A program made the translations under genes and the position numbers. Under the pieces are notes generated by a model. It saw nothing but the letters and a program-made list of their open reading frames with translations, did no database searches and had not been told where the DNA came from. A stretch of DNA of 63,514 nt, counting the filler, from Intoshia linei (lineage: Eukaryota > Animalia > Orthonectida): assembly GCA_001642005.1 (NCBI GenBank). It is 8 parts of 8 records of this genome, joined end to end, with 100 filler letters (N's around TTAATTAATTAA, not from the genome) between each part and the next. Parts side by side here need not be neighbours in the genome. Positions count along the whole stretch, not along the records: positions 7,787 to 18,319 come from LWCA01001261.1; 7 more parts are not named here. One strand, written 5' to 3'. Positions 1 through 63,514 of the stretch are shown here, piece after piece; positions within the stretch are counted from its first letter, which is position 1, and each line of letters begins with the position of its first letter.

Positions 1-38
1 GCATTACGTAAATGCTTATCTAAATAAATCTCTACTAA

Positions 39-2393
39 CGAAACTTGACTGTATCTTTTGATTTACGATCTTTTGATAGTGCGCTTAAAAAAGATACCTA
101 AAAAATTATTAGGTAAAATTCAATGAAACCATGTAACTTTTAGGGCGGAACCCCAAATTTAACACGACTAAAGTCTTTTAAACCATATAAAATGTATATT
201 ATAAAGGCAGAATAAAATTTCATTATCAATAATTGTCACACCTTACAGATTTCAACAAGTACAGAGTCTGTACTACAGACATGTGTGTACTAAGTATTGC
301 AATTATTATGATTACATTAGATTGGTTAATATTTCTGAAATACAAAGTCTTTGCATTTGAAATAAAGTTTTCAGGTAAATTTCTATCAAAATATATGTAA
401 TCTGTGTCCAATAATCCCCAAATTTTTGGTTTTTTGATGACAGCATAATAAATAATTGAATCTACAGCAAACGCCATTCTATCACCACTATTATTCCACG
501 ACAAAGAATGTATCGTACCATTCATAATTCTTATTGATTCAAATGTCTACATTACATGTATAATATTCATTGTATATATTAGATTTTTTTATACATTGTG
601 TCAGGATTAGAAAACCTTTACAATCTCGCATACAATAGTTTAAATTAAACTTAAATTTAAACAAATTTTCAATAAATAGAACATACAATTCTCTAGAGCC
701 GGGGTGTCAGACTCAATTTGCTTGGCGGGCGAAATGTAAAAAAAATTATTACGCGGGTTTCACAAAAAAGTCTTTACTAAAACCATTAAACTAACAGGTT
801 TCATAAAATCAAATAAGAAACAATAATAATAAAATAAGTGTACATTGTACAACTAATGTTAAAATTGTAGTTATAAATAAATAAATCATGAAAAATATAT
901 AAAAAAACAGTAAAAAAAGAATATGTGTAAAAAATTTTGTATTCAAAAAATGGTAATTTGTGTGTTTGATCATGAAGATGTACGTTTCAAAGTTTGAGAT
1001 TTACGCCAATAGTAATGCTGTTAAAATACGTCCCAGAATTTATGTTGTTTAAAATTCTAGGAATGATTTATTATACATGTATATTTAAAAAAAAATATAA
1101 TTTGGGTTTTTAATCCTGAAGGACTCAATCTCTGAAAATAAAATTTGGCAATAATAAAACATTCATGACTAAAAAAACTATATTAGAAATTGGGTTTTTT
1201 TTAATTCTAGAAATTTAATTTTTTAATTAAACCGTAACACACACTGTCATTACATTTTATAATATAAAGCAGGGATTCCCAAAGTGGGTGATTAATTCAG
1301 TTATGGACGATTTTCAGCTGGGGTGATTGGTGGCTCGATTTAAAAAAATTATAAAAGCGTTAATAGAAATTTTTTTAATATATTTCAGTATAGTAAAATT
1401 AAGGCGTTATCAAATTAAAATATAGTTCCTTGTTAATGTTAATTGATTGTTTTATTATAAAAGTTTAATTATTAATTTCACTGTGTATTCAAAAAACGAT
1501 TTTAGATGGATAGAGTGGAGCGTTAATGAATTTTGTAAGGGGATATTTTTATATCCAGTTTGCGATCCACTGATATAACTAGAGAAAATAATAAATGTAT
1601 TATTTTTTAATTAACATTTAATATAATTTTTAATTTTTTAATTATTAAATATAGAATCGGACATAATTAGTTCAACAAAAAAAAATTGGTTATTTATTGA
1701 ACAAATTTTTAAATAGACATATTATTAAAGGGGCGTTGAGAAAATATATTGCTAAAAAGGGGGTAATATTAAGAAAATATGTAAGATCTTGAGGCTCAGT
1801 GATATCATTAATTCTATAAAATAAATTTTATAATTAGCTCGACTTTCGACAATATAAGCATCCTGTTTGTAATTTATTAGAAAATTTATGTATAGTTTTT
1901 AGTAAAAAATAATCACTAAATTGTAATTCTTTTTTGTTTGAACTGTTATATCAGCCCCAAAAAAATGACCGTTAGGTTTTTTTAAGAGTGAATGTGGAGC
2001 TAATATAAAAATATTATAAATTATAATTGTATATTGAAATTATAAGATTTATGTTGGGAAACAGATCTAATTAACGATTAAATTGCATACTAATGAAATA
2101 TGTTTTCAAAAATTTTTTATATTTCATTTAATATGTATTATAAATGGTACAAATAAAATATTTTAACTAAACTTCTCAAATATTTAAAACTACTCAGCAG
2201 GTCCACCAAAATATGAATACTCAACACTTTCCCACATCTGGTCTAAACTGTATGTAATTTACTTTTCCATTCGGTGATATAAATAAAATTGTATTCCTTT
2301 CCATTTTGTCTTTACCACACACACAAATGTATGTCAAATCAGTATTCCATTCGGTACAGGAAACATTTAGTTCGGTTTCAATCTTTACAGGGT
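39..2393 (-). CDS. WDR35: WD repeat protein 35 / IFT121, internal exons (gene extends beyond the window and contig)
   Basis: Exon 2393-2263 reads DPVKIETELNVSCTEWNTDLTYICVCGKDKMERNTILFISPNGK. The next exon (from ~547) reads TFESIRIMNGTIHSLSWNNSGDRMAFAVDSIIYYAVIKKPKIWG. Both are collinear with WDR35 (NPVLIDTG..WNH....FYTPFGE / [24 protein letters not shown]), with GT-AG borders. Confidence 0.8.
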
Positions 2394-3060
2394 CTAAAAT
2401 GATTGATTCAGTTAAATAAATGCATTAATACCAAAAGCTATAATAATATTTTATTTTTATTATTTACGTAAAAATATTTGAAAATTATAAAAGAAATTAT
2501 ATAAAAATTTATGAAAATATAAAGGAAATTTTTTTGACGGTCCCAAACGGGTAATAATCCCGTACTTAACATTTTCTATGACATTCCCGTGAACATTCCA
2601 TGATTATACAATGTATAGTTATATTATAATATACAAATATTGTACATATTAATTAAAGTATACTTTGATCGTTAATGTTAGACATAATTTGAATCGTTCC
2701 ATTAAATAAAACAATTTATAAAATGCATTTTTCTGGAAAAGGTACAAATTTATACGAAAAGGAAATAACATTTGTATTTATTGTGTCTGTTATTAATTTT
2801 GATGTCAAAGTTTGCTAAATAAATGATTATTATTAATATTTAATACACAATAATAAAAGAAAAATATTTCTTTATCTACAGAAGGGGAAATATAAATAAA
2901 AAATGTAAATATTAATTATTAACTTAATCAGGATGGTCTAAACATGTGGCGTGTGAACACCAAAAAATTCAATATATTATCACCCAATATTTTTCAAATA
3001 TTTTGGAATTGAAAATGTAAATATTGATCCTACAATTTCAAAAAAAATATGCATTGAACG

Positions 3061-3160
3061 NNNNNNNNNNNNNNNNNNNNNNNNNNNNNNNNNNNNNNNN
3101 NNNNTTAATTAATTAANNNNNNNNNNNNNNNNNNNNNNNNNNNNNNNNNNNNNNNNNNNN
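3061..3160. other. Artificial contig spacer N44-TTAATTAATTAA-N44; also at 7687-7786, 18320-18419, 34972-35071, 56666-56765, 58863-58962 and 61715-61814
   Basis: Seven identical 100-nt spacers whose 12-mer core has stop codons in all six frames. Confidence 0.97.
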
Positions 3161-3260
3161 AAAAATGTATCCTTCCTTATCGATAATACTTTGCTACACG
3201 GGGCTGAACATCTCCATTTATAACCATCTATACAAACTTTTTTGGAAAAAAACATCTGCC
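3161..3260 (-). mobile_element. Merlin/IS1595 (ISXO2)-like transposase N-terminal Zn-ribbon fragment, cut by the spacer
   Basis: The minus strand reads DGYKWRCSAPCSKVLSIRKDTFF, matching the DG(Y/F)xWRC..C....SIR.(G/D)TFF signature of eukaryotic ISXO2-type transposases. Confidence 0.65.
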
Positions 3261-6065
3261 GGTTGCACAATGGTAGATACATCTAAATCGTCTAAACTCG
3301 AAATATCCATGCTCATTATAAAAAGTACGATAAATTCAATAAATTATAATTCAATTTGGTGGTTTCATGACAATATTTATTTTTTCAATAAATCTTATAT
3401 AAAATCTTCAAACTATTGGCTCTAAAATACGAAAGACCCATTAGATACACCCACTTCCAAACCTATCATATCTTGAGTACCCTCATTGGTAGCTAATTTT
3501 TGTAAAATGGGACCTCATTTCCAAATTTTCCAATTTGAATATTAAAATTGTTTTATTGAGTGTCATGACAATTATGTGTGATAAATGCAAAATGTAAAGT
3601 TAAGAGCCTTTGAGAAGTGGTTAGGGTTATATGACGCTACGTATCATTTTTTATTTTTTTAAAGTGCATATTTTTCATTATTTTCAGGTGACTTCTAACT
3701 GGGTGGGATCTGTTCTGTAGACACAGCAGAGATTTTCTGTAAATTTCCCGGTTTAATTGAATAAATGTTAATATAATCTACAATCGCTATTGTTTCATAG
3801 TGATTTAAATTGTTTCTTCAAGATAACTAATTTGTCGGTTTTATAATTAATCCGGAACAAATACTTTGATTATGATTAGTGTTAATTAACACTAAACTAT
3901 TTAATCCTACTAAGTTAGAAATCAATGAGATTGGTTATTTTTAATATTCAATTTAATTTACAAAATTATTGATTCTGGTCAGTGCTTTTTTCCTAAAGCT
4001 CGATAAATTTGAATTTTTTCTTGAAAAGTTTGATAAAATTGGATTTTTTAAAAAAATATTGGTAAAAGTGAATTTATCATAAAAGATTGGTAATAATAGA
4101 TTTTTTCCTTCAGATATCGAAAAAATTTAAAATTGTACAAAATTCTTTATTTTTGCTGAAATAGCAAAAATTACTGATTCTCCAAACGGACGATAACATT
4201 ACGGTACACAACAGCTGTAGTTCGCAAAATACGTGAAAAAATTGAATATCAAAGTGTTTTTTGACCATGAAGGCGTCATTTTGTGAGATTAAAATTTATG
4301 TGAGTATTAACTAAATATATGAACATTTCTTTTAATTTTTCTTTTAAATCTGATGACTCTGTTAGTTTTTAAAAAGGTAATATGTAGTTTTAATCGTGAA
4401 AATACACTTTTGTGAAGTTGTAGTGTATAATAATGCTTATAATTTTAAAAATTATACTAGAATTTATGTTTTATAAAATTTCTAGAACTTTTTTCCTTTT
4501 TAAACAAAATGGTAAATTGTGGTTTTTACCATGAAGGTGTAATTTCTAAGGTTGATATTTACGACAATGTTAATGATTTTAAACTGGGTCACAGAATGTA
4601 TATTGTTAATTTTCTAGGGCTGATTTAATTTAAAAAAAAAGGGATGAATTTTTTTACCTAGGAATCAATTTCTAAAAATTAAAATTATTATTATATTGTT
4701 AAATGTTAAAAAATATATTGTTTTTAAAGATTGTGTCATATCAGAATTTATATTTTGATTATCTATTTATGTTATGAAATATTTATGCAAAATTTTTCAA
4801 ATATTGATCCGAGTAGGACTATTAATTTACTAATTAATCTTTATTTTAATATTTTATAAAATTAAAATAGATTTTCTCCAAAATAAATGTGTATGAATTA
4901 TTGTGTTGTGGTTTGGTCTGTAGGTAATATTTATATTCTATTTTTACAACATTTACATATTTATTCAAATTTCCCAGTAATTTTTTTCGTATTTTATTTA
5001 CGAAAATAAACAATTTGACCATAAACCACATTTTAATTTTAGTGAAAATTTCCCTTAATTGTGTAAAATTGGGAAATTTGCCCTCAATTAAAAATCACTA
5101 TAATAGTGATTATATTTATTTATAGATCGTGGAAAATTTTGACACAAAGTAGTATTCTGTGGGGTAAGGTAATGTATTAATTATTTTTAGATTTTTATAT
5201 ACTTGATTTACGTTTTCATTTAGATGGATTTTTCAAAAATAAGAAATAAGTAAATTTAAAATTTATATAAAAATTATTTTCATTTAATTTTGATGAAAAC
5301 TTGAAATTTTCAGACAAAATGCACGCACGTTCACCTTTTAATTTTTTGCTTCATCACTTTTTGACGAACAGCACTTGGAGTCTAGTAAACATAGCGGTTG
5401 AGAACGATGGTTAACTATGGAAGAAATCTAATTACAGCTCCATTTATAACTTTCAGTCTGAGATTGGTTTATTCTTGGTTATCAGTGTTTACTTAAAAAC
5501 TATTACCGCTAACTCCAGGTTTTGATGAAAATTACAATCAAACTTTTTTTTAATTTATGTAGCACAGTTGTACCTTAATATCATACATGATGTCATAATG
5601 TATTATACTAATTTCAGTATATTTACGTGATATTTCTAGAGGTAGTTAATTTTAGTATAATAATCTAGGACAGATGTGTGGAAAGTGCGGCCCTTAGGCT
5701 GTATGCAGCCTTCTGAACAATTTTTCATTTAAAATTATTTTATTTATTGTATTATTTTTATAATATGAATTTTTGGTGAAGTGGGATTTTTTAGAAAAAT
5801 ATTGGCGAAAGCTGTTTTTTTTCTTATGGCTTGGTAAAATTAGATTTTTTCATTTTGGTTTATATAGAGGGATTTTTTCCTTAACGGTTAGTAAAATTTT
5901 GGTTTTTTCTCATAAGATTTTATTAAATTGAATAAAATATGCTAAAAATTTATCACTCACCCCAATCATTTAAAATTTTCGTATTCAACCCTTAATAAAA
6001 TTATTATCCCTTGGATCGAAAAATTTCACCCAAACTTTCATTTATATTTTAGTTTAATTTTGACT

Positions 6066-7112
6066 TTTAGAAATTTTTTTTGAACCAAACTTTAAGGGGG
6101 TTTTTTTAGAAATTTTTGTAAATCAAATTTTAAAGGGGTGTGTAATGTATTTAAAATTCGTAATGAAAAACGTTTAACTTTTAAAACACGTTTGTATACG
6201 GTTTACAATTAATATGAAGTTTATTTTCTATCTTGACTTAGTGTTGGGATGATACCAATACTACACCTCCCTCCTAAAATGTTGACGAGGTGTTTTTTTT
6301 GTATAAAAATTGTTCCTTGGATGTGATCGGATGGTTTGGAGTGTAATCAAGGTCATGTCTATAATTCTTAAATTAAATTAAATTTTATTTTTGTCATATG
6401 ATTTTTTCATATTTACATTTTTACATAATTTGCTATGTGTAGGTATAATTTTGCGTTTGCCTTCAATACTTTTGCGAGATTTTCTTTTGTAATTTCGTCA
6501 TTCCATCCAGCATTTTTGCCTAATTCAACTAACTCATGTCGGAAGCTTATCAGACTTTGATTGGGCTTTTGGTCTAGTCTAAAATCTGATTTCATACCTA
6601 TACTTAGTTTGACAGGCATATAACTTGTCATGACAACTTTTGTAGGCTTCTACCGGGCTCATATCGGGAGATTTTGCTTTCTCCTTTAATTAATTCGAGA
6701 ATTCGTCTTTTTCAAGCTGGACTCGGAGGAATAGCCATTTCTCTTTATCGGTGACACACGTAAGATTCATTAGTGTGACTAATTCGTCTTCAATTTCATC
6801 GATAATCTTAGCTTTCTTATCCACAGCTTGTTTATTGTATTTAGACATAGTTTGTAATTTTTTTGTGTTTTAAAAATGTAATGTCGTATTTAAAATTCAT
6901 AATGAAAAACGTTTAATTTTTAAAACACGTTTTTATACGGTTTACAATTAATATGAAGTTTATTTTCTATCTTGATTTAGTGTTGGGATGATACCAATAC
7001 TACAGGGTGTTTCTTAGAATTTTTTTTAAACCAAACTTTAAGGGAATCTTTAAGATTTTTTTTGAACCAAACTTTCAAGGGGGGTTTTTTTAGATTTATT
7101 TTGAACCAAACA
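6066..7112. repeat. ~36-bp minisatellite (TTAGAAATTTTTTTGAACCAAACTTTAAGGGG-like) interrupted by the LTR element
   Basis: Two units lie left of 6141 and three lie right of 7004. Confidence 0.7.
6141..7004 (-). mobile_element. 864-bp non-autonomous LTR retroelement with a decayed gag remnant
   Basis: Near-identical TG...CA LTRs at 6141-6265 and 6877-7004. 5-bp TSD GGGTG at 6136-6140 and 7005-7009. Polypurine tract AGGAGGGAGG on the minus strand at 6266-6275. Internal frameshifted ORF from 6848 includes gag-like LDQKPNQSLISFRHELVELGKNAGWND. Confidence 0.9.
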
Positions 7113-7257
7113 TTAAATAATATTTAAAATATAAAAATAAAAATTACTCGTACATCTAAATGAGGAGATTTATTTAAGTGAATACTGGAATTGATGCACA
7201 ATTTTTTAATTGAAATACAGGCAATTTAAAAGTGATAATGAAGATATTAAAATAAAA

Positions 7258-7686
7258 CAGTCGTGCAAAATAAACTGGCATGTCAGTTAAAGTTTAATTA
7301 AACTGTTAATAAATTTTCAAATAATTTTTAAATTGTAACTAAATTTTAAATGGCGATAATTAACAAAATTATAAAGCATGACATTGAAAATATTTCAAAA
7401 GCGGTATGAACCAATCTGAAATTTCGAGGCAAACCGGGGTTTGCAGATCAAGCGTTCAAAATGTTCTCAAAAAATTTAAAAATGGAGATAGAATTGAACG
7501 TAAAGTTGGTACAGGTAGGAAACAATTATTTAATTCAAGAGAAGAACGTTTAATGACACGAACCTCTAAATTAAATCTTTTTATATCAGCTAGAGAGATT
7601 AGAAAGTCATTGGGGTTCGCTAGTAGAGCGTGAATTGATACCATTAAACGCATTTTAAGGCGAAATAATTTATTCGGAAGAATAAC
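7258..7686 (+). mobile_element. Tc1/mariner 5' end with paired-HTH transposase N-terminus, cut by the spacer
   Basis: Begins CAGTCGTGCAAAATAA. ORF 7406-7633 reads MNQSEISRQTGVCRSSVQNVLKKF...GTGRKQLFNSREER (HTH plus GRPR-like motif); a stop follows. Confidence 0.8.
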
Positions 7687-8099
7687 NNNNNNNNNNNNNN
7701 NNNNNNNNNNNNNNNNNNNNNNNNNNNNNNTTAATTAATTAANNNNNNNNNNNNNNNNNNNNNNNNNNNNNNNNNNNNNNNNNNNNATTTATAATAAAGT
7801 TACAATAAAAACGACATTACTTATGAAACGACCTAATAACAGTATCTGATTAACATGATTATTCTATGAGTATTATTATGAGGATGACAATTATGGAATA
7901 GAATGGAACGAGATAGATTTCAAATGGTATTTTTTATCAATGTGGGATAAAAGTGGCATTTTTGAAATAATTATATAGCGGTCATCTAGACTTTGGGATA
8001 AAATCCCAACATCTAGCAATTCTGTTTACATTTCAAATTATATTTTAAATTTTGATATTTTTGAAAATATCAAATGTTTGTGAAATGTTTTCGTAATCT

Positions 8100-8520
8100 T
8101 TAGCTACTTTTATCTTTGAAAGCCATATAGATATAAAATATCTATGTGGAGATTTTTCAGCTTCAGACCGATGCATACCATGCGAAGTATTCATGGAATT
8201 CGTTGATATAACAAACTGCTGGTATTAAGATATAAAAGAATTGAAAAAAATTGAAATTTACAGATCAGTATTTCAACCCTTACATTCATGCGAAGAGATG
8301 GTATATCGAACTTTACAGGTAATGTCTTCAGGTATACCTTACATCAGTTTTCGATTCCTTAGCATAATATATGCATTAATATTAAGAAAAGTTTTTAATA
8401 TTCTTGAATTACATATACTGTCTCTCGTTATATATGGAGATAATAACATTATAGCCTGCCATTATGAAAACTTACCAACTCAAAAATAATTGTAAAACAA
8501 ATTTTGTTACTGGGTAATGC
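8100..8520 (+). pseudogene. Endogenous picorna-like virus RNA-dependent RNA polymerase fragment (motifs A, B, C)
   Basis: Motif A YLCGDFSASDRCIP (GD at 8148), followed by FVDITNCWY and a stop at 8226. Motif B HSCEEMVYRTLQVMSSGIP/(frameshift)TSVFDSLA (core 8322-8364). Motif C VIYGDNNII (8433; GDD changed to GDN). Order and spacing are those of Picornavirales 3D polymerase. Confidence 0.9.
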
Positions 8521-8950
8521 CATTGAGACGTGAATGTTACATTCAAAAGAATGTAACATCCTTAATAAATAAAATATATAAAAATCTGACCACTAGTGAG
8601 ATCAGAACTGTACTAGGCGAGCTTATCAATGATGAAAATATCCATTTAATTGCAGAACAGAGTGCACAGTAAATTAAAGATAAAAAACAACAAAAGTTTC
8701 CAATAAAGAATATAATATCTGAATTAAAAAATAATTTAATCTAACATACCGTGAGGCTCAGTAACTCAATTGATAAAGCAATCAGGATAATGACAGAGGA
8801 AAGTACTCAATAAAACGGACAGTAGAATTTCCGGTATCTAATCCGGCAATGCCAAGATCATGGTTCAGGTCGGTATGGAGGTGGTTGGAAACAAAACCTA
8901 ACATTATTACCTTTATCACAATTTACATTTTGTTGCAATTTAACCTTGAA
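8511..8950 (+). pseudogene. Decayed coding block, probably a viral non-structural (2C-3A-like) segment
   Basis: About 140 codons with few stops, directly abutting the RdRp piece. It ends in amphipathic/hydrophobic SWFRSVWRWLETKPNIITFITIYILLQ. No diagnostic motif is present. Confidence 0.4.
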
Positions 8951-9084
8951 TTTAAAATTTTTATCTGCTGTTTCTATAGTTTTAAATTCTCTCTCTCGCC
9001 AAATTCCTTATCTCACCAACTTTTTCTAAATCCCAAGAATGGCAAGTTATAGAGAGAGTACTGTACATTGTATATGTATTCTAT

Positions 9085-9526
9085 GGAGTGGCGGATCTAG
9101 GATTTTTATCTTGGCGGGCGAAATAATTATTAGGGGCCAAACTCATATAATTTATTTAAATTTGAATTTTTATATTATGTTTACAATATATGTTATGTAT
9201 ATTATGTTAATAATATATTTATATTTATAATAATTAATATTTTTTTTATGTTTTCATTTAACTAAATTTTTCAACAACTGCATCAAAATCGACATTTTCG
9301 GCAAGTTCTCTGTCGATTATCAACAACGTTAAGTCAGATAATTTAACTTAAACTGTTGTTAAACTCTAATCATAAATTAATATACATAAAACAAAAACAA
9401 TGATAACAAACATAATTCGATAAACGCTATTTGATGGGTTCTAGAAAAAATTTTTAATTTTACACAATGTTAAAATACAAATTAAAATATATTATGGCAC
9501 ATTTGTCATGCCAGGGGGCGCCCCTA
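9085..9526. mobile_element. MITE-like insertion between viral fragments
   Basis: GC-rich hAT-like ends (AGTGGCGGATCTAGG... and ...GGGGGCGCCCCTA) around an AT-rich core. No TSD was identified. Confidence 0.45.
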
Positions 9527-9845
9527 AACATATAGATAAACAGGTTTTGATATACTTACATGGCATACTTGAAGTAGGCAAGGCGGTCTCAGCTGATCAC
9601 ATATTTACCGACTTATTTAATTTGCTAGAAAAAGATATTTACTTTGCTAACGATAAATACTGTTACAACTCGCTATTACCTTACTTTGATACGTATTCAC
9701 ATCAACCTATATTCGAAATATCAGATCTACAAATGAGAGACAAAAATGTTCAAATGCACTCAAAGCAGGTGACGAAAGCTTATTTCCGCCAAATATAGCA
9801 GACTGCGCAGGCAAAGGTACAATTTACTTTACTTCTAATTTTTTG
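9527..9845 (+). pseudogene. Endogenous picorna-like virus 2C / superfamily-3 RNA helicase fragment
   Basis: Degenerate Walker A VLIYLHGILEVGKA (GxxGxGKS). Walker B region YFDTYSHQPIFEISD (Y.DGY..Q....DD). After a frameshift (9780-9845) LFPPNIADCAGKGTIYFTSNFL matches the 2C motif F.PPMA.LEEKG..FTSN. Confidence 0.9.
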
Positions 9846-10123
9846 TAATAATATTTAATAATAATTTTAATAATAGATAAAAAAGAAATATATAGAGTCT
9901 TTAAGGAAAGAGAGATAATACTTATTTTACCCTGGTAGACCTTTTTCCATTTTTAACGGAGAGGATAGTAGATTTTGCCTACCGCTATGGTAGCAACAAA
10001 AAGAATTTAATCAATAGTAAATCGTTACGGAGTGGAAAATACCCTAAAATGCAAAATATATTATTCATATGGTTTTTAAATAGACGCAAATCGGATTAGC
10101 TGAAGGATAAGACTAAACAAATT

Positions 10124-10230
10124 ATGGATAGAATTAATCCTAATTTCAAATTTAATAACTGTTGGTTGTCAAAATTTAAGAAAAGATTTTCAATTTCGAT
10201 CCGTAAAATGATAGGTTTGTCTTTGTTTGT
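10124..10230 (+). mobile_element. pogo/Tigger (CENP-B-like HTH) transposase fragment
   Basis: FKFNNCWLSKFKKRFSISIRKMIG resembles F.ASNGWL..FKKR..I..RKI.G. Confidence 0.7.
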
Positions 10231-10663
10231 CTCTAATTACGTACGAGATATAATTGACAGCATACGCGCAATCAAAAGCCGGGATGACGAGGATTATGCG
10301 CATGTGGGTTGCATCATGAGGGTAAGAAATACGAAACAGACACATATGACCTAGAGTGTCTAGATCAAGGATACACAACCTTTCCACCAATTCAGCCACA
10401 ATGCTACTTTTCTTATTGGTGCCTCTGCCACACAAAATTTACTTCGACATTGAGAAAGTTTACTCTGGAATCCAGAGTCTGGACCTAAATTTTAGGTCTA
10501 ATAAAATAGTTTTCTTTAAATTTTAATACATTATTGTATCAGCAAGTTTTAATTAATAATTTTCAATTAAAATTAATCCTTAATTCACTCATATAAATTA
10601 ATACCACATTTGTCATTTATCTGAATCGGAATAAATAGCAATACAGTAGTAGTAGGATTAATG

Positions 10664-11424
10664 CAGTGCTTCTCATGGGGGTAACTGGTCACCCTAAGGG
10701 GTGAATACGAAAATTTAGATGATTGTAAGCTACTCTACAAATTTCAACATATTTCATTAAATCATCCAATTTAATATAGTCTTATGAGAAAAAACAAAAA
10801 TTTTACCAACCCTTAAGGAAGAAATCTTTTTTTACCAATATTTTTTTTTAAAAATCCATTTTTACCAAAGTTTTAAAATAAAAACTACCCTATCTGATTC
10901 CAAAAGAAAAAATCAAATTTTACCAACCCTTAAGGAAAAAAATCGCTTTTACCAATATTTTTATGAAAAATCCCATTTTAATAAATTTTTAGATCAATAA
11001 TTCTTCTGATTGATTCCATAAGAAAAAACCTGATTTTAAAAAAATTTGAAAAATTTTAAGATTCCTTTTACTAATATTTTTATGAAAAAACATTAATCAT
11101 TAAGTTTTCGGTAAATAATTAATAATAATAATTGGACAACAGAAAAAAGTTCCATTAAAACCGATTTGTTCATACATTAGAGTGGAAGACATAAAAAATA
11201 TGTAAATAGTAATAATGACATAAAATAATATCAGTGACTGCCTTGATATTGTGTTCCATTCGCTAACATTTTAGAAACTGGGGCAAAGTCAAGAATGTAA
11301 CTTTTTGATTAAAATATTTGAAATAGACATTGAATAAAATCTTAATTTAACTTTTTATTTTGAAGTAAAATGATGTTATGTAAAACAAGCAGATGTATTG
11401 CCCACGGCCGCACGTGCACCCCTG
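10664..11424. mobile_element. hAT-MITE-like DNA with internal ~40-bp tandem repeats
   Basis: CAGTGCTTCTC... left end, ...GTGCACCCCTG right end, and repeated TTTTACCAACCCTTAAGGAA units. The two ends may belong to different nested elements. Confidence 0.5.
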
Positions 11425-11427
11425 ATC

Positions 11428-12138
11428 TAGATCAGATAGTTTCGGGAACTTTTAATACGAAATTGTAAAAAAGAATAACTGAGTGCAGAAATTTTGCAAT
11501 TCAGAAGTTGTTTAGATAACATGAAATCATTTCTAATTCTAGGAATTCAAGATCTGATGACATCTATAACACCAATAAAACATGCGGACCGAAGGAACAA
11601 TGGAAAAATAATTGTTCTACCAACAATTTGAGTTTCAAACTACAAGAAATCGATAGACCTCGCTATAGACACCACGATGCAAAACCGACAATGATTGAAA
11701 AATTAGCGCATTACGAACTTTGTTGTGGTTACAATCACACCGAAAAAAAAGGATGAAAATAGCATATTGATTCGTCGCTAGCGAAATCGCTCAACCTGGG
11801 TCTATACTTGACGGTTACACAAAAGAGGAAGGCATAGTGCTTTATATCCAAACTATAATCGAGAAGTATCGGTGACGCGTTTGCTGATAAACACAGTATC
11901 ACACGCAAACAGAACTGATCTTGTCAACGAAATTATATTTAACAACGTTGGGATAGAGAACAACGCGGGATTAGGGAACAACTACAGATTAATAGATAAT
12001 GCTGAGGATGGAGATTTACCGGGTGTGCAAATGCCAGACTTTGACTTATGGTCATCACACTACGCAATAAACACACGGAAAAATTCAAGAATCAACAAAA
12101 GCACATTGACATTTGTCCAATTATATGGGTTTTTGTGA
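11428..12138 (+). pseudogene. Unassigned GC-elevated intronless coding-like block, probably viral
   Basis: Long frames with sparse stops and frameshifts (...DRPRYRHHDAKPTMIEKLAHYELCCGYNH; IAQPGSILDGYTKEEG; ORF 11872-12138). It abuts the capsid region. No motif was recognised. Confidence 0.4.
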
Positions 12139-12139
12139 T

Positions 12140-13285
12140 AGTTTATACATTTTAGGTCATATTTCAGATCCTACTTTTAAAAGGATACCCACTTTGAATT
12201 TTATAAAAAATGTAGATGCATGGGAAACTAGCAGTACAGAAATTTGGCCACAAATGCAAAGCGAAGATAAACTTGATGTTACAAAAATAGGTAACTTGGA
12301 TAAAACTGCTAAAGATGATAATTTGACAAAATTCGTGGAAGTGCAACCTGAGCAAATAATTACAGATTCTATCTCTGCCGTTATTAGATAGTTCATTCGA
12401 ATGGAGACGAGAATATTCACTTTTCTTAGAAAGATTTTTTCTTCTTGAAAAGTTAATGTTCGATTCCATAATTTCATCAAGTACTCCTTTACTACGTTTT
12501 AATCATGTTTTGTACCTTTTGAATCAGAAATATATACAACAAAAAATTTATCAAGCTTGTGCAATAAGATTTGATATAGAAATCCAACTTAGGGTTGTTG
12601 CCACAAAATTCCATTATGGACAAGTCATGGGATTATTTAAGCCAGGTTTATTACAAAATCAGATAATTGCTTACAGCACTGGTTCCAGTTTAGTACAAGA
12701 AAACTGGGGACCGTATGATTCAGTGCACACTCAGTTAATGTAAAACAAAGTTATATCTATAACTCAAGGTCCTCATGTTTCTATGACATTAAAGTGGCAT
12801 TATCCTTATAATTATGTCAAAACGCGAGAAGGTGTTGATGATTCTTCTAGAAATTCAAGACAGTTAAACAATTTGTACAGGTTTGCTATGTTTGATATAT
12901 AAATTGACTCAAATAGAACCAAGTGATATAGATAAACTACAACTCTTAGTATGGGGAAGGTTTAAAAATGTAAGACTGTTTGGATATTTATTCAATGAAA
13001 TTACACCTCAGAAACTTACCTTGACAGGTCCTACAGCTGTTGGTCAAATGAAAGACAATCAAGATGAAGTAAAAAATATGGATTCTTCATAGTTAAGCAC
13101 TGTTACAACAATTGTAAATACAGTAGAAGTGGACTTAGGACATATTACTAAATTTATTTCGTATTTAGCTATGATGGGTTTTTCTTATCCTAGAAATGAA
13201 GAAGGTCCTAAAAATATAGCCAATAACACTTTTACTACATCCAATTCAGTTGGACCATCAGGAGCTATAACTTTATCCTATAGAG
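12140..13285 (+). pseudogene. Endogenous picorna-like capsid polyprotein: VP2, VP4 and start of VP3
   Basis: IWPQ/MQSED (M at 12254), NLTKFVE, LFLERFFLL, jelly-roll strand AIRFDIEIQLRVVATKFHYGQVM, LKWHYPY, VWGRFKNVRLFG, AVGQ/MKD (13048) and the VP4/VP3 junction AMMGF/SYP (13171-13191; cf. dicistrovirus FGF/SKP). Several stops and frameshifts. Confidence 0.88.
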
Positions 13286-14370
13286 CAGTGGTTACCAAAT
13301 GAGGGCCTACAGAATCTGAGGGGGCCGCAGATTTAAGAAATATTTTAAAATTAAATTAGAATCGTTAACATTAATTAGATTTAGTATTTCATATTTAATT
13401 AATATTTTCTTGAAATTTGGATTAATTTAGGATTTACGAACTTTACGAGTACATTAATGAAAATACAACTGTGAAGAATTTTGTTAGAGAAGATAGCATG
13501 TTCGATGGGAATGATAATGACTTCGTTTTAGATGCATACAATGACTGTTTTGAAAAAAAATGATTTGGCTAATGATGAGTTCCACCAGCATATAAAAATG
13601 ACATGACAAAAATATAGAGCATCCACTGAAAAATGAAAAGGCGCATTTTTTTTCTGGTCGAGTTCAAAAATTTTTTTTAGATTCAAAAGCATGCTCTTCG
13701 CTGCTGATTTATGAATTTACAAAAATAAATGTATTGCCACTATTCATCTTTAATTACGGTATACAATATTGTTCATTATCGATCACGCGACAAAAGTGCT
13801 CTAAAGGAATATATTTTAGGTATTTATCAGTGTTAAAACCATTTGTTTTTAAAAAAACTTTTTATATATTATTTAAGTCTAGTCAACATAATATTTTCAG
13901 TATGTACAAAGGAAAATGATTAACCGACAAAGAAAAGAGGCAATTGATATTCTATTAAAAGAAGCGTACGGTCAGGCCGAAATTGCCATTAAAATAGAAA
14001 GAAGTAGAAAAATTATTCAAACACATATTAGAGTGTCTATCTAACAAAATTTGCCATCGATTAGGACGTCCAGTGAAGCTGTAGATGGAGTTTTTATTTA
14101 ATAGCGAAAGCTGAAGATCAATACAAAGTCACAAAAAAATAGAAAGAAATGATTTATACGCGACTCTTTATATTGCCAGCATTTACTGCAAAATAAAAAA
14201 TTTATACAAAATTAAAGATAATCTGGACCTTATTATTGGACATTGAGAAAAATTGATGATCTTGTAGAATGGTTTGTGGGGCTTACCTACAAAAAAATTA
14301 GTAAAAAGGTTTGAGATGATATTTCATTTTTCCTAAAAATTCTTTTATTCCCCCTACTGCGGCACCTGTC
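13286..14370 (+). mobile_element. Composite transposon insertion splitting the capsid region: hAT-like left end plus Tc3-like HTH remnant at ~13902-14080
   Basis: Starts CAGTGGTTACCAAA. Internal decayed MYKGK*LTDKEK/AIDILLKEAYGQAEIAIKIERSRKIIQTHI...GRPVKL. The right end and TSD are not resolved. Confidence 0.65.
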
Positions 14371-14394
14371 GGGGGTTTCAAAATATTCTTATAA

Positions 14395-14811
14395 TCAGAT
14401 TATATGATTACTCAAGTGTTTACTGAGGAGATTATTAAAGGACCGCGAACAAAATATAGAACACCCATTATAAATGCTCTTGGGTTGGAAATGACTAAAA
14501 CTGATTTATTGGTTACAAGTCAAATGAATGATGGAAATGCAGATATATTGTTGCACAACATTAGACCTAACGTAGGCATTTTATCAAATTTAAGAACCTA
14601 TTGGTATATTACCGCCTTATGCGATTTGACTATATTTTTTGTGAAACATGGAGTTACGTCATTAAGTGAACAAATAACAGCTGTTTTACCTGGAAGAAAT
14701 TCATTCGTTTTTACTTCAGCTGAAACCGTCCATATTTTGTCTAGTGATAATCACCTTTGGGTAGTTGATCTTTCTGTAATTAATTTAAGAAAAAAATTTG
14801 ATTTAGATTAA
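14395..14811 (+). pseudogene. Endogenous picorna-like capsid VP3 core fragment
   Basis: RPNVGILSNLRTYWY...LTIFFVKHGVTS...VLPG...WVVDLS resembles the VP3 pattern PT.LG..S..F.YWRG....F..VKT.FHS....F.PG...VIDL. Confidence 0.7.
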
Positions 14812-15739
14812 ACAAAAACCCAAAAACAAAAAAATTGATTTGACCCTCTGTGAAATGGTGTATCGCTCATTTTCAATTTTTATAGGTACAAATGCTCTAG
14901 GGTGCACGGTCTGAAAAACATTGATTTATAAAAATATCATAATTACCATATTATTTAGCATTAATTTAATTTTTTTAGAAATAGTTTTGTTTTAATTATT
15001 CTCAACATCTTAGATTGATGAAATATCTGATAGAATTATGAAATAATTGTGTAAAAATTTTTTTAATGTTGGGACTCGCGAAATATGTAAAATTGATTTT
15101 TTGGCTTTCACACGCCATGTGTTTGGATCACCATGACTTATGACATTAATATTCATAAAATAGGCATTGGAGTGGTACCATTATACATTGTAATAAATTT
15201 CAGTTAAATTCATTAAATTTTAAGTAAATATTGTAGTATTTTTCAAACATATTACAATATAAACTCTACTATTTTCCTACAATCGAATCTTGAAATAGTA
15301 GTTACATCTGCTTCATTTCAAAGCTATTACTTCTAGCTTCAAAGTTTCTACTACAAGATTATTTAAAGAAATATCATGTATAATACATACCTAAACAATG
15401 TTCAGTGAACATGTTATTATTACCATTAAAATTAATAAAATTATAAATCTTGAGCTTACGCTTAACCAAACGATCGATTTTGCTTCCAAAGTCTTCCATA
15501 TTGCTATCTTTCCAATCATATTGCTTAAGTTGTTTCAATTCTTGATAAAAAAGTAACATTAAAAAACAAGTAAATTTTTTTAGCCACTAAAATGTGACAA
15601 ACTAACTTATAAATAAAATTAAAAATTACTGGTCATTTTGAAGGTTAAATTGTAAATTTAAAAATATTTGAATGTTGAAATAAAATAAATGAATACAATT
15701 TAATGTTAATATTTACAAAAATGCAGATGTAAATCTAAT

Positions 15740-16237
15740 TTAAATAAAAGTGTAATTCTCTTCAATATTGACTTGATGATATCGTTTCATAAAAGTAACA
15801 AAGGTAGATATCCATCTATCGGTTTGGAGGTAATACTCATATTGTGATAAATTATTTTCGCAATTGTATATCCCTGAATCTGATAAAGTGGTGGGTTCAT
15901 CAAATTCGGTATTGTAAATCATTAACTCTTCCATAAATATAACGTTTTTGCACTTTTTGCTTTGACTTTTTTCAGTTACTACCATGTAGGTTACCCCATT
16001 TATTTTTGATAAAAATTCAAATTTATCTAAATGCCATAATTTAAAAAAAATAAAATACAAATACTTAAGATTAATCTAATACAATGTATAATATATATTA
16101 CCAGTTCCAATTTTACGAATATTGTTAGCTTTCAAGTTTCTTTCAATCTTTAATTCTGTATTTTTTTGAAGCAATCTTTGAATTCGTAATAAATATTTTG
16201 CAATCATTTTCTTGTCGGTTGTGTTTAACTTGTTCAT
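15740..16237 (-). CDS. Hypothetical spliced host gene (may continue to ~15300)
   Basis: ATG at 16237 (MNKLNTTDKKMIAKYLLRIQ...), a GT donor near 16101, then the 106-codon frame 16060-15740. No recognisable domain. Confidence 0.35.
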
Positions 16238-17106
16238 ATTTTTGAAAAATGAAAATATCTATTCAATGTTTAATTTCCGTACTTGTTTTATTGTAACTTT
16301 TGTAAAGTGTTAATTATTATCGGTATTGATAAATATGGGGGACACTCCCATTATTTGGATTAAAATTTAATAATTGTTATGATATCGAATACATTTTACA
16401 TAAATTGTGTACAAATAAATTGCTTACTACTCATCCATTCATTTATGAATTACATTTATTTAGTTCATTCAATCATTTCACAAATACTCCAGACACAATC
16501 CGATTGTTTAATTAAATATTAATTTAAAATCAAACAACATTAAAATTTAAAAACTTTCTACAAGACAAGACGTCAACACTTGAAATAATTAATTCATAAT
16601 ACAATGCATTGTATGAAATGTGAACAAGTTTTCTCATAGAAATTAAATATTTTTTATTTTTACATCGAATGGAAAACTATCTGACAAATACTTTTGAAAA
16701 TGTCAGTAAAATAAATTTTTTTGACTTGGTCAGTTATTATTTTATTAGAATAAAAGTATTAGTGTATTTCATCATTAGCGAATAGTTTCCAGCAGATTAG
16801 TTACATTTGCATATTGCTGAAATTAACATTTTAACAACAGATAATTTGAAAATATTTAATATCAAAATTGTTAAATTAGTAATTTTACTGATGTAAATTC
16901 TACGATTTAATAGACTAGTGAAAAGAATCAGAAAATTACAATTTAACCATAAATACAAATTTTAATAGTGCCTTTTCAGCTTTTTGTAAAATTTGAGGGT
17001 CTTTTCCATTAAAGGTGCAACTCTTTTGTTGGCTAAAATTTAAAAATTATAATAAAAACCTGTACGAAACTGCATCCCAAAATGAAATTCCAAAATAAAT
17101 TATTAG

Positions 17107-17352
17107 TCAATTTCTGTAAGTCATTAAATGCGAATAATAAAACAAAAATGTACCATTTCTTTTCCCGTTTTTATTGGTTAAGGAAGATGGATTTGAAAGT
17201 ATAATAGAACTGTCTTTGTTAAAAGCATATTTACGTCGCCAATTGGAAGAAGTATCCGCATTTAAATTAATTGGAGTACTTTTACTAGAAGTTAATAACG
17301 ATTTTCCATATCTGTTTTTATTACGAAATTTGGGATTGGATGAATAATCCAA
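17107..17352 (-). CDS. Possible exon of an unknown host gene
   Basis: Open S/N/K-rich frame with short-intron-like AG/GT borders nearby. No family recognised. Confidence 0.3.
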   Translation of the reverse strand: MDYSSNPKFRNKNRYGKSLLTSSKSTPINLNADTSSNWRRKYAFNKDSSIILSNPSSLTNKNGKRNGTFLFYYSHLMTYRN

Positions 17353-17689
17353 GGTAATTAATTTACTTTTATCTAAATTTAATTAAAATTATACATACTT
17401 TTCATGGTGGTTCTACAAGTTCGAGGTCACCCAAAATGAAAAATAGGCATTTAAAAAAAATCTCAAACGATGCGTAGTGTCATAGCCCAGTGATTCTCAA
17501 AAAATATTGCGCCCCTCTAACAGTATATTTATAATTTGAGACCCTACCATGTGATAACGGTGCTATCCTTCCTTATTTCTTAAAAAAATTGTCTATAAAA
17601 AATATTTAATTTAATAATTTTTCTTACATCTCACATCACCTCAGACTCTGTATGTCCCAATTTGGGAACCATTGATATATTCCTAACCA

Positions 17690-18117
17690 TTAGTTTTCGA
17701 ATGCTAAATTTGAAAAAATAAGGTCCATTGTACACAAATTTTGTTGAGACCCGAAGACGGCTCGGCTGTGTTCCACAAAATAAAAAATTTCAAAAAAGAT
17801 GCATAATTCCACCTCTCCACAACTGTGGAGGGTGTGCAGTAGGGTGTCACACCCATCAAAGAATCAAGGGCAATTAGCACTAGAAGTGTGTATTTTTAAA
17901 ATAGAAAAACTAATTAAAAATTAAATCAAGAAAATTTTATTAAGAGTAATACTTTTATTTCAACAAATAGTATTAAATAAAGTAACAAAAGTAAATATTT
18001 GAAATCCGAAAAGTATGGGATAGCATAACACCCGAAGAGTGTCAGAAACTCGTTCACAGTATGCCACGTCAAATAAATGCTCTTATCGATGCAAAGAGTG
18101 ACAGTACCAAATACTAA
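17690..18117 (+). mobile_element. Internally deleted Tc1-like transposase remnant
   Basis: C-terminus KVWDSITPEECQKLVHSMPRQINALIDAKSDSTKY* (Tc1 W..I....C..LV.SMPRR..AVI.AKGG.TKY). Upstream RCIIPPLHNCGG resembles PTVKHGGG. Confidence 0.8.
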
Positions 18118-20526
18118 CTATGATTTGTATGTATCATAATTAGGGCGATTATTTTTTTAACTAGGACAAATTTTGATATGTTCATACATCTAAAATTATT
18201 ATCATTGTGATTATAATTTTAGGTGTATTAATGGCTAATTAAAATTTGATTAAGTTAATAGCGTTAGAAAGTTAAAATAATATTTTCAAAAGTTAAATTT
18301 TATTTTTAAAAGTTAAATTNNNNNNNNNNNNNNNNNNNNNNNNNNNNNNNNNNNNNNNNNNNNTTAATTAATTAANNNNNNNNNNNNNNNNNNNNNNNNN
18401 NNNNNNNNNNNNNNNNNNNGTTTTCTGTAAAAAAGGATTGTAAGTATAAAAACGTAAAAAATACCTACAAGTTGGATTTAGAGACACTTAATTGATGTCG
18501 TTGTCTCGGCCTTATTTTGTTCATTCTATTTTGTTCTATTCACTTAATTTGTTTTTTTAATAAACTTATTTATACCACTCTACTTTTACTGTTTTACAAT
18601 ATTCATTTTGCACTTAAACTTTATCTTCCACCGCCTAATTCATTTTTACACCGTATACTAATCTATACAATTCATTTCTTTATTTTGCTAAACATTGCAC
18701 TGACTTACATTTAGCACTTAATTTTTATTTTTCGTACACTTGAGGCTCTTATGGGTATATTATAATGTAACGAAGGTGATATTTTGTTACTCTTGCTGTA
18801 GGTCATATAGCTCTGTTCTTTCCCAACGTGCTTTCTTTAAAATAAAAAAAAATACGAAAATTGGCTAAAAAATTATAAAAAAGTGGTTTTTGCCTAATAA
18901 CTTTTTGTTGTACCCCAAGAGAAAAAAGTTCTATTAGGACAGATACAAAGTTGACTATTCCGCTCATTATGAGCTCAAAATCGACTATCTACGATGAGCG
19001 TATCAAAAGTTATAGCGATATTGTCAATTTTCGGCCCCGCTGCCACCTCTAAATTTTTGGTTTTGGTGTATATTTAGACTATTTGTCATGATATGTGAAC
19101 TACCATTTTTGTTTGCTGTGAAATCACTCCACCCTACTAAATATATATCCAAACGTTACTATATTTATGATAATAGATTGGATTCTACCATATTTGATAA
19201 CATTTAGACGGGAATCATCACCTGCAACATTACAAGTCTCACTTAGAGGTGAAATCAAGTTTATAATTCCATTTCAAATAAATGGGACTAATTACCCCGA
19301 TATGGAGAAAACTTGATACATTTATGGATTTTGATAGGTCGAAAATGTATTTTAGAAAAAAGCCAGTTGTAATAACACATTAGAATGAATGCTTAACCTT
19401 ACCATGAGATTAAACTTTAAAACAAAGAACAAAATTTAGTCTTAAATGTAAATTAATTAATAAAAATTAAATGTATATTTGATTTCAAAGTTTTCATTAT
19501 AATTCATATACAGCAGGGTCGGCAACCTTTTGAATCTCGTGGGTCACTTTTTTACATCAAAAAATTATACAGACCCTGTTTTTGAGAATCTACACATAAT
19601 ACATTTCAAATAAAATTAATTTACATATTTACTTAAAGGACAACCAAAATTATTCTGGGGCCACTAAGTAGTTGTAATTGTCGACTCCTCATGTACATTG
19701 TACATAAGTTAATTTACTTATTATTAATAAGTAATGTATTTATAAACAATATTATTATTATATTCTTAACAATATTTTTATAAATAGATATATACAAACA
19801 GGTGCTTGAAAATCCAGAAGTAGACTATATAAATTTTTTTAAAATGACGATTAAATAAAACAAATAAATAAAAAAACATAAATCAAATCAAAATTCTGTA
19901 TAAATATGAATAATTAAATATTCATGAAGTTTTCAAATAGCTAGTAGAATAAACTTGTATTCGAGATATTGTTAAATGTAATGGATTTAAAATCGAGAAA
20001 TCTCTATTTTGTAAAATGAGTACTAGAGTACTATTCATTATTTTGAATAATGAAAACTAATGACTAGAATTTAAATTTTTTTTAATCTAACAAATTTGAT
20101 CAATTTATATGTATATTATACATTGTATAAATTATAAAATTCTTTACCCGTTGTCCATTTTAATTAACATACTTTTAATATCTTTCTTTTTAGATTCTGT
20201 GAAGTTATTTTTAATAGAAATTTGATAATTTTGTAAGGAATTATCAAGTCGAGATCTAGTAATGAACCAGTAAATATTCGTTATCTTATAAAATAATACG
20301 TTTTCAAGTTTAATTTTGTTGGAAAAATATAAGATATGATTTGCAACATTTTTCATCAAAAACATCATTTTTGTCAAATAAAACATTATAACTCATTATA
20401 ACACTGCGATGTATCTTATTGGTTAATTTTTGCTACATTAGTTGAGAAAAGATAAAATTAATGGTAGAAACACTAAATCTCAAATTTTCTTAAATAAAAC
20501 ATTAAAAACTTTAATAAATCTATTAA

Positions 20527-23500
20527 CTAATTCCAACTATTTTTTAACAATTTGGCTTGGTAATAATATCGTATTAATAAAACTCCACAAACTAGTATAC
20601 CCATAACTAGAGAAATTGTAAAGTAGTTAAAATCTTCACCCAGCGCATCAAATAATTGAGAAGGGTTAATTGGTTTCAGAAAAGTATCTAAAATTTTTTT
20701 AAAAATTTTTATTTTTATATGAACCCAATCCATAAGCAAAAATATAACTTGTCGATTCAAATAAACTTGGGAAAATTAAAATATCTGTTATCCCAAATAT
20801 AATGGAATCATTATTAAAACAATTGTAATCGTTTAATTGAATTTTTGGTTTGTAGTGGATAGCTCCATGTTTTCTAAAGTTTTAATATTATAAAGAATAT
20901 TAATAATATAATACATACACAATGGTTATAAATTAATTAAAAAATTACAAATCATCTTCGGTGGGATACAGAGTACTATTAGCATTTAAAATATCTTTGG
21001 GAATTTGGTAAATTTTACCAGATTTGGACATAACTAAAAATATTAAATTTAAAATGATACGAAGTACTGTATATCAGTGTTATCAAATATGTGCGAAGAT
21101 GATAAAAAGTAGGATATTTAAATTTTTTTAAATAAAGACAAGCAGTTTCTAGTTAATTCATTACTAATATATATAATTATCAGTCATAACATCAGATTAT
21201 AATCTAATAGAGACCGGGTTAACCCATTAAATGCTGGTACCCTTATTCTACCGTATTTCATATTTCATTGATTATAAAATTAATCCGTAAAGTAAAATTA
21301 TATTACACATAATCATTTTCGATGTTAAGCCCATTCTCGTTTTCGTTATGTAGATTTTATCAATATGTTCCGATAAAACATAAATTTTAGTAAAATGAAG
21401 AACCGGAACATAATCAAACGAGCTAAAGTGATCGCCCTGATGTATATGATTTGAATCCGCCGAATTCCAATCTTCGTATAAATCTGTAATGCACAAATGC
21501 TGGACCTCTTTTATTGTATCATAAATAGTATACTAAAATAAACTAATAAATATAAAATCAAATAAAAATGTACATGTACCAAATTTCAAGCGGGGTTTGT
21601 TAGGATTTTAAAGATACATAATTTATATTGATACATCAAAATAAAATAAAATGGTGGCATAATTATTTAGATACTGTCCTGTAATATTTACCCTATCAAA
21701 GAAAAGAAATAGAAGATAATTGATTGATAGAATATAGATGGATAATATCCAATGGATATACAATAATATATATAAAATACGGCACTTACAGGGCCATGAT
21801 ATGTTAGAGGAACCACATTAAAGCTATACAACTTTTTTCAATATAATCTATATATTTTTCAAAAAGACAACAGCCTATCTAACACTTAATGTTTTCAATT
21901 GGCCTTTAGAGTCGTTATTAATTTGTTGATAAAATCGAGAATGTCATTATAAATAGCCATCAGACGTGATTTAGAAATCTAGATAGAAAAACGAAATGAA
22001 CGAACTAATCAGTTAAGTCAGAACTTAGAACTTCTTTGTTAAAATAGAAAGTTGGTTCATAGACGAAACGTTATAATCGTGGTTGTTTCGAGAAAGATAA
22101 AGAAAGTTAAATAAGTTGATTTTATTTGTTTTTTAATTTTTTAAATAAGCGGAAATTTATTAATTGAGATATGTCTGGATAAATTAAAAACAACATTTAA
22201 ATAAAATATAGAAATTACTATGATAAAATTATCTACAACCAGGCAATCAGTCAAATACACAGAATATCCATTATGTTGAGATTGGATAATAATTTTACCG
22301 GAGACTGCATCAACCACATTGACCACGACGGCTTCATTTTCAATTTCATTTATTGAAACAATAAGATTCTGATTCACATACTTCATAGTCAAACTTCGGT
22401 CATAATTGATAATTGACCGTGAATCTATAGCGTCGCTTTTTGCTGAAAATATTTTGTAAATTTTTTCATTTTCTTCAAATTTTATGGACCATGTTTCAAC
22501 CAATTGTAAATTTTTCTAAGTGGTAATTACAAATAAATAATAAAATCAAAAATAGTAATAATAATTTTAAATTTTCTTGTTTACCTATGCGAAATATTTT
22601 TCCACATTATATACATTTGTATAATTTAAGGGAAATTTTTTTCGCACAATTATTACCTATTTTGAAGATACCATAAAATGTTAAAAATATTCCCTTAAAA
22701 ACCCTACAAAATTTTGACAAAAAAAATAATATTATGATTAATTAACAAAATCGATGATTATGTCGCTCAAATGAATGTTGGCCACAATAAAAATTAAATA
22801 TGTAAAGTAAAACTTTTAAACTATAACATATTTTATTATACATACCTACATACCTTTTTATTATTAATTGAAACACCAGTAACAATTTTGTATCCAGAAA
22901 TAATTCCTAAATCTTTGATGGCAATAAAAGTGTACAAAGATTTTTTTGGCAACACGTCACAAGAAGAATATACTTTTTTGTTTATATCAATATATGCAAA
23001 AGGTAAAAATTTTGCATCGTAAAAGTTTAACGGTACAATTTGAACGATTTGTTTGTCACTTTGATAAGTTTTAGTAGAAATTATTTTAAAATCATTCATT
23101 GAAATTGTAAATGATTGTATCTGTGATTTCTAAATTTTAACATTAATAATATAAACGCATCATGGCATATTATTAAAAATTGGCTTAGTATAATAATATT
23201 TATTAATAATATGATTTTGATGTACTAAAATTTCCCATTTTCATCAAATAAAATGTCTAATTTAGGTAAATTATTGATTATATTTGACATTAAAGAAATT
23301 ATTCTGTAATGTTTTAGATCATGCGTTCTTAACATCTTGAAAAATAATGCATTTTGAATTATAAATAAATGCCTCTTGAATTATACTACATCAAATAGAA
23401 AAGTTGAACATATTTATAATTGAAAAATAATGATTAAATCACCGTTTAAATAATACAGTATTCTCTCTATAACTCGCCAATTCTCTATTTCGCCGTATGA

Positions 23501-26500
23501 TTATTATTGTAATATAGAAACCTTAACATTTTATTCTATAACTTACCATTAATTTTCAATAAAAATTAAAAATTAAAAATTTAAATTCGATTATTTTCAA
23601 TGTATTACATGAAAAAATGAAACTGTACGAACATAAAAATATACAATTATGACATGTATAATCTAGACGAAACTAGATTATTTTACAAGATGATACTTTC
23701 TAAGACTATTTGCAATAAAATGAGAGCTGGCTATAAAAATTTTAAAGATAGCCTCAATAATGTTTTGCTCAAATTTTGATGGTTCTCATGAACTCAAACC
23801 GATTCTTATAGGTAGATCATTTAAACCTAGATGTTTCAAAGAATTTAACCATCAAAATTATATACAATATTTTACATCAAAAAGAGCATGGATGACTAGT
23901 CATACACATATACATGTATGTATATTTAATCGTTTTCTTAAATTTAATACCGACTGCATATAAAATTGTGCAAACATTTTACTCTTAATGGACAACGGCC
24001 CAGCTTACAAAATAACAGTAACCTTTTCAAACATTGAATTAATGTTTTTCCCTCCCAATTCCACAGGAATATTGTAAACAATGGATAACGTACGTACGTA
24101 GAATGGACTATGTACAAACAGAACCTAGCTCTGTCGAGAGCACATTGTTATTAATAATAACAATGTAATAATAATTTAAGTATAATAACATAACTTATTA
24201 TAATTATATAATAAATTCACGTCGAAAATCTAACTTAAAAATCCTACTATTCACTATTATCAATCCTTTAAAAAAGTGGTTCCCAAATCTGTTTGAGGTG
24301 GAACCATGATATCACATTAATTTTTACTTTAAAGTGAATTATTCCATCTTAATTTTATGTTTTTTAACATTTGCGTAAACAATTTTAAAAACAATTGTTA
24401 TCGCATTTTTTTAATTTATTAGACAGAATGTGTGTATCATATTAAAAATAAAGTAAAAACAGTGCAATCCTAAAAATTGTCATAAATAGCATAAATTCCA
24501 GAAAAAATAAAATTGTAAAAATCCTAAAAATTGTCATAAATAGCATAAATTCCAGAAAAAATAAAATTATAAAACTATTTTGTCATTTTCAATGTGATGA
24601 TATATATTCAGTACCAATTTATTAAATACTTAAAAATACTAATTATGTATCTATAATTAACCAAATCTTCACTTTATAAACATATTTTAGCAGAATTTTA
24701 CCAAATTTGCAAAGGATTGTAATAAATATAAAAATGATATTAATAAAATTGTTTTAGTTTTGTTGTTTAGTTTCTATTTAAATTTTATTCAAAATGTTTT
24801 GAAAATAAGAATTTGAAATTTAAAAATTGCGTACCAATGAAAAAAATTCCGAAAGAATAAATTATATAAATTTTCACCCATATTTCTTTATTGGAAATGT
24901 GTAGACGTTCAACGCACATTTTTTGAAATTGTAAGATCAATATTTACATTTTCAATTTTTATTTTAATGAAAATATTTGAAAAATATTGGTTGAAAATAT
25001 ATTAAAAATTATTTTTCACCGGGAATGCGTAGATTTCTCTGGTTAAACAAAAATATTTACAAAATATAAATATTTTATTCTTTTTGATCAATTATATCAA
25101 AAATTAAAAAAAATTGGTTATTTTTCAAAAATTTTAAGCCTCGTTCCTAAATCACAATAAAATGTATGTTCCGGTACAAACAATAAAAAAATAATATAAA
25201 TGCGGTTATATAAAATGGTTTTTAAAAAATTATTTTTAAATTAAATTTAAACATTATAATTATATTTTTATTTAAATAGAATTCGACTATAAATTTATTT
25301 TTTTAATTATCAATATCATTTAGTTTACCAAATTTTTCTGTTTCATATTTTTATATTAAATTTTAATCGTGTTTCGAACAAAATTTTTCGTTTCGTTCGT
25401 ACATATCACCTCAACACGATGCGATCCAGAACTCTAGTTTGTACTGTGGATCCGCTATGCTTCGGTCAAAATCTGGGTTTCAGATAAAAATAAAATAAAC
25501 AGTTCCTGGTGTTAAATGAGCAAATTTCTCATTCATTTAAACCAGAGTGGTTCCCAAAGTGGGTGATATCGCCCCCCAGGGGGCGATTATAAAAACACTG
25601 TATACCCAAAAAACGATTTTAGATGAATAGAGTGGAGCGTTCATGAATTTTTTGGTTGTACGAAGATATTTTTATAGAAAGTTTGGGATCCACTAATATG
25701 TAAAGTGACAGTAATAAATATATTTTTTTTAATTAACACAATTTTTTAATTATTAAATATTGAATAATGAATAAATTTTTAAATATATATACGACGTAGT
25801 CGAAAAATTTTTTAGGGGGCGTTAAGAAAATATATTGCTAAAAAGAATGGCGGTAGGCAAAATGAGTTTGGGAACCCCTGATTTATACGGTAATAATTAA
25901 ATGTAAAGCCAAAAGTACTTATGTGCGTACTTACAGTCGCTATAAGGGTTTACAGCGATGACGAATAAAAATTTTCCGTTTAAAATTTATTCCAAATAAA
26001 CTAAAAGTGATAGTACGTATTTTTCTGGCCACTTTAGTTAAACAAAAATATGATTATTTATTTAAACACGTACTACTCATCAAAAACTGATAAAATTTCA
26101 AAATCGTGCGTTGAAGCCTTAAAAATTTATGAAATAAATCATAAAAAAAATTTTAAGGGCTTTTTATATGACCAGTTCCGAGAGTTATGTGTAAAAAAAT
26201 TTTTTTTGATAGGTCGAAAATTGTATACCTACCCATTTAATTTTAGTTAATATTTGTGATTAAAATCGTTTAGTATAATTTTGGTTTATAATGCAAAATT
26301 CATTCATTTTTCAAGCTGAAATGTAACTTAAATTAATTTTGGCTTATAAATACACTAATGCAGTGATTTCCAACCAGTGCGTCGTGACACTTTTGTGTGT
26401 CGCCAAACTTAAAATTTTATTTAATTTTTTTTTAAATTCCATTAGCAGACATACAATTGGAAGACGTAAAAATACAAATCAAAAATATTTTTAGTGATGA

Positions 26501-29081
26501 TTATAAATTTTACATAGCTTATTTTCAGATTATTATTAGAAAAAAATTCGTTCAACTATATTTATTAATCAATCGTTTATTTTTTTGATTGGTGTTGGGT
26601 AATTTTTTGAGATTGAAATATGTGTCGCCAACCAAAAATGGTTGGAAAGCACTGCACCAATGAGTGACATCGTTTTGTTAGTATAATGCCGTTTCTATAT
26701 TTATCTCAATTGGTAGGTATAAAACTTCACGACACCCCCCAACAACTGGTTTGGTACCCACGGGGGTGCCGGAACCCATGTTTTAGATAAAAAGATATTT
26801 AGAATACTATAATTTACCACATACATCTTAACAAATTTACCTCATCAAACACAATGACAGTGCATAAAGAATCTTTATCGTTCAGATAACTGTCATAATC
26901 ATCTTCATACTGACTAGGATTATCAATCATTTGTACATTTTTTGAAATGTAATCCAATTCGCAGAATACACGGGATGTGTAATCTGGATGATATTTAAAA
27001 TGAGGCAGGGTTAACTTTGATATGATTTCTCCGTTAGATTTATCCATTAAAGCTACCTAATATAAATTTAAAATAATTACAATATAAATGTATGATTCAA
27101 GCAAAATCAGGTTTCTGAATTATGACTGTTATAATATTCTAGAGTGATTGAGCTTAACATAAATAGGATCGCGGATGGGCTATTCATCATATAACGGGTA
27201 AAAATGATACCATTACAAAAAATCTCTAAACCAGACCAATTATAAAATATCAAGGAATAATAACCTTTTTTACATAATATACAAATTATTTAAAAATGAA
27301 ATATCTTGGAACAATTGAATTAGTCACCCTTATCCTATATTGAGTTTTGCATTGTACCATAAAGATAAATGTTGCTACACCAAAAAATAAAACCTGTCCG
27401 TTTGACATGAGCAACAAAATGTACAATCCATCAGAATAAACCGGAGAAGCATTTTTAACATTAAATTTGACAAAATAATTGACAAGAGGTTTAACTCCAA
27501 CAAGAACAGCTTGTAAAATGACATTAAATTTGATTTTTATAAAATCAAACAATTGTAAATGATCGCCAATAGATTCTTCCAAATGTACAATCTTAGAATT
27601 GATAATTTTCGTCATATATTCATTCCTCGTCCATTCGGGGTCAATATTATTTTGCAAATAATAACTAACCACAAAATCTGACGATATAATTAAACGATCA
27701 TTTTGATTAAAAAACATTAACTGATTTTCATTGTGTCTGACAATATTGATATCATTGGATTGAATGGTGTAAGAAAAAGAAAAACCATTAGACCCATCAT
27801 AATCAAATACTTGCACATAATTGTTTCCAGCAAAATGAATTTTTGGATTTTTATATTTATGCTTCAATTTTTTTAAAGAAACTGCAAATTTCTTTGTAGG
27901 TGAATCAAAAAGTATAATTTCAATAGAATCCTGATCAAAACATGCAATTTGATCAAAATCAATATTACAATCAAACGACGGTAAAGGAACAGAAAACGTT
28001 TCTCCATTTGATTTTTCATTCACTACGACAAGACTAGCGTGTTCATCATGTGATATGCCAAATATTCCAAATTTTGACACATAAATTTTAGATAATGGAG
28101 GTGACCTTGTAATTAAATTAAATTTTAGGTTTTTGTAATTTAAGCTAAACAATGAATCTTTTGAATAAATTACAAAATTTAAAGAATCCATATAAGAAAT
28201 TTGACAATTTTCATCTTTAAGTAAATTAGACAAATTTTTTTCGGTTGTCGCTTTCCCAGCCATTGTAAAACATTTAATTTTTTCACATTTTAAATTAACA
28301 CAAATATTTTTAATGTCATTTAAAATGAATAAATTTTTTGGGTTTGAATCCAGCAAGAATCTCCAGACTAAAGGAACATTTTAAATTAATTCAAATTGTA
28401 AAATAGGGTTCAGTGCAAGTCCTTTATTTAATTATTTGGGTACCAAGGGCTTTTAAAATAAATCCTGTAAAGAGCTAATAAGCATTTCTAATCTAAAAAA
28501 ATTTGTTTTGATGGAATCGCTTTATTTTTTGCGTTCATAAATAATCTTTTATTAGTTTTAAAAAATCGATGGCGAAATGAAAGCAGAAAATGGAAAGCTC
28601 ACAATTAAAAATATATGTGGTTGTATCAAAACAAACAATTAGCTTCAGTAATTCTCAAAAAAGTTTTTATCAATATGAGCTAAACTGATTTTAAATGTTA
28701 AATCCTTTTCAAAGAGATATCGTAACAGTATTTTACTGACAAAGAAAGTAAGCAAAAAAATGGGAAATTAAATTTTCATCTTTGGTTTAGTGACAACGTT
28801 GGATTCAATTTACAAAATAGAACTATTAACTATTAAGGTATAATTTACTTATATCTCCATTTTCTAAATTGATTCTAGCCAAATAGTTTGATTTGGTAGT
28901 CAATATCAAATCATTTTGGAAAAATCTCACTTCTTTTGGCATTCCTAAATTTTCCATTTTCCTACATTGTCGATTGATCGTAATTATAAATATTTAATTA
29001 CCATTCCGCGAAATGAACTGCACCAATAATATTCCAGGTTAAATAAACGCACAAATTTACAAACAAATGTGTACGATTCAT
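20527..29081 (-). CDS. EMC1: ER membrane protein complex subunit 1 (multi-exon, apparently complete)
   Basis: Signal-peptide-like exon 1 from ATG 29081; LILTTKSNYLARINLENGDI-WR; RSIINYDRSLTMKYVNQNL; VVDAVSGKII; ITKTRMGLTSK; C-terminus PSQLFDALGEDFNY-TM-AKLLKNSWN, matching EMC1 PSKQFDVLKDDYDY...KLLNRAW. Confidence 0.92.
23660..24085 (+). mobile_element. pogo/Tigger DDE_1 transposase remnant in an EMC1 intron
   Basis: NLDETRLF; MFCSNFDGSHELKPILIGRSFKPRCFK...KRAWMT; ILLLMDNGPAY; FFPPNSTGIL. Frameshifted. Confidence 0.85.
24095..25060 (+). repeat. Dispersed non-coding repeat family; further copies at ~30025-30710 (+), ~60075-60500 (-) and ~2960-3060 (-)
   Basis: Hundreds of bp of near-identical sequence (e.g. 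GTACAAACAG(A/G)ACCTAGCTCTG..., CTTTATTGGAAATGTGTAGACGT). This copy has an internal ~53-bp tandem duplication at ~24467-24572. Confidence 0.8.
25543..25880. mobile_element. hAT (Buster/Charlie-type) MITE; related copy at ~1270-1790
   Basis: TIRs CAG(AG)TGGTTCCCAAA / TTTGGGAACCCCTG; 8-bp TSD ATTTAAAC/ATTTATAC. Confidence 0.75.
26361..26654. mobile_element. hAT MITE (294 bp)
   Basis: TIRs CAGTGATTTCCAACCA / TGGTTGGAAAGCACTG; TSD CACTAATG/CACCAATG. Confidence 0.85.
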
Positions 29082-29185
29082 TACAGATGCTTTATAAATT
29101 TAACAAAGTTGAAATTTGTAATAAAGTTAAAATCAAATATTTTAAGCCTTATTTGAACAATCGATATTTTGGTTTTTTTTAATGT

Positions 29186-31641
29186 TTAATGAAATAATAC
29201 ATTAAATATATTTGATTCACCGTAAATTGTTTGATTGAGAGATTCCAGTTTAATTAATGGATATTCATCAGAATCTAAAAAAAACATTATCAAATTTATA
29301 AGGGTTGTATAATATACATTGTATATTATACAAGTGTATACAGAGCCGAATATTCAGTTCCCACGCTCTCTTTGGGCATTGATCAATTTTGGTATAATGA
29401 GACATATTTTTTTAAATACAATAAATGCTTAGGTCAAATCTAAATTGACAGGTCCAGAGATTTCTAGGGTGTATAGCACTACGAATAGTTTGAAAAAAAT
29501 ATTAGGGTCAATTTTCCATTTTTGGCTGGGAGAAGAGAAGATCGAATCTGGAAAATTCGGTTTAACTGATTGTAAATTTATATTAAACAGACAATAATCA
29601 AACTAATTTGATAAATTACCATTTTTGAAAATAATCTTCAAATTTGCATCACTTTTTTTTAATTTTGGTATAAAATTTTTAATATCGAAATTAAAATTAT
29701 TTTTATTTACAGAAGAGTGAATGTAAACTGAAAAATTAATATCATTGTCAAAATGATGTATTTTTTTTAAAAACGCCAATATTATCTCGTTGGTCCAAGT
29801 TGAAGACAGGTATAACACACATTTGGATACAATCTAAATAATTTAGTTATTTAGGATAATAAATTTTATGTATCCATATTTCCTAACTACTTTAGAATTG
29901 TTTTAATTAATTCTAATGTATCCACGAAATTTTATCATATTTTTACTTTACTGTATAATATACAGTATATGTATATGTACAGTACATGTACAGTGTATAT
30001 ATAAGTTGACTAGGTTAACTGTTATGTACTATGTACAAACAGGACCTAGCTCTGCCAAGGGAACATTTTTATTATACTTAAAAAATAAATTCACGTTAAA
30101 AATCTAATTTAAAAATCCTACTATTCACTATTATCAATCCTTTAAAGGAGTGGTTCTCAAATTTGTGTCAGATAGATCCATCATATCACATTACTTTTAA
30201 CTTTCAAGTGAATTATTCCATTTTAATTTTTTGTTAGTTAACATTTAAAAATAAAGTAAAAACAGTCCAATTGTCCTAAAAATTGTCATAAATAGCATAA
30301 ATTCCAGAAAAAATAAAATTATACAAACCTTTTGTCATTTTCAATGTGATAATATATATTCAGAACCAATTTAATAAATACTTAAAAATACCAATTATGT
30401 ATCAATAATTAACCGAATTTTCACTTTATAAACATATTTTAGTCGAATTTTACCAAATTTCCAAAGCATTGTAATAACTATCAAAATGATATTAACAAAA
30501 TTGTTTTAGTTTCGTTGTTTAGTTTCTATTTATATTTTATTCAAAATGTTTTGAAAATAAAAATTTGAAATTTAAAAATTGCGTAGCAATGAAAAAAATT
30601 CCGAAAGAATAAATTATATAGATTTTCACCCATGTCTTTATTGGAAATGTGTAGACGTACAATGCACATTTTCAATTTTTGATTTAATGGAAATATTTGA
30701 AAAATATTGGTTGATTCTTGGTTGTATATTGGTTGAAATTCTAAGACGGGTAATTATTAAAATAAAGCGGAACACACACACATACACACACAAAAATAAT
30801 CGCGTAGCATATTATAAAAGTTAAAATAATATGGGAATTTTAGAAAAATATATTTATAAATTTTTGGATATTACATTTTCCTTGTATAAATTTAATTTCT
30901 TTTTCAACAAGATGGTAAGCATTTCGTCCTGTTTCTTTATCAAGTTATGCATTCGACTCTAAAAAATGATAAAAATTTTAAAAAATACTATTTTTACATA
31001 TTCAAATCGAAAGATAAGTATTGACTTTTTAATGCAACACAAAAAATAATACTTTTTCAATGATAAATAAAAAATGGAGGTTTTAATTATAATTAGAAAT
31101 TAAAGATTTCGGGTTTAGTATTTTAACTGCGCAGTTTTAAGTCCAGCTTATACCATCAAATTTATATTTCAATTTTAAATCATGATGAAATTTGAATATC
31201 ATTACATTTTCGTTGTTTGAGCAGTTTATAAATATATAAGAAATATGTAATGTCCCCTCAAACAAAGAGCTATATATTGTTATAAGCCAGTGATTTTCAA
31301 CCGGGGAGTCGCGAAATTTATCAGGGGGGTCGTAAGAATTTGAACACAGTATATAAAATAAAACTGAATATGCTTTTTTAATATTTTCATTAATGTGAAT
31401 TCATGAGATGTTTAGAGTATATCGAAAATTTTTGGGTCGCGAAAATTTTTTATGATTATAAGGGGGGTCGCGAACACAAAAAGGTTGAAAACCACTGTTA
31501 TAGGCTGTTGTTACAAGTAGTGATATATATAAATACCTCTAAATCGGTTGCATATCGTTTGGTAATTGGTTTTACGTGATACATTATACCTGTATGGCGA
31601 AATTGTGTTACACAATTGTATAATTTTGGACTTTTATACAT
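29186..31641 (-). CDS. AIMP2: AIMP2/p38-like aminoacyl-tRNA synthetase complex scaffold, 4 exons, ~165 aa
   Basis: Phase-consistent exons: MYKSPKLYN...GIMYHVKPI (cf. MYQVKPY...CMYRLPNV) | SRMHNLIKKQDEMLTILL (LESRQDDIL zipper) | ...SVYIHSSV...LKIIFKN (VHTHSSV...TLIWKN) | ...TIYGESNIFNVLFH* (IEGEGNIARFLF). Confidence 0.78.
31288..31497. mobile_element. hAT MITE (210 bp) in AIMP2 intron 1
   Basis: TIRs CAGTGATTTTCAACC / GGTTGAAAACCACTG; TSD TTATAAGC/TTATAGGC. Confidence 0.88.
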
Positions 31642-32528
31642 TTTAAAATCAATCTACAATAATGTTACGATATATAAAATATACTTTATTCTCCTTTATT
31701 GTTACTAATTGAACTTTATTTTACCTGCCGATTCTATAGCGTTTTGGTGAACGATGATTAATAAATAATTTTATTACGATATTATTATTTAGAACTTCTC
31801 ACGCTGAACATTATTTAGATTTTAATTGAAGTAGGCGAAGATGTAAAATTGATAGTACTTATTATATTTGCTCATTTTATATAAAAAAATTACCATATGT
31901 CAATGGTTTGTCGTCTTATCATAAAACAAGACTTATCATAAGTCATGTCGAAAAAAATTTGTTTAATTTCTATAAATTATTTTAAATGAAAAATATCACA
32001 TCACCGAAACAATCTTTTTATAATAATGTTACCAAATTGATACTGGACCTGATAATTATAATTCAACTATCCTATCGATTATACACTAAATATTGATGTA
32101 AACTTGTCAATATATTACATTAAAAAATGAATCCGTTCAATTTAATGCGTAATCTAATTAAAAAAAATCACAACAATGAACTGAAAAAAAAAATTGCAGA
32201 TTGAAAATTGAATGCACTATTTAACAAAAAAACTATCAATTTAAATTTATTTTTATAAAATAAAATGAAGATATTGACCAATAAAATAGAAGTTGTATGT
32301 AATTTCAAGAGCAGTTACCACTAAATCAATATTAAATATAATTGATAATTGTAGTTTTTAATGTATAGTAATATCTAATACATATATGTATATGATTTGA
32401 AATTATTGGGTAATATATAAATTAAAATAGTTTATTAAACTGACGTGGCAACTCAACGTCAATATTTACAAAGTTTTAATTTCTTAAAAAAAGGATTTAC
32501 ATAATAATATATTAATTTATAATCGGAG

Positions 32529-33731
32529 ATGGATAAAGAAAAGTTGCAGTATTTTTTAGAACAAGTTAGTAGACTGAAAATCAATTTGAAAACAAATAAT
32601 TATACCAAAAATACTGCTGCAAGTATTTACAATCTTTTACCAGCGTTTTGTGAGGTAGTTTTACATGTTATATTTGTATTTATTAATATTTAGATTTATA
32701 GTAATTATACTCATGAATTAATAACAACATTTCCTCAAATTTTACTATTTTGCAATTTCTGTCTCAAGTTAATTACAGATGAAATTCAAAAATTTTTACA
32801 TTGTGGTAATTCTAAAAATGGTAATTTAAGTTTATTTTTTATTATTTTATTTTATTTTAATTACAGTTTTTTCCGGGTGTTAGCAAAATAAATGTACTCC
32901 TAAAATAAACCTCCCAAACTCACATCTGACGGGTCAAAAAGCCCAATTGTCTATTTTTTTAAAATATTTATACTTATAAAAATTACAATTATATTTTAAA
33001 ATAGTGTCACTGAATCTAATCTTATTCTTTTCGTGTCAAACAGAAGATTATTACGAAAATAAAAAGATATTTCTCAGAAATGGAGACAAATTATTGGAAT
33101 CAATATGTATATTGTCTAAAGCTGATACAAATATGATTGACGCTATGAGTCGATTCAGACTCGCTACTCAAATGGTCAGATGTCTTAAAATTTTTATCAA
33201 TGTTGATAACACCACTTATATCGATATTCCTTGCGCCGAAAAAACCTATAAATCATTTTCCGATGTAATTTTATCATTTTGAATTTTTTCAATATGTACT
33301 TTTTACTTTTGATTTAATGTTATTTTGGATTATTTTAGATTCTTCGCCGAATTTGTCATCATCAATCTACAGTAAACGAACTACTGCTTAGTTTAGCTAT
33401 GAAATCACTTTTTGATTGTTTTCTTATCAAAAAACAAGATCCCAGATGGAGAGAAATAGCTTTTGATTCAATATTACCTATTTTACAAAATTATATGGAT
33501 TCTAAATTGATCGATTTTATATCAAAAAACAATGTTATTTCTCATTATTTAAATCAAATTGTTACTTTGGCTGAAATTAATGAAAAATCTGAAAATATTT
33601 ACATTGCAGCCGAAAATTTAATTAATTTAATTGTATATATGTTGAATAGTTCCGTTCAAGTAGATTATGCCATCATTACAGAGTTTAATAGTAAATTTGG
33701 ATATGAAATTTTCATTTCATTTATAAAGAGG
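32529..33731 (+). CDS. WDFY3: WDFY3/ALFY (blue cheese) N-terminal exons; remainder absent from this contig
   Basis: IYNLLPAFCE, LITDEIQK, GDKLLESICILS, MVRCLKIF, ILRRIC...NEL, PRWRE and EFNSKFGYEIF are collinear with WDFY3 LYMMLPVFN, MVTEIRR, GWMLLTTINLL, LVKCLYLF, ILVKLC, PWRK and DFRIWQGYNFL. Confidence 0.8.
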
Positions 33732-33961
33732 TAATATATTCACTTATTTAAATGCAGTTCTTTACACCTCGTTATTCTTGTGATTTCGTAAAATGGTGAG
33801 GTACAGAACGGAATGAATAGAAAATAGACATAAAAGGGAATTTTAAAAACTAATTTATTTACTTAAGCATTGGCCCAAACAGATAAAAGATAACCATTTA
33901 CATAATATATATTAGCATTAGTTTTTATCAATGAAATCTGCACAGCTTGGTTTTACACCAT

Positions 33962-34755
33962 CAGTGGCGTAGCGTCATAGTGTGCAAGGTGTTTGCCGAA
34001 CACTCTAGACAATTTAAAATTTAAAAAAATTATATTTAAATAACAATTTTTATAATTTAAGTTCGATATCACATATAGTTCATATTCGATATTCATATAA
34101 AATGTCATTAATAAATTCTGTTAAAATCTATCTTTAAAAAACATCAGTACAAAATTTTAAAATTATACTCAAAGTGTCTTGAAAATTTAGTGAACACAAT
34201 TTCATAGTATCTAATTATAAATTTATGCTAACATTTATAATATGAAAATATTTTCTATAGAGATTTACATTGTCAAATTTTACTCAAGGTGTGTTGAAAA
34301 TAAAATGAACAACTTACACTTAGATATAGTTAAGTCTCAATGTAAACAACAATTGATATAATATTTTTATTTAAAAAAATATTTTAAACATGTGTTTAGG
34401 ATGTATTCGTCGAACTGTGTTGCCAAATTTATCACTAAAGTTTGTACTGTTATTGTTAAGTAGGTTACGTGTTTACACGTTACTGATATATATTTAGACT
34501 TTAATTTAAATACAGTATTCTATTTCTAATTGGTCAAAAATTTTATTTACAAGAATGAAACAAATTAAATTCATATCAAATACAAGTTATCTTTCAAGCA
34601 TAATTTATAGAAGTGGTTTTCAAATTTTCTGTATTCGCGACCCCTTATGATCATTTCTTTATATTTCGGTATTAATTTTAACTTTATTTAAAAATGTTAT
34701 GTTGCCAAGAAACTATTCCCGAACACCTTGTAAGAAAAGTGACGCTACGCCACTG
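33962..34755. mobile_element. Non-autonomous hAT element (794 bp)
   Basis: Perfect 16-bp TIR CAGTGGCGTAGCGTCA and perfect 8-bp TSD TACACCAT (33954-33961, 34756-34763). Confidence 0.92.
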
Positions 34756-35071
34756 TACACCATTGGTTAATAAAATAATTTTTAAAAAATTGATGGCGAT
34801 ATAATACTACCTACAATAAGGTGTTTCACATTTTACAAATATTTTCATTGGTAATAACTAGGTTACAGTTTGTGAAAGTTGTATTGTAATGATTCAATAT
34901 TTGAAAGTATTACTTTAATCAAATGTTTAAATTTAAAATACGTTTACAATTAAGTTATGTTGATTGTGATTNNNNNNNNNNNNNNNNNNNNNNNNNNNNN
35001 NNNNNNNNNNNNNNNTTAATTAATTAANNNNNNNNNNNNNNNNNNNNNNNNNNNNNNNNNNNNNNNNNNNN

Positions 35072-36177
35072 GGCTGGCCACAGGTTTATTTGCACCCAAC
35101 GGAATTTTATTACGAGAATTGACTTCCTTTTTAAAATCTCGTCAGAATGTTTTGGCAAAGGAATGTTTTACCCGCCTCGAAAAAACATTACGAAATGGAC
35201 AACGCAAATATCCGCCTCATACAATTGAAATACAAGCAATACAACGGCGTACCACGCGCATTACTCACAAGGTATACTTTCCAAATTTAACTGATGAACG
35301 TTTCGAAGTTGATTCTGGTTCTCGTGCAATCAATTTATGTCAAGATATATGCCATAAATTGAAATTACAAAATTACAACGGATTTTCTCTGTTTGTAAAA
35401 ATTGCTGATAAAGTCATTAGCGTTCCCAACGATGATTTTTTTTTTGATTTTGTCCGTCATTTAGATGATTGGATTAGAAAATCAAAACCTCTAAATGGTG
35501 CAAATTCAATATTTTATGTTTATCAAGTCTTTTTTATGAAAAAAATTTGGTCACAGACTGTACCGGGTCATGATGTTAATGCCGATTTAATTTTCCATTA
35601 TCACCAAGAATTACCCAAATATCTCAAAGGATATCATGATATAAACCTTGTTCAAGGTGCAAATTTGGGAGCTCATATTTATCGAGCTAAATGTGGTAAT
35701 AGTACCGATACGTCTCAAATTAATAATGTTTTATCTGAAATTATACCCAAAAATTTGCTTAGAGCTCAATCTTTAGAAAAGTGGTTTAAGGACGTTTCAA
35801 AATTGTACTTACAAAACAATAGTCATGGTTGCGAAGACGCTAAACATTGCTTTTTGAGAATATTGTATGATTTACCCACATTTGGATCTTCCTTTTTTGA
35901 AGTCAAACAAACTACGGATCCTTCGATCGATACTAATATTATTATTGCAATTAATAAGAAAGGCGTGTTTTTAATTAATGCTGAAACTAAAAAAATTCAA
36001 ATTAATTATGATTTTAATAAAATTTCAAATTGGTCTAGTGGCAATACTTATTTCCACATGACTATCGGAAATATTATTAAGGGTACCAAACTTCTGTGTG
36101 AAACCAATTTGGGATACAAAATTGATGATCTTTTAACTTCTTATATTAGCGACATGCTTGGAAAAAGTAAAAATTAA
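35072..36177 (+). CDS. MYO7A: Myosin VIIa C-terminal MyTH4-FERM tail (5' cut by the spacer)
   Basis: LATGLF, RNGQRKYPPHTIEIQAIQ, HKVYFP, GFSLFVKIADKVISVP, YQVFFMKKIW, FHYHQELPKYLKGYH, PTFGSSFFEVKQT, ISNWSSGNTYFHMTIGN and LLCETNLGYKIDDLLTSYIS. Confidence 0.95.
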
Positions 36178-36801
36178 TTATTATTTCTAAATTTTATGTG
36201 TAAATTATTTGTTACGAAGTTAATAAATTTTGTGTTTCTATTTTTCAACTTATTATCTAATATTAGTAAATGGTAACTACTAATTAGTAGTTTATATATT
36301 AGTGATTTATAAATCATTTTCGGTGTACCTTATGTTGGTTAAAATCTGAAACTTAGTCTAAAAGTTAAATGGATATCGAATCGATATAGATTTTTTCACA
36401 AGTTTCGAATATATAAATGAAAGTGAATATTCAGGCAGATCTTAATTAAAGCTGTAAATTAATTACAATTATGCAGTACAAATTAAATTTAACTTAAAGT
36501 CTTACAAAATAATGTAATCAATACTGAGAATTCTTGAAGCATCATTTAAATTAATTACAACAATAGTAGTCATCAAATCTTTGATACCTAAAATAAACTT
36601 ACATTTACCTTTATTTCTATAAAATAAAACACCGCTCAATTTAAATTTCGATATGGTCAAGACACTTTATAATTATTTTAAAAAGGATAAAACACTGAAT
36701 AGTTCTATAAGTATATTTTTATATTGCGTAATATGATGTAACGGGTGCCAAACTTATTTCGTTGTAGGCCCCTATTTTCACTAGATTAATCCACTGGACA
36801 C

Positions 36802-37141
36802 AGAAAATATGGTTTTTAATTTTGATATTATTGATTTTATGACCAAATTTTTGTGGGTTTCTTTAAGGGAATATTTTTTCATCCATTTTTAAAGATTTTG
36901 AAGACAATTAAAATGTTAAAAATATTTCCTTGAAAACTTTACAAAATTTTCGACCTAATATTATTTTCAAAATATTTTAAAAATAGATAAAAAAAAACTT
37001 CCATTAAAAACACTATTAAATTTTGAACCCAAAATTATTTTCAAAATCTTTTAAAATTGGATAAAAAAATTTTCCCTTAAAGAAACCCACAAAAATTTGG
37101 TCAAAAAATCAATAATATCAAAATTAAAAACCATATTTTCT
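36802..37141. repeat. Inverted repeat with ~100-bp arms (foldback/MITE-like)
   Basis: 36802-36900 is a near-perfect reverse complement of 37042-37141. Confidence 0.8.
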
Positions 37142-37966
37142 AAATTTCAAAAATGAATTTGAACAATATAAATAAAATAATGAACTTCCATAATCTTTAC
37201 AATGGCGTAGTCACAATTTTACAAATAATCATTTACTATTAAAAACATTCTTTATTACATTTATTATATACTATATTTATATATATTTATTATTTATATA
37301 ATATTATATACTTTGTAATTAGAATTATTACATCACAATGAATTGTTAAATAAATAATTTCGAATATAAAAATAATAAATATTTAATTTTTTATTAACCA
37401 TGAACTCTTAACTTTTTAACATTGACATTTTTATGTATGTTAACTGAAAAAAACTATTAAATGTGATCTTTTTTAAAATTTGAGGACTTAAATTTTTTTC
37501 GTTATTTAAAATAATGGTTAATTTCTGGTTTTGGTTGTGAAATATTAGTTTTTAAAATTGAAATGAATGATAATGCTCATGATTTTACAGTCTGTATCAG
37601 CGTTTATTTTTGAAATGCAATGACTCGTTTGATTTTTAAAAAATGATAATTGAGGTTTTTGACCCTGAAGGACTCCATTACTCAAAATGAAGTTTGCCAT
37701 AAAATATCACCCTTGAAAAACTGTATTAGACATTGGTATTTTGAAAACTCTATACCTCTGAAATTCTTAAATAAATCGTAACAAATAGATATACATACAT
37801 TTTTAGTTAAATTGATTTATATAAATTATTGATATCGACTAATATTATTCATAGTAAATCGCGCTAGAGTCGTCACTGCTTAATCATCTTTTAATAAAAA
37901 CTACTTTAATTTAACGCATTGCGCATAAACAATTATTGGTAATTTTCTTAATATCTGTTGTTTAGC

Positions 37967-40900
37967 TAAAGAAGTATCAAATGTCGAAAAACTTATAAAT
38001 GAAAAGGGAGATCAAAAAGTAAATGGTCGTACAAAAGTGAAATCTTTGAATCAGAGTTTGAACGGTTTCAAAACTATAATTTTATTGTTTTTGATTATGA
38101 ATAAAAATGAATTTAGAACGTCAAGTTTTAAAGGAATTAACCATTGATAATGATTGTGATAGCGGATCTGATGATGTTATAGTTAAAAAAAGAAAGCGTA
38201 TTATTATGGAATCGGATAGTGAAGGTCATTTTATTATAATTAATTTATAATTTTACAGATAAATAAAATGTAGATTATTTAATGTAAATAATACATTTAA
38301 TCTCAAAAGTTTAGATCTGGACTTTGAAAGTGATGTAGTAATGAGATTAATTATAATATTATAATATTATTGTGAATAAATTAAAATTTGTAGGAATTTA
38401 ATGAGACTAGTAATAAGAAGGCTAAAAATTACGACATGAGCGAATACAGCTTAAATGAATCTAACATTTCTACTCATGAAAAGATTATAAAAAAGAATAA
38501 AGTAATTTAATCATATATTTTTTTAAAAGTAACAGTAAATTGTACAATTTTAATAATTTATACAAATGTATTAAATTATAAATAATACTAGATATTGAAC
38601 AAAACTAAAAGTGTAGAAAATAAATACGGCGAAAAACACCATTTATCTATGTGGTTTTTGAAAAATGATAAAATGTATTTAAAGTTTTTTTAATAACATA
38701 AATATATTAAAAGTATTACTGTTATTTTTAAAAATTTTAGTCGAGATGCTAATGGTAGATCAAAAAATGACCCAGAATATGACTTTCGAACTCTGTTCGT
38801 TCCGTCATCTTTCATGTCATCGATAACACCGGTAATTTAATGTATATATTATTTTATTTCAAATGGTAATTTTCGTATACCAAACGTTAATCATAGCTAA
38901 TTTATGAAATTCATATACGAATTATTATTTTTAAATGTTCACTTTTTTAGACAAACAGACAATGGTGGGAAGTAAAATCTAAAAATTTTGATGCAATTTT
39001 GTTTTTTAAAATTGGAAAATTTTACGAACTCTTACATATGGATGCATTGATAGGAGTTAAAGAACTCAGTTTATCTTTGATGCGGGTAAAAATTAAATAG
39101 TACGCGATTCACGTTCTTTTTAGGGTGAATATTCTCATGCTGGTATATATTTACATTTTTTTATTATTTTAATTTTTAATATGTAATGTTTACTGTAATC
39201 TATAGGTTTTCCTGAAATGTCTTTTGGTAGATTTGCAGAAATACTTATTACGAGGGGATATAAAGTTTTGCGTGTGGAACAAACTGAAACTGTGACCAAG
39301 ATGAATGAACGAATGAAATGTAAATTTTTTTTTAGATTTGTTTTTGAGTTAAAAGCACATTACTAAAAGAACTTGGTATTCTTTTTACAATTCACCAATC
39401 CTCTGCATCGACATAATTTGTAAATTTTTGGAAACTTTAAGTTATGAAAGATTTTATAATCAGAATCATTAGTATTATATGATGTTTATACCATTTCTCT
39501 ATTTCGCCAAAATTATCAACTATGAAAAATTGTACAAGTCTCAACTGCGATCACAACAGTCATTGGCGAATTAGAGAGAGAATAGTTTATATTGATATTT
39601 ATTGATATGTATTCATTTAGCCTCTGTGAAAGGTAAAAAATGCGTAAATAGAGAAGTTTGTCAAGTTTTAACTAGTGGAACCCGCACTGCGTCAGTTTTT
39701 ACACCATTAAGTCAATATAAATACAAATCCAATTATTTGATGGCTATTTGTGAAAGTGTACGTATTTTAATTTTATAAATTTTTATTTTTTTGTTTGATA
39801 AAACTAATATTTATATAGTATTTATTAAAATTTACGGTCAAACTTTATATATTTTTAAGATATTGTCTTTATTATATTTACGTTATTGTATATTAATCAT
39901 TTAGAAGCCTGACGATTCTCATGAATTTGGTGTCATGTGCTTGGATACTTCTATTGGTCATTTTTATGTAATTTTTAAAAATTTTTTATATTCATGAAAT
40001 GGTCTGTTGCGAAAAAGGGTCCGCTTTTTAAGAATTTAAAAAATTTTATTTCACCTTTGTTCTAGTATAAAAAAAAAAACCGTAATTTGACGCCACTGTA
40101 CTATATTATTTTTTTATTAATTATGTGTTTTTTGAAACTTTCTATGGTCTTCCCTGGTCTTAACACGGACAATGCAAAAAAATATTATATTTGTATTTTA
40201 TTAGGTTGCTAGTTTTAAAGATGACAGACATACATCAAAACTGCGAACCATGATATCTCGATTTAAGCCTTCACAGGTTAATTGAACATTTTTATTGTAC
40301 ATTTATTAATAATTTTATAAGGTTTTGATTGAGAGGACAAATTATTCTGAAAATTTTAAAACGATGTTGAAAACAAATTTATCACATGTTTATATTGAAA
40401 AATTAAAAAAGAATACTGAATTTATGTCTTTTGATGCTGCAATTAATGCAATTAGAAACAATTCTTGTTTATATTGGCCCAATTCAAAGGAAAATGAATC
40501 TGATTTACCTCAATATGTTTTCGATGTTTTAAAAGGTTTTTTGATTGCAGTTATAGTTATAGTATACAGTATTCTCTCTATAACTCGCCATTCTTGGGAT
40601 TTAGAAAAAGTTGGAGAGTTAAAGAATTCAAAATTATAGAAACAGTAGATAAAATCTTTAAATTAAAGGTTAAATTGCAATAAAAAGTAAATTGTAATAA
40701 AAGTTGTAAAATTTAACCCTTAAAAGACTATGGCATGTATATTAGGGCGGTGGTTCCAAAAAAATATATTGCGACCCCCCTAACAGTATACAAATATTTT
40801 TAGAAAAGATCAATTAGTACAAAATAGTAAATATGTGTATTATATTATATGCAATTTATATTATAACAGCCATTAAAAAAATGTTATCTTTTAATATTAC

Positions 40901-43900
40901 TGGTTTTATTTTGGTTATAAATCATTCTATAATATAGTTGACACTCTAGTTACTATATTTAGAGAAGAGTTACTATTTGAGTCTAGTATACAAATAATTG
41001 TAAATTTTTGATTGTTCTTTTTTGTATATAAATTTATATACTTTGTATATGTATTATTTCTCGTAAGGGTTAAAAACATTTAAATTTATTAGAATCCGAA
41101 TTTCAAGAATATATTAATTAAATATCAAATACTAAATCAAATTGATGTTAAAAATTCTAATTTAATTTTAAAATATTTTATTTAACATGTGGGACCAAGC
41201 CCCATTTTGTAACCACTGTACTAGGATGTTAACTTTTTTTAAATCAAAAATACAGGGTACTACAGGGTGAGAAATATACATTTAAAAGTCGTGGTTTATT
41301 TTGTTAAGCTTACATTTTAAAAAGTTCCGGCCACCCCAAGAAAATTAGTTATTATAAATATATTTTTTAAAACCTTAACATTTAATGTATATTAATTGTT
41401 GTAATCATAGTTTTTATTTTTTAATTTTATATTAATTTGGATAATGCAGGGGTTATCACTGTTTTTGCGGCGAACCGGTAATAAATTGTAAAATTTATTG
41501 CAGATTTTTAAAGCGAAATTACTACTATTAAAAAAAATTGATAAAAAACGTAATAAATTGACTTCTAATTAGTAAAAAAATTTTTCACAATTATTTCGTA
41601 AACCGGTAAATAATTTTCAGGGACCAGTACTGTTCCGCGGACCAGAATTTAGGAAACGCTGGATAATTTATCACATGTCGTATAATAACTCTTATAATCA
41701 TAAATACCGTTCTGCGAATCTAGTAGTAATGGCTTAGACGAATGGATTTTTTCTATGCTTTATTTCTCTAGAAATCTGTACGCAGGTACCCGTTGTAAAA
41801 TACATTATTGGAGGATATTTAACAAAGATTGAAATTTCGAGATCTACAGCATTGTAAATCTGATATTTAAGAATTTGGATTAACTTGGATGAAATTAAAT
41901 CTCTGCTCAATTTGAATTAACTGATAAAAATAGTTTTTGAGAGTGATATTTGTTTATTTTTGGGGTTTTACTGTTAGTTTCTTTGCATTATCAGTATGTT
42001 GTATATGTATTTAATATTAATTAGGTGTAATTGACCCAACAAAATTGAAAAAACTGGAAATTCAGTGTTTGGGGAGTATTTTATGGTAAATTTTGAAATT
42101 ATTTATTTAAATTCTTTGACTAAAATCTAAAATGATTTTTTTAGGTATTTAAAAAGGTGTTTAATTGATGAACAAATATTTTCATCAGCAGTTTTTGAAC
42201 AAGTTGATATGGACCAATTTGATAGCCAAAATTCTCATAATTTAAATAATATGGTAAATAATACTAGAGGACACCAAATCACTACTCGCGATACATTTTT
42301 TAAACAGTCAATTCCTCCGATTAATTTTAATTTAACGTGGAAAATACTGAAATTATACTATTTTCATTTTAAGATTTATGATAGGATCATTGATCATATC
42401 TACATTCGTTATTGTTATAAAATGAATTTATCATTTTATTTATTCTAAATATTAGTTAAACACCTCGAAATTTTTACGATGTAATATTAGTTTTTTATCT
42501 GAGCAGCAAATGTTTTATTTATGGTTACCCTTACACGGGAAACAAAAATTTTGGTGGAAATTGATTTAGATACTTTCAGTAATATTAAAGATATTACTAA
42601 AGTAGTATTATAGCACTGTCACATGATCTAGATATGTCCCTTATGGGATCTAACAAGAAAATACGGACGTGTGTGAAATTTTACGGGCATTAATATATTT
42701 ATTTTTTAATTATATTATAAATTTTTATAAAATTAGTTTTTCATGATTCATTGTTTAATTATAATTAATTAATTATAGACTTATTGTATTTATTAACTTG
42801 ATTTACAAAAATAATAATAAAATATGTGAGTATAATTATATTAAATAGGTTTTGGATTCCGTCACATTAGCAAATTTAGAATTGCTGGAAAATAACACTG
42901 ATAAATCTACCAATTATACTATGATGGGTGTTTTGAATCGTTGTTCAACCAAATTTGGTAATAATAATGTTAATAATACATTTATTAATATTAATAAATA
43001 TGACGTAAGTGTCCCTCAAAATCATTAAAATATTTTGTCTAAATGGCCATTGAATAAATGTAGATTTAAATAAATTATGTTATTATCTGATGTGGTTGTA
43101 CACATGATTGTTAAAAACTATTTTGTATTTGGAAATAATTGAAATCTTATCGGTGATATAGCGTTTCTAATCAATTGCATCAATAAAAACGACATAACTC
43201 TGTGAAACACCTAATACGTGATTATATTCCTAATATTTTTTTTTATCTATTTTTTTGATGATACATTATATTCATTCTATTAATAATATTTACGAATCGC
43301 GACAATTTTTTATCTATGGGTTCTGATCCGTTTCGCAGTTTTGTATAAAATTCTTCCATTTTTGTAGTATTTTTATTTTCCAATTATAGGCCAACGTTTA
43401 TTAAAAAATTGGATTAGCCAGCCTCTGTATAATCCTAAATATATCAATGAAAGACTAGACGCGGTAACTGAGTTGATTCAAAATAAAGAGTGTATGAATG
43501 GTTGGATTGAAATTTTAAAAAAGTTTCCCGACATGTGTCGTCTGTTATCTAGGTAATTTTTATTTTAAAATTTTTTATATTGTTTAGAATTAACGTTTAT
43601 GGTACCAAAAAACATGTTAATCACCCAGATAATCGAGCTGTCTTATTTTCTCAAAATATTTACAAGTTTATATTTTTTTTTGTTTATCATTTTTATTTTA
43701 GTAAACGAAAAATTAAAGAATTTATTCGTTTAATTCATTCTTTTGATAAAAGTCTTGAATTGGTTAAATCAATCCGAACAATTTTAAGTGATGAAAGGTT
43801 TTTCGTTTTTCCCATTTTAATTAAATTGATTATCAATACAACACACATTAGATTGTAATAATTACATGCAATCTGAAATGTAAGATTTGCAATAAGACAT

Positions 43901-46900
43901 TCAAATCAAATCTAATTTCACATTTATTTTCCTGCATTAAAAATTGACATTGAAGAAAAATTTTAACATTATTTTTTACAGGGATCCAAACTTTATATGT
44001 GCACTCAGGTCTACATGCACCACGTTGAGAATATCTGCATTAAGATACATGTAGATTAGAGTATCACATCAAATATTTTTTTTAAGAAATTCAAAAACAT
44101 ACCCAGTAGATTAGATGTAATTTGATAAAAAAATGACAATCCGATGACTAATTTTGAAAAATACTCATTAATGACTCAGCGTTGATCAATTAATTAACAA
44201 AAAATAATATATTTTGGGTTAAAATTTATAAAATCTTTTACTTTTTTGGTATATTGCGTTGAGGATATATAAATTTTGGTTGGATTATGACAATCTTAAG
44301 TCTCTTATAAAAGTAAACTAAAATTTTTGAAATGATAGACAAATTTCTACATTTAACCCTTCACAAACACCAAAACAAAATGATAAATACAGCTATAATT
44401 TTAAAATTTTTTTTATATTATAGAATAACGTCAATGGTGCATGACGCAGCCTAACATTATTTATTAAAATATACAAACATTATTAAATTTTCAATACAAA
44501 CGAATCATGAATTTAAGTTTTTGTAAAAAAAAATTAAGAAAAACATGAAAATAAACTTAAATTTAGCTGTTTTTTGTTAATTACTTAATTGATCAACGCT
44601 GAGTCATTAATGAGTATTTTTCAGAATTAGTCATCGGATTGTCATTTTTTTATCAAATTACATCTAATCTACTGGGTATGTTTTTGAATTTCTTAAAAAA
44701 AATATTTGATGTGACACCCTAATGTATTTATATTTATTATTGTATTATGTACCATTGGGCATTGAATCCGGTGTAGAATATAAACATCATTCTGAACATA
44801 TTTTGTGTTCAATATAGAATGTTATAGAGTAACCGTTATTTATTTATGTTAATTTTTTTATTAAAGTTCAATTTTGCTTAAAAAACTTTTTGATTCTAAA
44901 CTGGAATGTATGTATCCTGATATAGAAGAGAAAATTTTGTTTTTTAAAACGTTTTTCGACCACGAACATGCTCTGAAAACTGGAAATATCATTCCAAAGC
45001 CAGGTATCAATTAGTTGATTGTAGTTACACGTTTTGTATGTGTATTTATTGGTATTTATTTTTTAATCGTCATTTAGGCGTAAATAAAAGGTATGACCAA
45101 GAAATTATGGAATTTGAAGAATGCATAGACGAAATTGAAGAGTATAAAAATGGTTTAGAAAGGGAATATGGAACGAAAGTATTAATTATATTTAATATAG
45201 TCATAATTATTATTATACTTAATATTAAGTTGTTGGAGGAGTTCATGGATTTTTTTATTCATTCTCCTATTTAATCGTGTCTTTATTCGTATCTTAAATC
45301 ACATTTTATTAATCATTTATCATTTTTTGATCATTAACAAGGTTTGACCATATGACTTTAAAATAGATGATATACATTAGGGCAGTGGTTCTTAACCTTT
45401 TTTGACCTATGCACCCCCAAATATTGATCTTAATGACTGTGCACCTCTAATTAAAAATTAATTAATACAATATTAATTATAAATGAAGTGTTAACTAGTT
45501 ACTTAAATTAAACGGATAAAATTAAAGCTGATTTGGTCATAATAATGGTCGTGGAGAGCCAGCAGTAGGCCTGGGCGATGGAAAGTATAGGCCCCTTTAA
45601 AAATATTTTTAAAAATGGACCTCTATACATTAATTAATCGAACGTTCATTATCTAAAAATTAAAAATAACTATTGGAAATCACATTGATTATCGAAATTA
45701 TGATATACATAAGAAATGTTTTATCAATACCTAATAATAAATTAAAAAAGTAGGCCCTCATAATTGTAAACACGGGACATATGATTCTGTCTGTGCTTAC
45801 TTCAAACCTTTATAAAGATGAAAACGTGTCAACTATCATATCCACTATAAGCTTTGTAAGTACTACTGCAATATCCTGTAGATATACTATCTATTTTCCA
45901 TTGAAAAATATCGGCAAATGTAGTAGCATCGGTCATACCACCAAATTCATTAATCAAAAATAGACTATTTAACTATAATGTTAAAGACTCAGAAAATAGA
46001 CGAATTAAGTAGTAACGGAAAACTTTTGCATAACAATTGATCAAATTTATTTAGATAAATTTTAATGGCGTGCATTTATCGCGTCAGTATTTTTCTTATT
46101 GATTTGTCAGTAGAAACATTGATTTTTCAGTATTGTAGATGGTTTGTTAGTATTTTAGGTGCCAATTGACATTACATATACTGTCAGTATTTAAATTGAA
46201 TGTTCTGTATAAAATGAAACTGACAAAAAATTTTATTTCATAAAAAAATATTCTCTCGTGTGAACACCATAGAATATTTCTAATTTTTTTGTAATATGGT
46301 TTGTAGGTATAATATGGTATCTTAATAATTGAGTTTTAACTTGGGTCTGTGGTGGATGATATATTATTTCAAATACTAGATTTTTATTTTTATACTGACA
46401 CTCCAAAATCATCAAACTTACAATTGAATTTTTTTACTGACAAAAATACAATTATATACTGACAAGAAAGCAATCAAAAACTGATAAATATGTAATTGAA
46501 TACTGACAAAATACTTTTTATTACTGATATTTTAGTGTGTATACTGACAATTTTATGTTGAAAATATAGAAAGTTTTTTATTAAAAAATGTAATTAACAC
46601 TGTCAGTGAGGTTTGAGTGTTTTATATTCTTATGATTACGTGGGAGGTTTGACTTTATGCTATTATTGCATAAAACACCGAAAAGTAAATGCACTGAAGT
46701 TTTTCGGTTTCATCTGCATCATTACGATAGGTAAAACCAAATTAAGTAATTGTTATTTCATTGTCTTCTTTTAGACATCCTTAGAAAAGGTTAAAAACTC
46801 TATGATAATTTATATATTGAAATATATAATTTGTATACCTTAAAAAGTTGAAAATATAAAATTAATTTGATAATTAAATGATTGTGAATAAATTCAATGA

Positions 46901-49900
46901 GCGTTAATTATTAAATTAACTTAATAAGTATTAACAAGATGAAATTATGTCTTATATCTAATCTTTTTGTTGATAATAAAAATATTAATTATGTAATTTC
47001 ACTCATTTAGAAAAAAATTGAAAATAGCTCTGTGCACCCCCGGTTAAGAACCACTGCATTAGGGTGTTTCAAAATTTGAAAAATTTTGTTATTGGTAACA
47101 ACTTTTAGGTCACAAGTTGTGAAGTTTTGATCATGAACACATAATCAAAAAAAAATTTTTTCACAACGAATGAAGTGTCGCACGCAATTTAAATTTCCTA
47201 TATAAAACACACCTGATTTTCATTAATTTTTTAATATTCCTTATTTACATTGTTAAAATGAAATAAAACATTAATTATTGTAATTTTTTGCTCATTGGTA
47301 CTAAGTATATCTGCTGCTACTTGTATCCATGGTATTTTAATATAAAGTCATATTGATAGTATATATTAAAGTGTTGTGTATTATGTATTATGTATTATTT
47401 CATATTTTTACAAATTTTGTCATTGGCAACAACTTTGGATAACAGGTTCTAAAGTTTTTCACAGTAATACTTAAAACCAGAAACAAAATTATTTTTTAAC
47501 AAATAATCAAGTTGCTCAGGGTGTTTTTAACTTATTTACCCTAATAAAAATACCATGCGGCACTTCATTTAACGTTCAAATTACTTTTTTGATCGGTATT
47601 AAGTATTCTTGTCAAAAACTTTATAACTTGTAACCTGAAGCTATTGCAGTTTTTTTATTTTTAAAAATGAGAAAAACCCAATATTAACCATTTAATGTTT
47701 ATGTTCCATTAACGGAACACTAGATTTAATACAATATAATGACTAAGTTATATCATTTTTCATTATTATAAAGATTAAATTTGATAAATTAAAATCTCCG
47801 CTTCTTATGGAATTGACATATTTTTATTTTCATAATTAATTATATATACAATTAACGGTTGAATACAACTGAAAAAACATATTAAATAATATTAAAGTTA
47901 ATTTAGTAATAATAATAATAAATTTATGTATTTTACAAAAAATATTTGTTTTATATTATGTTACCAATGTTCCATTAATGGAACACCTATAATTAGCGCT
48001 TATTAATTGACTTAAAAAAATTATTCGAATTGAATTATTGCTATTAACAAAGTTTATCATGTATGAAATGTAAATATAATTCAAAATAGTAACGTATCTG
48101 GGTGCGGACAGTAAACGGTAAAGTTAATCACAAATATTTATATTTTGGTTTTTTTTGATATGTTAAAAGACGTTTAAAAATCAAAATAATTAAGATACAG
48201 CGTAATTTAAAAATTTTAAATGTATAGTGGGAGCAGACTAATTAATTTGATAGCACGGTTAACCTTATTTACAAAGAAATTCCAGTGGTTTAGTGAATAA
48301 AGTTCAGATTTGATTCGTATCGAAAATTTTTGTATGAGATTATAAAAATGATCTGCGACACTTCAAAACGAATTTTTATTGAAAATGTTTTTCGACATGG
48401 TGATTTCTATACCAAATTAAACCTAATTTTACCTAAAGTTTTACATAGTTTGATTTAGTGAAATATCCTAGTATACATATTAAAATGTAATTTTTGGAGG
48501 CACATTTAAATATGTATTGGAGAACAGCATTTTTGAATGTAAAATATGTATACATTATTCGGAATGATTTATTCCTTTTAGATTAAATATACTACATCTG
48601 GAAAAGTTCGATTCCAACTAGAATTTCCAGCTACTATTAAAGTAGATGATAGGTTCACATTAACCTCCTCAAAAAAGGGATTCAAGAGGTATCATACAGA
48701 GCATATTAAAGAATTAGCTGTGAAATTGGCTGACATTGAAGTCAAAAAAGATGTTGCATTGAGTGAATCTATGCAGGTGGCATTTGCTCAATTTTATTCA
48801 GAGTAATTTTTTACATTTTTAAATTTATTATTTATCATTGAATTTAGTATATCTATTTGGAGCCGAGTCGTAGAGAGTATTTCTATTTTCGACGTTTTGT
48901 TGAGTTTTGCTTTAATCAGTATGAACGATAAGTTTTCGAAACCACATTTGGAAATGTGCCGTAAAGATAAAAACCATCAGTGTTGTATTCATATCGAAGA
49001 GGGATATCATCCCTATTTAGTTGATAGCCCTGAATTTATACCTAATGACACTTTTTTGAATGTTACTGTAATATTTTATTGACAATTCATTTTATGAATG
49101 CTATTTAGATTAATGATAAGTTTCACGGCAACTTTTTAATGATAACAGGACCAAACATGGGAGGTAAATTTTTATATTTCTTTTTTATAAATTATAATTT
49201 ATGTATTGTTACTTATATACTTAATATAATATTTAATTTAGGAAAATCGACTCTGATGAGACAAGTTGGTTTGATGGGTTTATTTATCAAATTTTTTAAT
49301 ACAAAAATTTTTAGTGATAATGGCTCAATTGGTAGAATAGGTTGAAATGTTTTTAATTATAAAAAATTTAGGGGTGTTATGTTCCTGCCGCAGTTTACAA
49401 AGCATGCCCAGTAGACAGGGTTTTTACACGTTTAGGAGCTAGTGATCGTATTTTATCCGGTAATTATCGGGTCCAATGTATAAATAATAATTTATGTTAG
49501 GAGAAAGCACATTTTTTGTAGAACTTAGTGAAACAGGGTGTATGTTGGATCATGCGACAAATCAATCATTAGTATTGTTGGATGAACTTGGTTTTTGTTT
49601 AATGTTTTTTGTTATTTATGATTAGGCCGTGGAACTTCAACGTATGATGGAGTTTCTATAGCTTATGCTGTTGTGAACCAAATTAATACTATTAAATGCC
49701 GCACACTTTTTTCTACTCATTATCATTCGCTTATTGACGACTTTAAGGACAATCAAAATATGGATCAAGCTCACATGGTAAAATCTATATTTTGATTGGA
49801 AAATAAATGTAAATTGTACCAATGTATATCTGATCCCCATAATTTATCTGGTTTCAATTTGTAATTTATACCTGGAATATGGTCAGCTACGTAAAATGGA

Positions 49901-50378
49901 TATTTCCATTCTTGTTTACCCGTAGGAAGGATGGATGTTGTTGTATTTTTTTAGAGTTCTCAGATTATGTTACATTTATATTTTATCTTAAACTACATGT
50001 AAATGTTTTTCCTAGTCTTACCTAAAAAATGATGCAGATGATGTTAAAGAAATAACATTTTTATATAAATTGGCTCAAGGTCCATGCGATTTAAGTTACG
50101 GATTTAATTCAGCTGCTATGGCAGGAATACCACTCGAGGTAATTTATATTTTTTTATTTGTATCTAGTTATTTAGATTATCAATGTTGCTAAAAGTAAAG
50201 CTTGTGAATTTCAAGAAGAAAGATATATATTGGAAGCTACAAGGTTTTTTTAAGATTTTATTTTACAATATTCATTTTGTAAATTTAATTTAGGTTGCTG
50301 CTTTCTACTCAAAATTTTAAAGATAATATAAATTTAAATCAAATAATATCTATTATTGATAAATTGTGTATAAATTAA
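37967..50378 (+). CDS. MSH6: DNA mismatch repair protein MSH6 (many small exons; 5' end unresolved)
   Basis: [21 protein letters not shown]; [24 protein letters not shown] (FxE mismatch motif); HAGFPE; Walker [15 protein letters not shown]; FTRLGASD; ESTFFVEL; [14 protein letters not shown]; FSTHYH; SYGFNSA; stop at 50376-50378. Confidence 0.96.
40717..41069. mobile_element. piggyBac-like MITE in an MSH6 intron
   Basis: TTAA|CCCTTAAAAGA ... TCTCGTAAGGG|TTAA. Confidence 0.55.
44057..44721. mobile_element. Foldback element with ~145-bp TIRs in an MSH6 intron
   Basis: 44057-44200 is the reverse complement of ~44571-44721. TAG(A/G)G termini; imperfect 8-bp TSD ATGTAGAT/ATGTATTT. Confidence 0.85.
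45383..47056. mobile_element. 1.67-kb non-autonomous hAT element in an MSH6 intron
   Basis: Perfect TIR CAGTGGTTCTTAACC and perfect TSD CATTAGGG (45375-45382, 47057-47064). Internal ACTGAC/GTCAGT motif arrays. Confidence 0.9.
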
Positions 50379-50870
50379 AATTAATGTTACTAAACGTTAT
50401 TTTTAATTACATTATAAATTTACACAAATTTTTAAAAAAGTGCTTTTAAGTATATTAGAGTAATTGTATAAAACGCACGTGTGTAAATTCTTAATCATTT
50501 TTTCGTCTCAGTGTGTAGTTTCCCATGATTCACAGGTTTCGATAGCATTCTATTTAACCATAAAATTCAGTGAAAAGAAAATTCTAGGATACATGTCCAT
50601 TATGATGTTCAAATCTCATTGTTTGTTGGAACGAAAATGCTTCAAATTTATCCTTTGTCTACTTTTTATTTAGTAATTAAGAATTCGAAAGATGGACAAT
50701 TATTATTAAAAATGAAAAAAAAATTTTAGTTTTTTAAAATTATAAATTTGGCGTGCCACGCTTTCAAACTTTTTCATTATCTTAAATTATAAAAAAATGT
50801 AATTAACAACGAATTTACAATTAAACACTTAAAAATATAAAGTTTTAATAAAAGAAATTCAACAATAAAT

Positions 50871-53101
50871 TTAAATTTTTGGTGGTAACAGTGACATATT
50901 GCTATAAAAATATAAATGAATAATAAATAACAACATACAGTGTATTCTGATAATGCTTAATAACTGTATATATAAATTTGTACTGACTATCTGTTTGAAC
51001 TAGACCACGTCTAAATTTTCTAATATCTTTAACAATATTGAATATGTCTATAATACTGTTTGGAACTAAACTAACTAATGATATATACAATAAAGACTAC
51101 CTGAACTATTCAAAATTTTTAAAATTACATCACATGCTATGAATGTACCCGTTCTACCTATACCTGCACTAATCTTGGCTATAGTTAATTAAAAAAATAA
51201 TAACCTGCAATGAACCAATACAATCGACTCGTCTTTGTGATACAATTCGTTAGCAAAGCTCAAAAAATTTAAAAACGATTCAGGATCAACTGGTACTCCA
51301 TGATCTGGCCAAGATGTGTACTGTAATTGAGTAACAACAAATGAAGATGCCTTGATCATAAAATGATTTATTTCTATAAAATTAATATTAGTTACCTTTG
51401 GCAAGCTGACATCTATTTTGATACGACGAACGGTTGAGTGATCAAAGGCAGCACAACTAATTGTTTCAATTGCCATCTTTCCGTAATCTGTAGTTTGGTA
51501 AACCATTTGCTTCCCTACATCTGGCCAATATCTATAGCATTTTATCTAAAATAAACATTTAATAAATCATAATAAAAATTAAATTATAATTTAAAAATTA
51601 ATAATAATATAATTGATAATTATCTAGCATAAAATAGTATTCATTAAAATAACGCGTAGAGATTCAACTTCTTGAGTAATCATGAGGATAAGTTTACATT
51701 CCTGTTCAAATATCATGGACCAAAAATTTACCACAGTTGCTCTCAAGCAACCCTGTGAAGCAATGTAATTTTTAAACAATATATTTCGTTCTTTCAGTTT
51801 ATTTAGATTCTACAATAAACGTTAAAATTAACTAAAACAAATAATAATCCTACATTTCAATTTTTAACAATAGAAATAATTACATTAATATTTATATAAT
51901 TTGCATTAATGTAATCTGATGCAATGGTTTGATTAAGGTTGTTTTTAATTTCATTATTGTGCACAATAACACGACTGTGGTCATCTACATTTTAAATTAT
52001 ATTAAAAATACGTTTTAAGAAAATGTGAATTGACAATCAACTTTTCCTTTATTTACATAATACAATAAATAAAATGTAATAATAAAAGATTACATGGTAA
52101 AATATTTCTATATCGATTTTTGGTTTTATTTTCTGCATTCGTACCAGCAGCAAAACCAAATTGGGTATTAACAAAGGTATCCTTTTCGAGTACCTATAAA
52201 CTACAATATATGGATCAAAATTAAAAACCTTGTATTCATTTTGAAAACCGCTAACATTTTGTTCATTAACATTTTCTAACCAAGTGTAATATTCTGAAAT
52301 TTTATTTACATGAAAGGAGGTGAATAAAACTGGCTAAAATATCTTTAAAAAATAAAGAATTATTTTACGTTATATAAATGTAACTTTAAGTTATTATAAT
52401 GTAATAAAGGGTTTTTTTGGTAGTGGACAATCAATTGATCAATATCATCGAAATCGTAATCATTGGGGTCCAATTTATATTTACCATTCTAAGAAATAAA
52501 ATACAAATATTATCAAAACAATTTACCTCCATCACTATGGCAACATGGTTAACTTTACCTTCATTAGAATATGAAATTATTAATTCGCCAGGATTATCTT
52601 TGCATGTTCTTAATAAATATGCACCCGTCATACCATATTCTAAGATTAAATTTTCGCTCTGAAGTTTAGGTAATACGCCATGATAATACCTAAATTTCAA
52701 CAATATACTGAAATATAATAATGTGTGAATACCGAATGTTTGGCATTTTCGAGTACATTGGTGTTCCTAATTGTAAGGTTCTACCATCAGTTGTTTGTAA
52801 GTATTTTTGTTCAAGTAGGTTCATGACATGGTCGTAGACACTTAAATTTTTTACGTTTTGATTACTTTGTAGATCCAAATTTTTGCATTTAAAATGAGTT
52901 ATTTTGGAACCCACTCTAAAAAGTTGGAAAAAACCAAGTGTTATAAAACCTTAACGACAAAGTGTAGGCACCGACAACAGAGCTACTATTTCTTAATATA
53001 AAAGATCCGTTAAAGCCGTCTGTAAGAAGTAGTAATTCTGCCTCTTTAGAAGAGATTTGATGGTAAATTCGTGCAATATCACTAAATTAATATTGTCATA
53101 T
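50871..53101 (-). CDS. PTPN11: SHP2/corkscrew-like tandem-SH2 protein tyrosine phosphatase (5' end unresolved)
   Basis: N-SH2 IYHQIFSKEAELLLLTDGFNGSFILRNSSSVVGAYTLSLR; C-SH2 YYHG...GAYLLR; KNRYRNILP; DYINANY; YIASQGCL; YRYWP; WPDHGVP; VHC|SAGIGRTG; LVQTDSQYKFIY. Confidence 0.9.
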
Positions 53102-53727
53102 TAATTTTTTAATATATGCAGGTTAACTACTGACGATTTGGCTGATCATTTGTATTAATTTTTTTTAATCAAACAGATTTCAGGTTTCCTGTCAAAAATT
53201 TAAGTTTTTCAATTTCAAGAATAGGCATTGTTTGAAGCCAGAGCCGAACCTACCCAGCTCGAAGTCATCCGAAAATAAAAAATATGCCCCTAAAAAATTT
53301 GTTTCGAAAACGACGCGTTGTGTCATATTGCTCCTAGTCACCTCTCTAGGCCGTCGACTTTTAACATTGACATTTTAAATTTAACACACCAAATAGTTGA
53401 TATATATAATTAACTAATATAATTAATACAAAGATATAATTTTTCTAATGATTAACTTGGAAAAAGGAGGCCCCATTTTGTAAAAAATTTATCGTATGTA
53501 TAAAATTCATGTTATTTATGATAGTTTTAAGGATTTTACTCTTTTAAATTTATTTTTAAAATGATACAGTCATTCTCTCTAATAAATTAAAAAAATTCTT
53601 TACAGAAATGTTAATATAAATGTACAAATGTATAATAAAATTAAGTGTGAACAATTTATTTGAAATTTAATGTAATGTGAAATGACCGGTCCATTAAGAA
53701 ACAAGTTTAGGAACATCTCCTGTAAAG

Positions 53728-54224
53728 CAGCGGTTCTCAACCTTTTTCAGGCTATGGCCCAAAAAAGTTTTTTCATATTATGATCTTTCACCAATTTTGA
53801 TTTGAACACCAAAAAATTTATCAGAGGCTCCCACAAACCTACAAGTCTTTCAAGACTATTGCCTTTTGACAGCCATCTGACTTCAGTATGTAGCACCAGA
53901 GTTTTAAAATTCTCATTTTCACAAAATTGTGCGAATACTCTGTTATTGAGTAAGTTTGCTTTAACAAAATTTATAGCAACATTTAAAGGCTTCTTCCATA
54001 TCCCCTCCAACATTCTTTTCAGCCAAATGTTGCCGGTGAATAATGCAGTGGGTATGAGATATGTGAGGAGCAACTGTTTTCATTCTTGATACAATTCCTT
54101 TTACTCTATAGCTACTACAAATTCATTATGCATTTATAGATTTTGTTTTGGTTAGCAATTTTATAGCTTAATACACCAAACTTTTTTTAATGTTGAAAAA
54201 AATGGCCCACGTTGAGAACCCCTG
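53728..54224 (-). mobile_element. Internally deleted Buster-family hAT element (497 bp) with a transposase fragment
   Basis: TIR CAG(C/G)GGTTCTCAAC; perfect TSD CTGTAAAG; THCIIHRQHL (CxxH) and LHTEVRWLSKGNSLERL motifs. Confidence 0.93.
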
Positions 54225-56976
54225 CTGTAAAGGATTGCTAATAGTGAATAACAGCAATTTGATGTAAGCTATTAATAAAAATTAATATAATAATTTATTG
54301 AATTTATTTTTTTGGTAGAATTATTGAAGTCCCTCGGCAAAGCTTGGTACTGTTTATATGAAATAAAATAATTGGTTATTTAACGATTCACACAAAATTA
54401 TTAATTAATAATTATAGAAAAATTAGTCAGTAGCATTATTATATTTTCAAGTACTTCGTACAATAGTCCGTTTGCCGTGTGCCGTTTTTATAGTTTAGCC
54501 GCTAAATTTAACGTTTATTCATACTTTTTTTATCATAAAAAATTTGTTTAAAAAAATGTTCAGAAAACAATTCTAACCTAAAAAGAATCGTTATATCGAA
54601 CATGTAACACGGTTATAAAGAATGAATATTGCAATATAGAAATTAGATATAAATTATTTAATTAACTTTATTTGAACAGTTTAAAAATAATTGGATTTTG
54701 TCCAAATTTTTAGTAAACACTATTTAACATTTCACTGAAAACAGAAAACTGATTTGTAAAAAGTATAAAGTTTAGAAAGGTAGCATACACGACATACATT
54801 TTTTTACAAATACTACCTCTTTTACTTATGAGCCATTCTCTGTTACAAATTGAGAAAACCACAAATTTAAATTATATGCTACTATATTGCTTTTTACGTC
54901 GTATATTCATTATTCAATCTATTTCATAACCTTAATTAATTAAATATTTACAAGAATCATCAAAAAACATTTTTTATAAAATTTTATAAATGTAAAAGAA
55001 AAATAAATAGATTATCAGTCTATTTACATTATATTAATTGAATCTTTAAACTAGCATATTACCATATGATAATAACATTTCTTTATTATTAAAGTTTAGT
55101 AACTAAACCATTGCAAATCAATAAATTCAAATTATATTTACTTACCATAATTATTGCAATATAACTAGAGCCCACACTGTTACCCGACATGACATGTTTA
55201 ACGAAACATAAAACCACCCAATAATAAATGAAACAACCCCATAAAATGGTGGAAATTAATTAAATGCATAATACAAAATGTACTGTATTTTAAATTTATT
55301 CCACTTGTCTGGATGGGATACAATGTATAGTATAGATGATTATTTTTTAATAAATTAAAAAAATTTATCAAAAAGTACATATCAAACATTCAAAACGTTA
55401 AAAATAAGGAAGTTAAAATTGTAAAAAAAATTCTAAACAATTTTCATGATGAATTTTAAATTTTCCCTTTATTGAAAATGTGTACGGATCACCTTACAGT
55501 ATAAAATAAAAAAAATATCAAATATACGTACAGGCTAATTGCTATTTAACGGAATTCGTCGCTAACGGAATCAAATTCCTGACTAACGGACTGTGAATTT
55601 TTCTGAGGTACAAAAATTCTGTTAAATTTTAACTTGAAATAACTAGCATCATAATTACACTGAAGCTTTTTCTGTTCAAATTATGATTAATATTTATTAT
55701 AATAATGAATGATTATTAAATATATGAAATAACATGACCTCCAAATATAGGTTAAGTGGAATGAAAATCAAAATTTTTCCATTGGTTTAATGCAGTCATT
55801 TCAAAATTTGGTTATTGATCGTGTTTTTGAAAAAAATATTGGAAATAGTGGAATTTTTTTATTAGGTTTCGTAAAATCGGATTTTTCAAAAAAATATAAT
55901 AAAAATCCAGTTTTCCCTAAAGCTTGAAATGGTATTTTTTATTAAATTTTATTAATGGTAGGATACAAGTGAGATTTTTGAAATAATAATGTAACGGTTG
56001 CCTAGGCTTTGGGATAATCAATATCTAGAAACTCTGTAATAAATATTAAAAATTCTCCTATAAAAATAAACAAAATTTGATAAAATTTTTTTTATATTTT
56101 ATTTGAATCTCACTAACCCAAGCATATAATTTTGGACCCCAATCAAGAACTATTTTAATGTATACAATGTATACATATTTTATAAAAAATACCGTTAACG
56201 AGGACGAGTAATAGATTTATATACATTTTTTATGAAATTAAAGGAAGATAAAATACAAAAATATTTTTTAAAACTTTCAACACGATTGTATAATATGAAA
56301 TAAAAATTACACGGTTGTATATGTTTCATTGCTTACCATTATCTATTTCAATGACATAAGTTTTGAATAAGTACTTATCATTTAGTTAAATTAATATTTG
56401 TAAACTTTTTAAATGTATTCTTATTTTAATCTAACGTTGCTATAAACCCCAATAATATTTACTTATCAATATGACGAAATTTTGTATATCAGGTAGCAGG
56501 CAGATTAAAATACACATTGACAATTAGCATATTAAAGATTAAAATCGAAAGATATCACAGGTGTTGGATATCTTTTAGATCCTGAGTAAATAAAATGAAA
56601 TATAATTCAAATTTATATATATATATATAAATAATATTATAATAATAATAATAAATTATATATAANNNNNNNNNNNNNNNNNNNNNNNNNNNNNNNNNNN
56701 NNNNNNNNNTTAATTAATTAANNNNNNNNNNNNNNNNNNNNNNNNNNNNNNNNNNNNNNNNNNNNATTTTTTTATTTCGAAACTATTTTATTAAAACAAA
56801 AAATTGAAATAATTAACGGTCCAAGAATTAAAAAAAAAGATTATTGTTATACAACTTATTCGAGTATAAATAGATATAAAAATTCAACCTCAGAAATCTA
56901 CGTTTTGTCGGTGGAAGAACCGCTTGGATTTGAAATTTACAAAATAAAAACATGGACGATTTAATTGATAAATTTA

Positions 56977-58800
56977 TTAGTATATATTTGGATCCCCTCT
57001 TTCAATCAAATTTACAAATTCATTCTCATTCAATGTTCTTGTTTTTAACTTTTTCAACTAAATTACAGTTATATATGGAATGTTGATAAATTGATAAAAC
57101 ATGTAAAATAATACATTAGCTAATCTTGATGGTCCACAACCTCTACCTAACAATACATATTATGTGCTTTTGCAAATATTGAGAGCATGCTTTCCACCGT
57201 GGGCTTTAATAATATTATGAAGTGTATCTCTGTCATATGACTCAAATATACCCAGTGCGACAAATTTTTTCTTTTTTAAACAGTAGGGGTAACCCTATAT
57301 TTATACATTAACAAAATGTAAATAAAAACAGAAAATTAAGATACAAGTAGTAGTCAATTTTTTAATAAATCATAATATATATAGTAAGTATTATTGGTCT
57401 GCTATATATCTGTTACTATTGACGATTTATTTTAATTGCATCCATTTTTAATATTATTTTATTTTTATAAAAAACCTGAGGAATTTTACGATTGTTTAAG
57501 TTTGTAGCTGATGGGCGGTTCAAAAATACGTCTCTAACTGAATAATTGGGGATTTTTTTTTAATTCTGTCAACTGTTATATATCCATTTTCTATGAGTTC
57601 TATTAATTGACTAAGTGTAATAGTTCTATTACCATCTGGTTAAAAGTATATATTTTCATTTATAATTAACATATATTCTACATATATGTCAGAGATTATA
57701 ATACTTTATGATAATAGTTACCAACCGTTTTCAGTCAATCAGTTTTATTTTAAATGTAATACTATTAACAAAAATGGATTTTTTTTATAAATTATAAATT
57801 CTAATAATCAGAAACGTTTCATATAATTGGAAACCTCTAATGTATAACTAGATTCTAAATAAAGTGACTAGAATAACTGACTTTTTTTGTAACCACGTAA
57901 TAAAAGTCAATGAAATCTTTAGGTTGCTTATGTACGCGTCCTCTGTAACTTTCTATTAAGCTTTTATAATATGCTTTATTGTGTCCTTTATAATTTTTAA
58001 ATATTTTGTCTAGATAGAAAATATTTTTAAACATGTTTGGAGTTCTCTAAACAGATATTATCTACTAAATTTAGTAGCAACATTTTCACTTTTTCATAGT
58101 TATTATAATTATTATAATGATTAATATTTTTCATATAATTTTACTATATTTAAAAGAGGTGTTGGTGGACAATAATGGGATTGATATTTTTCTTTTTTTT
58201 CATTATTTTCTTTATGAGTTGAATTTCCTTCGATGAGAGGATCAATTTCTATACCATATGTATTATTTTTATCTTTTTGTTTTTCTTTTCCAGTAATCAA
58301 ATTGATGAATTCATCCTCATTCAATGTTTTAATGTTGAAATATTTTATCTATTATTAGTTGTATTGAAAATCATAATGTCAAGATGTCTCAACTTGAATA
58401 AATGCTTAAATTTCGTCTAAGGTTAGTATTATTATTATTTTATTTACTTTCGATAGCCCTACTCAACGATTACAACCCATAAACCCAAATAGAACTTAAT
58501 TTTCTAATGTGATTATTTACACGTATAAATTAACGTTTCAATTGCTGTTTTTGTAAAAAGTAAAACCAATACTATAAAAGAATATTTTTGGTATGGATTA
58601 CATTTTCTATTTTTTTCGGACCAGCATCACGATCTACTAAAACATAGTCCATATAGCTACCAACGTAGTTTATAATTTTTCCACCTGAAGATGTTATAAT
58701 TTTTTCCAATGTTTTTCTTTCAAACGATTTAAATATTCTAAATTAATTAAATAAATTAATTTTAAAATGTAAACTTTACCACTTGATTATCAATTTAGAA
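56977..58800 (-). pseudogene. RFC1-type BRCT repeat gene (about 3 repeats, no AAA+ domain), disrupted
   Basis: SFERKTLEKIITSSGGKI...YVLVDRDAGPKK / KTLNEDEFINLI; KSLIESYRGRV / RTITLSQLIELI; NRPSATNLNNRKIPQ|GYPYCLKKKKFVALGIFESYDRDTLHNIIKAHGGK...YVLLGRGCGPSR / RTLNENEFVNLI...stop. In-frame TAA at 57160-57162 and a frameshift near 57521. Confidence 0.72.
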
Positions 58801-59361
58801 TCAATATTCAATTAATATTAAATCATGAGTTCTTAACCTGGGGTGCCGGCACTCCAGAGGTGNNNNNNNNNNNNNNNNNNNNNNNNNNNNNNNNNNNNNN
58901 NNNNNNTTAATTAATTAANNNNNNNNNNNNNNNNNNNNNNNNNNNNNNNNNNNNNNNNNNNNAAAATTAGATTATAATTTATTTTAGTTTTCCTTATATT
59001 TCAATATAATACAGGTCCTCTAAGGTTTTGTCGGGGTGTATGTTATTAACCTCTTACACAGTTTCCTCTCTTCACTTGCTATAGATATAATTTTTAAAAA
59101 TGTATGGAACCACTGGTGTAGTGTCATGAAAAATCAGTAATATGTTGTAATTATAATACAATTGGTGTTGTTTATAAGTTGTTATAATTTTTTAGCACTT
59201 TCTGTGGTCGAATTTCTAATAATTTGGGAATGGCTCAAAGAAAACACCGAAATGGAATTAAAATGAATACTAAGACATTCAAATATTAATCGCAGTCAAT
59301 AAAAAAACATGACCAAGTGTTGAGACAACAATTTATATATTTTTTGTATTGACTACTTTAG

Positions 59362-61449
59362 AGTTCCAATCAAGTATATATTAATGAATGATACATGGGC
59401 TCCATATAACAAGTTAAATTATTCTTACTTAAGAATCGGTAATGTCTCACGAGTTTACACTTCTTATCGTCAAAATTATTATGAATATTGGAAATATCTA
59501 GTCAAAAAAGTTTTGGACCAGGATGCTAGTAAATTTAAACTTATTAAATTTTTTAAAGTCATTATTATAATTATAATATAATCCTTACTTACATTACTTG
59601 TATATAATATGCTGTGTTTGTCTGTGTGTTTGTTATCGTTTATTTCAATAACTACCTGTCTTAGAATTTTATAAAGTTCATTTAAATTACAGTTTTTACC
59701 GGGGTGTTAGCAAAATAAATTTCAACATCCCAATCTCAAATCTTAATTGTCCTTTTTTTGAAAATCAAACGAGTTCGCAAGTTTAAAAAAATATATATAT
59801 CTTCAGGGCCAAAACCACAAATTACCCTTTTTTTTTTAATGAAAACAGTCCTAGAATTTAAAAAAAATTACAGGTGGTACAGTAGTATCCCGTTAAACCA
59901 CAAAAAATTTCAATTTGAATAAATGACCCCTTCACGGTCAAAAAAGCATATTAGTATTAATATATTTTTTTCCGAAATATTTTATTAAAACAAAAAATGT
60001 AAAATAATTAACGGTCCAAAAATTAAAAAAAAAATTATTCTGATAGAGCTTATTCCTGTTGATATAAATACAAAATTTCATCCCCAGAAATCTACGCATT
60101 CCCGGTGAAAAATATTTTTTAATATATTATCAACCAATATTTTTCAAATATTTCCATTCAAATAAAAATTGAAAACGTAAATATTGATCCTACAATTTCA
60201 AAAAAAATGTACAGTGAACGTCTACACATTTACAATAAAGAAATATGGGTGAAAATCTGTATAATTCATTTCTTTGGAATTTTTTTTATTGGTAAGCAAT
60301 TTTTAAATATCAAATTATCATTTTCAAAACAATTTGTTAAAATTTAAATTAAAACTACAACAACGAATTACTAAATGTAATACAACTTTGTTATTATCAT
60401 TTTTATATTTATTACAAGACTTTGCAAATTTGGTAAAATTCACCTGAAATATGTTTATAAAGTTCTGATTCCATTAATTATTGATACATAATTATTAATA
60501 CTAATTATAATTAGTAAGTGTGTCCTTATTCAAACAAACAGCTGATTAATGTGAAACATTTTATTGTAAACACGATACAATGCTTAAAATATTCTAAATT
60601 TTTAAAGAATCAGACCTTTTATTTTAAAATAATTTTTAATATACAGTAGAGAGTCCTGTCTAGGGACATATTAAGCGGACTCATTTTTCAAAATTAAAAA
60701 ATTTTCATTAATTTCAGTCTTTCTATATAAATTGAGTTACAATATTTTAATTTCGAGGCAAAAAATAAATTTTCCACCAAAAAAGGTCATGTCACATGAC
60801 TCATGTGCTCTGAAAAATATGAACAAAATTTAAAGGAAAATTTTATTTTCGTTCAAAAAAGTAATTTGTGGTTTTGGTCGTAAAGATATATAATATTTTT
60901 AAATTGAAATTTATCATAACGTTGCTGATTTTAAAATTTTGATCAGATTGTGTATTTTTTATAATTCTAGGACTCGTTTGAACTTAAAAAAAGGATAATT
61001 GGTTTTGACCTTGAAGGACTCAATTTCTGAAAATAAAATTCCGATCAAACATTACTCTCGAAAAATTGTATTAGACATGGTAATTCTTAAAACTGGCCTC
61101 CTCTTACTTTTTTAAATAAACAGACTTGCATCTTTAACTAAATTACTTCATATAAACAAGGTAATAGGCTAAATACTTATTGGTTATAAATAAGTACTGT
61201 ACAATGTAAATACTATATGTAATTATGGATATTATTATAATTAAATTAATATTATATATAATTAATTAATATTAATATAAATTATTGTCTTATAGAATAT
61301 GTGACAATCACTCCAGTTTATGAACTACCATATATCAAAGGCATATCCCTTTGTATTGTTGCATCAAGTATGTTGTTGGTAAGTATAGCTTACACGATAA
61401 CTTTGATATACAAGAAAAAAATAAAATTGTTATTAAATTACTATAATTA
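59362..61449 (+). CDS. Type-B carboxylesterase / neuroligin-like protein, C-terminal exons with a TM helix
   Basis: WAPYNKLNYSYLRIGNVSRVYTSYRQNYYEYWKYLV resembles the cholinesterase-fold C-terminus. A downstream exon (~61295-61449) has the hydrophobic stretch ISLCIVASSMLLVSIAYTITLIY followed by KKK. Linking the two exons is inferred. Confidence 0.55.
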
Positions 61450-61814
61450 AAAATCAATCAACTTTGAAACGTAATTCAAATGTGCTACCAAATGATTTAA
61501 ACCGTTGTTAAATTGTAAATTAAATTTTGAAAGTATACCATTTCATAATGTCATTTATCCAATTCATTATAACTAGAGTCGACAAATGCAATTTTTTATG
61601 GCACTAAAAAATTTCTAGTACTAAAAGTTACTAAACAACAAGACAACAATTGATGCAAAATTCATTAAATTTATTTGAATTGAAAATGAAATAGTCATTA
61701 AAATATTAATCATTNNNNNNNNNNNNNNNNNNNNNNNNNNNNNNNNNNNNNNNNNNNNTTAATTAATTAANNNNNNNNNNNNNNNNNNNNNNNNNNNNNN
61801 NNNNNNNNNNNNNN

Positions 61815-62500
61815 TTAAATTGCCAAGATATGGCTTTTCCACGATTAAATAACTTTTCATTTTGATTAAAATTATTATTTTTTTTATTACTATTTATTTT
61901 TTTTAATTGAAAGTGATTTTTATAATAGTTAAAAAATTTATCCACCACTTTCTTCTTATTTATTTAGTTTTTTTTATTACAATAAATTAAATAATAATAA
62001 AATAATAATAAATTATATACAATAAAAAATATTTTTAATAACAATTATGATTCTACTATTTTATGATTAATTGGTTTTTTATTTATATTTATATTTGGGG
62101 TATTTACAGGTCTTGTTTTAACAAATTCAAATACAGATATCTTAGTAAATGATACTTATTTTGTTGTAGGTCATTTTTATTATGTATTAAGAATAGGTGC
62201 TGTTTATTTAATTCTTGGGGTGTTAATTATTGATTTTGTTTATTATATAATATGTGAATAAGAAAAAGAATATTAATTTTATGTTATATATTATTAACTT
62301 TGGGTTTAAATATATGTTTTTTATTAATACATTTTGTAGGATTAAGAAAATACCACGTTGATATTTTACATATCCTTTTATTTTTCATTTTTGAAATTTT
62401 ATTATAAGTTATGGTGTTTTATTAATATTTATGGCTTTAACATTATTTATATAATTAATTGTAGAAAGTATAATAAGAAAAAAATCTGTTATTTTAGCTT
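61815..62500 (+). pseudogene. cox1: Mitochondrial cox1 NUMT with a large internal deletion
   Basis: In the invertebrate mitochondrial code: DMAFPRLNNFSFWL, IYPPLS, then a jump to [47 protein letters not shown] and HFVGL/MPRWY..YP. Frameshifts are present, HFH is changed to HFY, and a nuclear transposon lies next to it. Confidence 0.92.
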
Positions 62501-62699
62501 GTCTCAGAAATTTTTTGTGATATTATATTATTAATTCCATTCGGATAATTTTCAATGTACCATTGTTGTAACTGTTTAAAAAAAAATATAGCTTTTCAAG
62601 TATGTATTGTCGTTTTAATAGGAGTCTGAGAGTCATTTGATTCTACGGATTAGACGTCACAGTCGGTACATACATTAATATTTTTAAGGAATGCCTCAT

Positions 62700-63514
62700 T
62701 TGTAGTTATTGTTGTATCATATGCTGAAAATCATCATCTAAGTTACTATTTAGCGGGTTAGATTCTAATTCGTTATTGACTATAGCTTGGTTATCGATTG
62801 ACATCATCTCGATATACTAATTTTTGGAATTTATAAATGCTTTTTTGAAACAATTTATTATTTATTATTATTAACATTTCTTTAAAACATTCTCCCACGC
62901 CATGAGAATATACGAAATACATTTGTATAATTTAAATTTTATTAATAAATTTTGATAATCCAGATCTTCATATTATGGGGTTTCCATTTCAATAAATATA
63001 ATCATGTTAATACTGCGCTTGCATTGTTCCTTGAACGAGTGTATAATTTCTTGATCGAGTGATTGTATCTTAGAAGTCGTATTCAGAGGTAGAAAAAACA
63101 ACTCTATATTCAAATATTTAGTACATTTTGAGTGAACAGTTGCGGTGTCTAGAATTAAAAGAATTTTTCTATCTTTATTTTTTATCCATAAATTTAAGTG
63201 TGACAATCATGATTTAAAAATTATTAATGTCATACACGATTTTTTGTTACTTTTATAGGAAACATTTAATTTTTTAAATTCTAAATTCTTAAAACATCTA
63301 AGGTTTTTAGATTTTCTAATAATTAATAATTTTAACTTCTCGCTTAACATCCTTACACAAAATAGTATAGTTATACGTTTGTTGCTGAACTTACCACATG
63401 CTTTATTTACATTCGATAATGTTACCGTTCTGTTAGAAGAACATTTGTAAAACAATCCAAATTCATCACAATTAAAAATATTTTTGTGGTTATAATTAGC
63501 AATTTTTTTTATGT
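62700..63514 (-). mobile_element. pogo/Tigger DDE_1 transposase pseudogene
   Basis: NCDE..LFYK; GKFSNKRITILFC; KSNKKSCMT; ILLILDTATVH; FFLPLNTTSKIQSLDQEIIHSFK; AW; NCFKK. In-frame stops. Confidence 0.9.

Follow-up and report, generated by a model that had tools for sequence, protein, structure and literature searches.

A decayed and rearranged picorna-like viral element in a nuclear contig of the orthonectid Intoshia linei

The stretch at 7868-14811 of the window (the whole 63,514 nucleotides of DNA analysed, filler included) is, with high confidence, a decayed endogenous viral element (EVE) integrated in the nuclear DNA of an animal contig (Table 1). It is homologous to an RNA virus that has no DNA stage, is contiguous with host DNA and carries a decayed coding sequence. 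Four blocks, all on the plus strand, matched polyproteins in which helicase (Hel), protease (Pro), polymerase (RdRp) and capsid lie in a single ORF (E about 1e-22 to 1e-81). A preliminary description had proposed integrated picorna-like DNA in an animal nuclear contig, and this was borne out by the homology, by contigs running over virus-host boundaries and by splice-type joints. It had also spoken of a 7-kb virus cluster; the four blocks were recovered, but virus-homologous sequence made up 2,287 of the 6,944 bases (about 2.3 of 6.9 kb), the remainder being spacers and repeats.

Table 1. Features of the locus and its host contig, in window coordinates
Feature	Position	Strand	Remarks
Host contig LWCA01001261.1, Intoshia linei (orthonectid)	7787..18319 (10,533 nt)	.	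Bounded by N spacers; adjoining window parts are other contigs
Non-viral upstream exon	7828..7926	+	GT donor joined to 9629 and 13431; in X2/X3 contigs, not X1; canonical ends
RdRp fragment, motifs A-C (P0002 1382-1507)	8082..8504	+	One internal stop; GDN in motif C
Low-copy coding-like spacer	8505..8906	.	Abuts RdRp block; shares contig with RdRp in X1 and X2
Multi-copy host repeats	8909..9520 (right end approximate)	.	80% to 40565-40704; summed contig depth in hundreds
Superfamily 3 (2C-like) helicase fragment (P0002 297-433)	9532..9848	+	Walker A decayed; one frame change; 9629-9816 is an exon
Tc5/pogo transposase DNA-binding domain (HTH) remnant	10043..10207	+	PF03221, E 2.4e-5, above cut-off
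Multi-copy host repeats, including 116-nt tandem unit	10370..11450 (ends approximate)	.
Low-copy coding-like spacer, GC 37%	11460..12109	.	Abuts capsid block; on capsid contig in X1 and X2
Capsid fragment: VP2-like domain, VP4-like linker, start of next domain (P0002 1626-2054)	12110..13287	+	Three frames; two stops
Multi-copy host repeat terminating capsid block	13280..13423	.	92% to 41093-41178; 75% to 17604-17680
Non-viral segment, exon on both strands	13431..13800	.	Plus-strand acceptor 13431; minus-strand acceptor 13800
3C-like protease fragment: VPg-like region, N-terminal barrel (P0002 900-1021)	14428..14796	+	No stop; nucleophile half missing; 14690-14796 within minus-strand exon
Spliced host gene, facing viral blocks	15377..17372 (ends approximate)	-	Three CT..AC joints in X2-X4, canonical; no Pfam family

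Viral blocks, their decay and the sequences between them

The blocks were compared with unnamed polyproteins from Logan assemblies (P0002, P0040 and P0004) and with Cryptolin calicivirus 1 (P0005, WOC29232.1). Significant matches to picorna-like polymerase, helicase and capsid-bearing polyproteins were obtained in the four blocks, as anticipated. A profile of natural relatives was run over the whole window, cut into 846 six-frame segments; E < 0.01 was reached in these blocks only, and the top score in the reversed-window control was 4.0 bits (E 0.19). Among viral families, a Pfam search of the window's own frames matched the helicase alone, below cut-off.

The RdRp block matched P0002 with E 4e-28 and carried motifs A, B and C at 8148, 8328 and 8436, confirming the motifs and the GDD to GDN change reported earlier for 8100-8520; motif C reads GDD in the four closest relatives. 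Its best PDB match was the polymerase chain 8iib_A (E 5.6e-5), and an RdRP_1-type polymerase with motifs A-C can be ascribed to the source virus. A word-indexed search using this block returned none of 141 candidates. The helicase block, previously placed at 9527-9845 with a damaged Walker A, was recovered with nearly the same limits; its Walker A, at 9562, is decayed and lies upstream of the start of the exon within the block. It matched P0002 297-373 (E 4e-23), a part that carries PF00910 (E 3e-17), so that a superfamily 3 helicase is assigned to the source virus through P0002; the direct Pfam RNA_helicase match had E 0.0018, under the cut-off.

The capsid block, read in three frames, gave sum E values of 3e-74 to P0002 and 3e-81 to P0040. 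Its first domain is termed VP2-like, since in the relative P0010 the corresponding segment found PDB chains labelled VP2 (E 5e-4). The earlier reading of 12254-13285 as VP2-VP4-VP3 thus held for capsid identity and the VP2-like domain; the VP4 and VP3 labels presumably apply, given position and a cleavage-site motif. Rhv was found on the matching part in 6 of the 15 proteins scanned by Pfam, and by homology the source virus probably possessed jelly-roll capsid proteins. A PDB sequence search with two capsid frames gave no match, and a 127-aa capsid piece yielded a partial fold model with four meaningless structure matches. On the 10,533-nt contig this block is covered by P0003, a spliced I. 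linei gene model annotated as 'hypothetical protein'; ORF-level annotation, expected to miss the element, thus did not do so altogether, although the viral nature went unrecognised there.

The fourth block had been described as a VP3 core (14395-14811). That label was rejected, since the block matched P0002 900-1016 with E 7e-23, showed no match to eight capsid regions (best E 0.068) and gave protease-type rows in Foldseek. It is the N-terminal half of a 3C-like protease, judging by its alignment immediately ahead of the part that holds the GDC nucleophile in the relatives; these carry GDC and PF00548. The His at 14647 is retained. In the Foldseek search with the model of this block the top rows, 3C proteases and DegS, had E 0.014 at best and in no case reached 0.001, and a PDB sequence search gave no match. 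A chymotrypsin-like cysteine protease can be ascribed to the source virus from the N-terminal half and its alignment, with a fold search weakly headed by 3C proteases. With this assignment all four viral modules are represented, in shuffled order.

Relative to the viral order the blocks run 3-1-4-2 (RdRp, Hel, capsid, Pro in the window). The polyprotein parts that they cover do not overlap and amount to about 30%, about 70% being missing; four independent inserts would fall on one strand with a chance of 0.125. The Hel-Pro-RdRp order is broken in the window and intact in the relatives, which identifies a rearranged fossil and not a viral genome. Three stops were counted within seven aligned cores, together with three frame changes and altered catalytic motifs. 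Stops, frameshifts and dead residues had been claimed and are present, but the damage is milder than implied, the protease block having neither stop nor frame change.

The two low-copy spacers (8505-8906 and 11460-12109) gave no match by the relatives' profile, Pfam or polyprotein alignment; against four close polyproteins the top local scores were 31-48, inside the shuffle range. On 8505-8906 the sole Pfam row was Mnd1, sub-threshold. For the repeats between the blocks, neither terminal inverted repeats nor target-site duplications were detected, and identity as MITEs is thus unproven. Interruption of the blocks by host transposons, as described earlier, therefore stands for the multi-copy repeats and one Tc5/pogo remnant, with MITE status unproven. 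A Tc1-like resemblance may exist at 13870-14310; Pfam gave no match there.

Contigs, splice joints and transcription

Contig-level (Logan) assemblies of six runs, X1-X6, were compared with the locus; the genome assembly may itself derive from X1. Single X1 contigs ran over repeat-virus boundaries at 7811-8988, 9282-9944, 11299-13371 and 14009-14680. Contigs of X2, from a second study, did so at 7898-8988 (one difference), 9282-9657, 11290-12484, 12802-13371 and 14009-14716. The viral sequence was near-identical in runs of two studies (2016 and 2024; individuals and populations unspecified). Logan contigs stop at every repeat, and no listed contig covers the entire stretch; the position of the capsid block is given by the assembly alone. 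In X1, contig depth was 10-21 for viral blocks and 5-10 for nearby low-copy pieces, depth not being equivalent to copy number. Sharing was small in X4 and zero in X5 and X6, and was not counted as evidence.

Four of the five joints listed at 97% likeness ended in GT..AG or CT..AC; these four occurred exclusively in X2/X3, X1 having none of them. Donor and acceptor context was proper in each of seven canonical-looking joints picked. Three joints link parts of the locus in window order: 7926 to 9629 (short side of 98 letters in X3), 7926 to 13431 and 13800 to 14690. All three come from one study, and two have fewer than 30 letters on the short side. The minus-strand joint inside the protease block came from one run with 27 letters on the short side; the other joints over blocks are on the plus strand. 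X2-X4 are inferred to be RNA runs, although not on record as RNA. The boundary-crossing contigs of two studies and the splice joints of one point to nuclear DNA with probable transcription. None of the joints opened a viral reading frame that has a start codon; the viral blocks are likely transcribed as non-coding RNA.

Relatives of the source virus and origin of the element

In trees with 21 reference rows (no named marnavirus, no classified calicivirus), one closest clade was recovered for all four blocks, composed of the unnamed Logan viruses (P0002, P0040 and P0004) and Cryptolin calicivirus 1 (98/99, 100/99, 98/93 and 100/99). Identity per block to P0002/P0040 was 40-68%. Each of these relatives has an intact single ORF (2,436-2,625 aa) in the order Hel-Pro-RdRp-capsid, whereas the locus holds its share broken and shuffled; the Hel-Pro-RdRp-capsid order was seen in every relative with at least two modules mapped. 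Beihai sesarmid crab virus 2, Beihai barnacle virus 4 and Fesavirus 1 are more distant. The name 'calicivirus' is the depositor's; in Pfam scans none of P0002, P0004 and P0005 matched a calicivirus coat family, the last of them having four Pfam families. The best PDB polymerase for P0002 was 8iib (E 4e-29), far ahead of others. A dicistro- or ifla-like source, as suggested earlier, is excluded by layout: the relatives have a single ORF from helicase through capsid in place of the dicistrovirus arrangement of two ORFs and an IRES between them ahead of the capsid, models P0006 and P0011 (below) cross the RdRp-capsid boundary, and the capsid is C-terminal, not N-terminal, in all close relatives. 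The source was probably one unclassified picorna-like virus lineage, as far as sequence relationships indicate. In the 'shorter' search using P0002, 1 of 7,989 was scored, and no related locus was found among 27 pattern matches in viral_contigs or 46 in metagenome_contigs.

Picorna-like viruses lack a DNA stage and do not splice their RNA, so that a host reverse transcriptase would be required. The explanation that we favour, by a modest balance, comprises a template-switched cDNA, its insertion in the germline and its non-coding persistence in spliced host transcripts. For the capture step itself, by the reverse transcriptase of a host retrotransposon with template jumps, the chances appear even. 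This enzyme would have copied viral RNA, jumping between parts. The product may have been a single composite, non-collinear cDNA; alternatively, one infection may have supplied a few captures at one site. Insertion was likely in the germline and long ago; DNA-type repeats could later have split the viral DNA further, no viral protein would be made, and transcription would be read-through from flanking host units. A six-frame Pfam scan of the contig, which heavily decayed or non-coding LTRs would escape, detected no family of reverse transcriptase, integrase or LTR genes, and no poly(A) run was found at block ends, so the capture route was not seen; the transposon remnants, being of DNA type, would not have supplied the enzyme. 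Recombinant DNA of retrotransposon and virus without sequence homology has been shown in mosquitoes (PMC6797480, in the portion available).

Against a single composite cDNA, the divergence from P0002 relative to P0004 ranged from 0.90 to 1.66 across blocks, a spread that could reflect separate sources or ages just as it could reflect noise; the two spacers that abut viral blocks also count against the favoured scheme. Separate captures over time, at a transcribed repeat-rich site yielding antiviral small RNAs, would accommodate these ratios, the low-copy spacers and repeats between blocks, the joints in both orientations, one of them running antisense to the protease block, and the two further same-clade loci of I. 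linei; outside arthropods, too, probable EVEs are reported to give piRNA-like small RNAs, a dog whelk among the examples (PMC6085071, in the part available). By analogy with mosquito piRNA clusters such a trap may be envisaged, but we regard it as rather unlikely: unlike in Aedes clusters, no LTR-element coding sequence was found in the contig, and one virus clade alone is detectable. That a single long collinear copy was inserted and then cut, deleted and re-ordered at DNA repeats would suit the common strand, the absence of overlaps, the repeats at several block ends and the collinearity of P0006/P0011. The 3-1-4-2 order, however, demands several transpositions without any inversion, the greater part of the polyprotein is gone, and the RdRp and capsid blocks each adjoin, on unbroken contigs, a low-copy spacer of unrelated sequence, which makes this course improbable.

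Intoshia linei, a tiny marine parasite, lives inside another invertebrate, and DNA of another organism might contaminate the assembly; alternatively, real EVEs from different places might have been joined by mis-assembly at repeats, given the short reads and the Logan contigs that end there. Both are very unlikely in view of the three linking joints in window order, the similar GC (28.7% versus 25.7% for the window) and the repeats common to other window contigs, with likeness up to 92%. Viral RNA, whether contaminating or replicating, would account for the homology and nothing further, as would a virus naturally having this order. The probability of this reading is minimal against the stops, frame changes and altered catalytic motifs, the presence of the sequence in a run of guessed DNA type, the GT..AG splicing and the uniform module order of the mapped relatives.

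Other viral loci and comparison with known systems

Endogenisation is not an isolated event in I. linei: two further gene models bear capsids of the same virus clade. Models P0006 and P0011 run collinearly over the RdRp-capsid boundary, so longer collinear inserts occur. Free trees place the three I. linei capsid copies apart; in AU tests a single origin was not rejected for the three (p 0.10) or for pairs (0.23, 0.17), and independent integrations are therefore not claimed. A study of 2019 noted an RdRP gene of a viral family in the proteome of I. linei and read it as probable horizontal transfer from viruses (PMC6396948), in one sentence of the available text, with family by figure colour only and no accession found. 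It concerns the same species; the method there needed a near-complete domain within a predicted protein, which the broken 130-codon block lacks, and it is likely another locus. The literature search found neither a prior description of the 7868-14811 locus nor an EVE paper on Orthonectida.

As far as the accessible parts of the sources extend, dicistro-like EVEs are already in print from horseshoe crabs (PMC12282059), where TgEVE3 and TtEVE3 are likewise Picornavirales-derived fragments in a marine invertebrate and most EVEs are transcribed. Those derive from a dicistrovirus non-structural polyprotein in a chelicerate, whereas the present locus has four shuffled modules, including capsid and protease, from a single-ORF clade. 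The Aedes aegypti nrEVEs of LTR-rich piRNA clusters (PMC6797480) are similarly fragmentary, lie among transposon remains and are transcribed with antisense coverage; the I. linei locus differs in its single virus clade and in that no LTR or reverse transcriptase remnant was found. Positive-strand EVEs of Symbiodiniaceae (PMC10235124) and the expressed nodavirus-like EVE of Bursaphelenchus (PMC5177903) are also fragmentary and served to assign hosts to +ssRNA viruses, in other virus groups and hosts; both adjoin retroelements, of which none was found here. In the available portions, a tephritid survey gave 13% positive-strand EVEs, none picorna-like by the families listed, and a wasp survey found negative-strand EVEs over-represented, which indirectly supports that picorna-like EVEs are uncommon.

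The locus extends RNA-virus fossils to Orthonectida and provides a probable animal host for an unclassified single-ORF picorna-like clade known only from assemblies. With a four-module shuffled array and two more loci the capture route becomes testable; through its splice joints on both strands, the locus also offers a defined place at which to test small-RNA defence by EVEs in lophotrochozoans. It is a speculative and doubtful proposal that I. linei, among the most reduced of animals, keeps a running DNA record of an orthonectid-infecting clade, with at least three capture loci and a shuffled four-gene array in an intron, read from both strands as a dsRNA/piRNA precursor guarding against living relatives; if true, EVE-based antiviral memory would exist outside arthropods, from a rarely endogenising virus order and without LTR clusters. 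For virus mining, transcripts of this locus would pass as viral contigs.

Homology and decay of the four viral blocks

A segment of the capsid block free of stops was searched against 1.84 billion representatives, and the 29 proteins retrieved (E <= 0.001) were all compared with the window by tblastn; one of them, P0027, gave no window match. The 13 long polyproteins matched the RdRp block in 13 cases, the helicase block in 12 (P0012 has no helicase match of its own), the capsid block in 13 and the fourth block in four. A profile of natural relatives, run on 846 six-frame segments of the window, gave E < 0.01 in these four blocks only, with a top score of 4.0 bits in the reversed window.

Positions of features in the window, with the matching parts of P0002, an unnamed picorna-like polyprotein (Logan; 2,453 aa)
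Feature	Position	Strand	Details
RdRp block	8100-8480	+	P0002 1382-1507, 45%, E 4e-28
Helicase block	9535-9923	+	P0002 297-433, 65% in first frame, E 4e-23
Capsid block	12113-13287	+	P0002 1626-2054, E 3e-74
Fourth block (protease)	14434-14781	+	P0002 900-1016, 41%, E 7e-23
P0002 Pfam domains (protein positions)	302-413; 1005-1121; 1260-1604		PF00910; PF00548; PF00680
Seven identical 100-base spacers	3061, 7687, 18320, 34972, 56666, 58863, 61715		44 N, TTAATTAATTAA, 44 N
Joint	7926-9629	+	short side 29 (X2), 98 (X3)
Joint	7926-13431	+	short side 28 (X2)
Joint	9816-9877	+	short side 69 (X2 and X3)
Joint	14690-13800	-	short side 27 (X2)
Low-copy spacers	8505-8906; 11460-12109
Acidic stretches	7859-7926; 13432-13563		22 and 43 codons
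Spliced gene	15377-17372	-	Pfam without match
MyTH4-FERM frame	35074-36177	+	367 codons
Open frame	27286-28380	-	364 codons, Pfam without match
WDR35/TULP4-like exon	about 430-550	-	E 4e-10
Transposase-type HTH	7390-7490	+	weak, E 0.0015-0.008

Virus-homologous sequence makes up 2,287 of the 6,944 bases, about 30% of a polyprotein, and no block holds a whole domain. The decay and changed catalytic motifs noted in the preliminary description were found again, the decay being milder than implied there: the seven aligned cores contain three stops (RdRp 1, capsid 2) and three frame changes (helicase 1, capsid 2), the RdRp block has GDN as its motif C, and the helicase block has an altered Walker A, both motifs being canonical in four relatives. 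The aligned core of the protease block has neither stop nor frame change.

The preliminary description had named RdRp, helicase and capsid correctly; its fourth block, called VP3 core, is a protease. This block aligns just before the GDC nucleophile motif of the relatives, ending short of it, and retains the catalytic His column. It had no match to eight capsid regions (best E 0.068), and this, with the protease alignment, excluded VP3. For its predicted structure (pLDDT 72) the top fold rows were enterovirus 3C, hepatitis A 3C and DegS (best E 0.014, none reaching 0.001). With a protease in fourth place, the window order is RdRp, helicase, capsid, protease, unlike the helicase, protease, RdRp, capsid of the relatives. 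Beyond the catalytic His, at or next to the site where picornaviral 3C carries its acidic triad residue (14743-14754), an invariant His was seen in 11 of 11 rows of alignment A1 and 13 of 13 printed rows; the protease triad of these viruses may be unusual.

Relatives of the source virus

Block trees were built from single frames with stops as X (22 rows for RdRp, 29 for VP2); P0012 and P0026 were absent from one or both of the helicase and protease trees. The proposed RdRp phylogeny placed that block with P0002 and two further unnamed polyproteins (Logan), P0040 and P0004 (support 98/99). Support for the same clade was 100/99 in both the VP2 and protease trees, and the helicase block grouped with P0002 and P0040 (98/93). 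Cryptolin calicivirus 1 lay inside the blocks' clade in three of four trees, followed by Beihai sesarmid crab virus 2 with unnamed relatives; these trees held no classified marna-, dicistro- or calicivirus. Each relative is one ORF (2,354-2,856 aa) that ends in the capsid; by this layout the source virus is of neither the dicistro- nor the iflavirus type suggested previously. Identity to P0002 was 40-66% per block, and distance to P0002 relative to P0004 varied from 0.90 to 1.66 among blocks.

Two I. linei 'hypothetical proteins' from outside the window, seen as protein records only, belong to the same clade and span the RdRp-capsid boundary: P0006 (14,058-nt contig; P0002 1515-1806, 45%) and P0011 (2,537-nt contig; P0002 1557-2231, 44%). 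They clustered with P0002/P0040 (92/96), separate from the window copy; a single origin of the three I. linei capsid copies was unrejected by the AU test (p-AU 0.10). P0036 (unnamed NCBI record, 168 aa, 717-nt contig), a VP2 piece with 71% identity to P0002, is probably another virus or EVE of this clade. A dsRNA-binding type zinc finger (PF12171/PF12874) lies within the capsid region of P0014 (Beihai barnacle virus 4; 1757-1781) and of P0028.

Integration, probable transcription and splice joints

The window is AT-rich (GC 25.7%). Its spacers of 100 bases join separate contigs, and features on either side of one are not neighbours; the viral cluster lies on contig 7787-18319 (10,533 nt). P0003, 'hypothetical protein A3Q56_06784 [Intoshia linei]', is recorded on a contig of the same length, 10,533 nt, and its pieces map onto 12456-13089; it is a spliced gene model of this locus. 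This identifies the host as the orthonectid I. linei, which the available part of PMC12249979 places in Lophotrochozoa as a worm-like parasite of strongly simplified build.

Six sequencing runs were listed, four of which, from two studies, hold part of the stretch. X1 is by guess a DNA run, possibly the assembly's own source. Its single contigs 7811-8988, 9282-9944, 11299-13371 and 14009-14680 each join a viral block to flanking sequence that is multi-copy or non-viral; contigs of X2 (second study) do likewise with 0-7 differences per piece, and neither run has a contig covering the entire stretch. The sequences between blocks are multi-copy (71-93% match to other window contigs) and include a Tc5/pogo HTH; terminal repeats of these elements were searched for and not found. 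Two spacers of low copy number, coding-like and directly adjoining viral blocks, had no match among the comparisons made; they may stem from rapidly evolving regions of the same virus, from a different virus or from the host.

At 97% likeness five joints were listed; four had intron ends, confined to X2 and X3, and the fifth lay inside a repeat. At least three further minus-strand introns were present at 15540-17154 in X2-X4, among 15 joints listed of 66. In joints chosen for their ends, donor and acceptor context was proper in 7/7, and we infer that X2-X4 are RNA libraries. Splicing implies nuclear transcription from DNA, a step outside the life cycle of a cytoplasmic RNA virus. Integration of the blocks in host DNA is well supported: boundary-crossing contigs, multi-copy spacers and splice joints agree with the earlier view of integrated DNA, not viral RNA. 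A live virus, to which splicing would be alien, is accordingly very improbable. All blocks but the capsid are connected by the joints in window order, and the position of the capsid block follows from the assembly; mis-assembly or foreign DNA, against which these joints speak, is improbable.

None of the joints produces a viral reading frame that has a start codon, and the exon in the helicase block starts past Walker A, so a viral protein product is unlikely. A plus-strand unit starting before 7828 and a minus-strand gene (15.4-17.4 kb) converge over the array. The latter has contig depth up to 775 in X2-X4, with its 3' side towards the protease block. The non-viral, acidic, stop-free stretches come into frame once spliced across a 5.5-kb GT..AG intron containing RdRp, helicase and capsid; no in-frame ATG was found upstream, and the stretches may be what is left of a host gene or may have arisen by chance (1 in 3).

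Origin of the array

A host reverse transcriptase would, as a required step, have copied viral RNA into DNA; template jumps would have yielded a composite cDNA of scrambled order, inserted once and later divided by DNA repeats. We regard this course as somewhat favoured, since the blocks share one strand and one clade, do not overlap and are scrambled. Template jumping is here likened to the mosquito virus-retrotransposon hybrids, which, in the part of PMC6797480 available, arise without homology. No trace of the route itself is visible: six-frame Pfam searches of contig 7787-18319 found no retroelement remnant, be it reverse transcriptase, integrase or LTR gene, nor was a poly(A) run seen at a block end. 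Stepwise capture of fragments in a small-RNA locus is doubtful as the source of the array, and a collinear viral copy rearranged later slightly more so. Similarly doubtful is a role in defence, whereby repeated captures, shuffled and read from both strands, would supply dsRNA or piRNA precursors against living relatives.

A viral-family RdRP is mentioned for the I. linei proteome in the accessible part of PMC6396948, with no match in its seven supplements searched. The literature search returned no report of endogenous viruses in I. linei or of orthonectid viruses, and the species' genome paper may bear on the point; in the portion of PMC11097642 available, Orthonectida appear only in the tree. 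As far as the available parts of the sources go, two horseshoe crabs carry dicistro-like EVEs (PMC12282059), a minority of the EVEs in tephritids (PMC10689555), and likewise in wasps (PMC10259472), come from positive-strand viruses, Bombus EVEs include none from Picornavirales (PMC12922265) and expressed EVEs are termed rare (10.1101/041665). EVEs as a kind are known; this locus adds a member unusual in virus order, host phylum, shuffled four-module layout and splicing on two strands.

On other contigs, the unbroken MyTH4-FERM frame matched PF00784, PF21989, PF00373 and PF02174 above cut-off, a further exon matched the WDR35/TULP4 N-terminal repeat, and a weak transposase-type HTH was present.

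Follow-up and report, generated by a model that had tools for sequence, protein, structure and literature searches.

We found that a 10.5-kb contig of Intoshia linei, an orthonectid parasite, carries what is probably a mosaic EVE of one picorna-like virus: four non-overlapping, co-oriented and out-of-order fragments scattered among transposon remnants and repeats. The element is likely a non-coding fossil whose transcription is purely passive, its sequence ending up in introns or chance exons of neighbouring spliced RNAs. As expected of a non-retroviral EVE, the locus combines RNA-virus protein homology, embedding in host DNA and disrupted coding capacity. The window, that is, the whole stretch of DNA analysed (63,514 nt), consists of eight contigs joined through N44-TTAATTAATTAA-N44 linkers, and the cluster-bearing contig occupies 7787-18319, with artificial linkers at both ends. 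The viral span (8100-14796) measures 6697 nt, 2293 nt (34%) of which are virus-derived; these hold about 823 of the 2453 aa (34%) of a relative's polyprotein and are interrupted by three in-frame stops and three frameshifts. Along the window the blocks follow the order 3-1-4-2, i.e. Pol, Hel, capsid and pre-protease, all on the plus strand.

Viral fragments and their relatives

We searched 1.84 billion representatives by phmmer with the Pol piece (8100-8672, stops read as X) and obtained 25 matches at E<=1e-3, five of them at <=1e-10 (best E 5.5e-26). Three of these matches (P0004, P0010 and P0020) were repeat-protein false positives. All 25 proteins were aligned to the window by tblastn, and block coordinates are given relative to P0001. 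A profile built from 11 polyproteins was also run on the 2796 six-frame window ORFs of at least 15 aa; ten matches were identified, 10/10 on the plus strand and confined to 8100-14796, plus one noise match (E=3.4). Neither this profile search nor the Pfam search of the contig returned viral or TE matches on the minus strand. Pfam alone was sub-threshold, with RdRP_1 at E=0.1 and RNA_helicase at E=0.0018 (19.2 bits, cutoff 21.5).

The Pol fragment (viral block 3; 8100..8483, plus strand) carries RdRp motifs A-C only, with an in-frame stop at 8226-8228. Its 8100-8480 stretch aligned with aa 1382-1507 of P0001 (tblastn, E 1e-28, 45% identity), and the profile matched at 8100-8225 and 8253-8483, with RdRP_1 profile positions 227-351 of 450. 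This match stops at aa 1507-1520, inside the RdRP_1 domain of P0001 (1260-1604), indicating that Pol is cut off just past motif C, as the preliminary description had noted, and also N-terminally. The helicase fragment (viral block 1; 9535..9923, plus strand) runs from the Walker A region onward with one frameshift near 9750, and aa 297-373 and 356-433 of P0001 were mapped by tblastn to 9535-9759 (65% identity, E 4e-23) and 9693-9923, respectively. The capsid fragment (viral block 4; 12083..13287, plus strand) covers the first jelly-roll domain and the subsequent part (P0001 aa 1617-2054; tblastn E 1e-73, profile E 1e-43), and is broken by frameshifts at ~12370 and ~12897 and by in-frame stops at 12741-12743 and 13090-13092. 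No capsid Pfam family matched this block. An AF2 model of 12372-12899 (pLDDT 71) drew picornavirus and dicistrovirus capsid chains: among the PDB matches listed, 47/47 were virus capsids and 46/47 Picornavirales, with a best E of 5e-3 and none <=1e-3. The pre-protease fragment (viral block 2, the fourth along the window; 14434..14796, plus strand) lies between Hel and protease in viral coordinates (P0001 aa 900-1021; tblastn E 5e-23, profile E 8e-16) and outside the range of 8100..13285 described before. Its overlap with the Peptidase_C3 match (1005-1121) is limited to the initial ~17 residues of that match; thus the catalytic 3C part is absent from the blocks, in agreement with the earlier failure to find a 3C protease motif.

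The nearest relatives were picorna/calici-like polyproteins of aquatic invertebrates, and all four blocks were closest to the same pair of unnamed 8.2-8.5-kb contigs, P0001 and P0002. Block identities were 45, 67, 49, 47 and 42%, compared with 60, 67, 56, 40 and 45% between P0001 and P0002 over the same stretches. The shared closest relatives and comparable identities point to one viral lineage. The relatives have a single ORF with the domain order Hel-Pro-Pol-capsid, and they show the SF3 helicase, 3C-like protease and RdRP_1 in order and the jelly-roll capsid of Picornavirales-like viruses. In the eight polyproteins scanned, RNA_helicase preceded RdRP_1 in 8/8, Peptidase_C3 lay in between in 7/8, and Rhv followed Pol in 2/8. 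The claim that the order of the pieces departs from that in the nearest viruses, where Hel precedes Pol and the capsid follows it, was therefore borne out, and a natural Pol-Hel-capsid order, named beforehand as counter-evidence, occurred in none of the eight. The claim that everything is co-oriented held for the four viral blocks (4/4) and the two on-contig TE remnants (2/2), all on the plus strand; it does not apply to the 'Tc3' HTH (7388-7633), which is on another contig, so that its orientation is meaningless. The blocks have zero overlap in viral coordinates by tblastn and profile search. The chance of four co-oriented pieces is 0.125 under independent random orientation, and that of non-overlap for four random pieces is 0.28; the scrambled co-oriented pattern is real, yet not statistically strong on its own.

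We identified a second Pol-derived fragment, P0011 (A3Q56_06003), on another I. linei contig (14,058 nt). This fragment spans aa 1289-1465 and shares 58% identity with P0001 and 57% with the window's Pol piece. Since P0011 overlaps the window's Pol in viral coordinates, it does not come from the same genome copy, and its presence elsewhere therefore indicates that the endogenisation of such viruses in I. linei was no one-off accident.

Host context and repeat debris

The viral blocks are embedded in host DNA: a spliced host gene lies on the same contig at 15460-17372, a public-run contig covers 14836-16651, and spliced joints tie the fourth block along the window to that gene. The gaps between blocks contain pogo and Tc1-like remnants, dispersed repeats, a tandem repeat, and stretches that draw many contigs at least 90% alike. 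The pogo/Tc5-type transposase HTH remnant (10010..10210, plus strand) is 5'-truncated, starts ~90 nt past the Hel fragment and contains an in-frame stop at 10097-10099 (HTH_Tnp_Tc5 at 10100-10207, E=5.4e-5, 23.5 bits, cutoff 22.2). A weak Tc1/mariner-like N-terminal HTH remnant (13916..14081, plus strand; HTH_38 E=0.025) shows by eye a GRPxKL-type motif, which we take to be a Tc1/mariner signature. The tandem repeat comprises three ~117-nt copies (10790..11108; repeat families D1/D2) within the repeat-rich gap 10251-11658, and many public-run contigs at least 90% alike stack over it. Pfam on the contig ORFs of at least 40 aa identified RT, integrase, gag or protease families in 0/88 at E<=0.01, a search that non-coding LTRs would escape. 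An LTR/RT remnant is a hallmark of mosquito EVE capture.

We propose that viral RNA may have been reverse-transcribed by a host retroelement enzyme, entered the germline as cDNA that had been rearranged beforehand (by template switching or as a concatemer) or via a few closely spaced events, and would later have been broken up through repeat insertions and deletions. The roughly equal decay across the blocks would suggest one period of origin. A single insertion rearranged afterwards and repeated capture are indistinguishable here.

Transcription across the locus

Contigs of public runs were matched to the window by 31-letter words, with strand readable from spliced joints only and not from unspliced cover. 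RNAs do cross the locus, in line with the preliminary description's expectation of transcription. On the plus strand, GT..AG joints were detected at 7925>13430 (run X1), 7925>9628 (X1, X3) and 9814>9875 (X1, X3), and the splice dinucleotides of these introns were confirmed in the window sequence. The first defines a long intron (7927..13430) whose splicing takes out Pol, Hel and capsid, with the donor directly after position 7926 and the acceptor directly before 13431. With an alternative acceptor ahead of 9629, the intron is 7927-9628; a further 60-nt intron lies at 9817-9876. Hel-derived 9629-9816 thereby serves as an exon, and the splice sites fall within Hel-derived sequence. The observed spliced forms contain no ORF above 66 aa. 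On the minus strand, two introns (13801-14689 and 14774-15255, within 13801..15255) flank an exon of 84 nt that runs antisense to viral block 2, as reflected by the joints 13800>14690 and 14773>15256, with CT..AC ends in run X1 and a shorter side of 27-30 letters; the antisense exon, 14690-14773, lies in the pre-protease block. Minus-strand splices run only from 15256 down to 13800, and plus joints span 7926-13431, so that the convergent RNAs meet at ~13430-13800. Over Pol, Hel and capsid the spliced RNAs are sense and so lend no support to the long minus-strand precursor that had been postulated.

The host gene (15460..17372, minus strand; introns 15541-15629, 16027-16101 and 17033-17153) is highly expressed; the contig depth at its CT..AC joints is 112-775 in runs X1, X3 and X4, and no Pfam family was found in it. 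It has a minus-strand donor at 15460 (GTAAG, sequence at 15456-15460), where a contig end is loose, and the joined exon is not in the contig; therefore, the whole viral cluster may lie in an intron of this gene.

These joints also bear on whether the scrambled order could be an assembly artefact, in which single-copy viral unitigs were mis-chained via dispersed repeats. The run contigs do cover unique segments and end at the repeats 8988-9282, 9944-11299 and 13371-13432, and thus the position of the capsid segment is given by the deposited contig alone. However, plus joints link 7925 in the Pol unitig (7811-8988) forward to 9628 in the Hel unitig and to 13430, minus joints connect 13800 with 14690 (pre-protease unitig) and 14773 with 15256, and the DNA-like contig 14836-16651 enters the host gene. 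Pol therefore lies upstream of Hel and the pre-protease block on one strand independently of the assembly, and viral collinearity is already broken by this. We consider such an artefact very improbable.

The pre-protease block lies in an ORF (14395-14808) that stays open for 138 codons, with P ~9e-6 for random sequence of this composition, and that is publicly annotated as a hypothetical protein (model A3Q56_06785). Both facts would suit a fragment of viral protein that has been domesticated and is expressed from the plus strand, a reading to which we give hardly any credence. The stretch is the non-catalytic region between Hel and protease (aa 900-1021) without a Pfam family, the joints listed over the ORF have CT..AC ends and so belong to the opposite strand, and the three remaining blocks, which are similarly old, are disrupted. 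Moreover, P0043 shares 93% identity over the pre-protease piece, and its aa 1-35 map to the HTH remnant at 13916-14081, exon 1 of A3Q56_06785; the model is a chimera of a transposase HTH remnant and a viral piece. A young insertion explains the open frame equally well.

Possible small-RNA production

EVE mosaics that may serve as templates for small RNAs are known chiefly from arthropods, and orthonectids, whose genome is compact, rank among the most strongly reduced animals. Several features would count against a passive fossil: the low lesion density, the long open frame, the one strand common to the four viral pieces and both TE remnants, and the RNAs on both strands, with minus RNA running antisense through the pre-protease block from the side of the highly expressed gene. 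An expressed-gene-adjacent antisense layout is reported in the accessible text on mosquito EVE piRNA clusters (10.1101/2022.08.22.504762).

By analogy, the locus could be a piRNA-cluster-like or endo-siRNA source, in which read-through or intronic minus RNA of the host gene and the plus RNAs would be processed into small RNAs against the cognate picorna-like virus, so that a spiralian parasite would possess heritable memory of a virus, directed against it. We regard this as possible though unlikely. The co-orientation, the antisense spliced RNA, the putative intronic position beside donor 15460 and the convergence of the two RNAs would fit it, as would the mosquito precedents of unidirectional EVE/TE clusters (10.1101/127498) and read-through biogenesis (10.1101/2022.08.22.504762), as far as their accessible text describes them. 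The supplements of PMC6468455 list one PIWI-like protein (Table S3), a Dicer and an Argonaute for I. linei, and the anticipated Piwi gene thus has a listed candidate. On the other hand, the spliced RNAs over Pol, Hel and capsid are sense, LTR/RT remnants are missing from the 88 ORFs, the locus is small (6.7 kb within the 10.5-kb contig), and pieces from one event would share a strand regardless of the chance value. In addition, the HENN-1 cell for I. linei is blank in the supplements of PMC6468455, and the accessible text of PMC12147562 describes extreme Tudor gene reduction in Orthonectida; both points cast doubt on whether the piRNA pathway is intact. We offer the piRNA-cluster reading as a plausible analogy rather than as a result. 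Its more specific form, in which antisense RNA of the highly expressed gene would yield virus-targeting small RNAs via the single PIWI-like protein or Dicer/Ago, with the cluster downstream of or in an intron of the gene, and in which mosquito-type heritable EVE memory would have arisen independently in Spiralia, seems to us distinctly improbable.

We thus favour the non-coding mosaic fossil. Even on this reading, the locus is a dated trace left by an unsampled virus, either of orthonectids or of the animals they parasitise, corrects the public 'hypothetical protein' A3Q56_06785 to a transposase-remnant/virus chimera, and lets new introns and exons be seen arising within virus-derived DNA. If small-RNA production were true, a clean spiralian case in a stripped-down genome would reveal which pathway parts are really needed.

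Comparison with known systems

Penaeid shrimp genomes carry scrambled EVE clusters of IHHNV with out-of-order fragments of one virus. The I. linei locus resembles them in having out-of-order one-virus fragments in host DNA, and differs in that IHHNV is a DNA parvovirus and its host an arthropod. The donor virus belongs to the unclassified picorna/calici-like group of Beihai sesarmid crab virus 2, 'Cryptolin calicivirus 1' and Sphaeripse virus, in which one polyprotein carries Hel, 3C-like Pro and RdRP_1, followed by the capsid, whereas the window contains host DNA in which 34% of such a polyprotein is arranged as Pol, Hel, capsid and pre-Pro and is interrupted by stops and frameshifts. A viral-family RdRP gene was reported in the I. 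linei proteome and treated as horizontally acquired (PMC6396948). It is probably A3Q56_06003, i.e. P0011, and shares host, virus lineage and Pol derivation with the locus; the accessible text of that paper describes no fragment cluster.

The EVE-bearing uni-strand piRNA clusters of Aedes, as described in the accessible text of 10.1101/127498 and 10.1101/2022.08.22.504762, likewise contain short RNA-virus gene fragments co-oriented among TE fragments, with an expressed neighbour gene upstream on the strand antisense to the fragments. In contrast to these clusters, the debris here consists of pogo/Tc1-like remnants and non-coding repeats, without an LTR retrotransposon remnant by Pfam on ORFs; the locus measures 6.7 kb rather than tens of kb and derives from one virus lineage rather than several families; and it is known from DNA and spliced-RNA contigs in an orthonectid host for which a single PIWI-like gene is listed and whose Tudor set is reduced.

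A picorna-like virus in four displaced pieces

Seven linkers of the form N44-TTAATTAATTAA-N44, that is, paired 44-N runs with TTAATTAATTAA between each pair, were identified in the window (3061-3160, 7687-7786, 18320-18419, 34972-35071, 56666-56765, 58863-58962 and 61715-61814). They are artificial all-frame-stop elements, therefore the window consists of eight separate contigs artificially joined, and order and orientation across the linkers are without biological meaning. The sequence is AT-rich animal DNA (GC 0.21-0.31). The viral cluster is contained in the contig at 7787-18319 (10,533 nt); other contigs carry, each on the minus strand, SHP-2-like SH2 and tyrosine-phosphatase exons of a host gene (51192-52766), a WDR35/TULP4-like host exon (229-546) and a remnant of a DDE_1 pogo-type transposase (63210-63512). 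Rfam at E<=0.1 and ARAGORN gave no match, and thus no known ncRNA or tRNA-derived element.

Pfam searches on single ORFs gave sub-threshold viral calls that were insufficient alone: RdRP_1 on the Pol piece (E=0.1, profile positions 227-351 of 450) and RNA_helicase on the Hel piece (E=0.0018, 19.2 bits versus a cutoff of 21.5), with no match on the capsid piece. Phmmer of the Pol, capsid and Hel pieces against PDB sequences returned Q-beta replicase at E 0.36, or nothing. We then searched 1.84 billion representatives by phmmer with the Pol piece (8100-8672, stops read as X) and obtained 25 matches at E<=1e-3, five of these at <=1e-10. The top matches were the picorna-like virus polyproteins P0001 (2453 aa, E 5.5e-26) and P0002 (2436 aa), from source contigs of 8.2-8.5 kb, followed in third place by P0003, 'Cryptolin calicivirus 1'. 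P0004, P0010 and P0020, which matched at multiple stretches, are repeat proteins and were rejected as false positives. Word-based searches found no relatives longer than the capsid piece and, among relatives shorter than P0001, two uninformative short fragments. Domain scans of eight polyproteins placed RNA_helicase N-terminal to RdRP_1 in all eight, Peptidase_C3 between the two in seven and an Rhv capsid domain after the polymerase in two, therefore the natural viral order is Hel-Pro-Pol-capsid in a single ORF; a related virus with the natural order Pol-Hel-capsid was looked for among them and not found.

Tblastn of the 25 phmmer-matched proteins on the window mapped four blocks, all on the plus strand and given here relative to P0001: Pol at 8100-8480 (aa 1382-1507, 45% identity, E 1e-28), Hel at 9535-9759 (aa 297-373, 65% identity, E 4e-23) and continued in another frame at 9693-9923 (aa 356-433, 36% identity, E 6e-8), capsid at 12083-13287 (aa 1617-2054, summed E 1e-73), and a pre-protease block at 14434-14796 (aa 900-1021, 39% identity, E 5e-23), which lies outside the range of the preliminary description (8100-13285). 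A profile of 11 polyproteins searched against all 2796 six-frame window ORFs of at least 15 aa gave ten matches, all on the plus strand and within 8100-14796, and one further noise match at E=3.4. Numbered by their place in the viral polyprotein, the blocks run Pol (3), Hel (1), capsid (4) and pre-protease (2) along the window, as against Hel-Pro-Pol-capsid in the nearest viruses; the scrambling and the co-orientation put forward in the preliminary description are both upheld. Its statements that the Pol piece ends just after motif C (possibly D) and that no 3C protease motif is there were likewise borne out: the Pol block is missing ~120 residues at the N-terminal end of the RdRP_1 domain (1260-1604 in P0001) as well as all that follows motif C, and the pre-protease block reaches only ~17 residues into the protease match, therefore the catalytic protease part is absent.

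As a structural check on the capsid piece, 12372-12899 was modelled with AlphaFold2 from an 11-row alignment, the stop being read as X (mean pLDDT 71, pTM 0.65). All 47 PDB matches listed for this model were virus capsid chains, 46 from Picornavirales and one from a norovirus, with a best E of 5e-3 and none at <=1e-3. When the PDB was searched with a profile, the 60 matches listed were all polymerases and told nothing of the capsid.

Decay and origin of the cluster

Within 2293 viral nt we counted three in-frame stops (8226, 12741 and 13090) and three frameshifts (~9750, ~12370 and ~12897), the pre-protease block being free of both. P0001 and P0002 were the nearest relatives of all blocks, with identities of 45, 67, 49, 47 and 42%. 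Comparing P0001 with P0002 along these stretches gives similar values (60, 67, 56, 40 and 45%), which fits a single viral lineage and a single period of origin.

No two blocks share viral coordinates, as expected 28% of the time for four randomly placed pieces, and co-orientation of four pieces has a chance of 12.5%. Repeated capture and a single insertion later rearranged are both possible origins. We infer that the order 3-1-4-2 cannot come from one tandem duplication with loss, and that it would need two block moves, template-switched cDNA, or a head-to-tail concatemer some two genomes long in which deletions alternate. A second Pol-derived endogenous viral element (EVE) of the same virus lineage, the I. 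linei protein P0011 (A3Q56_06003), was found on another I. linei contig of 14,058 nt. Its identity is 58% with P0001 aa 1289-1465 and 57% (38/67) with the window Pol piece, and it extends further N-terminal than the latter. The two overlap in viral coordinates, therefore the host genome received material from no fewer than two copies of the viral genome. Viral-family RdRP genes were already noted in the I. linei proteome by a 2019 survey (PMC6396948), and our literature search found no account linking endogenous viral elements with Intoshia.

Repeats and transposon debris between the blocks

A 5′-truncated pogo/Tc5 HTH remnant (HTH_Tnp_Tc5, E=5.4e-5) lies ~90 nt or less past the Hel block, a weak Tc1-like HTH remnant (HTH_38, E=0.025) at 13916-14081 and a 117-nt tandem repeat at 10790-11108. 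The transposon remnants had been described as sharing the strand of the viral pieces; this stood for the pogo remnant beside Hel, on the plus strand, and fell for the 'Tc3' HTH at 7388-7633, which is on the preceding contig, where the strand is arbitrary. None of the 88 contig ORFs of at least 40 aa (41 plus, 47 minus) matched a reverse transcriptase, integrase or gag family, and no minus-strand family match rose above noise. An inverted pair at 11338-11369 and 14182-14213 (78% match, AT-rich) was rejected as transposon ends because the Tc1-like HTH is not at the end where a transposon would have it, and was taken as chance.

The bins 8843-9546, 10251-11658 and 13067-13418 drew many contigs at least 90% alike. 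In these bins, the summed depth of the public run X2, which is not a copy number, was 180-440 versus 13-21 over the viral blocks, suggesting dispersed repeats. One X2 contig joins 11415 to 13323, omitting the capsid-bearing unique segment, and both sides (11406-11415 and 13323-13332) share GGCCGCA. With that shared motif and a shorter side of just 26 letters, the joint was not relied on as a skip of the capsid segment; it is probably another repeat copy, perhaps of a repeat that received the capsid segment as an insertion.

Spliced RNAs on both strands

Four public runs carry the stretch, none of which is recorded as RNA, which has no bearing on expression, the library kind of X1, X3 and X4 being unrecorded. 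Contigs of X1, X3 and X4 show intron-shaped gaps, and those of the DNA-like X2 are without them. Uncovered parts in X3 and X4 were not counted as evidence, and the flat unspliced cover over unique segments (X1 depth about 7-15) is not assignable to RNA or DNA or to a strand.

On the plus strand, a donor after 7926 (GT..AG) is joined to an acceptor before 9629 that falls within the Hel block (seen in X1 and X3, with up to 98 letters on the shorter side) and to one before 13431 (X1, side 28). A 60-nt plus-strand intron, with splice dinucleotides read in the sequence, lies at 9817-9876 inside Hel-derived sequence. None of the spliced forms has an ORF above 66 aa. Together with the minus-strand joints given below, these support, independently of the assembly, that Pol is upstream of Hel and of the pre-protease block on one strand; only for the capsid unitig (11299-13371) does the position depend solely on the deposited contig. 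In the plus-strand RNAs, the donor exon runs up to 7926, downstream of 33 nt (7807-7839) common to high-depth X1 and X3 contigs that diverge on both sides. The X3 sequence behind these 33 nt begins GT, and the bin draws very many alike X2 contigs, which may reflect either dispersed repeat sequence or a family of spliced-leader-like genes. A literature search on Intoshia spliced leaders found nothing on orthonectids.

On the minus strand, gaps with CT..AC ends at 15540>15630, 16026>16102 and 17032>17154 (contig depth 112-775) mark out a spliced, highly expressed gene at 15460-17372 that matches no Pfam family. At 15460 its exon stops with a GTAAG donor, and the continuation letters are absent from contig and window; of 16 such loose ends sought in the window (15460, 16273, 17372, 7807, 7839 and elsewhere), none was found. 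The viral cluster may thus lie within an intron of at least 7.7 kb of this gene. Such a long intron would be unusual, the other introns here being 60-121 nt. Between two further minus-strand gaps in X1, 14773>15256 and 13800>14690 (27-30 letters on the shorter side), lies an 84-nt exon that is antisense to the pre-protease block. At 13430-13800, a stretch that is not viral, the plus exon from 13431 overlaps the minus exon ending at 13800, and convergent RNAs could pair there.

P0043, 'hypothetical protein A3Q56_06785 [Intoshia linei]', matches the ORF 14395-14808 at 93% identity across 99% of the ORF, which identifies the orthonectid I. linei as the host. In this public model (190 aa, 13916-14911, plus strand), the viral pre-protease fragment is fused to the Tc1-like HTH remnant and to a short third exon. 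The joints that the runs show at this place lie on the other strand, therefore the model looks like an ab initio artefact.

Comparison with mosquito EVE clusters

The preliminary description proposed a piRNA-cluster-like viral memory locus transcribed from the minus strand. The layout does resemble mosquito EVE clusters, which are reported as unidirectional EVE/TE arrays (10.1101/127498) and as read-through from an upstream gene with EVEs antisense (10.1101/2022.08.22.504762), and the I. linei supplement in PMC6468455 lists one PIWI-like protein, an ALG-1-like Argonaute, Dicer, Drosha and Pasha, with a blank HENN-1 cell. However, when the LTR association of the mosquito clusters was tested at the I. 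linei locus, no LTR element was found by Pfam on the contig ORFs, and the locus is small. Over the cluster, minus-strand splices are seen from 15256 down to 13800, across the pre-protease block; the spliced RNAs seen over Pol, Hel and capsid are sense, contrary to the predicted minus-strand precursor. Tudor genes are described as extremely reduced in Orthonectida (PMC12147562), and titles and abstract starts retrieved for Intoshia and piRNA contained nothing on orthonectid piRNAs. The locus being a small-RNA source of this kind would be an analogy with the mosquito clusters, and we regard it as unlikely. We lean towards the plainer view of a mosaic EVE of young to middle age, transcribed passively. 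The viral cluster belongs to the already known class of non-retroviral EVE mosaics; the observation made in the preliminary description is confirmed here, and the pre-protease block, the identity of the host, the group of the donor virus and the transcripts on both strands extend it.
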